Translations under genes and position numbers: made by a program
In this document: positions 1 to 64,000 of the stretch, in pieces
Layout of the letters: each line of letters opens with the position of its first letter
Position numbering within the stretch: the first letter of the stretch is position 1
Notes under the pieces: model-generated
What the model was told of the DNA's origin: nothing
The model's database searches: none
Seen by the model: only the letters and a program-made list of their open reading frames with translations
Source of the DNA: Chamaesiphon sp.
Lineage (GTDB): Bacteria; Cyanobacteriota; Cyanobacteriia; Cyanobacteriales; Chamaesiphonaceae
Length of the DNA stretch: 64,000 nt
Assembly (NCBI GenBank): GCA_965246715.1
Contig: CBDFFH010000002.1
Span: 272,172 to 336,171, forward strand
Direction: 5' to 3'

Positions 1-83
1 TGTTGCTAAATTAGTTTAGCAGCACTCTTTTTGATAAGGGCAGGATAAATATTTGTAATTTAGTATTAAGCTGAAACCTAGAT

Positions 84-104
84 GGTGGGCAGTGCCCACC
101 CTAC
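84..104. repeat. REP-like palindromic dispersed repeat (GGTGGGCAGTGCCCACC-CTAC)
   Basis: Perfect hairpin ending in CTAC; common cyanobacterial short dispersed repeat type. Confidence 0.6.
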
Positions 105-337
105 GCACTCCTGGCTTCCTACTGCCCCCAACAGATCGACACCAACCCACAGATCGATTCCCATTGCAGAGCTAATGCGAAGCGCGTCAAGCTACCCACA
201 AACCAACCCTTGTGCAGGGGAGTTTGAGGGGCGGCACCCCGCTCCTCAACGGGGGGTCTGGGGGTCGGAACCCCCAGATTCGGGTTTTTGCTTCTCACAA
301 TAACAAACGATCGACTCTTATTCCCGAACTGAGTTAA

Positions 338-949
338 CTACTGAACCAACGCCAACGGTGGATTAGCAGCACTCACACGCCGATCGATCACAGTATCGAT
401 TAAGCCATAATCCTTAGCTTCCTCAGCAGACATGTAAAAATCGCGATCGGTATCCTCTTGGATCTTCGCTAAGGGTTGCCCCGTATGCTGTGCGAGCAGA
501 TCGTTGAGTTTCCCCTTAATGTAAAGAATTTCCTTAGCTTGGATCGCGATGTCTGTCGCTTGTCCTTGCGCGCCACCCAGAGGTTGGTGGATCATGATCC
601 GCGAACTGGGTAGACTCATCCGCTTCCCTTTAGCACCCGCACTGAGTAAAAACGCACCCATACTTGCAGCAAAGCCCATACACACAGTGCAGACATCAGG
701 ACGAATCTGATTCATCGTGTCAAAAATCCCCATCCCCGCTGAAACCGAGCCACCAGGAGAATTGATATACACATAGATATCTTTTTCTGGATCTTCAGCT
801 TCCAAGAAAAGTAATTGAGCCACAATCAAATTAGCTAAATCTGAATCTACCTGAGAACCCAAGAAAATAATGCGATCGCGCAATAGCCGCGAATAAATGT
901 CAAAGGCGCGTTCGCCTCTACCAGATTGTTCGATTACGGTAGGTATCAT
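338..949 (-). CDS. clpP: ATP-dependent Clp protease proteolytic subunit
   Basis: [24 protein letters not shown]-terminus, YINSPGG, AASMG (catalytic Ser), MIHQP. Confidence 0.97.
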
Positions 950-1203
950 AGCTATGCCAATATATATCGATTCTTCTTATTATCACTCAATCTAGGGGGC
1001 ATCGGTCTAGGGGTTTCCGTACTCGAAGTGCTAGGCAGGATGGCTATCGCTAAAATGGTTGAGTTACAACACAGCTTCAGACAAGTACCAGGCGATCGCT
1101 TGACATTTGCCCAAAAACACCTCTCAAACAAATTTAACGGAATATCCGTTTGAAGTGTAAGATGGAAAAGCCATTTTCGTAATCGATCGTCACTCTGTAG
1201 GCT

Positions 1204-2040
1204 ATGAATTTTGACCCTTCATCTACTTTGCCCAACCTGAATACTCAAGAGGAACCAGATTTCTCAGTTAGTCCAGCGGCACAACCCAAATTACAAATTC
1301 GACTCAAGAACGAAGATGGAGTGGTGAAATTGATTTTGCCTACAGAAGCAGAAACACCAAAGTCTGCTAGTTGGAACGATCTGTGGGAACAACTTCAGCA
1401 AAGACTTCAAGGTGGTAAGCGATTTTGGCAACCCTTGGCAGCGGTGCATTTGATCGCCCAAGATCGGTTATTGGATGCCCGTCAATTGCAATCGATTGCC
1501 GAGGCGCTCGGCGATGTGTCGTTACAACTGCAACTAGTCGAGACCAGCCGCCGCCAAACGGCTGTAGCTGCGGCCACCGCAGGTTATTCGATTACTCAGC
1601 CATCGACGATCGCGCCCTTAACACCACCCCAAGTCGAGTCGCAGACGACCATCCTCGCCGAACCGATGTACCTCCAAATTACGGTGCGCTCGGGGATGGA
1701 CATCCGGCATGAAGGTTCCATCATCATTATGGGCGATGTCAATCCTGGTGGCGAGATTTATGCAGCAGGGGATATCATTGTCTGGGGCAGATTGCGCGGC
1801 ATCGCTCATGCTGGCTATCCCAACAACCCTCAATGTCTGATTATGGCATTACAAATGGAACCAACCCAACTGCGAATCGCCGATCGAGTGGCCCGGTCGC
1901 CGGAAACCCCACCGCCCCAATTCGAGCCAGAGATTGCCTATATTACGCCCCAAGGAATTCGGATCGCCCGGGCGATCGATCTCAAAACTACACCGTATTT
2001 GCGCGAATTAGCACTTCCAGGTTCTCAGCGATCTGACTGA
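1204..2040 (+). CDS. minC: Septum site-determining protein MinC
   Basis: TVRSG...GDVNPGGEIYAAGDIIVWGRLRGIAHAG C-terminal domain; upstream of minD. Confidence 0.95.
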   Translation: MNFDPSSTLPNLNTQEEPDFSVSPAAQPKLQIRLKNEDGVVKLILPTEAETPKSASWNDLWEQLQQRLQGGKRFWQPLAAVHLIAQDRLLDARQLQSIAEALGDVSLQLQLVETSRRQTAVAAATAGYSITQPSTIAPLTPPQVESQTTILAEPMYLQITVRSGMDIRHEGSIIIMGDVNPGGEIYAAGDIIVWGRLRGIAHAGYPNNPQCLIMALQMEPTQLRIADRVARSPETPPPQFEPEIAYITPQGIRIARAIDLKTTPYLRELALPGSQRSD

Positions 2041-2217
2041 ATTTTTGGTTGGCGATAATATGTAATTATGACCGAATCAGGTGATTTTAATAATTTTATC
2101 AGTGCTGTAGTAAATATGTATTTAACGATTAGCATTATCCGCATAGATCGATCGAGGGGAATTTATCCGAGTGGAAAAACCCCTTAATTCAATTCATAAT
2201 TTATCATTCATAATTTA

Positions 2218-3018
2218 ATGAGTCGCATTATCGTAATTACTTCCGGTAAGGGTGGAGTGGGTAAAACCACTGTAACTGCCAACCTGGGGATGACCCTTGC
2301 CAAGATGGGCTATAAAGTTGCCCTGGTAGACGGAGATTTTGGACTCCGAAATCTCGATCTGTTGTTGGGCTTAGAAAATCGCGTTGTCTATACTGCGGTC
2401 GAAGTCCTCGCGGGTGAATGCCGTCTCGACCAAGCATTAGTGCGCGACAAACGCCAACCCGGACTCGTATTACTCCCCGCTACCCAAAATCGCAAGGCGG
2501 AGATGATCACCCCCAACCACATGAAATGGATGATCGGCGAACTCGCGCCGCAGTTTGATTTCGTGTTGATCGATAGTCCTGCGGGGATTGAAATGGGCTT
2601 CAAAAATGCGATCGCTGCTGCCCAAGAAGCCCTAATCGTCACGACTCCAGAGATTTCTGCCGTCCGCGATGCCGACCGGGTCATTGGCTTACTCGAAGCG
2701 AGTAATATTACTCCAGCCAGACTGATTGTCAATCGATTACGTCCTTCGATGGTCGAAGCCAGCGAGATGATGTCTGTCGAAGATGTCAGTGAAATACTCG
2801 CGGTACAGTTGATCGGTGTCGTTCCTGAAGACGAGCGCGTAATCACTTCTACCAATCGTGGCGAACCGCTGGTACTCGAGGCTAACTCTACTTCTCGTGC
2901 CGCCCAAGCCTTCGACAACATCGCCCATCGCCTCTGCGGCGAGAAAACTCCCTATTTAGAACTTTCTACGGATCGTGATAATTTATTGACACGAATACGT
3001 AAGATCTTTGCTAAGTAG
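2218..3018 (+). CDS. minD: Septum site-determining ATPase MinD
   Basis: SGKGGVGKTT, GLRNLDLLLGLE, DSPAGIE, C-terminal amphipathic helix. Confidence 0.97.
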   Translation: MSRIIVITSGKGGVGKTTVTANLGMTLAKMGYKVALVDGDFGLRNLDLLLGLENRVVYTAVEVLAGECRLDQALVRDKRQPGLVLLPATQNRKAEMITPNHMKWMIGELAPQFDFVLIDSPAGIEMGFKNAIAAAQEALIVTTPEISAVRDADRVIGLLEASNITPARLIVNRLRPSMVEASEMMSVEDVSEILAVQLIGVVPEDERVITSTNRGEPLVLEANSTSRAAQAFDNIAHRLCGEKTPYLELSTDRDNLLTRIRKIFAK

Positions 3019-3257
3019 TAATATATATAACTAAAAGGCAGTTACAGCCTACTGTTAGTTAGTTGTAACTGCCCAATAAATTCATTAAGCTGTTCGGTAG
3101 CAGGAGATCGTAGTATCATTTACGATCTAGCTGAGTTAATGACAACTAAAAATTTGACTGCTAGATTGTCAAGTATGTCAGCGATCGTTGTCACTAGTCC
3201 CCTCCCCGCACCAACTTAATTATTCAGGTGCTAATCCTTTCTATCGATCGCATTACT

Positions 3258-3575
3258 ATGATTATGATTAACGAATTTCTGGAAATGTTATTCCCCCGCG
3301 CCACTGAGCCGAGTAGGGAACATGTGAAGCGACGATTGCAATTAGTCATCGCTCACGATCGTACCGATCTTAGCCCCCAGATGGTGGATATGATGCGCCA
3401 AGAAATTCTCGAAGTTGTATCGCGGTATGTTGAAATCGATTCTCAAGGCTTGGACTTCTCTTTAGAAAGCAATCAAAGAGTCACTGCACTCATCGCCAAT
3501 CTCCCCATCCGGCGCGTCAAAGATGATGGCGAAGTATCGCCGCTGGGATGGGCTGGCGACGATCCCGCGAGTTAG
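3258..3575 (+). CDS. minE: Cell division topological specificity factor MinE
   Basis: [41 protein letters not shown] at 3258 (or 3264). Confidence 0.95.
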
Positions 3576-3595
3576 AAATAGTGACTAGTGGCTAG

Positions 3596-4777
<1,182 letters not shown>

Positions 4778-5336
4778 TCTGTTCGATGCGAACTTTTGCC
4801 GTTACCATCTACTCGCTGCCCAGCGAATGTGCTGAAATTTATATTGGATCTTTGGCAAATTTAACGCGATTCGGAGCTGATATTATTAATTCAAAGAGCG
4901 AATGTTCCGCACGATCGCGACCGCGTCCGTGCGGGACACCGATACGATTGCGACTCGATCGGTAGTGAATGTGATGAAATTTACGTCTTGTTTTATTGCC
5001 ACAATTATCTACTTCTAATAGAAATACAAGCCATTTGGCTGATTACTATATAAATTATACTCTATGTAGTATTACCTGCTGTACGAGCAATCGACTTCGC
5101 TCAAAGTTGCGATCGACTAAAGTCTAGAGCTAAAGCCGATTTCAGATTAAATATCTGAAGTTTGTAGTGGGGTTGTCGATCGATTTGAATATTATTGTCG
5201 ATCGGCTGCAAATTATCAACCTCGAACCAAGCACTTGGTAAGTAAATGGTAATTTTACGCTCGTCCCTAAATTCAGTAATGTCCAAAAAAATCCTCCTGA
5301 TGAAAGGAGGATCGATCTTAGATATATTAAGTCAAA

Positions 5337-7634
5337 TTACTTTTGGTCGCGCCACTCATAGGCTGCTGCGGTGCGGTCGCGATCGATTTTGAGCATCAAT
5401 ACACCCAATGGCGGAATGCACAGATCTAATGAGAATTTCCGATTTTGAATCGACCATTCATCCGCCCATTTACCGCCGAGATTGCCCATATTACTACCGC
5501 CATATTTGCGCGCATCGCTATTAAATAGCTCGCTATAGAAACCATGCTCGGGAACTCCGATCCGATAGTGAGAGTGCGGTTGCGGCGTGAAGTTACAGAC
5601 CACGATGATGCATTCATCGCTATCTTTAGCGCGGCGAATAAACGACACTACGCTATGGCGACTATCGGTACAATCGATCCAATCAAACCCAGCCTCCTCA
5701 AAGTCTTGAGTATAGAGCGCGGGTTCATGATTGTAGACATAATTGAGATCGGTCAGGTATTGACTCATCTGTTGGTGCGGTGCATATTGGAGCAGACTCC
5801 ACTCCAGATCCGACCACACATTCCACTCGCTCCATTGCGCGAATTCCATCCCCATAAATAGGGTTTTCTTGCCGGGATGGGCGAACATATAACCATAGAG
5901 CGATCGCATATTCGCGAGTTTCTGCCATTCGTCACCTGGCATCTTGCCGATGATATTGCTCTTACCATGCACTACCTCATCGTGTGAGAGCGCCAGCATG
6001 AAGTTCTCACTGTGGTTGTACCACATACTGAAGGTGACATTATTTTGGTGGAACTGACGGAACCACGGATCCATCGCAAAATAGTCCAGCATATCGTGCA
6101 TCCAACCCATGTTCCATTTTAGGTTGAAGCCCAATCCACCCACATATGTAGGTGATGATACCATCGGCCACGAGGTAGATTCTTCGGCGATCGATAACGC
6201 ACCAGGGAAGTAGCTAAAAATTAGATGGTTGGTTTGGCGCAAGAAGTCGGCTGCTTCGATATTTTCGCGTCCGCCATATTCATTGGCAACCCAGGTGCCC
6301 GGATCGCGATTGTAATCGAGGTAGAGCATCGAACTGACCGCATCTACCCGAATCCCATCGATGTGGTATTTGTCGAACCAGAATAAGGCATTAGCATAGA
6401 GGAAATTTCTGACCTCATTACGCCCGTAATTAAAGATCAGCGTGCCCCATTCCAGATGTTCGCCTTTGCGGGGATCTGCATGTTCGTAGAGGTGCGTACC
6501 ATCGAAGAAGGGCAAACCATGTCCATCTTTGGGGAAATGTCCGGGAACCCAATCGACTAATACCCCAACGTCAGCTTGGTGACATCGATCGATAAAATAC
6601 ATAAAATCTTCAGGGGAGCCATGTCGCGAGGTTGGCGCGTAGTAACCCGTGACCTGATAACCCCACGAACCATCAAATGGATGCTCGGAGATCGGTAATA
6701 ATTCGATGTGGGTAAATCCCAGATTTTTAACATAAGGAATTAATTTATCGGCCAATTCCCGATAAGTCAGGAATCTCGCCCCAGGATTGTAATCTGAGAC
6801 AGTGACGACAGCAGCAGTGGAACCATCGGCCAATTGCGCTGGTTCGCTAGCTGCGGCGTGCAACCAAGAACCGAGATGACACTCATACACCGAAATCGGC
6901 TGGCGCAATGCATCGGTATGTCGCCGCTTATCGATCCATGCTTCATCTTGCCATTGGTGAATAGTTAAATCCGCAACGATCGAGGCAGTTTTGGGACGTG
7001 GCTCTTGAGAAAATCCGTAGGGGTCGGTTTTTTCGTAAGGATGCCCAGCTTGATTTTTGATCTCGTATTTATATGAGGTGCCGACCTTCAGCTCGGGCAC
7101 GAACAATTCCCAAATCCCATTCCCCCGCTTCGCCATCTGGTGCTTGCGCCCATCCCAATGGTTGAAGTCACCAATCAAGGAAACGTTGCGGGCATTTGGT
7201 GCCCAAACCGCAAAATAGACCCCCGCAATCCCTTCAATTTCGATCGGGTGCGCGCCCAATTTCTCATAAATACGATGGTGATTTCCTTCTGCAAATAAGT
7301 GAATATCAAAATCACTTAATAATGGCGAAGTAAATGCATAAGGATCGTAAATGACCCGTTCGTGTCCACCTTCGACGATCTTGAGTTGATAATTATTTAA
7401 TTCTGGCCGATCGATCGTACAAGTAAAAAAGTGAGGATGATGTACGGACTGCATCGGATATTCCTGACGCACCTCGGGAATCGTGACTGAGACAGACTCG
7501 GCATTGGGAAGATAACTCCGCACTACCCACACAGTTTTTCCATTTTCCTCAATTTGATGAGGACCTAAAATTTCAAAGGGATTGTGATGTTTGTTGCCGA
7601 CAATCCGGTCGATCTGGTCTAAGGCAAGAGTCAT
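5337..7634 (-). CDS. glgB: 1,4-alpha-glucan branching enzyme
   Basis: [46 protein letters not shown]. Confidence 0.97.
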
Positions 7635-7965
7635 GAATATTAACCTAAGTTGACAAAAAGCCGACTATATTTTTTTATAAAAAGCGAACAATTCTTTCCA
7701 TATGAGATCGATAAAATCTCTCGTTGTTGTAACTTCATGTTCGACAATCCGCACTGGAACAGATCCGACTGCTCCATCAAGCAACAGATCCCAAGATCGC
7801 TACTTTACGGATTTGCATGATGAAATTTTGGGTGCTGACAAACTAAACAGCCTGCAAACTGCCATCATTGTATCTCGATCGCGTACGCACTGACTCTCTA
7901 GGTCGAGTTCGGTTGGGAGGATCGAGAGTTGGCTACTTTAAGTTCGCTGTCGACTAGCCACGATC

Positions 7966-8550
7966 TCAAGGATTAATCGATCGCATCGTCCATTCTGCTG
8001 CTGATAATTCATAGATATAGCGATTTTGCGGCTCTCCCCGTAGTTCCAAATGGTCTACAGCCGTAGGCGCTAAAAGTAATAAGCAAAAATTAGCTAGCGG
8101 CTGCTGCGAATCGGGCGGGGGTGGATTAAAAGCAGCTGGTTCTTGGCTTCTATCCGCCCCAGGGGTCGCCCAAGCAAACTGAATGCGTCCATTGTCAGAC
8201 AGTTGCTGCCATGCCTGTTGACGAGCCTTAGAGTAGTTAATGATGGGACATTCCACAGTCACGAGGATGAGGGTACCGCTAACTCTAAACTGTTCCCGCG
8301 TCGTGGGAAAATACCAACAAACTTCGGCCCAATCGGACGCGCCAGACAATAAATTTATGGCTTTTTGCGATCGACTATCCACGACAAATTGAAGGTGGCT
8401 GTCTGGTTCGAGCCAACCGCGAAATACGACACTCCGATTGGTGGGGCGATTGTTAGGATCTACTGTCGCCAATTGCACGTACCGAACGTAAGGTATACTG
8501 CGATTGCGATGTAGGGCGCGGGCGATCGGCGATCGCCAAGGTGGGAGCAT
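7966..8550 (-). CDS. FMN-binding pyridoxamine 5'-phosphate oxidase-like flavoprotein
   Basis: QLATV...PTNRSVVFRG, DSRSQK, EVCWYFPTTREQFR, VDHLELRGEPQNR. Confidence 0.85.
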   Translation of the reverse strand: MLPPWRSPIARALHRNRSIPYVRYVQLATVDPNNRPTNRSVVFRGWLEPDSHLQFVVDSRSQKAINLLSGASDWAEVCWYFPTTREQFRVSGTLILVTVECPIINYSKARQQAWQQLSDNGRIQFAWATPGADRSQEPAAFNPPPPDSQQPLANFCLLLLAPTAVDHLELRGEPQNRYIYELSAAEWTMRSINP

Positions 8551-8808
8551 AAAATTTAAAATTGGTGGGGGAGTAATTTAGTTATGAGATCGGAATTAGA
8601 AAAATTAACATTCCGCAGTCCCTAGCTACTAGCGACGACTAGCCGAAAACTAGTCGATCGACTACACATTTATTTTAATCGAAGTTACAGCATTAGAGGG
8701 CGATCGAATCGCTGAAAGTAACGTATATCTTCAATTTTGGCAACATTGATTATCTCGGTTCGATGCCGTATATTACTTATTCTGTTCAGAAATTAGCATA
8801 GCTCACTC

Positions 8809-11151
8809 ATGGTTAGAGGACTCGACCAAGTTCGACACGAATCTAGATCGGGCGCGGAGATTTCGCCCAACTCTTATCAACAATCTGATTTTCCTGCAAC
8901 TGCTCCCGCTGCAAATCCGGTCTTTTTCAGAACGTATAGTCGCTTCACCGTAACCGGACGCGAAACATGGTCGCAGGTCTGCACTCGCACCCTCAAGGGT
9001 TTAGTTAAGTTAGGTAAATTAACCGACGACCAAGCCGATATCATCGATCGGATGCAGCGTCAGGTCAAGGCGATGCCTTCGGGACGGTGGTTGTGGGTGG
9101 GTGGTAGCGAATGGCTCGAACAACCGCAAAATTTTTCTGGGGCATACAACTGCACCAGTACGAATGTTTGCGATTGGGCAGCTTTTGCCCTGATGATGGA
9201 CTTGGCGATGATGGGTTGCGGTACCGGGGCAATTTTAGAAACCGATCTGATCGGTCAGTTACCCGCCGTCAAGAATAAATTGACAGTCACGATCGTTCGT
9301 GAAATCGGTCAAATCTCCCTGAATAATCGGCAGGAATTAACCACATTTGAAGTTACAGGAAATAACGCGACAATTACCGTCGGGGACAGCCGCCAAGGTT
9401 GGATTAAATCCTACAAAACTTTATTAGAATTATGTAGTGACGATCGCTTTAATGGCGAAGTCCATGTCTCGATCGATCTCAGTAATGTCCGTCCGGCTGG
9501 CGAACTCCTCAAAGGATTTGGCGGGATGGCAAATCCAGTCAAATTACCAGAGTTATATGGGCGCTGTGCGGTAATTTTAAATAAGGCACTTGGCAGACAA
9601 TTAAACTCTGTTGAATGTTGTCTCCTCATCGACGAAGCCGCAGTCACGATCGTTGCAGGTAACATCCGTCGCTCAGCGGGAATGCGGCAATTTAATGCTA
9701 GTGATAAATTAGGCGCAACTGCTAAAGATAATCTGTGGCAACAAGACGAACATGGTAACTGGCGAATCGACCCAGAACGCGATTCTTTACGGATGGCAAA
9801 TCATACCCGTGTTTTCCATCATAAACCTAGTTTAGAAGAGTGTGTCGCTGCGGTTCAGAAGCAATATCATTCTGGTGAAGGTGCGATTCAATGGGCTGGG
9901 GAAGCTGTCGCGAGATCTAATGCCGATCTCGTTAGTACTCCAGAATTAAAAACTAGTTTTTTACAGGCTTACGATCGCGGAGATGCTAAGTTATGGCTGC
10001 AAGAAAATCGTCCTAATTTAGATAATAAAGAAATCTCACACCGCCTGTCCCGCTTCGGTTTGAATCCATGTGGTGAAATTTTAGGAACTAATTTTCACTG
10101 CAATCTTTCAGAAGTGCATTTGAATCAAATCGATCCAAATAACTACAAAGAACAGGAAGAAGCATTTACCGCTGCTGGTTTATCCGTAGCCACATTACTC
10201 AACCATAAATTCCAAGAACCCCGCTATCAATATAGTCGTGAATTAGATCCGATCGTGGGTGTATCATTTACTGGATTATTTGACTTCTTCGTGCATGCTT
10301 TTGGCGCGGAATGGTTGGCATGGTGGGAACAAGGTCGTCCGGCTACAGCAGCGGGAATCGCCTACAAGCAGAAAGAGCATGAATACCTGAATACTTGGCG
10401 CAAAGTTGTCGAGCAGACAGTGTGGGACTACTGCGATATGCATGGCATCAAGCGCCCCAATCGGTGTACTACCGTTCAACCGAGCGGTACCAAATCCCTG
10501 CTCACAGGTGCTTCCCCAGGTTGGCATCCACCAAAAGCGCAGCGGTTTATTCGCCGGATTACCTTCCGGAAAAACGATCCGGTCGCGCTGGCTTGTATCG
10601 ATTATGGCTATAGCGTGATTCCGTCCCAATCCGATAAAGATGAGAACGGCAATCTGCTCGACGACGCATTCGATCCGCGTTGTACCGAGTGGTTGATTGA
10701 AATTCCGGTAGCTGTCTCCTGGGCGGATATTCCTGGCGCGGATTCGATCGAAATCGGTCAGTTTAGCGCCTTGACACAAATGGATTTCTATATGGGCGTC
10801 CAGCAGCAATATGTGCGTCATAATACTTCAGCAACGATCGAGTTGCGCGAACATGAAGTAGAAGCCCTCGGTCAGCGGATTTACGAAGCGATTCGGGACG
10901 ATGAAGGTTATATCTCGGCTGCGTTATTAGCCCGCTTTGACGACCACCAAACTTTCCCTCGGTTGCCCTTTGAACCGATCGATAAGGCAACTTACGATGA
11001 GATGATGGTGGGAGTCAATTCCAGACGGCAGACAGTAGAATTTCATACTGCGTTAAGTCGCTATGAAATGGGAAATGCTACCGAAGAATCTGGTCCTGCT
11101 GGTTGTGACTCGGATAAATGTCTATTACCAGATGTAAAACCTAATAGTTAA
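8809..11151 (+). CDS. nrdJ: Class II (adenosylcobalamin-dependent) ribonucleoside-triphosphate reductase
   Basis: PSGRWLWVGG, YNCT, GNIRRSA, NPCGE, TTVQPSGTKS, C-terminal CDSDKC; no intein. Confidence 0.95.
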   Translation: MVRGLDQVRHESRSGAEISPNSYQQSDFPATAPAANPVFFRTYSRFTVTGRETWSQVCTRTLKGLVKLGKLTDDQADIIDRMQRQVKAMPSGRWLWVGGSEWLEQPQNFSGAYNCTSTNVCDWAAFALMMDLAMMGCGTGAILETDLIGQLPAVKNKLTVTIVREIGQISLNNRQELTTFEVTGNNATITVGDSRQGWIKSYKTLLELCSDDRFNGEVHVSIDLSNVRPAGELLKGFGGMANPVKLPELYGRCAVILNKALGRQLNSVECCLLIDEAAVTIVAGNIRRSAGMRQFNASDKLGATAKDNLWQQDEHGNWRIDPERDSLRMANHTRVFHHKPSLEECVAAVQKQYHSGEGAIQWAGEAVARSNADLVSTPELKTSFLQAYDRGDAKLWLQENRPNLDNKEISHRLSRFGLNPCGEILGTNFHCNLSEVHLNQIDPNNYKEQEEAFTAAGLSVATLLNHKFQEPRYQYSRELDPIVGVSFTGLFDFFVHAFGAEWLAWWEQGRPATAAGIAYKQKEHEYLNTWRKVVEQTVWDYCDMHGIKRPNRCTTVQPSGTKSLLTGASPGWHPPKAQRFIRRITFRKNDPVALACIDYGYSVIPSQSDKDENGNLLDDAFDPRCTEWLIEIPVAVSWADIPGADSIEIGQFSALTQMDFYMGVQQQYVRHNTSATIELREHEVEALGQRIYEAIRDDEGYISAALLARFDDHQTFPRLPFEPIDKATYDEMMVGVNSRRQTVEFHTALSRYEMGNATEESGPAGCDSDKCLLPDVKPNS

Positions 11152-11156
11152 TGTTG

Positions 11157-11185
11157 GTAGAGACGTTCTGGTAGAACGTCTCTAC
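11157..11185. repeat. REP-like palindrome GTAGAGACGTTC-N5-GAACGTCTCTAC
   Basis: Perfect 12-bp inverted repeat with GTAG/CTAC ends. Confidence 0.7.
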
Positions 11186-11229
11186 CCTCTACATGTATTT
11201 CGATAAAATCGAAACATCGAAATACCTAT

Positions 11230-11265
11230 AATCCTCCTCCTGGCAATCTCCAGGAGGAGGATTTT
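11230..11265 (+). terminator. Probable intrinsic terminator of nrdJ
   Basis: AATCCTCCTCCTGG / CCAGGAGGAGGATT stem followed by Ts. Confidence 0.6.
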
Positions 11266-11367
11266 CGCTCTCACAGGCAGAAGTATACTAGGAGAGGTGA
11301 ACTGAATCCAGTAAAATCGCGATCGCGGTTGCTTGATGATTAGCTTTTAGATTTTGGAGTAATAATT

Positions 11368-11763
11368 ATGTTTGCAGGGAATCGACCGACACAGCTTGGA
11401 GTTACCGAGGGTAAATTAACCGCTTGTCCTGGCACACCCAATTGTGTAAGCTCTCAGGCACTAGCTACTGACTCCGAACATGCGATTTCACCATTGCCGT
11501 TATCTGGCGATACTACGGCAGCTATGGCCGATTTGAAACGCGCGATCGCATCGATGCCGCGTACTAAGATTATTCAAGAAACCAATGACTATCTCTATGT
11601 GGAGTTTGCCAGCAAATTAATGGGATTTGTCGATGATGTCGAGTTTTATATCGATACCGCTAATCAAGCTATTCAGGTCAGATCGGCTTCCCGATTGGGC
11701 AAATCCGATTTAGGTGTAAACCGCAAACGCATTGAAGAGATTCGATCGAAACTAGCCATGTAA
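11368..11763 (+). CDS. DUF1499 family protein
   Basis: CPGTPNCVSSQ, GFVDDVEF, RSASRLGKSDLGVNRKR. Confidence 0.9.
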   Translation: MFAGNRPTQLGVTEGKLTACPGTPNCVSSQALATDSEHAISPLPLSGDTTAAMADLKRAIASMPRTKIIQETNDYLYVEFASKLMGFVDDVEFYIDTANQAIQVRSASRLGKSDLGVNRKRIEEIRSKLAM

Positions 11764-11867
11764 AATAGGTGTCTTTGCGCTTGGCACAAATATTCCCTAA
11801 TTGTAGCTGACTGCTCGCCAGTGGGTAATTTTTGATTTACCATGCAGATGTAGTCTGGGGAATAAAG

Positions 11868-12356
11868 ATGAATACGGCAAAACCGAAACAGATTGGTAGC
11901 TATATTAGCTTAGCGATCGCATTAGTACTAGCCTTTCTAATTTGGAATAACCATTTATTGGCAGGGACTCGACCGATGAATATCGGGGTTCATGACGGTA
12001 AATTAGCAGCTTGTCCGGCTACGCCAAATTGTGTCAATAGTCAGGCGGCAAGTAGCGATGCGGAACATGCGATCGAGCCGATTCAATTTGGTGGTGCAGT
12101 TTCAGCGACAATGGACAATTTAAGATTGGTAGTCAAACAAACACCCCGCACTAAGATCGTTAAGGAAACAAATAACTACCTTTACGCCGAATTTACTAGT
12201 AAATTAATGGGATTTGTCGATGATGTTGAGTTTTACATCGACGAAGCTAGTAAAATCGTTCAAACACGCTCGGCATCTCGATTAGGCGAGTCCGATCTTG
12301 GTGTCAATCGCCAACGAATCGAAGCGATTCGATCGCAATTAAGTGGATTAAATTAA
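11868..12356 (+). CDS. DUF1499 family protein with N-terminal membrane anchor (tandem paralog)
   Basis: CPATPNCVNSQ, GFVDDVEF, RSASRLGESDLGVNRQR. Confidence 0.9.
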   Translation: MNTAKPKQIGSYISLAIALVLAFLIWNNHLLAGTRPMNIGVHDGKLAACPATPNCVNSQAASSDAEHAIEPIQFGGAVSATMDNLRLVVKQTPRTKIVKETNNYLYAEFTSKLMGFVDDVEFYIDEASKIVQTRSASRLGESDLGVNRQRIEAIRSQLSGLN

Positions 12357-12389
12357 CGACGGTACTGAATTGCGATCTGAATCTAACTC

Positions 12390-12434
12390 GAAATTTAGGC
12401 AGGGCAATTCATGAATTGCCCCTGCCTAAATTTC
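12390..12434. repeat. Long palindrome (GGCAATTCATGAATTGCC core), REP-like or terminator
   Basis: Near-perfect inverted repeat. Confidence 0.6.
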
Positions 12435-12628
12435 CAAGATTTCTGCGACAGTAAATCATCAATAAATTTAGCACAGCTAAATTAACTATTCAATAGTCAT
12501 CGATCTCGGTGTTGTCAGACATCGTTCGTATTAGTTGATTTATTCTAACAACTAATCGATCGAATAATTATTGCAGACCCAAATCGTTGCAAGAAATCTT
12601 CTAAATTATAACTAATAATTAGCTAATT

Positions 12629-12820
12629 TAACCTGAGTTCGGGTTAAGAGTAGCCTAGAGACTGATGTCTCTGCTTGTGATGCAAAGCCTGCCTTTGTGC
12701 CACTAGCCTCGATTTGCGGAAAGTGCGGTCTTGGGGTTTCCCCAAGTAGAGCACCTTTTCAAGACACAATCGAAGGCGATGCCCGAGCGGAGCCAATATC
12801 CTTAACCCGAACTGACGTTA
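12629..12820. mobile_element. MITE-like element
   Basis: TIRs TAACCTGAGTTCGGGTTAAG / CTTAACCCGAACTGACGTTA; flanking direct repeat ATTAGCTAATTTA; related copy at 31629-33379. Confidence 0.75.
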
Positions 12821-12990
12821 ATTAGCTAATTTAAGTGACAATTTATATTAAAGATTGCCAGCATCTTCTCCAGTATGAATTTTAAACACTCGAATAGCTT
12901 GTCGTCTCGATCGATTTACTTTTTACGTCGGGAAAGAAAGGCGCACGCACATCGCTGTCTTGTCGCACGGTTGCTACTCCAAATCCGTGT

Positions 12991-13148
12991 TACTGTATTC
13001 TCAAGTACTACTTCGGCGGTACGCTAAATATTTACACCTGTGTCATCTCCACGAATGAAGGGAATAATAGGATTGTCCGGCACGATTGGCTGACCATTTT
13101 CAACGGCGATCGTGTTTCGGTTGTAGGTGCCAAAAGTTTCTCATACAT
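12991..13148 (-). pseudogene. icd: Isocitrate dehydrogenase (NADP) N-terminal remnant
   Basis: [12 protein letters not shown] / (frameshift) [39 protein letters not shown] matches the Icd N-terminus ([19 protein letters not shown]). Confidence 0.85.
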
Positions 13149-13398
13149 CTTTAGGAACTTTCCTGGTTGTATAGTTGTATGTGGGAATATATAGGTAGAT
13201 AAGCGATCGGACTACCCTGAGTCAGGCTCGATTGCAGATTAGCAATCTACAATTTGGGGGTTCCTGCTAAGTTAAAGGTGTTTGGCAAAGTATATATAAA
13301 TTCTTTATTCTCAAGGTAAATAACTTCGCAGCTCATTTTTTAATTCATATTTTTACTCTCTCGATCGGACAAATCGTTGTGACCCCAAGGATTCAAGC

Positions 13399-14130
13399 GT
13401 GAAAAAAATCTTATTAGTAGACGATGATAAAACCCTCCAAACCGTACTGACGCGATATTTAGAAAAGCGTGGTTACTCTGTACGGGTGGTAACTTCTGGA
13501 GTCCAGGGGTTAAAACTATTCGCGCAAGATCCACCAGATCTAGTCGTGTCAGACATTATGATGCCTGGAATGGATGGTTTGGAATTTTGCCGTCGTCTCC
13601 GTGCGACTAGACCCGGACAATTAGTACCATTTATCTTTTTAACTGCCAAAAAGGATCTTGAAGATCGGATTCAAGGTCACTATATCGGTGCGGATGACTA
13701 TATCACAAAACCGTTTGAGCCATTAGAACTGCTGGCTAAAATCGAAGCTCAACTCGAACGCTCGCGCCGGATTTATGCAGAGATGGTGCGGATGCTGCAA
13801 AAAAGTCCTGAAGATAGCGAATCAGGTGGCGACTATAGCGATAACTCCTCAGATACTCAAGCTAAAGATAAAGATGTCGAGCCACAAGAAGATCTGCCCT
13901 TGACTCCAGCCGAAGCGCGGGTATTCTGGGAAGTGATTCAAGGCTTAACCAATAAGCAAATCAGCCAACGACTATTTATCAGTCCCCGTACCGTTCAAAC
14001 TCACCTGAGTAATATTCTCACCAAGTTGAATTTGGAAAATCGATCGCAGCTAGTCCGGTTTGCGTTCGAGCATGGTTATCGTCCGCCGCAGACTCAAGAC
14101 GAGCAAAAAGCGGCTGAGGCTAGGGGATAA
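13399..14130 (+). CDS. NarL/LuxR-family response regulator
   Basis: Receiver (LVDDD, DIMMP, KPF) plus LTPAEARV...GLTNKQIS..LFISPRTVQTHLSNI HTH. Confidence 0.92.
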   Translation: MKKILLVDDDKTLQTVLTRYLEKRGYSVRVVTSGVQGLKLFAQDPPDLVVSDIMMPGMDGLEFCRRLRATRPGQLVPFIFLTAKKDLEDRIQGHYIGADDYITKPFEPLELLAKIEAQLERSRRIYAEMVRMLQKSPEDSESGGDYSDNSSDTQAKDKDVEPQEDLPLTPAEARVFWEVIQGLTNKQISQRLFISPRTVQTHLSNILTKLNLENRSQLVRFAFEHGYRPPQTQDEQKAAEARG

Positions 14131-14220
14131 AGAAGGAGTGTGGGAAAATAGGGAAGATCGCAACATCAGACACGAATGTCTTCTCCTACTCCCATTCTGC
14201 CAAGGATCTCGCCAAAATCC

Positions 14221-14926
14221 ATGACCATTGCCGAACGCATTATCGTCCCGCTCGACGTACCAAATTTGACCGCTGCGATCGAATTAATCGATCGATTGCC
14301 CGATGTAACCTTTTGGAAAGTCGGGCTAGAGTTATTTGTCAGTACTGGTGCCGAGATGATTCAGCTCCTCAAAAACCGCAATAAGCGCGTATTTCTGGAT
14401 TTAAAGTTTCATGATATCCCGAATACCGTCGCTGGAGCTTGTCGATCGGCAGCAACTTATGGCGTAGACTTGCTTACCGTCCACGCGACGGCAGGTAAAC
14501 CCGCGCTTACGGCTGCGATGGCGGCTGTCGCTGAAGGTGCTGCAGCAGCTGGGGGTAAATCCCCCACAAGTAGTCGCGATTACGCTGTTAACCAGTCTAA
14601 ATTCACGCGAACTCGCCTTTGACTTACATATTCCGCTAGAATTGCCCGAATATGCCCTCAAGATGGCGTTACTCGCCCAGGATAGTGGATTGAATGGTGT
14701 GGTGTGTTCGCCGCATGAGGTAGCCGATTTACGCCGTAGTTGTGGCGATGGTTTTATCTTTGTCTGTCCGGGGGTGCGTCCGACTTGGGCGGCAAAAGGG
14801 GATCAACAACGCACGCTGACACCCCAGCAGGCACTCGCCGCAGGTGCAGATTATCTAGTAATCGGGCGACCGATTACGGCAGATCCCGATCCGCAAGCGG
14901 CTTGGCAACGAATTATTAGTGAATGA
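14221..14926 (+). pseudogene. pyrF: Orotidine-5'-phosphate decarboxylase, split by a 1-bp frameshift in G5 at 14551-14555 (or a sequencing error)
   Basis: [11 protein letters not shown] in frame 1; ITLLTS...PGVRP...DQQR...VIGRPIT in frame 2; deleting one G restores one ORF. Confidence 0.9.
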
Positions 14927-15005
14927 TTCACTCACCCCGCCGAGGCGAGGAATTGGCAACAGGGTGATTTTTGATTCTTGAATAAACTTGTATCGATAAA
15001 AATTG

Positions 15006-15326
15006 ATGACAGAAGCATTGACAATTGCCTCACCTCAGATCGTCGCGGGATTTCATGCACTGTCGGAACCGATCCGGATTCGGACGATCGAGTATCTTCA
15101 ACAACGGGAGCTATGTGTCTGCGAACTCTGTGAGTTGTTGGGTGTCAGTCAATCCAAGCTATCGTTTCATCTCAAGGTACTTAAGTCGGCTGAATTAGTT
15201 CAGACTCGTCAAGAAGGGCGATGGATCTACTATCGGCTCAATCTGGTGCAGTTTGTGGTGTTAGAGCAATATTTATCTGAATATCGACGGTTTTCGCCGA
15301 TCTTGCCTGCGCGATCGTGTGACTAA
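15006..15326 (+). CDS. arsR: ArsR/SmtB-family repressor
   Basis: ELCVCEL, SQSKLSFHLKVL, RQEGRWIYY. Confidence 0.92.
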   Translation: MTEALTIASPQIVAGFHALSEPIRIRTIEYLQQRELCVCELCELLGVSQSKLSFHLKVLKSAELVQTRQEGRWIYYRLNLVQFVVLEQYLSEYRRFSPILPARSCD

Positions 15327-15346
15327 CAAATTCGATCGTAATTCAA

Positions 15347-15380
15347 ATCAAAAAAGATTGACATATCAATTTTTTTTGAT
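15347..15380 (+). promoter_or_regulatory. Tandem ArsR operators
   Basis: ATCAA-N6-TTGAC and ATCAA-N6-TTGAT, as in the Synechocystis arsBHC operator; overlaps TTGACA. Confidence 0.8.
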
Positions 15381-15405
15381 TTAATGGATATATCTGCTAC
15401 CTGCG

Positions 15406-16137
15406 ATGCTCTTTCGAGAGGCTATGCCAACGAGTGTGAATAAATCAAGGCGAATTTTACCGATCGCGCGCGAGGTAGTTGCTGAAGCTGGAGGGACATT
15501 TATCCTGGTATTCATCGGTACCGGAGCGGTAATGGTCAACCAAATCAGTCAGGGTGCGATTACTCATCTGGGGATTAGCATGGTCTTTGGGGCGATCGTC
15601 GCAGCTTTGATTTATGCGCTCGGACATATCAGCGGTGCCCATTTCAACCCAGCGGTAACTCTGGCGTTCTGGCGCAGTGGGTTCTTTCCTGGCGATCGAG
15701 TGGTGGCATATATTCTGGCACAATGTGTTGGCGCGATCGCCGCTTCATTATTACTGAAATCGACATTTGGCACCATTGCCAATCTTGGAGCCACACTACC
15801 CCTGAATGGTAACTGGCATCAATCGCTAATTCTGGAAACAGTTTTAACTTTTATCCTGATGTTTATCATCTTTGGTTCGGGACTCGATCGACGTGCGCCG
15901 ATTGGGTTTGCGGGGATCTCGATCGGGCTGACGGTGGCGGTAGCAGCGGCAGTAATGGGGCCGATTACTGGTGCGAGTATGAATCCGGCTCGATCGATCG
16001 GGCCGGCTTTAGTCGCTGGATTATGGCAGCATCATTGGGTCTATTGGGTGGCACCGATTTTGGGGGCGCAACTGGCGGTAGTGGTTTATCGCTGGCTGTC
16101 GAATGATTTTCGAGATTGCGTGCGGGATGTTAATTAG
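15406..16137 (+). CDS. MIP-family aquaglyceroporin (AqpS-like arsenite channel)
   Basis: HISGAHFNPAVT and GASMNPARS motifs; inside the ars cluster. Confidence 0.92.
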   Translation: MLFREAMPTSVNKSRRILPIAREVVAEAGGTFILVFIGTGAVMVNQISQGAITHLGISMVFGAIVAALIYALGHISGAHFNPAVTLAFWRSGFFPGDRVVAYILAQCVGAIAASLLLKSTFGTIANLGATLPLNGNWHQSLILETVLTFILMFIIFGSGLDRRAPIGFAGISIGLTVAVAAAVMGPITGASMNPARSIGPALVAGLWQHHWVYWVAPILGAQLAVVVYRWLSNDFRDCVRDVN

Positions 16138-16150
16138 GGATCTGGATAAT

Positions 16151-16543
16151 ATGAAAAGAGTGATGTTTGTGTGTAAGAAAAACTCGGCTCGATCGCAGAT
16201 GGCGGAAGGGTTTGCAAAGAGTTTGGGGAATGGAAAGATTGCCGTGACTAGTTCGGGATTAGAAGCGAGTCAAGTCAATCCGATCGCGATTCAGGTGATG
16301 AAGGATGTGGGCATCGATATTAGTGGTCAAACATCCAATCCATTAAGCGATTTTCAGCCCACTGACTTTGATGTGGTAATTTCATTATGTGGCTGTGGAG
16401 TCAATCTACCGCCAGACTGGGTAACACAGGAAGTATTTGAAGATTGGCAATTAGACGATCCCGCCGAACAGCCAGAAATCTTTCCGAGAGTGCGCGATGA
16501 AGTTAGAGGACGGGTAGAGAAATTAATCAGATCGATCTCCTAA
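16151..16543 (+). CDS. arsC: Arsenate reductase, cyanobacterial LMW-PTP-fold type
   Basis: FVCKKNSARSQMAEG (CX5R), SLCGCG, WQLDDP. Confidence 0.92.
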   Translation: MKRVMFVCKKNSARSQMAEGFAKSLGNGKIAVTSSGLEASQVNPIAIQVMKDVGIDISGQTSNPLSDFQPTDFDVVISLCGCGVNLPPDWVTQEVFEDWQLDDPAEQPEIFPRVRDEVRGRVEKLIRSIS

Positions 16544-16600
16544 ATTATGGCTAAAATTGGATACTTTTAACTCACTCGATCGAAATTAACTATCCCCGAT

Positions 16601-17242
16601 ATGACTCACCCACCCAGAATTTTATTCTTATACGGTTCCCTGCGAGAACGTTCGTACAGTCGATTATTAGCCGAAGAAGCAGCACGGATTATTCAAGAAT
16701 TTGGAGCAGAAGTGAAATTCTTTGACTCTCGCGAATTGCCATTGCATGGGAGCGTTCCCGATACTCATCCCAAGGTGCAGGAACTGCGAGAATTGAGTCT
16801 GTGGTCGGAAGGGCAAGTTTGGTCGAGTCCGGAACTGCACGGACAAATTACTGGCGTGCTAAAAAATCAAATCGATTGGATCCCGTTGAGTATCGGTGCG
16901 GTCAGACCGACACAGGGTAAGACTTTGGCTGTGATGCAAGTATCTGGCGGTTCGCAGTCATTTAATGCACTGAATACGCTGCGGCTGTTGGGTCGCTGGA
17001 TGCGGATGTTTACGATTCCCAATCAATCTTCAGTAGCAAAGGCTTATCAGGAGTTTCATGAGGATGGGACGATGAAGGATTCGGCTTATCGAGATCGAGT
17101 GGTAGATGTGATGGAGGAGCTGTACAAGTTTACGTTGCTACTCCGAGATAAAGTAGATTATTTAACCGATCGATATAGCGAACGCAAAGAAGCAGAACTA
17201 AAACAGCAAGCTGCTAACAGCGTAAAATTAGAAAGTATTTAG
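16601..17242 (+). CDS. arsH: Arsenical resistance flavoprotein ArsH
   Basis: [43 protein letters not shown]. Confidence 0.96.
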
Positions 17243-17269
17243 TACGATGCTCTGGCATGAGATCGCAAT

Positions 17270-17596
17270 ATGGCAAAAGATAATAACAAGATCGCTTACC
17301 GCGAATTTGGTGACGAAGAACCAGATCGCGAAATTACCGAAGATTTACCACCCAACCAGCACAGCCTGAAAATTCAAGTTTCGCGCAAAGGGAAAGGTGG
17401 GAAGACAGTCACGATCGTTAGTGGTTTTCAGGTATCTTTAGAAACGCTGGCAACCCTTACCAAACAACTCAAAAACCAGTGCGGAACTGGTGGCACGAGT
17501 AAGGAAACCGAAATTGAAATCCAAGGCGACCACCGCCAGAAGTTATTCGAGATGCTCACTAAGTTGGGTTACAAGGCTAAATTGAGTGGTGGTTGA
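17270..17596 (+). CDS. yciH: SUI1/YciH translation initiation factor family
   Basis: RKGKGGKTVT, LKNQCGTGG, IEIQGDHR. Confidence 0.9.
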   Translation: MAKDNNKIAYREFGDEEPDREITEDLPPNQHSLKIQVSRKGKGGKTVTIVSGFQVSLETLATLTKQLKNQCGTGGTSKETEIEIQGDHRQKLFEMLTKLGYKAKLSGG

Positions 17597-18105
17597 GTCA
17601 ACGATCTCTCCATGTACAGCCAATAGGCTTGACGATCGATCGGAATTTTAGTACCGGGATAGGGTAAAATTTCCACGAATCCATAGTCAGCATACAGTTG
17701 ATGGGCGGCGCTAGCAAAGCGGGGCGTATCTAGTCGCATCTTGCTGTAGTTGGCAGTCTGCGCGATGGAAATTAATCGATCGAGTAATCCGCTGGCTACT
17801 CCCTGGCGGCGATATGTAGGTCTGACATACATCCGACAGAGTTCGCAGATCTGCGCATCCAGTTTTCTAATTGCTGCACAGCCGACGATGCGATCGTCAA
17901 TTTGGGCGAGTAATAACGCGCCAGCGGGAGGAGTATAAAGTGCTGCTAATGCTGCATCGGTGAGTTCGCGATCGATCGTATTCGGGACATCGATCGTGAC
18001 AGCATATTCAGACTGAGCCAATTCCTTGGCCGATTCTAGATGCTCGGTAAATAATTCTTGGAGCGTTGGTAAGTAGATTGGGTGATAAGGAATTAGATCG
18101 AGCAT
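17569..18105 (-). CDS. GNAT-family acetyltransferase
   Basis: CELCRMYVRPTYRRQGVA acetyl-CoA motif, LYADYGF; likely ATG at 18105. Confidence 0.85.
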   Translation of the reverse strand: MLDLIPYHPIYLPTLQELFTEHLESAKELAQSEYAVTIDVPNTIDRELTDAALAALYTPPAGALLLAQIDDRIVGCAAIRKLDAQICELCRMYVRPTYRRQGVASGLLDRLISIAQTANYSKMRLDTPRFASAAHQLYADYGFVEILPYPGTKIPIDRQAYWLYMERSLTQPPLNLAL

Positions 18106-18186
18106 GACGGAAAGCGATCGAAATTGTTCGAGCTTTATTTTCGCACTTTCGATCGGGGAAGTCGAACCAATTACCAATCACAAAAA

Positions 18187-19275
18187 TTATTTATTCAAAT
18201 AACCTTGAATAAAGCAATCTGTTCCGATTTGTTGCCAAGTTACTCGCTCTAAAACGATCGCTTTATCCATCGATCGAATCCCCAGATCCCCAACTGGAGA
18301 CGGTGCGATACTACCGCCAACAATTTTAGGAGCGACAAATGCTAAAACTTTCTGAATAGCTCCATCGGCAATCGCACTAGCGGCGAGAGTCCCGCCACAC
18401 TCCCATAATACCGACAGAAACCCACGATCGTACAAATGTTTCATCACCGCTGACGGTTTGAGCACATCTAATTCGAGGATCTGTACCCCTCGATCGCGCA
18501 ATCGGTTCTGCATGTCAGGATTTGCCCCCGTCTGGGTGACAACTAAAGTTGGCGCGACACTCGTATCCCATAAAATCGCCTCTGTCGGTACGTCTAAATT
18601 TTGCGTCATTACTACACGCAAGGGGTTATGGGTATCTGCTTGATGGCTGGTGAGGTGCGGATTGTCTCGACGTAAAGTATTGCCGCCAACAATTACAGCA
18701 TCGCAACCCGCGCGGAGATGGTGTACGTATTGGCGAGAGGCTTCGCTACTTACCCAAGTACTATGACCGCTATCGGTGGCAATTTTACCATCTAGTGTCA
18801 TTGCATATTTTAAAATTCCTTGAGGACGCTGGTGGACGATCCGTTGGATAAAGCCTTCAATTAGTTCCTCGCAAGCTGCGGCTTCGACTCCTACAACTAC
18901 TTCTATTCCCGCACGTTCGAGCGTTGCAATCCCACCACCTGCAACTAGGGGGTTAGGATCTACCATTCCCACTACTACTTTTTTTATCCCCGCAGCAACT
19001 ACCGCCCCCGAGCAAGGGGGAGTTCTGCCGTAATGATTGCAGGGTTCGAGCGTAACATATATCGTCGCTCCATGTGCCCTAATGCCTGCCGCACGCAAGG
19101 CAAATACTTCCGCATGTGGCTGTCCCGCGCCAGGATGGAAGCCTTCACCGATAATTTCCCCATCTTTGACAACTACAGCACCCACCAGCGGATTGGGGGC
19201 GGTTTTGCCCCAAGCTTGTTTGGCGAGAGTCAGACATCTTTGCATCATCTCGCGATCGAATTCTGTAGATTGCAT
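18187..19275 (-). CDS. ribD: Riboflavin biosynthesis deaminase/reductase
   Basis: PNPLVG, HAE, TLEPCNHYGRTPPC, TLDGKIAT, ECGG. Confidence 0.96.
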   Translation of the reverse strand: MQSTEFDREMMQRCLTLAKQAWGKTAPNPLVGAVVVKDGEIIGEGFHPGAGQPHAEVFALRAAGIRAHGATIYVTLEPCNHYGRTPPCSGAVVAAGIKKVVVGMVDPNPLVAGGGIATLERAGIEVVVGVEAAACEELIEGFIQRIVHQRPQGILKYAMTLDGKIATDSGHSTWVSSEASRQYVHHLRAGCDAVIVGGNTLRRDNPHLTSHQADTHNPLRVVMTQNLDVPTEAILWDTSVAPTLVVTQTGANPDMQNRLRDRGVQILELDVLKPSAVMKHLYDRGFLSVLWECGGTLAASAIADGAIQKVLAFVAPKIVGGSIAPSPVGDLGIRSMDKAIVLERVTWQQIGTDCFIQGYLNK

Positions 19276-19342
19276 AAGTAGGGATTGGCGATTAGGAATG
19301 GGGAAGCGCTATGCAGATCTAACACTTACCGTTTAAATTTTA

Positions 19343-19392
19343 ACCCCTAACCCCTATTCCCTATTCCCCTATCCCGTATCCCCTATCCCCTA
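19343..19392. repeat. STRR-type short tandem repeats (CCCTATC/CCCTATT)
   Basis: About six degenerate heptamers between ribD and the HAD gene. Confidence 0.6.
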
Positions 19393-19498
19393 CTATAAGT
19401 TTTATTAATCACTAGATCGGATTTACACCAGTGACAACTTATCAAGAAACTGTTATTGTAAAGAAATATTGCGTAACTAATATCTCTGGTAGAAATTT

Positions 19499-20275
19499 AT
19501 GGCAGGTTCCCCACGTAGCTTGGCCAAGCAAACTACTGTATTTTGTGACTTTGATGGGCCAGTGGTAGATGTATCTGACCGATATTACCGTACCTACCAG
19601 ATGGCATTGGCCGATACCGATCGATTTTACCGCGAGTTCTCGCCACAGTTGCGCGTAGAGCAACAACTCCCATCGCCAGTGTTGAGTAAAGACCAATTTT
19701 GGCAGATGAAACAAAATCGCATCCCCGATCGCGATATTGCTAGCAAGTCAGGATTGACCGATGAAACGATCGATTTTTTTATGGCGCGAGTCGTCAAAAT
19801 TGTCAATCGTCCAGAATTGCTGCAACTAGATAAGCTCCAACCTGGAGTCACTTGGGCGCTAAATTTCCTGAAAACCAATGGTGTTAAGCTGATCTTGGTG
19901 ACGTTGCGCGATCGATTGGAAGCTACGAGTATTTTAGAGCAACATGGGCTTAGGAACCTGTTTACAGGTATCTACGGTACCGATGATAGTGGGGTCGCTT
20001 ACCAGAACTACGCTGAAATCAAAACCGAATTACTCGATCGAGCGATGCGGGAGCATTTACCAGCTACCGCAAATCCCCAGGACAGTTGGATGGTCGGCGA
20101 TACCGAAGCTGATATCCTCGCGGGTAGAACGATGGGAATTCCGACGATTGGTTTGACTTGTGGGATTAGGAGCCATCGCCAACTTAGCGAGCTGCAACCA
20201 ACATCGATCGAACCCGATCTCCTCTCTGCCGCACATCGAGTGATGGGAATGAGTTGTCTGCAAGTGTGTGGCTAG
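19499..20275 (+). CDS. HAD-superfamily hydrolase
   Basis: CDFDGP motif I, WMVGDTEADI motif IV. Confidence 0.9.
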   Translation: MAGSPRSLAKQTTVFCDFDGPVVDVSDRYYRTYQMALADTDRFYREFSPQLRVEQQLPSPVLSKDQFWQMKQNRIPDRDIASKSGLTDETIDFFMARVVKIVNRPELLQLDKLQPGVTWALNFLKTNGVKLILVTLRDRLEATSILEQHGLRNLFTGIYGTDDSGVAYQNYAEIKTELLDRAMREHLPATANPQDSWMVGDTEADILAGRTMGIPTIGLTCGIRSHRQLSELQPTSIEPDLLSAAHRVMGMSCLQVCG

Positions 20276-20380
20276 CTAGCGATTGAAATCGCTGCTGAAT
20301 TTAACCCGCATCGGTGGGTTTCGATCGTCTAGGTGCGGTTTTAACCGTTAGCGACGATTAGCGCCTCAGCAACTTAGCGG

Positions 20381-20454
20381 TTGCACCTCGATCGGTCAAT
20401 TTGTTACCGTTTTAGCTCATCCAGAGCGGTGAAATCAAGCGATCGAGGTAGCAA
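20381..20454 (+). ncRNA. Candidate retron ncRNA hairpin directly upstream of the RT
   Basis: TTGCACCTCGATCG / CGATCGAGGTAGCAA outer stem and TTACCGTTTT / AGAGCGGTGA inner stem. Confidence 0.4.
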
Positions 20455-20458
20455 AAGT

Positions 20459-21520
20459 ATGACAAATAGGCTCGACAGCTCGTACTCAGATAGTGGAGAT
20501 CCTTCTAAGCTGCAACTGCGCGGCTTGCCATTTTGTAATAACGGGGCAGAAATAGCCATCGAAATGGGGATAAGCCTGGGCAAGTTGCAATTTTTGACGT
20601 TAAAAAATCCCGCTTTACCAAACACCCATTATTCTCACTTCTCCATTCTCAAAAATAATGGCGAAACCCGAATTATTTCTGCACCCATTCCTAGTCTCAA
20701 AGATGCTCAGACTTGGATTCTGCGGCGAGTTTTAGATAAGCTCGAAGTTCATGATGCCGCACATGGATTTTATCGCCAGCGATCGATCGTCACCAATGCC
20801 CAACCGCATGTCGGTAAAGATATAATCGTCAAAATCGACCTTCAAGATTTCTTTGGCTCGATCGATTATCGCCGTGTCAAATCGGTATTTACAGCTATCG
20901 GTTATAACGAAACTGTGGCAGATATTTTTAGCTTATTATGTACGGCACGAGTAGTTAGAAACATCGAACGAGACGGAGAAATTATATTCAGTAACAACCG
21001 CAAACGTTGCTTACCTCAAGGCGCAGCTACCAGCCCAGCTTTATCAAATATCTTTTGTCATTCACTAGATCGCGACTTAACTCAAATTGCCCAGGCGCTG
21101 AAATTCACGTATACTCGCTACGCTGACGATCTGACCTTTTCTGGAGATCGAATTGCTGCTACCAAAGTCGATCGATTAGTCGATCGGCTGCACGCGATAA
21201 TCGATCGAGAGGGATTTAAAATCAATCCCGATAAAACCCAAATTCTCGGTCGAGGACAACAGCAGCAAGTAACAGGAATCGTTGTCAATCAAAAATTAAA
21301 CATCTCCAAACGGAAACTTGATACTTTTCGGGCTACTTTATATCAAATAGAGCGCGATGGATTGGCTGGTAAAAAATGGGGTAATTCGCCAGATGTATTC
21401 GCGGCAATTACTGGATATGCTAACTATATAGCGATGGTAAATCCAAGTAGAGGGAAAGAATTACTGATGTCGATCGATCTCATCAAACAGAAATATCAGA
21501 TTGAATCCCCAAAATATTAG
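20459..21520 (+). CDS. Retron-type reverse transcriptase (Mx65/Mx162-like)
   Basis: AHGF...SIVTNAQPH (region X NAxxH), IDLQDFF, LPQGAATSP, YTRYADDLTFSG, QQVTGIVVN (region Y VTG). Confidence 0.9.
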   Translation: MTNRLDSSYSDSGDPSKLQLRGLPFCNNGAEIAIEMGISLGKLQFLTLKNPALPNTHYSHFSILKNNGETRIISAPIPSLKDAQTWILRRVLDKLEVHDAAHGFYRQRSIVTNAQPHVGKDIIVKIDLQDFFGSIDYRRVKSVFTAIGYNETVADIFSLLCTARVVRNIERDGEIIFSNNRKRCLPQGAATSPALSNIFCHSLDRDLTQIAQALKFTYTRYADDLTFSGDRIAATKVDRLVDRLHAIIDREGFKINPDKTQILGRGQQQQVTGIVVNQKLNISKRKLDTFRATLYQIERDGLAGKKWGNSPDVFAAITGYANYIAMVNPSRGKELLMSIDLIKQKYQIESPKY

Positions 21521-21533
21521 AAATATCGGTAAT

Positions 21534-22763
21534 CTCACATCTTGCACCAGAATATAAGTACTAGATTTAGATCGAGACTAATTCCAAGGCAAGACCCTGC
21601 GAGAGCAGAAAGTCTCGCTTCCGATCGATTTCTACTAAAAGTAAACTCACTGCGATCTGTGGCATTAACTGTTGAAGTGCCAGCTCAGATTCCTGTCTCC
21701 ACTCAGGCGGAAGGCTTACGTTTGAGGATAAATAGACCCAGTGGGTGAGTACAAAACTAATAAAGCTCAGAAGCAGCCAACGGTATACACCTAAAAGTGT
21801 TTGTTGACCGAAGCTAGCCAGCCCAAATCGATATTTAGCAGTCTTGAAAAATCCTTCAATTGCCCATCGACGACTGCCCCACCAAGCAATCGTACTGCCT
21901 TTAAGAGCGCGGGTCGAAATCACAAATCTTTTCTCCAACTTACCATCCCGTTTTAAGTAGAACCAGGAAGCCGTAACCACGCCCTCTAAACCTGATAGCT
22001 TAACTTGTTGACCCTTCTTGCCTAGCATCTTCATCTGTCTCCCATCTGCCAGTTTCCGGTTATTCGGTATACCAACAATTGCTTGATGACGAAGTTTTTT
22101 GACCCCGTTGAGGAATTCGACACTACTAAATCCAGTATCGGCTAATACTTGGACTCGAAAGCGGTAAGTGAGTTTCTTGGGCAAGGTGCGGAGCAATTTT
22201 AGCCCCAATTGAGCAGGAGTAGTTGTGCCTTTACCACGCCAGGAACGGAACGCCCAAGGTATTCTCCACTGTCCAACGACTAAGTACAGTACAACCAAAT
22301 GCAGTCCTCGCTTACCGTTGAGAATATGTATCAACGTTGCAAATGCTTTGAATTTCCCCCTTTTCTCCAATGTAGTCAGATCGATAATTACCTGCAAGTA
22401 AGGTCTTTGTCCTTTGGCTGTGTAATTACTCAACTGTTTCAAAATATGTTGGCGAGTCGTACGAATCACGGCTCTGGTTGGCCACCCATATTCATTGAAA
22501 AATCTGCTCAAAGCCGCAGGTGATTTAATCACCCCATGTTCTGGTAACATTTGACCATTCTTAGGTTCCATAAATAGAGCGAAACTAGCTTGGAGACTAA
22601 GTTTCTGATAGGGACTGGGCATCAGCTCTAACAACGTGTAGAGTATTAATTGGGCGTACGGGAGAATGGTATTCACTGTTCTCATCAATGTTTTTACACG
22701 CCCTTTTTCTCATATTTTGACTCCTGCGAAAATCAGTTGTTATGTACTGGTGCAAGATGTGAG
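21534..22763 (-). mobile_element. IS701-like insertion sequence
   Basis: 17-bp TIRs CTCACATCTTGCACCAG / CTGGTGCAAGATGTGAG; 4-bp TSD TAAT (21530-33, 22764-67). Confidence 0.88.
21567..22688 (-). CDS. DDE transposase (IS701/IS4-like)
   Basis: IIDLTTLEK, LADTGF, RWAIEGFFKTAK. Confidence 0.88.
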   Translation of the reverse strand: MMRTVNTILPYAQLILYTLLELMPSPYQKLSLQASFALFMEPKNGQMLPEHGVIKSPAALSRFFNEYGWPTRAVIRTTRQHILKQLSNYTAKGQRPYLQVIIDLTTLEKRGKFKAFATLIHILNGKRGLHLVVLYLVVGQWRIPWAFRSWRGKGTTTPAQLGLKLLRTLPKKLTYRFRVQVLADTGFSSVEFLNGVKKLRHQAIVGIPNNRKLADGRQMKMLGKKGQQVKLSGLEGVVTASWFYLKRDGKLEKRFVISTRALKGSTIAWWGSRRWAIEGFFKTAKYRFGLASFGQQTLLGVYRWLLLSFISFVLTHWVYLSSNVSLPPEWRQESELALQQLMPQIAVSLLLVEIDRKRDFLLSQGLALELVSI

Positions 22764-22962
22764 TAATTCTACGATTGTCATCATTTCTACTTGTGTTAAA
22801 TTTTAAGTGGAATAGTCACAAAATATCGAAACTATAGTTTGGGTTCTAACCACCCAACTGGTGCGCCAACTTTTAGAGTGAGCGTATGCCGTTTTTGTGT
22901 TTTTGCTATTTCGACGTTTGATTGGCTCGATCGTAAAACAATCGATGTCTACCTCAAACACC

Positions 22963-23033
22963 CAAAAGTTAGCTCATTTGGTAGAGCAATCGGCTGAGCC
23001 GACTGGTAACAGGTTCGATTCCTGTACTTTTTA
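22963..23033 (+). pseudogene. tRNA-like element with collapsed anticodon loop
   Basis: D arm GCTC/GAGC, T arm ACAGG-TTCGATT-CCTGT, acceptor AAAAGT/ACTTTT, anticodon arm TCGGC-TGA-GCCGA. Confidence 0.7.
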
Positions 23034-23038
23034 ACAAA

Positions 23039-23112
23039 TGCTAGGTAGAGCGGTTGGTTAGCTCGTTGGGTTGATAATCCAAAGGTCGCTGGTTCAAATC
23101 CAGCCTCAGCAA
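23039..23112 (+). tRNA. Atypical tRNA (anticodon GAT, Ile) on an fMet-like body
   Basis: Full cloverleaf: D arm GAGC/GCTC, TTGGG-TTGATAA-TCCAA, GCTGG-TTCAAAT-CCAGC; A:C mismatch in the acceptor stem. Confidence 0.65.
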
Positions 23113-23121
23113 AAAAACCTC

Positions 23122-23154
23122 GCTCTGGGTAAGAGCACCTTGTTTCGGACAAGG
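23122..23154 (+). pseudogene. tRNA fragment (D arm plus anticodon arm, TCG)
   Basis: GCTC-TGGGTAA-GAGC-A-CCTTG-TTTCGGA-CAAGG; no T arm visible. Confidence 0.5.
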
Positions 23155-23304
23155 CAAACCGTAATGGTTGCAAATTTACAGCACTTTGATGATGCTGTAT
23201 ATAAATGTTCTGAAAAAACATTTTCCAATCTGCTAGAGGACTGAAAAGTCATCTAGATTTCCCGATACTTAGTTGTATCGATCTTTTCTGCCCGTTATTA
23301 CTTT

Positions 23305-23432
23305 GTCATGCAGGTGTTTATATATGACTTAGGAGCCAGTGCAGGAGAAGTTTAGCTAACTTGAGTATTTCCCTTCTTGCTGTCAGCGCTAGCGTGCTCC
23401 GGCAAGGCTAGCAACGTCAATAGGAACGGCGT
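23305..23432 (+). ncRNA. Candidate structured ncRNA or leader upstream of the slipin gene
   Basis: Nested stems plus a potential pseudoknot in a GC-richer island within AT-rich DNA. Confidence 0.45.
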
Positions 23433-24025
23433 ATGTGATGGTTATCGGCTATTTTAGCGATAGCTATGGAGCGATGGCAAAATAAGTAATAATCAGCTTA
23501 ATCCAGCTAGTTAAAATCTGTTGTCCGCGCCTAAGTTGTTAAACTCTGCTGTGGCGAAGTAAAAAATATCTATGTTTTTATTTAATCTAGTCAATCAGCT
23601 AAAATCGCCGAAATTATCGTTTAATTTTTATATGTGGCAGACATTTTATATCAAAGCTAACGAAATTGGTGCGCTGTCTCGTCGTGGCAATTTCCAACAG
23701 TTTTTACGTCCTGGAAAATACACTTATTTTGGGCGAGATTGGCAAGTCAAAGCATTTGATTTAAATGAACCAGAAGCACAGATTGACAACTTAGAGCTAT
23801 TGTTGAGCGAGCGCAGAGCCGAATTAGAAGAGTATCTAACGATTATTAAGACTGACTTCGATCGGGTGGCTTTAGTTAGAGTAGGCCAACAATGGATGAG
23901 CGTGGCACCTGGTCGATCGATGGCATTTTGGCGGGGATTTATCCCAGTAGAGGTTCATATTTTTAATTTACAAGATAGTCTCGAATTACCTGCCGAATTT
24001 GCACGACAGATCCGAGGCACGATTT

Positions 24026-25531
24026 CAGGTTAAACGCATCAAAACTTGATATGAGGCGATCGAATTCAATAATACATACAACTTAAGCAGTATTTATGAA
24101 CTAAATACATTTACGACGAATTCAATTAGAACTGATGTATAGTATAAGGCAATATTTATTTAATGCAATATAAAGTAGTCGATCGAAGGAATAACTTAAA
24201 TCGTCGATATATTATAGAAGTAATTTGATTTCAACCAATAGTTCGTAAATTATAAAATACCTTCTAAAATTTCAGCCAAGTATTTGTCATCTATACCTGC
24301 TAGAAATCTCTTGCTTTTCACACTTAATTTCCGACTTTTATTTTGACTAATTAAGTTAATAGCTATGTGCCGTAATACTGCAAAATTAGCTGGCGCATTA
24401 TCTTTCCTAATTCGACTATAATCTTCTCTTAAAGAAACATCAAGTACCCAATGAAGTGAATTTTCTATCCCCCAATGACCTCTAATTGCTCCGGCGACTC
24501 TCTTGGCATTATTAGCTAAACTACTAATAAAATAACGAGTCTCTACGGTGGTTTTATCCCCAATAGTTCTTACTGATTCAACCATCGCAATACTAGTCAA
24601 TTTCATCCAGTTATGGGATGAATCTATTCGATCGGCAACATCTGATATCATTAAATAATTACGGATTTCTTCCCTACCCCCATTAATCTCCTTAGTCCTG
24701 AAATCACTCAGATTGAAACCTGCGCCACCAGTTGCAATAGCCTGTTTAAATAGCCTTTCTACTTGGTCGTATAAACTTGGTTGATTCTTTTTCACAGCAA
24801 TTACATAATCTGCATCTTTTTCAACAATTTTTTTTACTATTTCTCTTTGACATCCCATTGCATCAATGGTAACTATACATCCGGCTAAATCTAGAACTTT
24901 AATTAATTCAGGAAGTGCTGTGATTTCATTAGATTTGCCCTCAACCATTTTCTGTCCTAATACTAATCTATTAGTTACAGCCCATGCACTAACAGTATTT
25001 AGTACACCTTGTCCATTAGTATTATCTCCTGAATTTCGAGATTGTTTGCCGTCAAGTGCAATTATTTCTCCTGCTGTTATTTTAGATATTCCTTTAACCC
25101 AACTCAGGAAACTTTTTTGAAATTCTTCAGGATTAATTCGTGAAAATACCCTTCCAAATGTATCATGTGATGGAATACCATGCGGCAACTCTAAAAATTT
25201 ACCTAGCCATTCCTTCTTCGCCAAACCATAAATTTCTATATCTATCCATGTATCAGCTCCAGATACTACAGCACAAATGGTAATGGTGATGATATCAATT
25301 AATTTATGCTTTTTCCCGCGCTCTGTCCTGTAGTCTTCTACACTCTCGAAGTGTTCTATAATACTATATTTTGGCTTCAGCTTCATTTTAGTTAAATTAA
25401 ATTTGTTAAATTCTAACATAGTTAATTAGCTCTAACTATTACCTAGCAGTAATTACAAGATTTCTAGATGCTATTTATTCATTCGATCGTCAAAGTTTTT
25501 AGTAATAACAAATTTAAGTGCGTTTAACCTG
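24026..25531 (-). mobile_element. ISAs1-family IS (copy 1)
   Basis: TIRs CAGGTTAAACGCA / TGCGTTTAACCTG; 10-bp TSD GGCACGATTT. Confidence 0.93.
24250..25386 (-). CDS. ISAs1-family transposase
   Basis: PSHDTF, ALDGK, KSNEITA, TIDAMGCQ, HWGIENSLHWVLDV. Confidence 0.95.
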   Translation of the reverse strand: MKLKPKYSIIEHFESVEDYRTERGKKHKLIDIITITICAVVSGADTWIDIEIYGLAKKEWLGKFLELPHGIPSHDTFGRVFSRINPEEFQKSFLSWVKGISKITAGEIIALDGKQSRNSGDNTNGQGVLNTVSAWAVTNRLVLGQKMVEGKSNEITALPELIKVLDLAGCIVTIDAMGCQREIVKKIVEKDADYVIAVKKNQPSLYDQVERLFKQAIATGGAGFNLSDFRTKEINGGREEIRNYLMISDVADRIDSSHNWMKLTSIAMVESVRTIGDKTTVETRYFISSLANNAKRVAGAIRGHWGIENSLHWVLDVSLREDYSRIRKDNAPANFAVLRHIAINLISQNKSRKLSVKSKRFLAGIDDKYLAEILEGIL

Positions 25532-25558
25532 GGCACGATTTCTGGATTAAAAAAATTC

Positions 25559-26994
25559 GGCTCTTCACTACTTAGTATGCTCGATCGATAGCAAATGTGG
25601 CAAATAGAAATTAATCAATATGTGAAATTGCCATAAAAGTGGAGTGATAATTGACATTGGGGGCATTTTGTTATTAAGTATAATCTAATTGAAAGCGATC
25701 TTGAGACAAACCAGAAGAAAATGCTCACCAAAAAGGAAATACAACTACTAACAGAAGTACTAAATCTAGCGGGAGTAAAAGTAAATGCCAAGCACCAACA
25801 TGAAGGAATTGGAATAATTTTAGGAGTTGAGTCGAGCGAAAAAATAAGTGTTTGCCAACGCTGTGGTTTGAAAAGCGACAAGTTACACCAAAACCATCGG
25901 CAAATAATCAAAGATTTGGATTGGGGAGGGCAAGCGGTATTTTTAGAAATAAATAGAAGACAATTCAACTGCGAAAAATGCCAGAAACCATTTAGCGAAG
26001 AATTAGAATTTGTCAAGTCAAGAAGAAGATACACGAAAAGATTAGCAGATCGGATAATAGAAGAAGTATTAGCAGATGACATTAGGAGTGTAGCGAAGAA
26101 GGGGAAGGTAACAGAGAAAGAAATAGAAAGAATGCTAAAGGATGCATCAGGAGATTTATCAAAAATAAAACCAATAGGATTAAAAAGATTAGGGATAGAC
26201 GAAATAGCATTGATTAAAGGGCAGGGAAAATATTGTGCAGTATTAATAGACATAGATCGTTCTAAATTATTGGCAATTATCGAGGGAAGAACCAAAGAAG
26301 AAATTAAGAAAGTCCTGAGAGAGTGGGGGTCAGAGGTATTAGAAGGAATCGAAGAAGTAAGCATAGACTTATGGCAGGGATATAAAAGTCTAGCAATAGA
26401 AATGATGCCAAAAGCTCAGATAGTAGCAGATCGATTCCATATAATGGTACAAATAAATCAAGAATTAGATGGAGAAAGAAAGAAGGAGAAGCGAAAAATC
26501 GAAGCAGAAATAAAGCAAGCAAAAACCCCAGAAGAAAAAGCGGAGAAAGCGGCTATATTAGCAGGAATAACTAATAGTAAGTATCCAATATTGAAAAACG
26601 AAGAAGACTTAAATGAAGAACAGAAAGACAAGCTAGCTCAGGTAAAAAATGTATCAAGTCAGCTCGGAAAAATGCATCAATTGAAAGAGGATTTTCGAGA
26701 AATATTTGAGAAAAAGGAAAACTGGAATGAGGGATTACTAGGCTTAGGGGAATGGCTGTCAAAAGCTCAAAAATATTTTGTCAAAAGTCAAGGGACAATT
26801 TATCGATGGTTTGATGAAATACTGGCTTATTTTGACAATGGAACAACTAGTGGAGTAGTGGAGGGAATTAATAACAAGCTAAAACTAATCAAACGTTCAG
26901 CATATGGATTTACTAATTTTGAGAATTTCCGAAATAGATGCTTGCTTAATTGGCACTTCAATCATTAATTTGGCATACTAACTAGTGAAGAGCC
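25559..26994 (+). mobile_element. ISL3-family IS
   Basis: TIRs GGCTCTTCACTA.TTAGTATGC / GCATACTAACTAGTGAAGAGCC; 8-bp TSD AAAAATTC. Confidence 0.93.
25721..26968 (+). CDS. ISL3-family transposase
   Basis: CQRC...CEKC zinc finger, GIDE, SIDL, ADRFH, EGINNKLKLIKR. Confidence 0.95.
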   Translation: MLTKKEIQLLTEVLNLAGVKVNAKHQHEGIGIILGVESSEKISVCQRCGLKSDKLHQNHRQIIKDLDWGGQAVFLEINRRQFNCEKCQKPFSEELEFVKSRRRYTKRLADRIIEEVLADDIRSVAKKGKVTEKEIERMLKDASGDLSKIKPIGLKRLGIDEIALIKGQGKYCAVLIDIDRSKLLAIIEGRTKEEIKKVLREWGSEVLEGIEEVSIDLWQGYKSLAIEMMPKAQIVADRFHIMVQINQELDGERKKEKRKIEAEIKQAKTPEEKAEKAAILAGITNSKYPILKNEEDLNEEQKDKLAQVKNVSSQLGKMHQLKEDFREIFEKKENWNEGLLGLGEWLSKAQKYFVKSQGTIYRWFDEILAYFDNGTTSGVVEGINNKLKLIKRSAYGFTNFENFRNRCLLNWHFNH

Positions 26995-27842
26995 AAAAAT
27001 TCAAGGTTGCTGAGTGTGAAATTGGAGTATTGTACGTCGAAAATAACTTTGTCAAGCTGTTAGTTGCAGGTGAGTATGATTTTTGGATATTCGATCGCAA
27101 TGTAAATGTCAAAACTCTTAATCAGAGGTCGAATCCAGAAGCTAAAATCGACAACTTAGAATTATTAATCGATACTCATGAGCGCGAACTGCAAGAACAT
27201 GTATTAATTGTCAAAACAGAATTTAACCAGGCTGCACTGATTCGCTCCGATCGCAATTGGTATGGGATGAAACCCAACCAAGTTAATGCTTATTGGCGAC
27301 AATCTCACGATCTAGAGTCCCATCTGTTTAACTTAGAAGATACTCTAGAATTACCTGCTAATTTCGTCCAGAAATTACGAGATGAAAGTATTCCTAATAT
27401 TAAAAAATTTGAAATATCACAATCTCAACTTGGATTGTTGTACATCCAGGATAATTTTATTCGCCCCTTATCCGCCGGGGAATATGCTTTTTGGTCGGTG
27501 AATCGGGACATTAAGGTAATTACTCTCAATCTCCTGATTCCTAATCCAACTTTTCCCCAGGAGGAATTTCTCATCGAACGACACCAGGATTTTGTCAGCG
27601 AATATTGTACTGCGGTGCAATTACTCGCTCACCAAGTTGCGATCGTCCGTCATTTAGGAAAGGTAATTGCTATTTTACCACCTACCAGTCGGAAGTTATT
27701 TTGGCAGGTAGTAGAAGTAGAACTAATCGATATTACTAACGATGCAAAATTACCTGCCAATCTCGTCTCCGAATTTCGAGCTAGTTCGCCAGATGTTTTG
27801 TTACCAAACAGCCAAAGTATTCATACTTGCGAGGTTCCCGCC

Positions 27843-29330
27843 CAGGGTGAACGCACTTAAATTTCCTACTATTTAAAATCCTCGCAAATCAGTTGCAGAT
27901 TTGAATTACGAAAAGTATGAAAGCTTTAATGGTAAACAAGTATAGCCAGTTAATTATGTTATATTTATTGGAAATTCAGATCGCGTCAAATGAAGCTAAA
28001 GCCAAGGCATAGTATCGCAGAACACTTTGGTGACATAAAAGACATTAGAATTGAACGGGGGAAAAAACACAAACTAATCGATATTATCACGATCTCGATT
28101 TGTGCAGTAGTATGTGGAGCAGATGGATGGGAAGACATAGAGCTGTATGGCATCACCAGAAAAAAATGGCTGGAGGAATTTCTAGAATTACCGAATGGGA
28201 TACCATCTCACGATACATTTGCACGGGTATTTTCACAAATTAATCCTGAAGAATTCAATAAATCTTTCCTGCATTGGATTAAAGGAATAAGTAAAATAAC
28301 AGCAGGAGAGATAATCGCATTTGATGGAAAACAATCTCGAAATTCAAGAGACGAAAAAAATGGTAAAGGAGTAATTAATACGGTCAGTGCTTGGGCAGCA
28401 AGTAATAGATTAGTATTAGGACAAACAAAAGTCGAGAGTAAATCAAATGAAATTACTGCATTGCCTGAGTTGATTAATGCCTTAGATCTAGCTGGATGTA
28501 TAGTGACAATTGATGCAATGGGATGTCAGCGAGAAATAGTCAAGAAAATTGTCAAAAAAGAAGCAGATTATGTAATTGCTGTCAAAAAGAATCAACCAAG
28601 TTTATATGAAAGGGTAGAACAGCTATTCAAACAGGCGATTAAAACTCGTGGTGAAAGTCTGAAAACGCATAGCTTCAGCAGTAGAGAGATGAATAGAGGT
28701 AGAGAGGAAACTCGTAATTACCTAATGATATCAGACATTGCAACATCAATAGATCCATTGCTAAAATGGCAAAATCTGACTAGTATTTGCATGGTAGAAT
28801 CAGTTCGAGTTGTCAATGAAAAAACCAGCGTAGAAGCTCGTTATTTCATCAGTAGCTTAGAAGATAATGTTGAAAAACTAGCAGAAGCAATCAGAGGTCA
28901 TTGGTCGATAGAAAATTCACTCCATTGGGTACTTGATGTTATTTTCAAAGAAGACATTAGTCGAATTAGAAAAGATAATGCTCCAGCTAATTTTGCTGTT
29001 TTAAGACATATAGCAGTTAATATAATGAGTCAGAACAAGAGTCGAAAACTAAGTGTTAGGAAGAAGCGATTTCTTGCGAGCCTTGATGAAGAATATTCGC
29101 GCGAACTTCTAGAGGCTATTTTAGCCTAAATTTAACTAACCCCAGAGTATGAATTTGGCTAAATATCTTTAGCCGCACTTTTGCCGGACTAAATTGAGTT
29201 AATTTAACCTCGTCTTTGGTTTCGATTTTATTGATATTGTCGTAATTGTAGTTAAGCAATCGAATATCATTAATCGCCTATTTTAGTGGCTCTCGATCGA
29301 AATAAATCCTGTTTTGATGCGTTCACCCTG
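27843..29330 (+). mobile_element. ISAs1-family IS (copy 2)
   Basis: TIRs CAGGGTGAACGCA / TGCGTTCACCCTG; 10-bp TSD GGTTCCCGCC. Confidence 0.93.
27990..29129 (+). CDS. ISAs1-family transposase
   Basis: PSHDTF, AFDGK, KSNEITA, TIDAMGCQ, HWSIENSLHW. Confidence 0.95.
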   Translation: MKLKPRHSIAEHFGDIKDIRIERGKKHKLIDIITISICAVVCGADGWEDIELYGITRKKWLEEFLELPNGIPSHDTFARVFSQINPEEFNKSFLHWIKGISKITAGEIIAFDGKQSRNSRDEKNGKGVINTVSAWAASNRLVLGQTKVESKSNEITALPELINALDLAGCIVTIDAMGCQREIVKKIVKKEADYVIAVKKNQPSLYERVEQLFKQAIKTRGESLKTHSFSSREMNRGREETRNYLMISDIATSIDPLLKWQNLTSICMVESVRVVNEKTSVEARYFISSLEDNVEKLAEAIRGHWSIENSLHWVLDVIFKEDISRIRKDNAPANFAVLRHIAVNIMSQNKSRKLSVRKKRFLASLDEEYSRELLEAILA

Positions 29331-30115
29331 GGTTCCCGCCCAACACGTCGGGTTGGTGTATATCGATCGCATATTCCACTCTCAACTCGAACCAGGGATT
29401 CATTCTTGGTGGCTGTTTGGGCGTTCTTTTCAAAGCGAAATATTCGATCTGCGCTTACAAAACCTGGAGGTTTCGGGACAGGATATTTTATCAAAAGATA
29501 AAGTACCGCTGCGGCTAAATTTAACGGCTGGCTTCCGCATTCAAGATGTACTCAGAGCCAAAAGTGGTTTGTCAGACATATCGAACTTTTTATATAAAGA
29601 ACTCCAGTTTGCACTGCGTGCAGCCGTAGGCGAACAAACTTTAGATGCATTACTGGAAAATAAAGGCGCGATCGATCGTTCGATTGCCGATTATATTCGT
29701 ACCAAAACTGCTGAATATGGGATCGAGATCGATTCTGTTGGCGTAAAAGATATCATCTTACCTGGCGAGATTAGAACTATCTTGAGTAAGGTAGTAGAAG
29801 CGGAAAAATCAGCTCAAGCTAATGTCATCAGACGCAGGGAAGAGACGGCAGCAACTCGCAGTATGTTAAATACAGCAAAAGTAATGGAAGATAATCCGGT
29901 AGCTTTACGATTGAAAGAGTTGGAAATCTTAGAAAGAATTGCCGAGAAAGTCGATCGCATTCAGGTCAATGGTGGTTTAGATAATATTCTCAGTGACTTA
30001 ATTAAAATCGACCGCCAACAAAATTCATAATATTGCAAGTTAGTCCAAATGTTGCAATCTACATCAAGGATTGCAACACAACCAATAGACTAACGATCGA
30101 TTCAATTAAAGGCTA

Positions 30116-31510
30116 CTAGGGCAGCAAGCCACCTCTGCGGATGAGATCGATCGGTGCTAATAAACAAGAGCCAACGCTCAAACCAAAACTCACGATCTGA
30201 AAAGCACGCATCGGCGATAATGCCATTAGTGCGATCGGGAGGCCAGCATACCATGGCCAGTAAACATTTGGAACCAACAATGTGTACGCCAAGGCAATAG
30301 TCCCGCAGGATTTAAGTAATCTAGTTTTGCGATCTACTTTTATCGTAACTAATAAAACTATGATGCAAAAAACTCCCTTCAGGATGAGAGCTGCTAATTG
30401 GCGGACTGGCAATCCCAATGGTAAGAATTTCAGAAATTGTGACAGTATCGAAGCTGCCGAGAGCGCACCAGGAACATTCGCTTGCTGAGTCAATCCTTGG
30501 AATGTGTCCGCTCCTACCCATAGTTGCCAGTAGAGTAGGACAGCAACACCGCTCCCTAAAATTAGACCGAGCAAAATCTGCAACCAAGTCTGAGACATTT
30601 TTCCTGTCGTTCGATCGCTGTGCCAGTAGTATGCCAACTGTGCTGGTAAAAAAATTATCGGGATGTATTTAACCAATATTCCAAGTACGATCGAAAACAT
30701 GGATGCGGCTGGGCGGGCATCGATCGTCAGTAGCAGGGCGAGTAAAGTAAAAACGATTGCTAAGGCATCATTATGTCCTTCAGCGGCAAACTCGATCGTT
30801 ACCAGCGGATTCCATAGATAGACGACGGTGCCTAGTAATTGGACTTGTGGACGGACTTTAGCCAGGATCTGCCATATCAGCGCGGCTGAGAGCAAATGAG
30901 CGGTGACTACGATGCTTTTCAACAGGAAAATTTCGGTCGGGATATTTTGCACGATCCGCACGACGGCCATCGATAATTGAGTCCACAACGGGCCATAGGG
31001 CGAAATCCCATGAACCGGTCGCCATCCCCATGCGAGTAATTGACGACCAAAGGGGATATCTGCCACATCTTTGACAGCATTAAGGTAGGGGTTGCTTGTT
31101 GGTGTGATGCCCAAGTAACCTTGAACCAGATAAGAGAAAATGTCGATCGAAAAGTAGGGCCGGACAAACAGTAGTCCGAGATTAAAAACTACTGGAAATA
31201 ACAGCGTCAGTGCGATCGTGCGGAGATCGTCCGAGCGACTGCGCGAGCAAAGTCTCAGCAGATAAAAATAGAGACCAAAAAGAGCAATGATACTCCCGTA
31301 GTAGATACTCAGTTCGCCGATTGAGTTTAAAAAATTAGCTATTAGATCTTGTCCCGCAATACCTGAATTATTTGCAGAGTGACTTTTTAAGTAGAGTACC
31401 TCTTTAACTCGGTGGACTAACAAATATAGCAGACTAGTAGCTATGCCAATAAAGACGAGCGGCTTGGAGTGGAGTGCCGATTCGATTCTACCTGTTTTGA
31501 AAGCTAGCAT
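30116..31510 (-). CDS. Polytopic membrane glycosyltransferase (GT-C, MptA/DUF2029-like)
   Basis: SIDIFSY, SPYGPLW, WNPL...EGHND, YWPWY; many transmembrane segments. Confidence 0.75.
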   Translation of the reverse strand: MLAFKTGRIESALHSKPLVFIGIATSLLYLLVHRVKEVLYLKSHSANNSGIAGQDLIANFLNSIGELSIYYGSIIALFGLYFYLLRLCSRSRSDDLRTIALTLLFPVVFNLGLLFVRPYFSIDIFSYLVQGYLGITPTSNPYLNAVKDVADIPFGRQLLAWGWRPVHGISPYGPLWTQLSMAVVRIVQNIPTEIFLLKSIVVTAHLLSAALIWQILAKVRPQVQLLGTVVYLWNPLVTIEFAAEGHNDALAIVFTLLALLLTIDARPAASMFSIVLGILVKYIPIIFLPAQLAYYWHSDRTTGKMSQTWLQILLGLILGSGVAVLLYWQLWVGADTFQGLTQQANVPGALSAASILSQFLKFLPLGLPVRQLAALILKGVFCIIVLLVTIKVDRKTRLLKSCGTIALAYTLLVPNVYWPWYAGLPIALMALSPMRAFQIVSFGLSVGSCLLAPIDLIRRGGLLP

Positions 31511-31846
31511 ATATCACTAAAAGTATTAAATCATCCAAATAATAGCGATCTCAAAGTCGATTTGAGGTTGAAAAATTCTTTTTGTTTTCCCTGAAATTCT
31601 AAGATAAATTACAAAAAAGTGAGATAACTAACGTCAGTTCGGGATAAGAATAGCCTGGAGACTGAAGTCTCGGCTCATGATGCAAAGTCCGCCTTCGCGG
31701 ACTAATTATCTAGTCCGCGAAGGCGGACTTTTGCCGCTCGCGGCAACAACCGGACTTTGCACTATTAGCACCGATTTGCGGCGCGCGCTCCTCGGCTTTG
31801 CCGAGGGTTTAGCGCGACAAGACACAATCGAGTGCGGTGCTTGAAC

Positions 31847-33337
31847 CAGGGTGAACGCACTTAAATTCTCTATTATTAAAAATACTTGAAAACCAGATGT
31901 AAATTTGATTTGTCAAAGAAGTGAAATCTATACCTGTTAATAACTTTGGCTGATTAATTATGTTAAATTAGTTTAGAACTAATATGATTCCAAATGAAGC
32001 TGAAGCCTAAGCATAGTATAGCAGAACACTTTAACGACATAGAAGACATTAGAATTGAACGTGGAAAAAAACATAAATTAATAGATATTATCACGATCTC
32101 CATTTGTGCTGTAGTATGTGGAGCGGATGGATGGATAGATATAGAAATGTATGGTATTGCCAGAAAAAAATGGTTAGAAAAATTCCTAGAACTTCCGAAT
32201 GGAATACCATCTCATGATACATTTGCCAGGGTATTTTCACAAATCAACCCTGATCGATTCAACAAATCTTTTCTGAGTTGGGTTAAAGGAATATCTAAAA
32301 TTACAGCAGGAGAGATAATTGCATTTGATGGAAAACAATCTCGAAACTCAGGAGATGAAAAGAATGATCGAGGTGTAATTAATACAGTCAGTGCTTGGGC
32401 TGAAAGTAATAGATTAGTGCTAGGTCAAAAGAAAGTAGAAGGGAAATCTAATGAAATCACAGCACTTCCAGAACTGATAAAAGTTTTAGATTTAGCAGGA
32501 TGTATCGTTACGATTGATGCAATGGGATGTCAAAGGGAGATTGTCAAAAATATTGTCGAGAAAGATGCTGATTATGTAATTGCAGTAAAAAAGAATCAAC
32601 CAACTTTGTATGAACAAATAAAGAAGTTATTCAAACAAGCAATTGAAACTCACGGAAAAGACCTTAACATGAGTAGCTTCAACAGTAGCGAGATGAATAG
32701 AGGTAGAGAAGAAATTCGTAATTACGTAATGCTAACAGATGTTGCAAAATGGATAGATCCATCGGGGAAATGGGAGAACTTAACTAGTATTGGGATGGTA
32801 GAATCAGTTCGAGTTGTGAATGGAAAGACTAGTGTGGAAACTCGTTATTTTATTAGTACTTTGAATAACGATGCCCAGAAATTAGCAAGAGCAATTAGAG
32901 GCCATTGGTCAGTAGAAAATTCTCTTCATTGGTTGCTTGATGTTGCTTTTAAAGAAGATAATAGTCGAATCAGAAAGGATAATGCTCCAGCTAACTTTGC
33001 CGTTTTAAGGCATATCGCTATTAACATAATTGGTCAGAATAAGAGTCGAAAATTAAGCGTTAGAAGCAAGAGGTTTTTAGCAACACTCGATCGAGAATAT
33101 TCAAATGAGCTTTTGGAAGCTATTCTGTAAATCACTTTCACTGAACAATCAATCTCAATTTGATTAAAGATATTTAATCAATCTTTGCGCTGCACTAAAT
33201 TGGATTAATCCGATCTCTTATTTGATTTTGGTTTCAGTTGATATTGTATTAACTGCAACTAGCTAATACATACTATAAAATTAGCCGTTCTATTTTTCAT
33301 CGATCGAAGCATACCCCATTTTGGTGCGTTCACCCTG
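31847..33337 (+). mobile_element. ISAs1-family IS (copy 3)
   Basis: TIRs CAGGGTGAACGCAC / GTGCGTTCACCCTG; 10-bp TSD GTGCTTGAAC. Confidence 0.93.
31994..33130 (+). CDS. ISAs1-family transposase
   Basis: PSHDTF, KSNEITA, TIDAMGCQ, HWSVENSLHW. Confidence 0.95.
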   Translation: MKLKPKHSIAEHFNDIEDIRIERGKKHKLIDIITISICAVVCGADGWIDIEMYGIARKKWLEKFLELPNGIPSHDTFARVFSQINPDRFNKSFLSWVKGISKITAGEIIAFDGKQSRNSGDEKNDRGVINTVSAWAESNRLVLGQKKVEGKSNEITALPELIKVLDLAGCIVTIDAMGCQREIVKNIVEKDADYVIAVKKNQPTLYEQIKKLFKQAIETHGKDLNMSSFNSSEMNRGREEIRNYVMLTDVAKWIDPSGKWENLTSIGMVESVRVVNGKTSVETRYFISTLNNDAQKLARAIRGHWSVENSLHWLLDVAFKEDNSRIRKDNAPANFAVLRHIAINIIGQNKSRKLSVRSKRFLATLDREYSNELLEAIL

Positions 33338-33483
33338 GTGCTTGAACGAAGCAAATGTCCTTAACCCGAACTCACGTTAAACTAAATCATCACTGAATTC
33401 AGCAACGCCGAACAGAAGTTATGGAGTGGGAAACTCGGAGCTTGCGCTTCGTCTGGCGACGATCGAGTTTCCCGAGTGACGGT

Positions 33484-36400
33484 TTAAGCTTTAAGGTTTA
33501 ATTGCAGAACGAAATCGTTAAAGTCTCGATCTCCACCACCAAAGAAATCCTCAAATGCATACTGCTTAGTGCCGTTAGCCAAGATACTAGATTGGACGTG
33601 TACGACTTTACTACCATCAGAATTAGTGTCAGGATTGGCATCGACAAAGTTGAAATAGGCATGTGGCTTATTACCAGCAGCGTTAGTGGGATTATTATTG
33701 ATGAAGTCAGTAATATTCCCCTCCGCAACCAGATAAGGTGCGAGTAATTGACCGCTAGCGAGTTGATAGCTGCCAATGCTCTCCGTTTTGGCAATAGTTA
33801 CGACCGCGCGTTTTAGTGCCGCCGTAGCATAACCAAGATCGCTCGGCTTATAGGCTTTCCCGCTTGCACTGTCGGTTACAGTCCCATTAGCATCATCGAT
33901 CGTGTAGAAACCACCGTAATTAAAGTAGGCAGCATCGGCGGATACTTTAGAATCGATCGCGACCATACCAGTTTTCTCGCGGAGGTCGAGGTATTTTTCG
34001 GGATTGGTGAGAGCGGGAGCTACTGTAAATTTCGCACTCAAGCTATTCGTCCCCGCGTTACCCGCAGGATCGACGATATTGGCTCCATCGACTGTCAGCT
34101 CGTAACTACCCAGAGCGGTAGTTAGTACGGCGAGTCCGTTAATCTGATATTTGGTATCGGATTGCTTGACGACAGTAACCGCACTGGTGATGAGGTTCGC
34201 ACCGCCATCTTTTTTGAGCGAGATATCGTTGAAGTCGAAGGTACCAGCTTTGAGGGCTTCGGAGAATTCTACCACTACACCATCGATTGGTTTGGCGATC
34301 GAAATCCCTGGGAGATTGCTGAAAGCTTTCACTGCTGGCGGTACCGTATCCGTCGCCGCACTTTTAGCGTTGACTTCAAACTGACTGACGATCGCGGGAG
34401 TTTGGTTGGCGTATTTCGTCGGATCGGCTTCGATTTGGGCGCGGCTGTAAGCAGGTACCCCGTAAGTCGTCACGGTTAATTTCTGAGTGGTTTTGTCGAT
34501 ATTAAACTCAGTCCAGCCGTAGGTATTAGTCGCAACGTAATCGCCTTTGAGCAGTTTGGCATCGATTAAGCCATTGGCTTGCGTGAGGTTATTATCCAAA
34601 CCAACCGGATCGTAGCCTAGCGGAGCTAAGCCACCGTTGACAATGCCTTTGATAAAGGCATCTTTACCCGCATCGGGTAGTCCATCGTATTGAGCTTTCT
34701 GCACGGGAGTCAGCAGTCCGACTGCAGAGGCTAATTCAGCGACGGTCGGCCCGAATGGTTTGTCATAGGCAATCGCACCCGTGATGATTTCAAACGCGCT
34801 AGTGGCGATTTGGGGGCCACCTGGAGCGGTTTGATAAGTGAGGTTGTTGACTAGGGTACCGTGGAAATCAGCGGCGACGAAGACGACGTTGTTAATTTTG
34901 TTGTCATTGATAAACTTGAGAATCTCCGTCCGCTCGGCAGCGTATCCTTCAAAGCGATCTTCGGCAGCGAGAATCCCGATATTTTCGATCGGTTCGGGCA
35001 CCATGATAAACTTCCACGTCACGCCGTTATTTTTGGCGTTGAGCAGGTCATTTTTCAGATCCTGAACTTGTTGCCGTCCCAGCATCGTCCGGCTGGTGTC
35101 GAAGGATTTAGCCAGGAATGCCCCGACTTGAGCGGTATCGCTGGTGTTGGTGACGGGTGCGAGTTCGGTATCGCGGAAAGAACGCGCGTCGAGGACGAAG
35201 GTAGCGGCATCGCTACCGAAGGTGTTGTAACGGTAAATCTTGCGTTCGCCATTGGTGCGCGAATCGCTGGGTGTGTTGTAGACTTTATCCTGGATCGGAT
35301 TGTACTCTTGGAACGCCTGTAAGCCGTTCTCGAACAACGCACTGTCGTTGATGAGCGCGTTGGGGTTGTCATTTGGGAATGCAGCTAAGAACCGATTCGC
35401 ACCCTTCGCGCCACCGTTGTCACTACCGATGGGCGCACCCCCTGCAAAGTCATTGGTAACTTCATGATCGTCATAGGTTGCGAAGATCGAAGTCGAGGCG
35501 CGGAGATCGGCAAAGCTATTTTTACCGAAGCGGGAGCCGTAGACTTCCGCATGTTTGATGCGGTAATCATCGAGGGTTGTGGCTTGCTGTTTTTCCGTAC
35601 CGTCGGCATTGAGCAATGCTGGCGTGGCAACATCTCCATAAATCGTATCGCCATGTTCGACAAAGAACTTGAGATTTGCCGTTGGAACGTTACTAATCGC
35701 CGAATAAGGAGCCAATTCGCCGCGCCAGTCGCCAGATACACCAAACTTAAGTCCGGTGAAGGTATTGAGCGGAGCCGCAGTACTGAATTTACCCACCAAG
35801 CTAGAACCGAGGGAATCGATCGCGCGGTAGTAATATTCGGTATTGGGATTTAAGCCAGTAACTTCGACTTTGACGGGTTGGAGCGAGTTGGTGGCTTGAA
35901 CGGTTTTAGTCCCAGCGATCGTCGCAAAGTCCGCACTAGTCGAGTATTCAAACGTCACATCGCCCAAGTTCGCCGCCCGCGTCCACAGGACGGTAGAGTT
36001 TTGAGTGGTATCGCCAGAGGCTACTCCGTTGGGGAATGCCGCAGCGGTATCGAGACTCAGGGCGATAATTTGCGTGAACTGGGGTTGGTTGGTGGTGTTA
36101 GCAACTGCATCCGTGCTGCCAGTTTTATTGAAGTTATCATCGGCAACTAACACGATCGTGGGTTTGCCATTAACCGTCGGGCCAAAGGTAATCCCCTCGA
36201 TGTTATCCAAGCCAGTGGGCAGTTTCAGGTCGTTGAGGTTCAGGAGCAACTGTTTTTGAACTGGCTTAATCTTCCCAAGGTCGGCACTAGAGAGTGCATT
36301 TAAGCTATCGATACCGCTGATATCCGTCGCACTACCGACGCTAATTTGGTAAATCTTGATGACGTTACCAGTTTCGGGAGTCAGCGGGGTATTTGCTGCC

Positions 36401-39400
36401 ACCGATGAGAACGACCGCTCGATCGCCAGCATGTTACCGTTATTATCTAACGCTGTCAGGGCAACGAGTCCGGCAGTGGCAAAGTTATTGGTACCTGTCG
36501 TACTGACCGAAGGTGCAACTGCGGTCGGGTCGAGATTGTAGAGGTATTCAGCGGCGGCTTTGTTAGTATCGAGGTTGAATTTAATCAATCGCGATCGACC
36601 GACACCTGTAGGATTCTTCGGATCGGTACCAGGGAAGCTCGTCCGTTGACCGTCCTGTGCTAGCGCGTTCTCGCCACCAGTCAATAAGGTCTTCTGGTCG
36701 GGAGTAACGGCGATGCTTTCAAACGCGAGGTTGTCGTAGACACCGCGAGTTTGGGACGCAGCCAAGTTAGAATCGGGCTGGAATTTTGCTGGAACTGGCA
36801 AGGAGCGGAGTAACTTCCCGTCTGTGAGGTTGAATTCATTGACGAAGGGGAAGGTGCGAATCTGCCCTGGCGCGTCTCCCTGCCCCTCAGAGGATATAAA
36901 AACGGTTCCGGCTTTAGTCAAACCGATATCTTCGGTATCGGTGCCTTGAGGGAGATATTGGCTGCCATCGGCTTTCCGCAGATATGTGACACCTGTGAAG
37001 GCAACCTTGCTATTGTCTAACTTGCCAGCAGATAAGTCGATATTCAGTTTGTAGAAGCGAGTGGGTTGACCGGGTTCGTTGGCGTTGCTCTTGCGATCGT
37101 CCGAGATACTATAGAAGCTATTCGTCTTAGCATCGTAAGTAATCCCCGACAGACCGCCGACGGTAGTATCGACACCTGCGGCATCCTTGACCGTGACGGA
37201 TTGAGCGGGATAGGTCGCTTGTCCGAGCAGCGTGAGTTTCGGTAGTGCGGGTTTGGTGGCGAAAATGTCTAGCGCCTTACCCTCGACGGTATTGGCTGGT
37301 TTGACACCCAGGAGTTTATCGATCGTCGGAGCGATGTCGATGTTATTGACCTGACCCAGATCCTTATTCGCGATATCGGGGCCAGCCGCGAGGAAGATCG
37401 CCTGCATCGCTGGCGATGTCGGGTCATAACCGTGGGCACCGTAGAAGTTGGGTACCGACAGGACGGGAGTGGTGCTAGTCGTATCGCCTTTGCGGATGAC
37501 TGGCGTACTTTGCGTACCGTCGAAGTTATAACCCTCTTTGAGTAAGGCGAATACGTCTCCTGTATCTTCACCGATGAAGTTGCCCCGCGCATTGATGATG
37601 TCATTGGCAGTTGGGTTGGCTGGAACTACGCGGTTATAGACCTTATCGAAGATCTTGGTGCTAGTGGTGCCCCCCGCTTGGTAGTTGGGGTTGGCATCGG
37701 CATAACCATTTAAGATGTCGATGACCTGTTTCTGCAACGCTGCATAATCTTTAGGATCGACGGTACCGTTGGGTTCGCGACCTTTGACGTTGATGTAGAT
37801 ATTCGTCGCGGGACCGCTAGTGACGGCGCGTACTTTAGTCGCGTCTATACCAGCACTCGTAAGCAGATTATTCAAACTCACCGCCGTGTGGAAGGGTGCG
37901 AACCCGTGGTCGGAGGTGACGATGATGTTACTGTTGGGCTTGCCGTTGGCATCGACACCGACAGTATCGATGATTTTTTGGACGGCGGCATCGGCAGCTT
38001 TGTAAGCGGCTTCGATGTAGCTCTTGTACCGTGCGACTTTAGCGGCATCTTGACCTGCGCCGATCGAGTTGGGATTGGTAAAGTCGCTAGCTTGGCGGGG
38101 GTCGGTTAGCAAGAATTGGTGTTCGGAACCGTCGGGTTGCTCGATGTAGGTCATTACCAAGTCAGCATTGGGGTTTTGCTGGATGGAACGGACGGCAACT
38201 TTGGTTTGATACTCTACAAATGACTTGACCTGGTCTGCATACAGTGCTTCCAATTCGACATCGCTAAAGTTGGTAAGTCCGGTATTGAGCCGTTCGGGGA
38301 AGCGGAAGTCTGCTTGAGGTGCCCAGTTACCGATACTGGTATTGATGTCGTCAACATTGGCGATAACCCCAGGACTCTCGGCAGGACGGGGGATATAGTA
38401 AGCCGAGTAGCGAGCCAGATTGACTTTAGATAAATCTGCTGCCAGGGTCGCACCAAAGAACGCTGTCCCTACCTTATTATTACTACCGTCGAAGAAGAAT
38501 GAACTGGATTTTTGGTCGCTGACTTTGATAAATGCCGAGCCAGTTGAGGGCAACGTCGCAGCCCCTTTAATCCCGACATTGGCATCGAACACGACTAATG
38601 TGTCGTAGTTAACCTTGCTATCATCAGTGGTATCGATCGCGGCTACTTGAAGGTTGTAAGCAGGATTACCGCCCGTCAAGGCTGTAGCTGTCAGCGATTC
38701 TAAATTAGCAACCTTGATATCACCATAGAATTTTTTACCCAGCGCAGTCAACCCAGTCACAGCTTGAGTTTTATCAACTATAAAGTCCACCGCAGTCAAG
38801 CTAAAGCCGCGACCGCCGGAACCGCCAGTAAAGAATGGCCCGCCAAAAGCTCCAAAGGGTACGGTATAATCGACCGTGCGATCGGCTGCCTTATCTAAAA
38901 CGATCGGGCTGCCATTCGAGGTTTTGACAGCAGCAGTGATATTTACCCCGTCCGCACCAGGAAAGGTAGCCGAAACGACAGTTTTACCCGCTTTTTCGAG
39001 GTTCAACCAGATCGGGTTAGCAGTTGGAGTGTTGCTTTCCGATGGGTCGATGCCTGATTGATAAGTATAACCACCGATCGGTGCGGCAAAACCGCTGGTA
39101 TTAGTGGTAAATGGGTTGGCGACGATGTGGAAACTATTTGAATTGATGTCGTTGTTTACCGCACTAGAACCAGTGGCGATCGCGATGTGCGAGGGTGCGG
39201 TCAAAGATGGTGTAATCGTCTGGTTGCCAGCAGCAATTACCCCTTTGCTAGCCAATAATCCCAACCCTTTGGTGGGGTCGAGTACGCCATTTTTCAGGTA
39301 TTCCTTGAGGATCGTATTCGTCGCCCCATCGAGGGAGATCAAGACCGTCTTCGGTTTGCCAGCCGCTACGGTAGAAATCGGTGTAGTTAAAGCTGGCAGA

Positions 39401-41358
39401 ATCGTATCTTCTTTCTTGACTTGGAGATTTTGGATGCGTTGGTCTTGAGTCGCAGGGGTGTCAGCGACACTAAAAGCGCGCTGTGGCGTGGGATATGTCG
39501 CCTTGAGGTAGTCTTGAAAGGCTTTTTGTTCGCCGATCGCATTTGCAGGCAAACTAGTCGCTGCGGTGAAGTCTAGAGTCGGATCGATCGCTGCAGAAAG
39601 CGTACCGTTATCGAGAATGTAGCGGAAGTTGGTGGCATTTGCCTTAATCGGATAGCCGTCCCCACCGTTAGCAGTGAAGTTCAGTACCGAAACGGCGATT
39701 TTTGCTGGTGCATCTGGCAATAACACCCCATTGTCGGCAACCTTGGCGACAAGCTTACCATTCAAATCGTAGATGGCAACATCCTGTACCTTCTTATCTG
39801 CTGCCTTGGATGGGTCGTAGGAGAAGCGGACACCACCGATTTGAGCGTAGCCACCGTTCCCCGGAGCTAAACCAGCGGCATAGTTGAGGATATTCAGCAA
39901 CCCTTGGGGAGTCGTATCGAATACCATCAGTTTGTTATCAAACCGCAGCGCATTTTCAATGTCAAGCTGGGAGATCGCACCGACAGTCTTCACACCAGTG
40001 GCAGTCGGCGGTAATTTCTCACCCTTTTCACCGATCGATCCGATCGACGATCGTAAGCCCCCACCGTTTTTGAGCGAAGCAAGGACGGCATCGGCTCCGA
40101 GTGCCTTGCGCGCCACGAATAGGTTAGCATCGGCGGAAATATCGCCGAGGTTGACTTCCTCCGCCCGCCCGAACGCCCGATCGCCTTCGAGATAGACATT
40201 GGTATAACCGAAAATATTACTATCTTTGGTCGAGATGACCGTATCGATCGCTTTGGTAATCGCACTCACCTGAGTACCGATCGTACTACCTGCGACGATC
40301 TGATTGGCGGTCTGCGTCGTACCATACGCTGCTTGCAGACTAGCCTCATTAGCGGCGTAGGCACCATTAATCACTGGGTTGAGGTTGGGTAAGACGATGT
40401 CACCATTCTCATCGAAATCTACGACTAGGCGACCGAGATATGTATATTCTGTATCGGTGGTAACGATTAGTATGGGCTTGCCATCCGCGCCAGCAGTAAC
40501 GATCGGATACGTCCCAACAAAATCTGCATTATGACCGTTAAAAGCAACGGCTTTGTCTGTGGCATCACCCAGGCGTTCGTGCCCGCCACCAGCAATCATC
40601 ACGTCGATGCCAGAAACCAAGGGTGCTAATTGCTTGTTGCGCTCGATCGTATCGAGCTGATCTACCATCACGATTTTGTTGCTCCCTGCTGCTTTGAGCG
40701 CGTTGACCGCTGCCTGGATGTAGACCGCCACCTCTTGGAGATCGCTAGTTGCTGGGTTGGCATCATCCTTGGGCACGGTACCATTCGGCGAACTCTTGCT
40801 CAACAAATCATACGTTGTGAGACCGACAATCCCGATTTTCTCGCTACCTTGGGTGACTACTGTATAAGGTGCGATCTTGCCTTTGATGGTCGAGGCTTCT
40901 TTGCCAGCAAAGCTATTCGTGGGCGTACCCCCGATCGTGCCATCGGCAAGTCCACGCAAAGAGCTGTCAGCGGTGAAATCCAGATTTGCAGTAATGAAGG
41001 GAAACTGTGCGCCGCTCCAAGTACCCGAGGGAGCGATCGCTCCCTGGAGTACTGCCGATCCCAGGTCGAATTCATGGTTGCCCAATGCCGAGGCATCGGT
41101 GCCGAAGGCATTCATAATCGCAATATCTGGGCGACCGAGTGCCGTCGCACCGATACCTGCCACCCCGTTCAAGGCGGGATCGGCACCACCAATCAACCAC
41201 GGGCCAGGGATGTAGCTGTCGCCTTCGGCAAGCACCAAGGTATTGGCGTACTGGTCGTCGAACTTATCGATTAATGCACCCATAATCGGTGCGGTGAGGA
41301 CTCCGAGCAGGCCACTCTCACCATAGTAATGCAGTAGTTGGAGGGTGTAATTTGCCAT
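33484..41358 (-). CDS. Giant multidomain phosphatase: 5'-nucleotidase + nucleotide pyrophosphatase/phosphodiesterase + phytase-like esterase + PhoD + Ig-like + DUF4114
   Basis: GNHEFD and NGGGLR (nucleotidase); ISLDGA..PSLTAPSH..TSDHGF..GAHGY (NPP); GGLSGI..ISDD..SSEG..DNIEG (phytase-like); GVASGD..HGDTIY..DDHEV..ADFH (PhoD); FEDFFGGGDRDFND. Confidence 0.88.
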   Translation of the reverse strand: MANYTLQLLHYYGESGLLGVLTAPIMGALIDKFDDQYANTLVLAEGDSYIPGPWLIGGADPALNGVAGIGATALGRPDIAIMNAFGTDASALGNHEFDLGSAVLQGAIAPSGTWSGAQFPFITANLDFTADSSLRGLADGTIGGTPTNSFAGKEASTIKGKIAPYTVVTQGSEKIGIVGLTTYDLLSKSSPNGTVPKDDANPATSDLQEVAVYIQAAVNALKAAGSNKIVMVDQLDTIERNKQLAPLVSGIDVMIAGGGHERLGDATDKAVAFNGHNADFVGTYPIVTAGADGKPILIVTTDTEYTYLGRLVVDFDENGDIVLPNLNPVINGAYAANEASLQAAYGTTQTANQIVAGSTIGTQVSAITKAIDTVISTKDSNIFGYTNVYLEGDRAFGRAEEVNLGDISADANLFVARKALGADAVLASLKNGGGLRSSIGSIGEKGEKLPPTATGVKTVGAISQLDIENALRFDNKLMVFDTTPQGLLNILNYAAGLAPGNGGYAQIGGVRFSYDPSKAADKKVQDVAIYDLNGKLVAKVADNGVLLPDAPAKIAVSVLNFTANGGDGYPIKANATNFRYILDNGTLSAAIDPTLDFTAATSLPANAIGEQKAFQDYLKATYPTPQRAFSVADTPATQDQRIQNLQVKKEDTILPALTTPISTVAAGKPKTVLISLDGATNTILKEYLKNGVLDPTKGLGLLASKGVIAAGNQTITPSLTAPSHIAIATGSSAVNNDINSNSFHIVANPFTTNTSGFAAPIGGYTYQSGIDPSESNTPTANPIWLNLEKAGKTVVSATFPGADGVNITAAVKTSNGSPIVLDKAADRTVDYTVPFGAFGGPFFTGGSGGRGFSLTAVDFIVDKTQAVTGLTALGKKFYGDIKVANLESLTATALTGGNPAYNLQVAAIDTTDDSKVNYDTLVVFDANVGIKGAATLPSTGSAFIKVSDQKSSSFFFDGSNNKVGTAFFGATLAADLSKVNLARYSAYYIPRPAESPGVIANVDDINTSIGNWAPQADFRFPERLNTGLTNFSDVELEALYADQVKSFVEYQTKVAVRSIQQNPNADLVMTYIEQPDGSEHQFLLTDPRQASDFTNPNSIGAGQDAAKVARYKSYIEAAYKAADAAVQKIIDTVGVDANGKPNSNIIVTSDHGFAPFHTAVSLNNLLTSAGIDATKVRAVTSGPATNIYINVKGREPNGTVDPKDYAALQKQVIDILNGYADANPNYQAGGTTSTKIFDKVYNRVVPANPTANDIINARGNFIGEDTGDVFALLKEGYNFDGTQSTPVIRKGDTTSTTPVLSVPNFYGAHGYDPTSPAMQAIFLAAGPDIANKDLGQVNNIDIAPTIDKLLGVKPANTVEGKALDIFATKPALPKLTLLGQATYPAQSVTVKDAAGVDTTVGGLSGITYDAKTNSFYSISDDRKSNANEPGQPTRFYKLNIDLSAGKLDNSKVAFTGVTYLRKADGSQYLPQGTDTEDIGLTKAGTVFISSEGQGDAPGQIRTFPFVNEFNLTDGKLLRSLPVPAKFQPDSNLAASQTRGVYDNLAFESIAVTPDQKTLLTGGENALAQDGQRTSFPGTDPKNPTGVGRSRLIKFNLDTNKAAAEYLYNLDPTAVAPSVSTTGTNNFATAGLVALTALDNNGNMLAIERSFSSVAANTPLTPETGNVIKIYQISVGSATDISGIDSLNALSSADLGKIKPVQKQLLLNLNDLKLPTGLDNIEGITFGPTVNGKPTIVLVADDNFNKTGSTDAVANTTNQPQFTQIIALSLDTAAAFPNGVASGDTTQNSTVLWTRAANLGDVTFEYSTSADFATIAGTKTVQATNSLQPVKVEVTGLNPNTEYYYRAIDSLGSSLVGKFSTAAPLNTFTGLKFGVSGDWRGELAPYSAISNVPTANLKFFVEHGDTIYGDVATPALLNADGTEKQQATTLDDYRIKHAEVYGSRFGKNSFADLRASTSIFATYDDHEVTNDFAGGAPIGSDNGGAKGANRFLAAFPNDNPNALINDSALFENGLQAFQEYNPIQDKVYNTPSDSRTNGERKIYRYNTFGSDAATFVLDARSFRDTELAPVTNTSDTAQVGAFLAKSFDTSRTMLGRQQVQDLKNDLLNAKNNGVTWKFIMVPEPIENIGILAAEDRFEGYAAERTEILKFINDNKINNVVFVAADFHGTLVNNLTYQTAPGGPQIATSAFEIITGAIAYDKPFGPTVAELASAVGLLTPVQKAQYDGLPDAGKDAFIKGIVNGGLAPLGYDPVGLDNNLTQANGLIDAKLLKGDYVATNTYGWTEFNIDKTTQKLTVTTYGVPAYSRAQIEADPTKYANQTPAIVSQFEVNAKSAATDTVPPAVKAFSNLPGISIAKPIDGVVVEFSEALKAGTFDFNDISLKKDGGANLITSAVTVVKQSDTKYQINGLAVLTTALGSYELTVDGANIVDPAGNAGTNSLSAKFTVAPALTNPEKYLDLREKTGMVAIDSKVSADAAYFNYGGFYTIDDANGTVTDSASGKAYKPSDLGYATAALKRAVVTIAKTESIGSYQLASGQLLAPYLVAEGNITDFINNNPTNAAGNKPHAYFNFVDANPDTNSDGSKVVHVQSSILANGTKQYAFEDFFGGGDRDFNDFVLQLNLKA

Positions 41359-41735
41359 AATGTTAGTCCTTACGAAGTTACGGTGATAAATACAGAGAAC
41401 TTGAGGCTAGAGCAAAGAGTAGAGCATCGCGACGATCGCTCGAGTCATCCAGATTTACCCGGATTCAGATCTAATTTGTAGAGATACCTCGATCGTCGAT
41501 CGAGGTATCAGCAATGAAAATATTGGTGCTTGAAAATAATAGTTCGATCGACAACCGACCCTGGATTAGAGCGCCTGTGACAATCTTGGTGAATTCGATC
41601 GATCTGCAGGATAAAACGGCATTATGCCTAAATAGTTCGATCGAGTAGTTTCATCACAAATATCTAGAAATATAATTAGCTGTATTAAAATTTACATTAC
41701 CCAAAAAGTCGCTCACAGCAAAGAATACCAGGATT

Positions 41736-41765
41736 AAGTTAAATCATGGTTATGAAGGAGTTAAT
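41736..41765 (-). promoter_or_regulatory. Triple Pho box (SphR site)
   Basis: Minus strand ATTAACTC-N3-CATAACCA-N3-TTTAACTT, 11-bp period, fits cyanobacterial YTTAAYYW. Confidence 0.75.
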
Positions 41766-41835
41766 GGATTATCGCGATGATGTTTGCGCGATCGATTGTG
41801 ATTTCGCGACAATTTCCAGCCGTGAATTTTAGCAG

Positions 41836-43113
41836 TTATTTAGCAATTTGTAGGGCATCGCGTGCTGACAATCCTTCGCTATCCGTACCAAAATACCAAA
41901 TCGAGATCGCGACTTCCCCCAAATTGACCGTCTTTTTCGGTTGAAATAAAGTTGTATATCCAAATGCCCGCCGAATATTCGATCGATCGCCATTTTGAAA
42001 ATCAGCTAACACTGCCCGTAAAGCTTTCGGATCGATTTTCCCCGCATCCTGAAATCCCCACGTCTGTTTGACTGCCTCTAAAGAAGCTGCTGGCAAGGAT
42101 TGACGGGTATCGAGTGGGACTTTCCACAACATCATCTGTTCGCGCGTCAATGGGGCCTCGGGGCGAAATAGCACAGTTGTAACATCGCCACTAAGCGGAC
42201 TGGGAATCAGTCCCGCCTCAGCGAGTCCCTGAATGCTAGCAAAATCAGGATGATTGGCAGGGACATCTTGAAAAACAGGTTTGGCATCGCCAGCAGCTAA
42301 TTTAATCTGTTGGGTCGGTTTGGTACTATTGATGCGATTGTATGCTGCTAACAACCAGCGGGCATAGGCTCGTCGTAAAACGACCCGCTCGCTTGCCGGA
42401 GCTTTATTTGCAGCCGTCGTATCCGCACTAGTTAGTACGCCAAGTTGAGTCAAATCTCGCAAATAGTCGGCTGTGGCGACCGGTGGTGCAATGGTAGATT
42501 TGGTGGCGGGGAGTGAGGATGTTGTTGGGCTTGGCGACGTACTAGGGCTTGCCGTTACGGTGGGGGTGGGACTAGTGGTACCGCTCGGACTGGGAGTTGG
42601 CGTGCTTGTTGACTCACCAGTCGCGCCTACTAGCACGATCGTATATACCGTTCCCGATTGTTGTTTCTCTGTAGCGGTTTGCGGCGCGATGGTCACAGTG
42701 GTTTGCCCTTGCTTGGCAACTAATTGTGGTTCGCTATCGCTGGGCTGCGTGACGATTGCCCATTGCTTGGCGGGGAGCTGTTGCTGATAAAATTTATAGA
42801 CAACATCGATCGGATCTGAAGTCGTCCAGGTTGTAACTAGTCCCTTTTCTGGGGTCTGTTCTGTCGATTGAAGTTTGGCTTGGGGATATATTGGAAAATC
42901 GGCTGGTAAATTGCTGCTTGATTTAGCGGCATTATCGGTAGCGGTGGTGTTGTTCGGATTTGGTTGAGTTAATTTCGGGTCTGGAGCAAAGGGATTTTGA
43001 AGAGATTTATTACCACTACATCCAGCGACAAGTAAGATCGAACCAATAACGATCGATCGCCGCACGATCGTCAGAAAAATTTGTAATTGCCAATCGAGCC
43101 GGAAACATGACAC
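41836..43113 (-). CDS. S-layer homology domain lipoprotein
   Basis: LVAGC lipobox, S/T/P linker, FQDVPANHPDFASIQGLAEAGLI...FRPEAPLTRE; start uncertain. Confidence 0.85.
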   Translation of the reverse strand: MSCFRLDWQLQIFLTIVRRSIVIGSILLVAGCSGNKSLQNPFAPDPKLTQPNPNNTTATDNAAKSSSNLPADFPIYPQAKLQSTEQTPEKGLVTTWTTSDPIDVVYKFYQQQLPAKQWAIVTQPSDSEPQLVAKQGQTTVTIAPQTATEKQQSGTVYTIVLVGATGESTSTPTPSPSGTTSPTPTVTASPSTSPSPTTSSLPATKSTIAPPVATADYLRDLTQLGVLTSADTTAANKAPASERVVLRRAYARWLLAAYNRINSTKPTQQIKLAAGDAKPVFQDVPANHPDFASIQGLAEAGLIPSPLSGDVTTVLFRPEAPLTREQMMLWKVPLDTRQSLPAASLEAVKQTWGFQDAGKIDPKALRAVLADFQNGDRSNIRRAFGYTTLFQPKKTVNLGEVAISIWYFGTDSEGLSARDALQIAK

Positions 43114-43477
43114 AAATAATGAGGATATAGAGCTAGTACGAACTATTCACCACTGACGCACTCGCATGCAAAACCCATACCAAAAATTGCTAGTTCTGCG
43201 ATCGTCCATTCCTTAATCTGCACAGAAGTCTTAACTCTCTCAATCCAGTCTTTTAATTCGCAATCGAGTCTAACAGCGCAGTTGTCTCGGTCTGGGTGTC
43301 AAGCTTCACCATGATTATATCAAATTTTAGATTTTTTATTACCGATCTCATCCATCAGGGCTAAGCAATTCTCTAATTTTAGGGGTGGCTCTGTAGGGCT
43401 GACTTGACGTACTCGCGGCCTGGGTGGATGGACGAAGACAGCGAACGTTTCGCCGTTCGCTGTCTTCATGTCAAACG

Positions 43478-43612
43478 TCAGATTTTAGCTTGGAGGGATC
43501 TAATAAACTCTCTAATGATATCGGTTTTGGTTCTCTCCGTTTTGTCAGCAAAAGCTTCGAGAATTCTGAGTTCTTGCTCGGGAATCTTAACATTTAACTG
43601 TTTTAAAGACAT
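43478..43612 (-). CDS. Small CopG/ribbon-helix-helix protein (44 aa; not in ORF track)
   Basis: MSLKQLNVKIPEQELRILEAFADKTERTKTDIIREFIRSLQAKI. Confidence 0.75.
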   Translation of the reverse strand: MSLKQLNVKIPEQELRILEAFADKTERTKTDIIREFIRSLQAKI

Positions 43613-43930
43613 AGTGCGTGTGTTTCCTGGAATGATATACTGTGTTGGCTGATTCATGGTTTGTGGATCTATTTATACTGACAGGGTGGTTTAGAAAGGG
43701 TGACACAAAAGATAAGTTGTCAGTTTATTTTTTGCCACATTAAAATTAGCGCGAGTGCCGAGATCTGATTGCAACTAGGTTGCAAATGAGATGCTTAGCG
43801 ATCGCAAAATCGATCGATAGAGCTGTTGCGAAACAGACAACAAATACTCAGACTTACTCATCTCCATCTTGAATAGCAGTTAAGCGAACGGTCGATCGAC
43901 TGCTATTCAACATCTTCGGATCGCCTAAAT

Positions 43931-45157
43931 TTACTTAGGGCGACGATTTTGCAAGAACGCAGGTAAGTCAGCGCCTGCATTTTGGGGTGGTTGAGGCTTA
44001 GGGAAACTATCGTTACCGACTGAAGCGCCAGACTGTTGCTTGCGAACTTGTGGCTCGACTGGCGCGGAAGCAGTGCGTGGGCTAGTACTAGTACTGCGCG
44101 AACGATTTGCTGGCTCGGTAATTTCACCAGTAAACCCGGTGGCAATCACTGTGATCCGCATTTCGCCCTGCATTTTATCATCGATCACCGCACCAAAAAT
44201 AATATTGGCGTTGGGATCTACGACTTCATAAATAGTTTCCGCAGCAGTATTGACTTCACTGAGGGTCATATCGGAACCCCCAGTGATGTTGAGTACTACC
44301 CCCCGCGCACCCTCGATCGACGATTCGAGTAACGGTGAATGAATTGCTTGCATTGCCGCTTCGCGCGCTCGGGATTTGCCAGAGCCTTCACCGATACCCA
44401 TTAATGCCGACCCGGCATCTGCCATGACCGTGCGGACATCAGCAAAGTCAACGTTGATCAGTCCAGGGATAGTGATAATATCAGAAATTCCCTGTACCCC
44501 AGACCGGAGGACATCATCAGCGATCCGAAAAGCTTCCTGGACGGGAGTTTGTTCGTTGATTGCCTGCAAAAGTTTATCATTAGGGATAATGATCAGGGTG
44601 TCAACCTGACTTTGCAATCCACTAATTCCTTCCTCTGCTTGATTCGTACGGCGGCGACCTTCAAAAGTGAACGGACGCGTGACCACACCAACCGTCAATG
44701 CACCCATTTCCTTGGCAACCTCAGCTACGATCCGTGCTGCACCAGTTCCAGTGCCACCCCCCATCCCCGCCGTAATGAATACCAGATCGGCTCCTTCCAA
44801 TGCGTGCGCGATTTCTTCTCGGGATTCTTCCGCCGCTTTTTGACCGATTGCTGGATTACCACCAGCCCCGAGTCCGCGTGTCAGCTTTTGGCCTAATTGA
44901 ATCCGCCGCGTTGCTTCTGAATGAGACAGAGCTTGTGCGTCAGTGTTCATCGTCCAAAATTCGATTCCCTCGATATCGCTGGCGATCATCCGATTTACTG
45001 CATTACTGCCACCGCCGCCAACACCGATGACTTTGATGCGAGCTGCGCTGCTAAAAGTAAGATCGTCAGACATTCGTTCGTCCCTTGGTATGGTGTAGCT
45101 ATCTTGGATCGAGTGGCTTTTGAATCCTGGGTAGGAGAGTGGACTGGAATTGTTCAT
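43931..45157 (-). CDS. ftsZ: Cell division protein FtsZ
   Basis: [31 protein letters not shown]-terminal LPAFLQ. Confidence 0.98.
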
Positions 45158-45453
45158 ATGCTAGTTATTCGTGGGTGCGTTTAGAGCATAGTAACTCGCA
45201 TTGTAGATTTTTTTTTGAAATTCCTCAGATGATAATAAATACGCCCGACAGTTCGGTTTTTTGAATCTGACCCTGGTGAACCAGATTGCCGTGCCTACTT
45301 GCTAGGTAGACGATCGAACCGCTATAATATAGAGATTATAGAAGGATTAACTCGGGCTTCAATTATCATCTGTACGGTACTATTGATGTACTAAGATGTA
45401 ACTTTGAGCTGAGATCGCTACTTTTTGAATAATTTTCCGATAAAGTCGACCGA

Positions 45454-46239
45454 TTACTTAAGTTGAAGTTTGGGTGCGTCAGGATTTCCTAAGTCGAGGT
45501 AGTCAACCCCAAGTGGATCGGTATAGTTTCGCCAGTTTCGCAGTCGATCGAGTTGTTGAATTTGACTGCTCAATCTAGATTCTTCACCAGAACTACCTAA
45601 TCTTACCTTGCCTACTTCACTTTGTAAAATCAAATTTTGAGGATTGCGACAATCGACAATTCCGATTGTAACAGGGCTAGTCCGAACGGCTCGATAGAGT
45701 TGCTGCCAGCCAGGACAATCACCACGAACGGGTAGTCTCAATCGCAGTTTGGGTAGCGATTGTTGGACTAAGTATCGATAATTTGAAATTGGTTGCTGCC
45801 GTCCGCGCTCGTCCACAACTAGTTGTGATTCAGTCGTTTCATCCTGCATAATCCGTGCGACAGGTGGGAGATCCTGCACCTGCACTAGTAAATGCGGCGG
45901 CAACACCCCCCGCTCGATCCGCGCACTCGAGATCGATCCTCGTTCGAGCATTTGTTCGGTCAAGCTTGCTGGCGCTAATTCAACAATCGATTGTGGATAT
46001 TTAACCGCCAACATCGATCGAATCGTCCGATCGGTAAGATATTGATTACCCTCAATCCGAATCTGTTCGGGTGTGGCAATCGTCCAATCGCTTCGTCGCT
46101 GTGCCACCCAAGCAACCCCAGTCAAAATTCCGCACATACAACCAAATCGCCAGATCGATTTGATGACTCGAATTCGTTGCTGCTGTCGCAATTGTCGGCG
46201 GCGTTGTTTTAGTTGTTCTGAAGATAAGGGTTGCTGCAC
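45454..46239 (-). CDS. ftsQ: Cell division protein FtsQ/DivIB
   Basis: Basic N-terminus, TM helix, POTRA (IEGNQYL), YLDL; upstream of ftsZ. Confidence 0.85.
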   Translation of the reverse strand: MQQPLSSEQLKQRRRQLRQQQRIRVIKSIWRFGCMCGILTGVAWVAQRRSDWTIATPEQIRIEGNQYLTDRTIRSMLAVKYPQSIVELAPASLTEQMLERGSISSARIERGVLPPHLLVQVQDLPPVARIMQDETTESQLVVDERGRQQPISNYRYLVQQSLPKLRLRLPVRGDCPGWQQLYRAVRTSPVTIGIVDCRNPQNLILQSEVGKVRLGSSGEESRLSSQIQQLDRLRNWRNYTDPLGVDYLDLGNPDAPKLQLK

Positions 46240-46424
46240 GAGTAGGAGGTAGGGATAGTGGGCAGTGGACAGTGGCTAGTGGTTAGTAGCTGGTAAAAAA
46301 CTGTGCGATTTGCTATTTTGACTGTGTAAGTTGTTACACTCCACTGGTGACGAGTTGTCTAACCAACACCAGAGCTACTAGCAGCTTGCGTAAATATAAG
46401 TCAATTTTTCTGTTCCCATCGCTA

Positions 46425-46474
46425 GCTACTGTCTTGATGCGCTAAACCCTCGGGGAACCCGAGGAGCGCGCATC
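46425..46474 (-). repeat. Free-standing small hairpin cassette (…CTCCTCGG…CCGAGGGTTTAGCGC…CAAGACA)
   Basis: Near-identical to the cassette inside the MITE at ~31778-31824. Confidence 0.65.
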
Positions 46475-46486
46475 GCTAGTAACTAA

Positions 46487-47611
46487 CTACTTCGGCACAA
46501 ATTCTGTTCTTACCTGTTGCTTGTTATCGCTACTGACGACGATCGATTGGTCTTGCAATCTGCCGACACCGCGCGTACCAGTAAATTTGATGAGTGGAGC
46601 GATCTGTTGATAGACTACATTACCAGTTCCCACGATCTGTTGGGAAGTCATTTGCCAAACTAATCGATCGGCACGTAGCTTTGCTTGATTGCGGGTGGTC
46701 GCGCCGCGTACATTGCCTGTCAGCGTGGCAGTGGAGGCTTTGAGATCTAGTTCTCCAGCATTAGCATTAAATAGTGCAGCTTCTTTTTGGTGCAGAATCG
46801 TCAGCGGTCGATCGGTAGTTACCACTTCTCGATCGAAATTCCAGCTAAATGCGTCACCATTGACCTGAATTAGGGGATCTATGGCGTTGAGTTGCACCTT
46901 ACCCTGTAAATTAACTACTTTGCGATCGAGTGCCGTATCGAAGCGATTAGCTGTGACTTGGGAAGTGATTTTTTGTGATTGATATCGCTGAATTTGCACG
47001 GGACGCTCGCCAATAACTTTTTGCTGCTTGACCAGCCAAGTCATCTGTTCGGTTTGCATCGCCAAGCGGGGGTCGTTATACAATCCCGTAATCTTACCGG
47101 AGAGATCTAGTTGCTGTTTGCGGCTAAAATATTTGCCCTCACTAGCATTGGCCTGAAATTGGGGATGATTGGCTTGGACGCGATCGCGGATCGTTAACAC
47201 ATCTACTTTCGGTTGCCATTCGACCTCTTGACCGACGATCGTCAAATTATTGCGAGTTTCTTTGGCAATCACATCCCCATGCAAGACAAATTTGTCGCCG
47301 CCTTGCCCGATTTCGCCGGTTTTGGCAGTGACATGCAAAATGACTTGCCCATCCTGATAGAGGTCGCCATTTAAATTAGTAACCTTCGCAATCTTCCGAT
47401 CGGGAGTATACTCGCCACGTTCGGCGCGAACTTTCCACCACGGCTTACCCTGTTTATCCACTTGCTCGAAGCTGAGATTGTCTAGTTCTAGCTTTGCTTC
47501 GATCGGCGATGGCTTCGGACTATTAGTAGCTTGTGGTTTGGTGATAGAACACCCCCCCATCGCGCACATGCCGATCGCGCATACAAAACTTATACAGCGA
47601 TATCCCTGCAT
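46487..47611 (-). CDS. lptC: LPS export LptC-family lipoprotein (repeated beta-jellyroll)
   Basis: Lipobox; LEQ/GKPWW-type start; repeated LptC-like beta segments; cyanobacterial metG-NYN-lptC synteny. Confidence 0.75.
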   Translation of the reverse strand: MQGYRCISFVCAIGMCAMGGCSITKPQATNSPKPSPIEAKLELDNLSFEQVDKQGKPWWKVRAERGEYTPDRKIAKVTNLNGDLYQDGQVILHVTAKTGEIGQGGDKFVLHGDVIAKETRNNLTIVGQEVEWQPKVDVLTIRDRVQANHPQFQANASEGKYFSRKQQLDLSGKITGLYNDPRLAMQTEQMTWLVKQQKVIGERPVQIQRYQSQKITSQVTANRFDTALDRKVVNLQGKVQLNAIDPLIQVNGDAFSWNFDREVVTTDRPLTILHQKEAALFNANAGELDLKASTATLTGNVRGATTRNQAKLRADRLVWQMTSQQIVGTGNVVYQQIAPLIKFTGTRGVGRLQDQSIVVSSDNKQQVRTEFVPK

Positions 47612-47752
47612 TGATTAGATCTCCTGCCTAAGTTCGAGAATGCCATCGGCCTGTTTAGAAGCTATTAGTCTAGATCGATCGAGCGCGCTAAATAGTTGCC
47701 AATCGTGCCAGGAAATTGCAACGGTCGCCGATTCGATCGATCGTCCAACCGA

Positions 47753-48337
47753 TTAAGTCCAAAGATCGGGGGTAATCGATAAACTACTCCTAGGGGTTTT
47801 CTGGATCTCTTCTTTGACATTTTCCAAGTCGATGTATCGATCGGAGACATTGATCAGACTATCGCTAGTCATCGATCGCAAGCTGACGACTTCCACTCGG
47901 ACTCCTCGATAACTTACGGCATCTACGGCATACGCCAGATCGCCATCGCCACTGACGAGCACGGCTGTATCATAAGAGCCGACTAGTGCCATCATATCCA
48001 CAGCAATTTCGACATCGAGATTGGCTTTTTTAGAACCATCCGGGAGCTGGACTAAATCTTTGGCAATCACTCGATAGCCATTGCGCCGCATCCACAGCAA
48101 AAATCCCTGTTGTTTTTCATTATTCCGATCGACTCCAGTATAGAAAAAAGACCGCAGTAATCTCGATCCACCAGTAAGTCTAGCTAACAGCTTCGTATAA
48201 TCTATTTCGATGTTTAGTTGCAGTGCGGCATAAAATAAATTAGACCCATCCACAAAAATTGCTACTCGCCCGCGATTTTCCAGAACTTGTTGGGCTGAAA
48301 AGATCGATTTCTCATCGTGATTAAAACTATTTATCAT
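47753..48337 (-). CDS. NYN-domain LabA/DUF88 family protein
   Basis: IFVDGSNL, KANLDVEIAVD, LVSGDGDL. Confidence 0.9.
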   Translation of the reverse strand: MINSFNHDEKSIFSAQQVLENRGRVAIFVDGSNLFYAALQLNIEIDYTKLLARLTGGSRLLRSFFYTGVDRNNEKQQGFLLWMRRNGYRVIAKDLVQLPDGSKKANLDVEIAVDMMALVGSYDTAVLVSGDGDLAYAVDAVSYRGVRVEVVSLRSMTSDSLINVSDRYIDLENVKEEIQKTPRSSLSITPDLWT

Positions 48338-48457
48338 TCCGATCGGTTTTTATTAACTTAAAAAAAGTTTTGTAAAAATTGTTTTATAAAGTTGAGAAAT
48401 TATGCGATCGCAAAAATCTACTCACTACTATAGTACAGTGAGGACGAGCCACTAACA

Positions 48458-50068
48458 CTAACTCGGTAGTTCTAATTTGGCAAAAATCGGCTTGGGTTCG
48501 CCCAGAAGACTATCTGCGTTGAGGATGCCCCATTCCTGATGACGCTCCCAATCGCGGGGTAAATTTAACAAGGCGACATTTGTTGTCGCATTTTTACCAC
48601 AGATAAGATCGAAATCGATTTCTAGTCCTAATTGACGATAAATATCCGTGCTAATTTTTGGCACGATCGGCGATAGTAAATAAGCGGCCAAGCGCGCTGA
48701 CTCCAGAACAGAATATAAGACTCGGGCTAATTCTGAATGCTTTTCTTGTTTGAATAAAGTCCAGGGTGCGAGATCGTCAATGTATTTGTTGCTCGAGCGC
48801 ACCAAGTTGAGAATTGCTTCACAGGCAGCTTGAAAGGCTAAATTATTGTAATCGCGATTTACCCGCGCTCCCAAATCGCTACCCAAAAGTTTGAGCGGAT
48901 TGTCAGCGAGAATATCGGCCGCGTTGCAGTGAGGAACTTTGCCACCACAGTACTTTTTCGCCATCCCTAGCGTCCGGTTGACTAGATTCCCCAAACTATT
49001 GGCAAGATCCGCATTGACGATTTCGACAAAGCGCGTTTCATTAAAATCTCCATCTTGTCCGAACTCGATTTCTTTGAGAAAATAGTAGCGCAACGGTTCG
49101 GCACCATAGCGATCGACTAAATCGATCGGATCGATCGCATTTCCTTCACTTTTACTAATTTTTTTACCATCTTTGGTAAAGTAACCGTGGGCAAAAACGC
49201 GATGTGGAATTGGCAAGTCTGCAGACATCAGCATTGCTGGCCAATAAATAGCATGAAACCGCAAAATATCTTTACCGATTAGATGCAAATCGATCGGCCA
49301 GCGTTGACTCAGTGCATTCGCTAAATTTGGCTCGGCATCTGGATCGAGTAGTGCAGTCACATATCCCAACAACGCATCAAACCAGACATAAATTGTCTGC
49401 TGGGGATCGCTTGGGAGTGGAATACCCCAATTAACATTAACCCGCGAAATCGAGAAATCTTGCAATCCTTGCTCTACAAATTTCAATACTTCGTTGCGCC
49501 GCGCATTCGGTAGAATAAAGTCGGGACGTTCGGCATATAAAGCATCTAATTGGTGTTGATAATTGGATAAGCGAAAGAAATAATTGGTTTCATCGCGCCA
49601 TTCGACTTGCTTGCTGGGGTGCAGCGGACAATGTTTATCGGCGAGTAAATCTCGTTCTTCTTTAAATTCCTCACACGAGACACAGTACCAGCCTTGTTGT
49701 GTCCCTTGATAGATATCGCCGCGATCCCAGACCCGCTGAAAAAATTCGCGCACGACGATCTGATGATTGGGCGCTGTCGTTCGACTAAACCTGTCGTATT
49801 GGATATCCAACTTGCTCCAGAGTGCGTCAAATCTCGCCGCAATCCGATCGCAGTAAATCTGTGGCTCGATTCCTGCTGCTAGTGCCGTGCGTTCGATTTT
49901 TTGCCCGTGTTCGTCAGTTCCGGTAATCAGGAGGACGTCGCGCTGCTGGAGTCGCTGCCATCTGGCGATCGCATCAGCGGCCATTGTCGTGTAAGCATGA
50001 CCGATGTGCGGAATGTCGTTAACGTAATATAGTGGTGTGGTGACGGTATAAGTCTGTTGGTTGCTCAC
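48458..50068 (-). CDS. metG: Methionyl-tRNA synthetase
   Basis: TTPLYYVNDIPHIGH, GTDEHG, YVWFDAL, GKDILRFH, KISKS; likely GTG start at 50068. Confidence 0.96.
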   Translation of the reverse strand: MSNQQTYTVTTPLYYVNDIPHIGHAYTTMAADAIARWQRLQQRDVLLITGTDEHGQKIERTALAAGIEPQIYCDRIAARFDALWSKLDIQYDRFSRTTAPNHQIVVREFFQRVWDRGDIYQGTQQGWYCVSCEEFKEERDLLADKHCPLHPSKQVEWRDETNYFFRLSNYQHQLDALYAERPDFILPNARRNEVLKFVEQGLQDFSISRVNVNWGIPLPSDPQQTIYVWFDALLGYVTALLDPDAEPNLANALSQRWPIDLHLIGKDILRFHAIYWPAMLMSADLPIPHRVFAHGYFTKDGKKISKSEGNAIDPIDLVDRYGAEPLRYYFLKEIEFGQDGDFNETRFVEIVNADLANSLGNLVNRTLGMAKKYCGGKVPHCNAADILADNPLKLLGSDLGARVNRDYNNLAFQAACEAILNLVRSSNKYIDDLAPWTLFKQEKHSELARVLYSVLESARLAAYLLSPIVPKISTDIYRQLGLEIDFDLICGKNATTNVALLNLPRDWERHQEWGILNADSLLGEPKPIFAKLELPS

Positions 50069-50534
50069 AAGATAATTAAGATAGAAGCTAACATGTGACG
50101 GGAGCGCGTACCGATTTTCTTGCTGTTGAGGCAGAGGCTGCGCCAACTCAAGATCGTTGCTAATTAAGTTAGCAAGCGATAGTCAAAGCAAGTTCGGGGC
50201 GATCTCACAATGCTAAATACTCCCAAGGCGTACCTGTGGCTCGCTGTTTTGGCGCTAATGTTGGAATGATAAGCACCAAAGTTGAGTTCCGCTCGGACGC
50301 TGAGGACGATCGTTAAGATTGACAAATTGGCGCGATCGAAGATATTTAGTAAGGTCGATGTCGTCAAGCAGATACTACACATTGGCGGAGCATTTCTCCT
50401 CAAGTTATGCTGCCGAGTGTGCCAAGACGAAGCTCTAGTGTCCATCATAGATGAGGTTGTTACCGATCTTGCCGAACCTGACGGCTTTGTTAATAATTAG
50501 TAATTGGTTTGATGTTAGAATGAATAAAATCTGC

Positions 50535-50606
50535 GGGTAACTAGCTCAATGGTAGAGCATCGGACTCTTAATCCGTTGGTTGCGAGTTCGAGCCTCGCGT
50601 TGCCCA
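50535..50606 (+). tRNA. tRNA-Lys(CTT)
   Basis: Cloverleaf GGGTAAC/GTTGCCC, anticodon loop CTCTTAA, T arm GCGAG-TTCGAGC-CTCGC. Confidence 0.95.
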
Positions 50607-50766
50607 TCCCCTCAAACCTCGCTGTGTGCGGGGTTTTCGAGTTTCTACTCATATTCTAGTTTTACTCCATGTGGGGTAAAGCCTCTATTTATTCGTACCT
50701 ATTGGGTTACGTTCGGGTTTGTTGTTGGGTTAAATTTGAAGGTATTGAGTATCTTTTTATACGACC

Positions 50767-51903
50767 ATGCCTAAGCAAGCCAAGACCCCAGCGGGAGAAC
50801 CAAAGGTAAAAATCTGCAATGGAAGAATACAGATTGTATTAACTTATCGCGGCATTCGGAAATATCTATCATTGGGCTTACCAGAGTCCAAGTCGAACCG
50901 AGTTTATGCCGAGATGGTCAAGACTCGGATTATGTCCGATTTGATTAATGACAATTTCGATCCCACCCTCGACAAGTACAAACGGGATGCACTCAAACCA
51001 GATTCAGAGATTCAGCCAAATGATGATATCTCGATCGCACAATTATGGGAGCAATATACCAACTACAAACGACCACAATTAGCCCCATCGACAATAGCAA
51101 AAGACTTCGATCGGGTGGCTGTGTTTATCGGGAGATTCCCAGTTTCTACCCTAGACGGGGCTGTAGCTGTCAGAGACTATCTCAATTCAAACACGACACC
51201 GAATAGTACCAAACGAGTTTTAACCCAGCTTAACGCCTGTTGTACTTGGGCTGTGGATTCCAAGCTAATCGCAGTTAACCCATTCGTAGGCATGGCGGCG
51301 GGTATCAAAGCACCGCGCTGCAAGAGTGATGGGGAAGATATCGATCCTTTCACCCCAGACGAACGCGATCGCATCTTTCAAGTACTCAAAGCACTTAATA
51401 GCGAGTATGCCGCTCTAGTCGAGTTCATGTTTAGAACTGGCTGTAGACCATCGGAGGCGGTAGGTTTGCAATGGCGGCACATTAGCCATGACTTCAAAAC
51501 CATCACCTTCGAGCAAGCGGTCACGACTAGTGAGAATGGACTAGTGGTTAAGCAAGGCTTGAAGACTCAGCACAAAAGGATTTTTCCTTGCAACAAAGAT
51601 TTAACCGCTTTCTTAAAGTCGATCTCATCAGAGCAGATCGATCGAGAACAATTTATCTTCAAGTCTCAGAAGGGAAAGTTTATCGACTTTCACAACTTCT
51701 CTAATCGAATTTGGCACCCAACTTTAACTAATTTGGGTATCAAACAGCGCAACCCATATCAGATGCGGCATACTTTCATTACCTTCTGCATAAATATCGG
51801 GTTGAATGCTGCTGATGTCGCTTATTTAGTTGGAAATAGTCCTGAGATTATCTACAAGCATTATATGCGTCGAACCAAAGGCTTGATTGCTCCAGACATC
51901 TGA
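50767..51903 (+). CDS. Tyrosine integrase with N-terminal arm-binding domain
   Basis: TGCRPSE, K, YQMRHTF, VGNS..IYKHY. Confidence 0.93.
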   Translation: MPKQAKTPAGEPKVKICNGRIQIVLTYRGIRKYLSLGLPESKSNRVYAEMVKTRIMSDLINDNFDPTLDKYKRDALKPDSEIQPNDDISIAQLWEQYTNYKRPQLAPSTIAKDFDRVAVFIGRFPVSTLDGAVAVRDYLNSNTTPNSTKRVLTQLNACCTWAVDSKLIAVNPFVGMAAGIKAPRCKSDGEDIDPFTPDERDRIFQVLKALNSEYAALVEFMFRTGCRPSEAVGLQWRHISHDFKTITFEQAVTTSENGLVVKQGLKTQHKRIFPCNKDLTAFLKSISSEQIDREQFIFKSQKGKFIDFHNFSNRIWHPTLTNLGIKQRNPYQMRHTFITFCINIGLNAADVAYLVGNSPEIIYKHYMRRTKGLIAPDI

Positions 51904-51926
51904 TCAACAATTTAACAAACAATATT

Positions 51927-52913
51927 ATGAACGAATTACCTTTGAGGTTCATCGCATTTGATACATCATCTGGCGTTAAATATATTCCTAGCGACAAGAT
52001 GATGGAAGAAGCATTAAATTTCCCAGAACTGAACAAAGATTTCGCTCTTAGAATTCTGAGAAAATTCGATATTACAGATTCAGAGAAAGTCTCAGAACTC
52101 AATAGGACATTGAAACGGAGCGATTCTAGCTTGTGGGATGACCTTACTAAAGAATTGGGCATGGCTATCGATGCCGATCCGAAAATTTCGAGATACAACC
52201 CTAAATTATATGCCTATTTCTCTCTACAACAATACAGATTAGCTCAACCAAACGATCGCGATTTCAACTTAATACTCAGACAGTCTAGCGATCCGATATT
52301 CATAGGGTGGAGCAATCGAGTGGTAGAAAGAATGATAAATCATCCTGAATATCAAAACTTAAAGCTGCATGAATACAATAGTTCTTACGATGACATTACA
52401 TACTTAAATCATCTTATAGAGTATTGTGAATCAGTTTTTCCTCATCCTCTAAAACATCAGCAATCTATCAAATCAGATTACCAGAACAGAGCATCTAGAG
52501 GCGGATTATATGACAAACAACAAGCTGAATTATTTATCAGAATGGGGATGTGTTTTAGCGAACTAGATGAAGCCGTGAACCGAGCGGGTGAATGGGCAAA
52601 GACACATCCACACAAATTACAAAAGTCTCGCACGGTGAGACGGAGGGATAAAAAGAATGTTGTAACTGAAGTCAACAGAATAATTAGAAGAGGGGAAGGT
52701 GTCAAAGCAAAAGACATCGAGGTCGAGTTACTTTGTCGATGCTGGTTCTGTGGGATGTACCGAGTTGAGAATAGGCTAACTGACGGGGGACAACCTAGAA
52801 CGATAGATCGGTGTTGCGCCAATCCATCATGTGAACGCCTATTTGATGCTTGGTCTGAACACATCCGCGACAGAGGTATAGGCATTAACCAGCTTGAAAA
52901 GTTGGGGTTCTGA
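51927..52913 (+). CDS. Hypothetical protein with C-terminal Cys cluster
   Basis: 328-aa ORF co-oriented with the integrase; CRCWFC...CCANPSC. Confidence 0.65.
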   Translation: MNELPLRFIAFDTSSGVKYIPSDKMMEEALNFPELNKDFALRILRKFDITDSEKVSELNRTLKRSDSSLWDDLTKELGMAIDADPKISRYNPKLYAYFSLQQYRLAQPNDRDFNLILRQSSDPIFIGWSNRVVERMINHPEYQNLKLHEYNSSYDDITYLNHLIEYCESVFPHPLKHQQSIKSDYQNRASRGGLYDKQQAELFIRMGMCFSELDEAVNRAGEWAKTHPHKLQKSRTVRRRDKKNVVTEVNRIIRRGEGVKAKDIEVELLCRCWFCGMYRVENRLTDGGQPRTIDRCCANPSCERLFDAWSEHIRDRGIGINQLEKLGF

Positions 52914-53053
52914 TACGAACAGAGAAAATAAAATTAGTCCTGAAGACATTGCTAACAGAGGCTCACAGCTATTTTATGTTCACCACAGCCAAGAAATAAA
53001 AAAGCTGGAAGATTTATTTTGAGAATGTACACGAATTTAAAGGTTCTGACCCC

Positions 53054-53323
53054 GTGAAATACGTTTTCGATCTAACCGAACGGGATGCCGCTTCTCTAGT
53101 GAAGATGTCCATCCCTGGTTTCAAAAAAATGCGACTCTCTGGAAAGATTCCGCCTCACAGCTACATCAAATTAGGCTATCGCACTATTCGTTATTGTGGC
53201 GACCTTCTGCTCGACTGGATGATCGATCCAGACGATCTAGAGGCGATTGCAAGAGCTAATGAGCAACTTCAAAACTCACGAGTATCAAATCTACCCAGAA
53301 AGTCGGGGAGAAGAGCAGCATGA
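53054..53323 (+). CDS. Excisionase/AlpA-like HTH protein
   Basis: LTERDAASLV...KMRLSGKIP..YIKLG.RTIRY pattern; overlaps the next ORF (ATGA). Confidence 0.7.
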   Translation: MKYVFDLTERDAASLVKMSIPGFKKMRLSGKIPPHSYIKLGYRTIRYCGDLLLDWMIDPDDLEAIARANEQLQNSRVSNLPRKSGRRAA

Positions 53324-53868
53324 CCACCACGACCCAACAAATAACTCGCGTTACATTCGTCGATGCACCAGGTGTCGGTCGTCCAATATCGACCAAAGTT
53401 AATCTCGATCCATCTATTTTGTCCAGTAAATCGGTGGACGATTATGTCCGATCGCGGAAAGTCAGGATCGCGACCATGACTCACTTTCTTGTTGAAGGTT
53501 ACATCGAAAGTATTGGAGCCTATGGAGGCAAATTCACTAGTGTCGAGCGATTGGTGAAATGGCTCAATATAACGAGAGCGATCGATGCAATCAGATTTTT
53601 CAACGGTGATAAACCAATCGAACGGTTAACGAACATGGCTGAAGTGGTTTTGTCGCCTGAAACACACTTGCAGCCCGAACAGTTTGGTTCGATTCACGAT
53701 TTTTTTGATTTGCTGAACGAAGCTGGGTTGCTAGACGAAGGTGAGACCAGCCCTGAACGACCGAAAGCCATTGATGACGGGAAGCGAGCGGCTCAAGCCT
53801 ATGAACGCCAACAGCGACTAAAGAACAAAATCGCCAAAGCTAGCCGAAAAGCTAACCGAAAAAAATAA
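53320..53868 (+). CDS. Hypothetical protein
   Basis: Translationally coupled ORF; basic C-terminal tail. Confidence 0.65.
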   Translation: MTTTTQQITRVTFVDAPGVGRPISTKVNLDPSILSSKSVDDYVRSRKVRIATMTHFLVEGYIESIGAYGGKFTSVERLVKWLNITRAIDAIRFFNGDKPIERLTNMAEVVLSPETHLQPEQFGSIHDFFDLLNEAGLLDEGETSPERPKAIDDGKRAAQAYERQQRLKNKIAKASRKANRKK

Positions 53869-53948
53869 TAGCGTAAGGGCTGAACCCCTTATCTCTAGAC
53901 GGTTCAGCCCCCACACAAATCAAAATTAAAACTTAGGTACATTTTATC

Positions 53949-56384
53949 ATGCTAAATACAGCAACAGCATCGCTGATTACCGATCTCGCGTCTGAAGAAT
54001 TCAAGCAACACGACCCAGCAATCATCGATCTCAATGTCGATCGAGTAGATCTAAGCTGGACTAGTCGGTATCGGGGTGGGGAAGAGATCGAAAACGAAGA
54101 TATTATCTCCATCCTCGATCGTCTCAACTGGGAAGTTACGCGACTAAACAGCGGTCGGATTAATGACAACACCCTCAAAAAGGTCAAGAAAATGGGCGGG
54201 GGATGGCACATTACCCCGTTCTATGGACTAGCCGATCGTGCCCAAATTAACTATTTCCGATTCAAACCAGACAACCCCACCGCTCACTGGAGTAACGGGA
54301 AGGTAAGTAAATCCAAATATCTAGGGGCTGTTGGGGCATCACCCCGCGCCTATTGCCCCAATGTTCCCGAAGCTGCTTGGGCAGTCATAGCCGCTCGGTA
54401 CGGCGTAGAGAAGTCAGGTAGTGATTTCTGGGAATGGGTTCTAGACCATCCAGACATACCCGTAATTATTACCGAAGGGGAGAAGAAAGCCTTTGCGGGT
54501 CTGAGTGCTGGCTATGCGGTCATCAGCCTTCCTGGTATCGATTCTGGCTATAAATCATTATCTGACAACGATGACGGCTCTGACAGCCAATTAAGCCTAA
54601 TCCCAGACCTTCAAGCACTTGCTACTGATGGTCGAACTATCTATATAGCATTCGATCGGGATAGCACCCCCCAGACAGTCAAGCGAGTTCGGAGAGCGCG
54701 TCTGAAGTTGGCTAAGTTATTCGCTGATTTTGGTTGTGAGACTCGATCGATTAAATGGGAAGGTCATAAGGGACTAGATGACTTTATCTTTGGCGCGGGT
54801 CGGGAAGCTTTGGATATCGTGGTCGAGTCTGCCCAAGACATTACCCCCAAGAAGCGAGAAAAAGGGGAAGAGAAAAATAGCACCCCAGCCGCCTTGGAGA
54901 TGTCGAAGAAAGTCTTCACAGATTTATTCGATAATAAGGTTCGATTCGATGCCAGTTGCAAACAGTATTGGCGATATGACGAGAAGGGCAAGTGGGTCAC
55001 TTGCTCGAACGAATATATATTTCGTGAGGTGCGGAAATACTTGGAAGAAGCGATCGATACTTTCTCCCCTAGTTTTGTCCGTAACGTCATAGATTTCGCA
55101 ATCGGTGAGATTCTACATGAGGGTTGGACTGAGACATCAAACCTACTGTACATCCCATTCACTAATGGCGTGTTGGAGTTGAAAACAGGTCAATTATTAG
55201 ACCACTCCCCCGATTACGGTTTTACTTGGCAATTACCCCGACCCTATTCGGCTGTTGCTGGCTGTTGGGGGAATATCGATACATTCCTAAATACTTTCGG
55301 CAACGGGAACCAGCAACTTAAAGACATCGCAATCGCCTTCTGTCAGGCGGTCTTAACCGGACGTGCTGACCTTCAAAAGTTTCTCTACTTGTTTGGTAGT
55401 GGTGCCAACGGTAAGGGTGCGTTCATGGGTCTGTTATCGATGTTGGTGGGGAAGGAAAACACCCACTCGACAACCATCGCAGAATTGAACGAGAGCCGCT
55501 TCGAGTCTGCCAATTTAATGAATAAACGATTGGTTTTGATGACCGATGAAGATAAGCGGGTTGGAGGTTTGAGCGTGTTCAAATCTGCTACCGGACAAGA
55601 TCCGATTCGATACGAACGCAAAGGCAAGGACGCGACCAACTTTATCTTCAAGGGGATGTTCGTCATCGCGGCTAACTCCCCCACCTTTGTCGGTGATTCA
55701 AGTTTCGCTATCAAACGCCGGAAGGTCGATTTCCCCTGCCTTGCCCGTGTTGCTGAATGCGACCGCCGCGACCTGACCCCAGAGTTTGAGGCTGAGTTAA
55801 CCGCTTTCACCACCTACCTGTTGTCGATTTTCGATGAGTGGGTCACGGCTACTATTCGCGGGGCTGGCAGTGTTGAAGCGGTCAAGCAACTCAACTGGGA
55901 GATGACTGTGCGGGAAAATTCGATCGCGGGTTTCTTCGATAACAAACTAATCATTGACCCCAACGACTCGATCGCTTGCGGCAAGCTCTACAAAGAATAC
56001 CAAGCCTACTGTGAAGAGTCGGGAAACAGACCCAAGACTATCAACAATTTCACCCCAGACCTAATCGAGCTTTGCAACGATAGCCTAGGGCATTCGATCG
56101 CTAAGAAAAAAGGTAGTAAGAGTAACTTCATCGAGGGGCTGCGGTTACGTGAGCATTGGGAGGTCGAGGAGGATAATAATACATCTCTTACAAAAGAAAT
56201 TACTCGTTCTTCTCTTCTTAAAAATAATCAAAATTTTTCTACAGAGTCAGAAAGGTATCCACACCTTCCACTATCCGCACAGGACAAGAGTTTAGAGCCT
56301 CCACTAGTGCCTCCACAGGTATCCACTGGCATCCACACGACAAGTGTAGTAAGCCCCGATCCCGACCTCCTAACCGAATTTTAG
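53949..56384 (+). CDS. DUF3854 primase / P4-family (D5-like) SF3 helicase
   Basis: TEGEKKA...IAFD...KGLDD Toprim; PFTNGVL; GSGANGKG Walker A; LMTDE; AAN. Confidence 0.9.
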   Translation: MLNTATASLITDLASEEFKQHDPAIIDLNVDRVDLSWTSRYRGGEEIENEDIISILDRLNWEVTRLNSGRINDNTLKKVKKMGGGWHITPFYGLADRAQINYFRFKPDNPTAHWSNGKVSKSKYLGAVGASPRAYCPNVPEAAWAVIAARYGVEKSGSDFWEWVLDHPDIPVIITEGEKKAFAGLSAGYAVISLPGIDSGYKSLSDNDDGSDSQLSLIPDLQALATDGRTIYIAFDRDSTPQTVKRVRRARLKLAKLFADFGCETRSIKWEGHKGLDDFIFGAGREALDIVVESAQDITPKKREKGEEKNSTPAALEMSKKVFTDLFDNKVRFDASCKQYWRYDEKGKWVTCSNEYIFREVRKYLEEAIDTFSPSFVRNVIDFAIGEILHEGWTETSNLLYIPFTNGVLELKTGQLLDHSPDYGFTWQLPRPYSAVAGCWGNIDTFLNTFGNGNQQLKDIAIAFCQAVLTGRADLQKFLYLFGSGANGKGAFMGLLSMLVGKENTHSTTIAELNESRFESANLMNKRLVLMTDEDKRVGGLSVFKSATGQDPIRYERKGKDATNFIFKGMFVIAANSPTFVGDSSFAIKRRKVDFPCLARVAECDRRDLTPEFEAELTAFTTYLLSIFDEWVTATIRGAGSVEAVKQLNWEMTVRENSIAGFFDNKLIIDPNDSIACGKLYKEYQAYCEESGNRPKTINNFTPDLIELCNDSLGHSIAKKKGSKSNFIEGLRLREHWEVEEDNNTSLTKEITRSSLLKNNQNFSTESERYPHLPLSAQDKSLEPPLVPPQVSTGIHTTSVVSPDPDLLTEF

Positions 56385-56532
56385 TGGAGGCTATGGAGGC
56401 TAGTGGATAGCCTCCGTGGATACCTCAAACCATTGCATAGCAAGGGGTATGGAGGGCATGGAGGCTAAATCGACATTTCTCTATAAATCACGAAAAAAAG
56501 CAGTAGAGAAGAACGAGTAATTTCTTTTGTAA
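56188..56532. repeat. Candidate replication origin: 28-bp perfect inverted repeats flanking opposed TCCAC/GTGGA iterons
   Basis: TTACAAAAGAAATTACTCGTTCTTCTCT (56188-56215) and its reverse complement (56505-56532). Confidence 0.7.
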
Positions 56533-56563
56533 TAAACAAATACATCACTGGAGATAGATAGCA

Positions 56564-56905
56564 ATGGCAAAAATCACCCCAGGAGTCACCATCGTCGGGA
56601 CAAGCGGGAAGAAGTTGGTAGTCGATCGAGTAGAGGGGGATATCATCTACAGCGGAAACCTAAAGATACTTGCATCCGCCGTGGTGCGAGTCATCCCCCC
56701 AGTAACTGCCTTCAAGGTTGGCGATCGAGTGCAATATATTGGCTCAGACTTTAACCTCAAAACCCAATATGCGGGAGTTCTAGAAGTTTGGGCGATATCT
56801 AGAAATCCTTTTGATGGCTATACCTGTCTCAAGCCTGACGGACGGGCTACGAGCTGGATTGAGTTCGAGGATCTAGAATTGGAGGAGATCGAACGATCTC
56901 GATGA
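56564..56905 (+). CDS. Hypothetical protein (SH3/KOW-like FKVGDRVQY)
   Basis: ORF with GGAG Shine-Dalgarno, downstream of the primase. Confidence 0.65.
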   Translation: MAKITPGVTIVGTSGKKLVVDRVEGDIIYSGNLKILASAVVRVIPPVTAFKVGDRVQYIGSDFNLKTQYAGVLEVWAISRNPFDGYTCLKPDGRATSWIEFEDLELEEIERSR

Positions 56906-57226
56906 ACTGTTTATGATAGTGCTTTTGGTCGGATAGCTACAATCTGAAGTGTATATAGACTACGCTTAAAACTAACCACCACAGCCCAAACACACTAACA
57001 TTCACCAGTTCGGCTAAAAGCTAGAGACTTATTCACTGTGAAACTAACTCAGCACCAGCGAGGATGCGCTACAAGCCTTCTCAAATCTAATCGGCTTGTC
57101 TTTCTTGTCTTTGTACCTGAGATTGGTGATGGGGATATTTGCGATGTTAGAAAGTATGGATGTTTTCCATCTATAGATTTAATGACAAGCTTGTAGTTAA
57201 AAGCAACAAGTCTATTACACCCCTAA

Positions 57227-57664
57227 TTATCCGAGACTCATGATAAGTATCCAGTCCATATCAATAAAATCTTGGTAAGAATAATTTAATTTACCTCTTC
57301 TACCCACTTCAACAGTGTAAAAATCTGTTTTAGGCAAGCGTATTTTGTAAGGAAAATCACAAGATGTGCTGTGATATTCACCAACAGACGTGCTTCCTGT
57401 AGCTATGATTTCACCCTTGGCATTTCTTATGGTAATAGGAATATTTCCACTTATATCATCGTAACCGTTCACTGCGTGACACTCTTTATTACCTATCCTA
57501 GAATCGTAGTTTTTATGATATCCATCTCCACTATCTCTCAGCTTGAAAACGCCATACAAGAAATGATCCTCTCTGTGTTTATTTTTAGCCATAGATACAT
57601 CAGTAATGACAAAGAAATTTATCATCATTATTGATAGAGACAAAAGAAAGACATTGTTTGTCAT
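57227..57664 (-). CDS. Hypothetical secreted protein
   Basis: N-terminal hydrophobic signal; low-GC cargo. Confidence 0.6.
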   Translation of the reverse strand: MTNNVFLLSLSIMMINFFVITDVSMAKNKHREDHFLYGVFKLRDSGDGYHKNYDSRIGNKECHAVNGYDDISGNIPITIRNAKGEIIATGSTSVGEYHSTSCDFPYKIRLPKTDFYTVEVGRRGKLNYSYQDFIDMDWILIMSLG

Positions 57665-57760
57665 GATTTGATTTTTAATAGAGTTGTTTTATAATGAGAT
57701 ATTCCAGTTTTTTTAGGGTCAAAACTGCAAAAAATCAGCGATCATTGAATGGAAATTATC

Positions 57761-58243
57761 CTAACGCTTTCTTTTATTACCGTAACCATCTCGATCTCTT
57801 TGTAATTTTCCATGTTCTATTTTGTATCTCGCCAGATCAGCCTCGTATCTTGAACGTTTGTCATCTAATGGTTTTATTTGATTATCTAGCGATTCAATAT
57901 TAGGATTTTGAGTAATGTTGGGATTATAGACTTTTGCAATCTTTTGATCGAACGAAAGTAGTTCTTTTTGGAAGTCAAGCTCCCTAATTATTAACTTGAG
58001 TTCTTCACTCTTTTTCAGTAGTTCAAGCTGCTTTTTATTATTGGCAATCAATCTATCTGTTATTTTATCTATTTTTCTTTCTTCTGCTGCACTAATTTTG
58101 AACGTAACAAAAGAATCACCAATATTGCTAGAACATCTAAGCGTCCTACTCGATATGACATAACAGTCATGTACGGTTGTTTCAGCCAGTAATGCATTAG
58201 ATGTCAATAATGTCGAAATTATAGCAATAAGTAAACTTTTCAT
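57761..58243 (-). CDS. Hypothetical secreted coiled-coil protein
   Basis: Signal peptide MKSLLIAIISTLLTSNALLA. Confidence 0.6.
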   Translation of the reverse strand: MKSLLIAIISTLLTSNALLAETTVHDCYVISSRTLRCSSNIGDSFVTFKISAAEERKIDKITDRLIANNKKQLELLKKSEELKLIIRELDFQKELLSFDQKIAKVYNPNITQNPNIESLDNQIKPLDDKRSRYEADLARYKIEHGKLQRDRDGYGNKRKR

Positions 58244-58498
58244 TGTTTTGTCAACTCTTAATTGTTTTTCACTATATACAATCTCATTCCCAAGCCATCA
58301 GGATACTTTTCTAGAAACTTCCTAAAAGAAGAGTCAGACCAATCCATTTTGCTTAAAAGTACTCCAGACAAGGGTTAAATTGATACTACCCGCTTACTTC
58401 TGATGCGATGAATGGTGACGACTGGGAAGTGGTCGAGCAACATCAACCACATATCCCACCTCAAACATTTTCATTCACCCGCCCAAAATAGAGTGTAA

Positions 58499-58729
58499 TT
58501 ACCCCCTCCCTTTCTCCAACACATTCAAAGCCTTGACACACCTATGAAGAGTATCTAGTGCCTCCCTCGGTGACATCTTCTCCACATCACCGATATTAGG
58601 CTCTAGAACATCGGCATTATCGATTTTCAGAGTCAGTGCATCAGCAAGCCGAATTAGCGACTCACAGAGTCTCACAGACACCTCTGCGATTGCGATATTT
58701 GCTCGTTGTGCTTTAGATAATCTAGCCAT
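58499..58729 (-). CDS. Hypothetical protein
   Basis: GAGG Shine-Dalgarno before ATG 58729. Confidence 0.5.
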   Translation of the reverse strand: MARLSKAQRANIAIAEVSVRLCESLIRLADALTLKIDNADVLEPNIGDVEKMSPREALDTLHRCVKALNVLEKGRG

Positions 58730-58998
58730 GAATCTTTTTTCCTCTAAATAAATTAAAATTGAACTCCATCTATGGGTGGGCAAGCAAAGCCATCCCACCC
58801 ACAAAACTTTTGACGATTATCGCATGACATTTATGCTACATTTATCACCACCCCAACCGCTAAACATTCACAAGTCAGCTAGTCTCGATCGATAGCCTCA
58901 GCACTGGGCAGACTATCCGCGATTAGACTAGCCTCACACAATACTGTTTGGCGGTGCAGATAAAATCTGTTGGCTAGGGGTGGGGTGAAAATTGACCG

Positions 58999-59835
58999 CT
59001 ATCCCTTGCCCCTCCTATGGTTGCGTCCAGCCTCTCGCATCTTCTCAGCGATGATTGCTGGTCGATAACGTTCACCGTGCCAGACTCGATCGAGTGCCAC
59101 CATATCGTCCACTCCCATCACAACTTCACCATCGATAATGTGACGATCTGGACGACCGAGCGCGGTCAGCAAGTCATCGAGAACATGGAATAGCTCAGAC
59201 TCGCGAGTGTCGAAATCACTTTTCAGTAGCTTGACGATCGCATCAGTCCGATCGCCGCAAACTCCAAGTACTCGATGAATGAACTGGTAATCATCCAGCC
59301 ATGATTGTGCTTGGGTCATTCCGCTCACCATCGTGGCAATGTACGAAGCTGCATCGACATCATCGAGCGTCAAGATTCTGAGTTTGGCGATCGCAAGTAG
59401 TGAATCAAAGAATGGAACCACAAGATGTTTCTCTAGCATCTGGTATGGATCTTGATTAAGAGTCTTAACCTGACCTCTGCTCTCCATCCCTTGCCAGAGT
59501 TCCGGTTCAGCCGCTTTTATTTTGTCGCTGATGTCTTGACCTAGAACCATTCCATCATTTGTCATGGAATAGTTGACACCCAACACCATTCCAAACTGCT
59601 TCTCCATGTTTCTCAAACCTTGCTGAGTGAGCTTATCTCGATTGGTTTTACTCAACAATTCATACTCACTATTGTCCATCCAAGCAACTACTCGGTCGGA
59701 GGCTTTCATGAAGATTTTACCCCCAGGTTCGATGCCGAATTTTTGACAGATTGCTCCGACTTCTGATGATGGCAATTTGTCTAAGAATGCAGTCATCAGC
59801 TCATTGGTTAACCGATTCAAATCATTATTATTCAT
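58999..59835 (-). CDS. Hypothetical protein
   Basis: Long ORF coupled to the upstream ORF. Confidence 0.65.
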   Translation of the reverse strand: MNNNDLNRLTNELMTAFLDKLPSSEVGAICQKFGIEPGGKIFMKASDRVVAWMDNSEYELLSKTNRDKLTQQGLRNMEKQFGMVLGVNYSMTNDGMVLGQDISDKIKAAEPELWQGMESRGQVKTLNQDPYQMLEKHLVVPFFDSLLAIAKLRILTLDDVDAASYIATMVSGMTQAQSWLDDYQFIHRVLGVCGDRTDAIVKLLKSDFDTRESELFHVLDDLLTALGRPDRHIIDGEVVMGVDDMVALDRVWHGERYRPAIIAEKMREAGRNHRRGKG

Positions 59836-60541
59836 TAGAGTCAACTCCATTCAATTTATCAACAACTTTCTTCAAGTGCGACATAGTTGGTCTAGCACCT
59901 AGCGGAGTGCCATCTTTTTTCTTAAACCCATGCGTGACCATCTCTTTAGCAACTTCTTCGTGTTTCTTACCACTCGCGAATAATGCGGTCACACTCGCAA
60001 GTAGTCCAGCTTCAGTCGTCAATCGCCGATACCATGCACGATTCAAGTCACTGACCCAATCTGGATAGTCAGTTTGGGGTTCGATCGATTCAGTTAGAGT
60101 GTCATCTGTGGGGTGATCTTGATGTGCGATCGATCGAACCATCTCAGACTTGAGTGCTTCAATAGCTTCATTAATCGGCTCCAATGCTTTGTCTATCTCA
60201 GACTTGACCTCAGCCAGTCCGATAGAATAAGGTACAGTACTAGGTACATTGTCGTACAGTACCTTATCGACAAGCTTTTTTAGCTGCTCAACCTCGGACT
60301 TCAATTCATTAATTTCAGTTGAGTACTGTAATGTATCAGGTACAGTACTCAACTGTTCGATTCTTGCTGGTAGAGTTAATCCCCCATCAGCCAGACGGGA
60401 AACTATATCGGCTAAGGCTGTCCCAAGCTTGGGATTACCATCCTTGTTGACCAGGTGCTTGTAGTCCAAACAATACTTCTCTAACCATTCCACGCTGTCA
60501 GTGGGTAGGTATGTCGTGAGTGCTTTATTAATGGTTGCCAT
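59828..60541 (-). CDS. Hypothetical DNA-binding/coiled-coil protein
   Basis: RHH-like N-terminus, central coiled coil, HTH-like C-terminus (inferred). Confidence 0.6.
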   Translation of the reverse strand: MATINKALTTYLPTDSVEWLEKYCLDYKHLVNKDGNPKLGTALADIVSRLADGGLTLPARIEQLSTVPDTLQYSTEINELKSEVEQLKKLVDKVLYDNVPSTVPYSIGLAEVKSEIDKALEPINEAIEALKSEMVRSIAHQDHPTDDTLTESIEPQTDYPDWVSDLNRAWYRRLTTEAGLLASVTALFASGKKHEEVAKEMVTHGFKKKDGTPLGARPTMSHLKKVVDKLNGVDSNE

Positions 60542-60645
60542 ACAGTACTTTAAATTACGTTACTTTACTATACAGTACTTTACCGAAAAGGTCAAGTACG
60601 GTACTTTGTAGCAAATTACTGTACAAGATTAGTAAAGTACGGTAC
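60233..60645. repeat. TACAGTAC/TACGGTAC octamer cluster
   Basis: About nine copies within and upstream of 59828-60541. Confidence 0.7.
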
Positions 60646-60772
60646 TATATGAGTATGGATATGAGAAAGCGATCGATACTCCAGCAAAGAAATCTCGATC
60701 GCGCTCGAAATGAGACGCTTAACGAATTAGTGGCACAGGCTCAAGAACTCAATCTGGGATATGAGTAGCAGT

Positions 60773-60802
60773 TTGACATTCCGGTCAATAGCCGGATAGA
60801 AT
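60773..60802 (+). promoter_or_regulatory. Sigma70 promoter with palindromic operator for the TA operon
   Basis: TTGACA-18-TAGAAT with TCCGG-N7-CCGGA in the spacer. Confidence 0.65.
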
Positions 60803-60828
60803 ATAGGTGAAATTATGAATTAGGAATC

Positions 60829-61104
60829 ATGGCATTAACAACCAGAATTGAGGCAAAAGTCACGCCAGAGACGAAAGCACTAATTCAGCAAGCGGCTGAT
60901 ATTGAGAGCAGTACACTGGCTGACTTTTTATCTAAGAGCGCACAAGCGGCGGCACAGCAAACGATCGCTAATCACAACGTCCTTAAACTCAATGCGGAAG
61001 ATAGCAGAGCTTTTATAGATGCCATTCTGAACCCTGCCGAACCGAATGAAGCACTCAAGGAGGCGGCTAGACGATACAAGCAGGAATTTGGCAATGTCTC
61101 TTAG
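60829..61104 (+). CDS. DUF1778 RHH antitoxin (AtaR/TacA-like)
   Basis: RIEAKV...KALIQQAA...L..EDSRAFIDAILNPAEPNEALKEAA. Confidence 0.9.
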   Translation: MALTTRIEAKVTPETKALIQQAADIESSTLADFLSKSAQAAAQQTIANHNVLKLNAEDSRAFIDAILNPAEPNEALKEAARRYKQEFGNVS

Positions 61105-61600
61105 TATCGACTTACTGAGCAGTAAGAAGCACGATCGATCGACATTCCAGTGTGGTGATGACAGTTTGAATGATTACATCAAGACCAAGGCATCTCAGGA
61201 ATTAAAGAAGAAAGTATCGACCCCGTTTGTACTCACGGAACCGCCAAACCAATCTGTGTTGGGGTACTACTGTTTATCTTCCTACTCGCTCGATGTATCA
61301 GATCTAGTCGAACCAGTAGCCAAAGGCTTACCGCGATACCCAGTGTTACCAGCTACTCTCATCGGTCGATTAGCAGTGGACTCAGGACACCAAGGCAAAG
61401 GGTATGGGGGATATTTATTGCTCGATGCAATGAGGAAAGTGTTAGAAGCATCCACAAAAGTCGCTTCAGTAGCATTGATAGTAGATGCTATCGATCGCGA
61501 AGCAATGAGCTTTTACATTAGGCATGGTTTCATCGAATTCCCCAACGATCCATTGAAACTTTATATTTCGATGGAGTCGATCGGAAAACTCAACCTATAA
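61094..61600 (+). CDS. GNAT acetyltransferase toxin (AtaT/TacT-like)
   Basis: HDRSTFQCG..LNDY, GYYCL, LIGRLAVD..HQGKGYG..LL.DA, VDA, FY..HGF. Confidence 0.9.
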   Translation: MSLSIDLLSSKKHDRSTFQCGDDSLNDYIKTKASQELKKKVSTPFVLTEPPNQSVLGYYCLSSYSLDVSDLVEPVAKGLPRYPVLPATLIGRLAVDSGHQGKGYGGYLLLDAMRKVLEASTKVASVALIVDAIDREAMSFYIRHGFIEFPNDPLKLYISMESIGKLNL

Positions 61601-61830
61601 TACGAAATAGCCCCCAGCCAATTAAGACCAGGGGCTAGATCGATCGATGGACTGTTTGCAGCAGCGCGATCGATATCAAACAAAGTTAATCATTTTGAGG
61701 ATAACATTTTGGTCGATAGACTAGGGTATTTTTCAGCATCGATATCTGTACTACTTACAGCCGATTGGGGTGAGATTGGGTTAAGATTCTTTTCAAATCT
61801 CTGTAACGCGCTTACAGACTCAAGCCGTCA

Positions 61831-61876
61831 CGGACTCTTAATCCGTTGGTTCCGAGTTCGAGCCTCGGGTTGCCCA
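61831..61876 (+). repeat. att site: displaced 3' portion of tRNA-Lys
   Basis: CGGACTCTTAATCCGTTGGTTCCGAGTTCGAGCCTCGGGTTGCCCA. Confidence 0.92.
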
Positions 61877-62335
61877 TTAATCATCAAATCGGTACGATCG
61901 TCATTATATAGTTCGACAGGTACTCAACTACATAGCCACAATCGAGCTGTTTTTAGTGTCTGCCAAAAACAGATGCATGACGATCGCCGCTGACAAGTGG
62001 ATGACGACTGTCGTAACTGTAAAATTTTGAATAATTACCGACAGATAATAAATCCTCAGCTTGTGGGCGCGATCGATTAGTTAGAATTATTACTTGTCCA
62101 GCCCCATAAACTGAAAAAACCTATCAGCGCAAGGTTTTTGATGATATTGTCGTATCATGTAACTTCATGAGTAGCATGCAAGTAGCGATACTGCCAGACC
62201 CTCAAATCTGACAGTTTTAGCCGATTTAGAGCATTGACATTAGATTAAAAAATTTCACAAATCTTTATCATCGACTGGGATTAGCGTATACTACGAGAGC
62301 AAAGCTTACAGCTAGTTTAGAGGAGCAAAAATCCA

Positions 62336-63298
62336 ATGTCGGAGGCGCAGCAGTCCTTCAGAGTCCCTAGGGAATTTTTGGGGCCACCTGATGACTTAAA
62401 TCCCAACGTCTTCATGTTTTTTGGCGCACTCGGGTTGGTCGCAATTTCCACGCTCGGCTATTGGGTCTGGCACTTCCCAGATTGGTGTTGCTTTGGTTTC
62501 AACGTCTTAGCTTTACACATGGCAGGTACCGTAATTCACGATGCTTCTCATAATTCCGCACATCCCAATCGAATTTTTAATGCGGTGATGGGGCATGTGA
62601 GCGCATTGATGTTAGGGTTTGCTTTTCCAGTATTTACCCGCGTCCATATCCAACATCACGCTAACGTCAACGATCCTGAAAACGATCCCGATCACTTCGT
62701 ATCTACTGGCGGCCCACTCTGGTTGATTGCAGCTAGATTCTTCTACCATGAGATCTACTTCTTTCAGCGCAAATTGTGGCGAAACAACGAATTAATCGAA
62801 TGGTTTCTCAGCCGCTTATTTGTGGGATCGGTGATTTTTTTTGCCTGCCAACATGGATTTACTGGGTATATTTTCAATTTTTGGTTTTCGCCAGCGCTAG
62901 TTGTGGGCTTGGCACTAGGGCTATTCTTTGACTACTTGCCGCATCGTCCCTTCCAAGATCGCAATCGTTGGAAAAATGCGCGGGTATATCCCGGCCCAAT
63001 TTTGAACATTTTAATCTTCGGTCAAAATTATCATCTGATCCATCATCTCTGGCCATCGATTCCCTGGTACAAGTATCAAGCTGCCTATCTGGTAACTAAG
63101 CCACTTTTGCTTTCCAAAGGTTGTCATCAGTCATTGGGTTTATTAAAGGGCAAAGATTTTCTTCATTTTGTCTACGATCTCTTTTTAGGAATCAGATTTC
63201 ACCACAAATCATTACCTACTCCGGTAGCTATCGTCATCCCTCAACCAGAAGTGGACGTGGTAGAGCCAGTCAAATCTCGATCGGTCAGTAATAACTGA
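62336..63298 (+). CDS. crtR: Beta-carotene hydroxylase
   Basis: HDASH, HIQHH, DPENDPDHFVSTGGPLW, FFDYLPHRPF, HLIHH. Confidence 0.93.
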   Translation: MSEAQQSFRVPREFLGPPDDLNPNVFMFFGALGLVAISTLGYWVWHFPDWCCFGFNVLALHMAGTVIHDASHNSAHPNRIFNAVMGHVSALMLGFAFPVFTRVHIQHHANVNDPENDPDHFVSTGGPLWLIAARFFYHEIYFFQRKLWRNNELIEWFLSRLFVGSVIFFACQHGFTGYIFNFWFSPALVVGLALGLFFDYLPHRPFQDRNRWKNARVYPGPILNILIFGQNYHLIHHLWPSIPWYKYQAAYLVTKPLLLSKGCHQSLGLLKGKDFLHFVYDLFLGIRFHHKSLPTPVAIVIPQPEVDVVEPVKSRSVSNN

Positions 63299-63313
63299 AG
63301 CTCCATAATTTAA

Positions 63314-63340
63314 GGCTAGGCGGCTGTCTAGCCTTATTGT
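63314..63340 (+). terminator. Probable crtR terminator
   Basis: GGCTAGGC-GGCT-GTCTAGCC stem followed by a T-rich tract. Confidence 0.55.
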
Positions 63341-63521
63341 TTTTCTAGAACGCTAGCACTACAAATCGGGCAACATCACCTCACAAATGTCAATCGGATG
63401 CACTGGCAGATCGGCACTAGATGTAGTATGTAATACATTTTACTCCAACTTAAAACGGCTTTAATATCGATCGATAAAGCTCGATCTGGTAACAAATTTA
63501 ACTCGTGACGATTCGATCGCG

Positions 63522-63554
63522 GAATATCGATCGAATATCGATCGAATATCGATC
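63522..63554. repeat. Three tandem copies of GAATATCGATC
   Basis: Exact 11-mer x3. Confidence 0.7.
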
Positions 63555-63637
63555 GTATTTATTACACGATTACCTGTAGAATTTAAACCAAAATCACCAA
63601 CCCGACCGAAATCTCTTAGGATCTGGAGGAAAAACCC

Positions 63638-64000
63638 ATCAGTAGCACAACTACCACCCAAAATATCGCCACTACAGAAGAATCTGTTATTCACATCTGG
63701 GGTCAAAATCCACTCTCAGGGGAAGTCAAAATTAGTGGGGCAAAGAATTCGGCATTAGTCGTCATGGCTGGAGCATTACTATGTTCGAGCGAATGTCGGC
63801 TCCAAAATATTCCGGCGCTGGTTGATGTCGATAAGATGTGCCAGATTCTTGAAGCGTTGGGAGTTAAGATCCAACGTAATGGCGAAGTATTGGACTTCGA
63901 TACTACTGGCTTTAACTGTCATACACCACCGTTCGAACTAGTTTCTAAGCTCAGAGCCGCCTTTTTCTCGATCGGGCCGATTTTAGCCCGGTTGGGTGTC
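63638..64000 (+). CDS. murA: UDP-N-acetylglucosamine 1-carboxyvinyltransferase (5' part; runs off the window; non-AUG start)
   Basis: LSGEVKISGAKNSAL...LQNIPALVDV...SKLRAAFFSIGPILARLG. Confidence 0.93.
   Translation, partial: MSSTTTTQNIATTEESVIHIWGQNPLSGEVKISGAKNSALVVMAGALLCSSECRLQNIPALVDVDKMCQILEALGVKIQRNGEVLDFDTTGFNCHTPPFELVSKLRAAFFSIGPILARLGV

Follow-up and report, generated by a model that had tools for sequence, protein, structure and literature searches.

The window, the whole 64,000-nucleotide stretch of Chamaesiphon sp. DNA analyzed here, contains a co-oriented 4-kb locus that is split by four insertion sequences (IS), each with a target-site duplication. Its main constituents are (i) a gene for a short retron reverse transcriptase (RT), (ii) a leader of ~750 nt that combines a promoter, hairpins, tRNA-like units, a pseudoknot, and a covarying RNA of ~290 nt, and (iii) an SPFH (slipin) gene. 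In order of position, the features are as follows.

20270..20458, + strand: hairpin-rich spacer 5′ of the RT, with a long hairpin at 20381-20454; not conserved
20459..21520, + strand: short retron RT, 353 aa, intact, with NAxxH, YADD, and VTG motifs
21534..22763, − strand: IS701-like element between the RT and the leader promoter; TAAT duplication
22775..22802, + strand: putative sigma70-like promoter with extended −10, a consensus match only; position conserved in homologous leaders
22834..22891, + strand: 5′ double hairpin of the leader, conserved; both partners vary in 4 of 15 pairs (25 sequences)
22916..22959, + strand: decayed remnant of the first tRNA-like unit, recognized by alignment to intact homologues
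22963..23033, + strand: tRNA-like unit with a 5-nt anticodon loop (Rfam, 48.5 bits)
23039..23112, + strand: tRNA-like unit with GAT in the loop (Rfam, 58.3 bits), a homologue of the third unit that some relatives carry
23117..23136, + strand: H-type pseudoknot, 20 nt, directly 3′ of the last tRNA-like unit
23298..23562, + strand: structured RNA of ~290 nt (divergent and ~265 nt in the window) with a multi-branch core and a long irregular closing stem
23572..24025, + strand: SPFH gene, piece 1, starting at 23572 or 23632
24026..25531, − strand: first ISAs1-type element; 10-bp duplication
25542..25558, + strand: SPFH gene, piece 2, 17 bp between two IS
25559..26994, + strand: ISL3 element; 8-bp duplication
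27003..27842, + strand: SPFH gene, piece 3, with repeat units 2 and 3
27843..29330, + strand: second ISAs1-type element; 10-bp duplication
29341..30030, + strand: SPFH gene, piece 4, with the Band_7 domain and coiled coil

Insertion sequences and the SPFH gene

IS boundaries and duplications were set by comparison with further copies in the same genome. Full copies in the assembly, the window's own included, number 8 for the IS701-like element, 14 for the ISAs1-type element at 24026, 6 for ISL3, and 19 for the ISAs1-type element at 27843. The ends and duplications fixed in this way, TAAT among them, confirm the original prediction that four IS hide a compact, co-oriented locus. The order then proposed holds for a gap of about 200 bp (208 bp from the RT stop to the first tRNA-like unit once the IS is removed) and for a 646-aa SPFH protein, but not for the number of tRNA-like units. 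The hairpin upstream of the RT is not conserved. A contig of run X1 links 24009 to 27003 with 36 letters between them, and none of the joints listed skips the IS701-like element. In RNA runs X5 and X15, small shares correspond to contigs of relatives and carry no information on expression of the window's locus. The same genome contains three further clusters with at least four repeats inside 10.5 kb.

The IS-free SPFH frame is open, giving 646 aa from the ATG at 23632 or 666 aa from the ATG at 23572, and a natural 666-aa protein (P0147) matches it at 95.7% identity over 646 aa without a gap. The window's own gene, interrupted by three IS, is dead. Selection against a toxic product had been offered as a reason for these repeated hits, which does not agree with the abundance of intact alleles and the three other repeat clusters of the genome. 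Three IS have thus inactivated the SPFH gene here, and the fourth parts the RT from the leader; just the first insertion into the gene could have been under selection, with the later hits probably neutral.

No membrane segment is found in the SPFH protein, and it has no PADLOC match. Its core is stomatin-like by structure comparison (Z 17.7), and a sequence search of solved structures returns stomatin/HflK-type proteins only. The major vault protein (MVP) of the vault RNP shares with it the order of beta repeats, SPFH domain, and coiled coil, and is the sole structure whose alignment extends over the repeats (Z 10.6, rmsd 13.2, 265 residues). However, a single repeat unit matches MVP weakly (E 0.12) and SPFH1 domains better, and there is no sign of a vault-like shell.

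The short type XIII-derived RT

The RT most likely starts at ATG 20459, as in its homologues. Its best PADLOC model is RT_XIII (471 bits, the next model scoring 310 bits), of whose 469 positions it covers 98-430, whereas long forms cover 4-430; an N-terminal extension of ~120 aa is absent from the short RT. Short RTs (338-368 aa) are an offshoot of type XIII retron RTs. In the tree, they are nested among the long type XIII RTs and form one side of a branch with an SH-aLRT of 91, with two subclades at 100. The reading of this RT as a truncated pseudogene is rejected because the entire clade has the same length.

Short RTs keep the catalytic motifs and an unchanged RNA-binding thumb and are under purifying selection, which is weaker than on long RTs (dN/dS 0.05-0.11). 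Of 16 measurable pairs, 15 have a dN/dS of 0.15-0.39 and one, near-identical, has 0.57; the ratio stays at ~0.15-0.23 even at dS 0.4-2.5, and their frames are open across lineages sharing just 50-60% identity. Three of the 24 are damaged (truncated in G757, with an altered C-terminus in G812, and with YGDD in G474), and locus L043 is a deleted RT remnant. A plasmid search returned one distant RT; a metagenome scan returned mostly long or non-cyanobacterial forms and a single informative locus (L072).

The window's RT shares its sequence family and its catalytic and thumb motifs with type XIII retrons (RT clade 10, Mx162/Ne144; PMC7736814). Unlike these, it has neither an msr-msd nor a SWIM partner, is missing the N-terminal extension, and is tied to an unrelated RNA without an msd-like stem. 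An msr-msd model built from 7 long-RT loci matches 42/89 long-RT loci and 0/24 short-RT loci. This model search finds no msr-msd in the window's own genome, and a full msr-msd is absent from 9/9 short-RT genomes searched; supply in trans is rejected, since the two partial matches (46-49 nt) adjoin other RTs. Type XIII retrons have linked SWIM and WGR/ARM genes; the SWIM_XIII query, with a working positive control, retrieves no SWIM partner in 5/5 genomes (own and four with short RTs). The spacer hairpins upstream of the RT (folding z −4.65) give no hit with the msr-msd or leader models and are missing from three same-layout relatives, which have unrelated DNA there; as an msr-msd they are rejected on both grounds.

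The leader RNA

Three or four tRNA-like units had been proposed, of which two intact units and one decayed remnant are present; no fourth unit was found at the locus. The units are full cloverleaves with hypervariable anticodon loops. Unit 1 shows 26 different loops in 45 copies, 26 of the 45 departing from 7 nt, and unit 2 shows 16 different loops in 46 copies, with 7 nt in 44. Their YrlA scores are 17.9-26.9 bits against an Rfam cut-off of 69, and a YrlA-type permuted fold spanning both units is rejected because each unit pairs with itself. The suggestion that they are Y-RNA-type mimics is therefore not upheld, full cloverleaves being nearer to predicted b7a-tRNA. What they share with Ro60-YrlA Y RNAs is mimicry of tRNA next to a scaffold of ring or cage type, but the window's units are not circularly permuted and the TROVE gene is unlinked.

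The pseudoknot-capable RNA of the original prediction corresponds in part to the 20-nt H-type pseudoknot, whose stem 2 covaries among loci (TGTC/GACA, GCCC/GGGC, and GTCC/GGAC; GCTC/GAGC in the window); the main structured RNA is the separate ~290-nt element, which has no Rfam family match. In the latter, both partners vary in 26 of 50 pairs, a count reached by 0/500 shuffles, pairing is 94% compared with 32-39% in slid controls, and the + strand folds better in 48/49 copies. Its longest Watson-Crick stem spans 7-15 pairs (mostly ≤11), versus 15 in 6/7 msr-msd. Because the msd-like perfect stem is absent and the + strand folds better, the RNA does not qualify by its shape as an analogue of msr-msd. 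A sequence-only model of this RNA, with 11 candidates scored per genome, finds it in 3/151 genomes of the class, far below the SPFH frequency. Leader copies are duplicated at the DNA level, promoter included. An LTR-like retroposition of flanking leaders is rejected, as these keep the promoter, are 78-87% identical, and group by lineage.

Distribution and proposed role

The leader is present at 24/24 short-RT loci with DNA, downstream of the RT in 22 and upstream in 19, and at 1/89 full-length type XIII loci. The SPFH gene follows the leader in 16/24 short-RT loci. Three of the 24 were found after the pattern had been set and all fit it, while 0/18 long loci then had the leader. Where the leader is upstream, the RT start codon is often 1-16 nt from the RNA end; in four loci (the window, G436, G943, and G914) it is downstream of the RT and missing upstream. 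The synteny check suggested at the outset thus gave a positive result: RT, tRNA-like units, structured RNA, and slipin co-occur in several cyanobacterial lineages, and RT and slipin are consecutive accessions (MBW4622914/5) in a named record. Because this synteny recurs, the RT is not a chance neighbor. That it merely adjoins the module in this one genome, an option left open by the original prediction, retains next to no probability, although the 6/24 genomes of the genus with a related RT hold the long form elsewhere. The 24 loci are kin, so their linkage could be a single inherited accident.

Dependence between the parts is one-sided. Among 301 Nostocaceae genomes, SPFH occurs in 141 and the short RT in 15, and 127 of the 141 SPFH-bearing genomes have no short RT. 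Leader and SPFH occur mostly without any RT, and every short RT at the loci examined is accompanied by the leader. In G777, G670, and G750, RT and leader form a unit that lies apart from SPFH, and other cargo 3′ of the leader includes YdeI and RidA/L-PSP. Since leader and SPFH mostly lack an RT, a retron effector role for SPFH is unlikely and the RT is, on sequence evidence, a recruited, optional accessory of a Band-7/tRNA-like module. The proposal that SPFH and tRNA mimics form a retron effector module is not supported: the short RT depends on the leader, leader and SPFH do not depend on the RT, and the msr-msd, the defining part of a retron, is lost. An RNP at the locus is plausible.

The best explanation, which is given an even chance, is that an SPFH module gained a short type XIII RT, which likely binds and copies module RNA in a predicted SPFH-scaffolded particle. 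The module, comprising tRNA-like units, the ~290-nt RNA, and the membrane-free repeat-SPFH gene, is widespread in cyanobacteria. Cutting of a single leader transcript would release the 290-nt RNA and tRNA-like RNAs, the latter serving not in decoding but as decoys or as cofactors of ligation. The SPFH protein would hold them in a soluble cage, and the RT, its thumb unchanged, would take leader RNA as primer or template. Such a particle would probably be active under translation stress. A bolder version, tentative and somewhat doubtful, has the domesticated RT priming on the tRNA-like units or the 290-nt RNA and making a novel cDNA in a soluble, vault-like SPFH cage, which would tie reverse transcription to cyanobacterial defence against RNA damage or translation stress.

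The RT may instead be co-regulated cargo, with the leader just a stress-inducible promoter and 5′ region, as for YdeI and RidA, and the RT acting on other RNA. The varied genes 3′ of the leader, the duplicated leader preceding the RT in 19/24 loci, often closely, and the duplication of leaders as DNA with their promoter fit this reading. However, a promoter role fails for the window, G436, G943, and G914 because the leader there is downstream only, and no other RT template was found, making the reading unlikely, if a serious contender. A retron-like anti-phage system that uses leader RNA in place of msr-msd and SPFH as its toxic effector would account for the three-part RNA-RT-protein layout, the RNA directly 5′ of the RT in 19/24 loci, and the patchy distribution (15/301 genomes), and effectors do swap among retron modules (PMC7736814). 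It is quite improbable, since the 127/141 SPFH-bearing Nostocaceae genomes without a short RT disallow an RT-guarded toxin, RT-leader units stand apart from SPFH in G777, G670, and G750, SPFH has no PADLOC match, and the RNA has no msd-like stem. Similarly improbable is a slowly decaying hitch-hiker, left by a type XIII retron that landed by the leader once and lost its partners. Relaxed dN/dS, long branches, and damaged copies agree with slow decay, as does RT loss through leader-leader recombination (A-type RNA is present at L038 and L041, which have no RT), but the dN/dS of ~0.15-0.23 at dS 0.4-2.5 and the frames open at 50-60% identity do not.

Stress regulation of this slipin family has been described. 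In the available text of PMC10272220, PMC9938897, and PMC8421152, TrcR represses alr0739-alr0740, a slipin operon of Anabaena that is induced alongside rtcB and the tRNA L-array, and that of the first two reports YdeI and RidA/L-PSP families up-regulated in a trcR mutant. The slipin alr0740 of Anabaena PCC 7120 is of the same family as the window's, the order YdeI (alr0739)-slipin matches locus L039, and relaxed TrcR-like boxes occur in many leaders; the same available text leaves tRNA-like units, leader RNA, and RT unmentioned at alr0739-alr0740. The relaxed 8-bp box is found in 16/58 promoters and 23/59 3′ ends (background 0.03 per 85 nt), and the published 20-nt direct repeat in 0/58 leader promoters. 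The window's leader copy has no TrcR box, and the trcR promoter motif was not found in its genome.

Band-7/SPFH proteins with b7a-tRNA and RtcB make up predicted RNA-repair systems (Burroughs and Aravind 2016, as cited in bioRxiv 10.1101/312249). Compared with the systems as described there, the window shares a soluble, stress-linked Band-7 protein beside tRNA-like RNA, but has no adjacent rtcB (matches are on contigs C21 and C12, and TROVE on C43, with none on the window's contig). It differs further in its pseudoknot, ~290-nt RNA, and attached RT, and its family has arrays of 1-3 tRNA-like units and 4-6 extra SPFH1-like repeats.

The family provides a natural example of a retron RT that, minus msr-msd and effector, is still selected beside another RNA, which bears on how retrons become domesticated. 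Predicted Band-7/tRNA-like systems gain concrete parts in the tRNA-like units, the pseudoknot, and the uncatalogued ~290-nt RNA, and the SPFH gene places the module in about half of Nostocaceae genomes. The window copy is a broken example, and the value lies with the family; because cultured cyanobacteria offer intact loci of both kinds, RT-bearing and RT-free, the question is directly testable. Distances of the RT correlate at 0.92 with the downstream RNA, 0.57 with the upstream RNA, and 0.80 with SPFH, values that carry no weight as evidence because they come from non-independent pairs and differing sets.

Recurrence of the short RT with the leader and the SPFH gene

The top PADLOC model for the window RT is RT_XIII, yet the match is restricted to profile positions 98–430 of 469. 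A lone truncation is ruled out by relatives of 338–368 aa, which form a set sharing this short length. In a tree of 126 rows, the short RTs are two fully supported subclades within the full-length (long) type XIII RTs of Nostocales, and in one of 48 rows they jointly make up one side of a branch with an SH-aLRT of 91 that is not starred. Eleven loci that lack both the N-terminal extension and the leader RNA region, and that trees or lengths place elsewhere, are excluded from the short count; nine of them are RTs of 396–626 aa that fall in a clade apart, and two are long-type copies that are broken.

A chance neighborhood was the first reading, drawn from the window's genus, where 16 of 24 genomes have an SPFH gene preceded by tRNA-like pairs and six of 24 have an RT, each of the long form and located elsewhere. 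Targeted searches for short-RT loci reversed this reading. The synteny that the original prediction proposed to test across cyanobacteria does recur: a leader is present at all 24 short-RT loci with DNA (downstream of the RT in 22, upstream in 19), and at 16 of them the SPFH gene lies no more than about 5 kb further on, although these loci are kin and the counts are thus not independent trials. The remaining loci comprise three with other cargo and SPFH elsewhere and five that are cut short or broken. The downstream leader is missing in genomes G763 (contig end) and G757 (truncated RT) and partial in G812, while the window and genomes G436, G943, and G914 have only a downstream copy. The last three short-RT loci found all fit the pattern, as do none of the 18 long loci in the same search, some of which are repeats. 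Among 89 long loci, a leader is found at one (L072) and the retron ncRNA (msr-msd) at 42 within the DNA examined; in genome G639, a long RT is separated by 1.6 kb from a leader that runs on the opposite strand. An RT and a slipin also carry consecutive accessions in a named record that is not counted among the 24 and may duplicate one of them. A single sample of 301 Nostocaceae genomes includes 141 with SPFH and 15 with a short RT; 14 of the latter also carry SPFH. The dependence runs from the RT to the module (leader plus SPFH gene) and not from the module to the RT.

Three loci have unusual arrangements. At L072:6057–6174, a long RT without msr-msd precedes a mini-leader (a 5′ part fused to the 3′ end of the RNA), which leads into a full leader and then YdeI; this arrangement may be an intermediate state. 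In locus L222 (genome G670), the start of the RT is repeated behind the downstream leader, from 6655, which is a sign of tandem duplication. Locus L268 (G914) has two tandem leaders behind the RT (oriented 5820–9553), the second interrupted by a 558-aa ORF with a start that may be like that of a group II intron protein.

Leader RNA and SPFH protein

The leader comprises, 5′ to 3′, (i) an extended −10 promoter, (ii) a double hairpin, (iii) one to three tRNA-like units, (iv) an H-type pseudoknot with a second stem that covaries between copies, and (v) a ~290-nt RNA. In 30 sequences of the latter, 26 of 50 pairs have both-side changes, a value reached in 0 of 500 shuffles, although the structure is drawn from the same alignment that tests covariation, a circumstance that works in its favor. 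Pairing is 94% in register and under 40% in slid controls, and the + strand folds better in 48 of 49 copies. The RNA has no Rfam match in the window and six loci and is without an msd-like perfect stem. The tRNA-like units combine conserved bodies with highly variable anticodon loops, which argues against decoding, with more force for unit 1.

Leader copies upstream and downstream of the RT share 78–87% identity and group by lineage. An upstream-type leader at two RT-less loci is consistent with RT loss via recombination. A T-arm-like extra element follows the pseudoknot in many leaders (L007, L008, L013, L014, L018–L020) and is not recognized in the window copy. When the threshold is relaxed, four tRNA-like calls form a second cluster in the window's own genome (contig C29:120110–120434).

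In the predicted structure of the SPFH protein (mean pLDDT 80), three ~135-aa units, each of two beta half-repeats, are combined with a Band_7 domain and a coiled coil. Two such units, rather than three, are present in most relatives. The protein is free of hydrophobic segments. The core aligns to stomatin (Z 17.7), and the only chain with an alignment that extends over the repeats is major vault protein (MVP; Z 10.6, rmsd 13.2). A single unit searched alone gives zero significant matches, the weak ones being SPFH proteins, aligned over ~50 residues, and MVP (E 0.12). By analogy with its family, the protein may form a cage.

Insertion sequences in the window locus

The boundaries of all four IS elements were taken from other copies across the 6.1-Mb own genome.

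IS elements of the locus (window coordinates; each with other copies in the genome)
21534–22763, IS701-like element, target duplication TAAT
24026–25531, ISAs1-type element, 10 bp duplication
25559–26994, ISL3 element, 8 bp duplication
27843–29330, ISAs1-type element, 10 bp duplication

In silico removal of these elements leaves a locus of 3,958 bp, in which SPFH reads open for 646 aa if translation starts at ATG 23632 and for 666 aa if it starts at ATG 23572. The reconstruction is 95.7% identical, with zero gaps, to the natural protein P0147, and 76–86% identical to six further natural proteins of 643–675 aa; these matches confirm the frame. The claim that four IS elements conceal one compact locus is thus borne out. 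One contig of sequencing run X1 spans the first two IS sites inside the SPFH gene. P0147 and P0001, an RT with 99% identity to that of the window, are both recorded with 11,845 bp as the length of their longest contig, which makes it probable that the entire locus survives intact in some allele.

The leader promoter and RT frame are undamaged by the IS701 element. The own assembly has 204 repeat intervals, for which a naive Poisson estimate puts the probability of four hits in 4 kb near 1e-5, but three other sites have at least four repeats inside 10.5 kb. Hits after the first SPFH insertion are neutral, we infer, so that selection against a toxic product, proposed earlier for the pile-up, cannot account for them; with similar clusters at three sites, that proposal is not supported. 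Further along the window are another ISAs1-type transposase (31994–33130; 77% identity to the element at 27843) and a multi-domain ORF of 2,624 aa (33484–41358, minus strand).

Role of the RT and regulation of the module

A Band-7/tRNA-like module that includes an uncatalogued RNA and has domesticated a retron RT is real and recurrent. It works differently from a complete retron and from a textbook RtcB operon and belongs to neither. A Band-7, tRNA-like b7a-tRNA, and RtcB association was predicted by Burroughs and Aravind in 2016, as relayed in part of bioRxiv 10.1101/312249. SPFH, band 7, and slipin are absent from the main-text passages of PMC13712802 that were covered, and none of the matches listed is a paper linking a retron RT to SPFH or the ~290-nt RNA, although supplements could list such RTs.

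The most likely reading, with about an even chance of being right, is that the RT acts on the module's RNA. Other genes are also located behind the leader (leader-YdeI-slipin at locus L039, RidA/L-PSP at other loci), and that the RT is likewise co-regulated cargo is possible but doubtful. Retron-type defense is unlikely. The type XIII features used for comparison come from the available part of PMC7736814; an msr-msd model built from long-RT loci has zero matches at short loci and in the own genome, and a Nostocaceae msr-msd query with a working positive control finds no full copy in nine of nine short-RT genomes, where two partial matches adjoin other RTs. A search for the SWIM_XIII partner was negative in the own genome and in four of four other short-RT genomes. 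An RT in decay is about as unlikely. Short RTs retain the motifs, the catalytic one as YADD, as YVDD in one subclade, and once as YGDD; their dN/dS is 0.15–0.39 in 15 of 16 measurable pairs and 0.57 in one near-identical pair (two pairs involving the window RT are saturated), while long RTs have lower values of 0.05–0.11 (seven pairs).

In Anabaena, alr0739 (YdeI) and alr0740 (slipin) rise 72-fold and 42-fold without TrcR, which binds their promoter (PMC10272220); the tRNA L-array and rtcB move along with them (PMC9938897). A leader would be expected at this locus. The TrcR direct repeat, as given in the available text of PMC8421152, is found in 0 of 58 promoters, and a relaxed TrcR-like box of ad hoc definition occurs in 16 of 58 promoters and 23 of 59 3′ ends and is absent from the window leader; stress control in the own genome is therefore putative. 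That genome also has a co-oriented set made up of a five-gene tRNA cluster, an ORF of 531 aa, and a TROVE/Ro60 gene (contig C43:56800–61676), possibly an L-array with Ro60, as well as a 638-aa rtcB that contains a ~200-aa insert (C21:161439–163352) and a second, split rtcB-like gene (C12:130758–131684).
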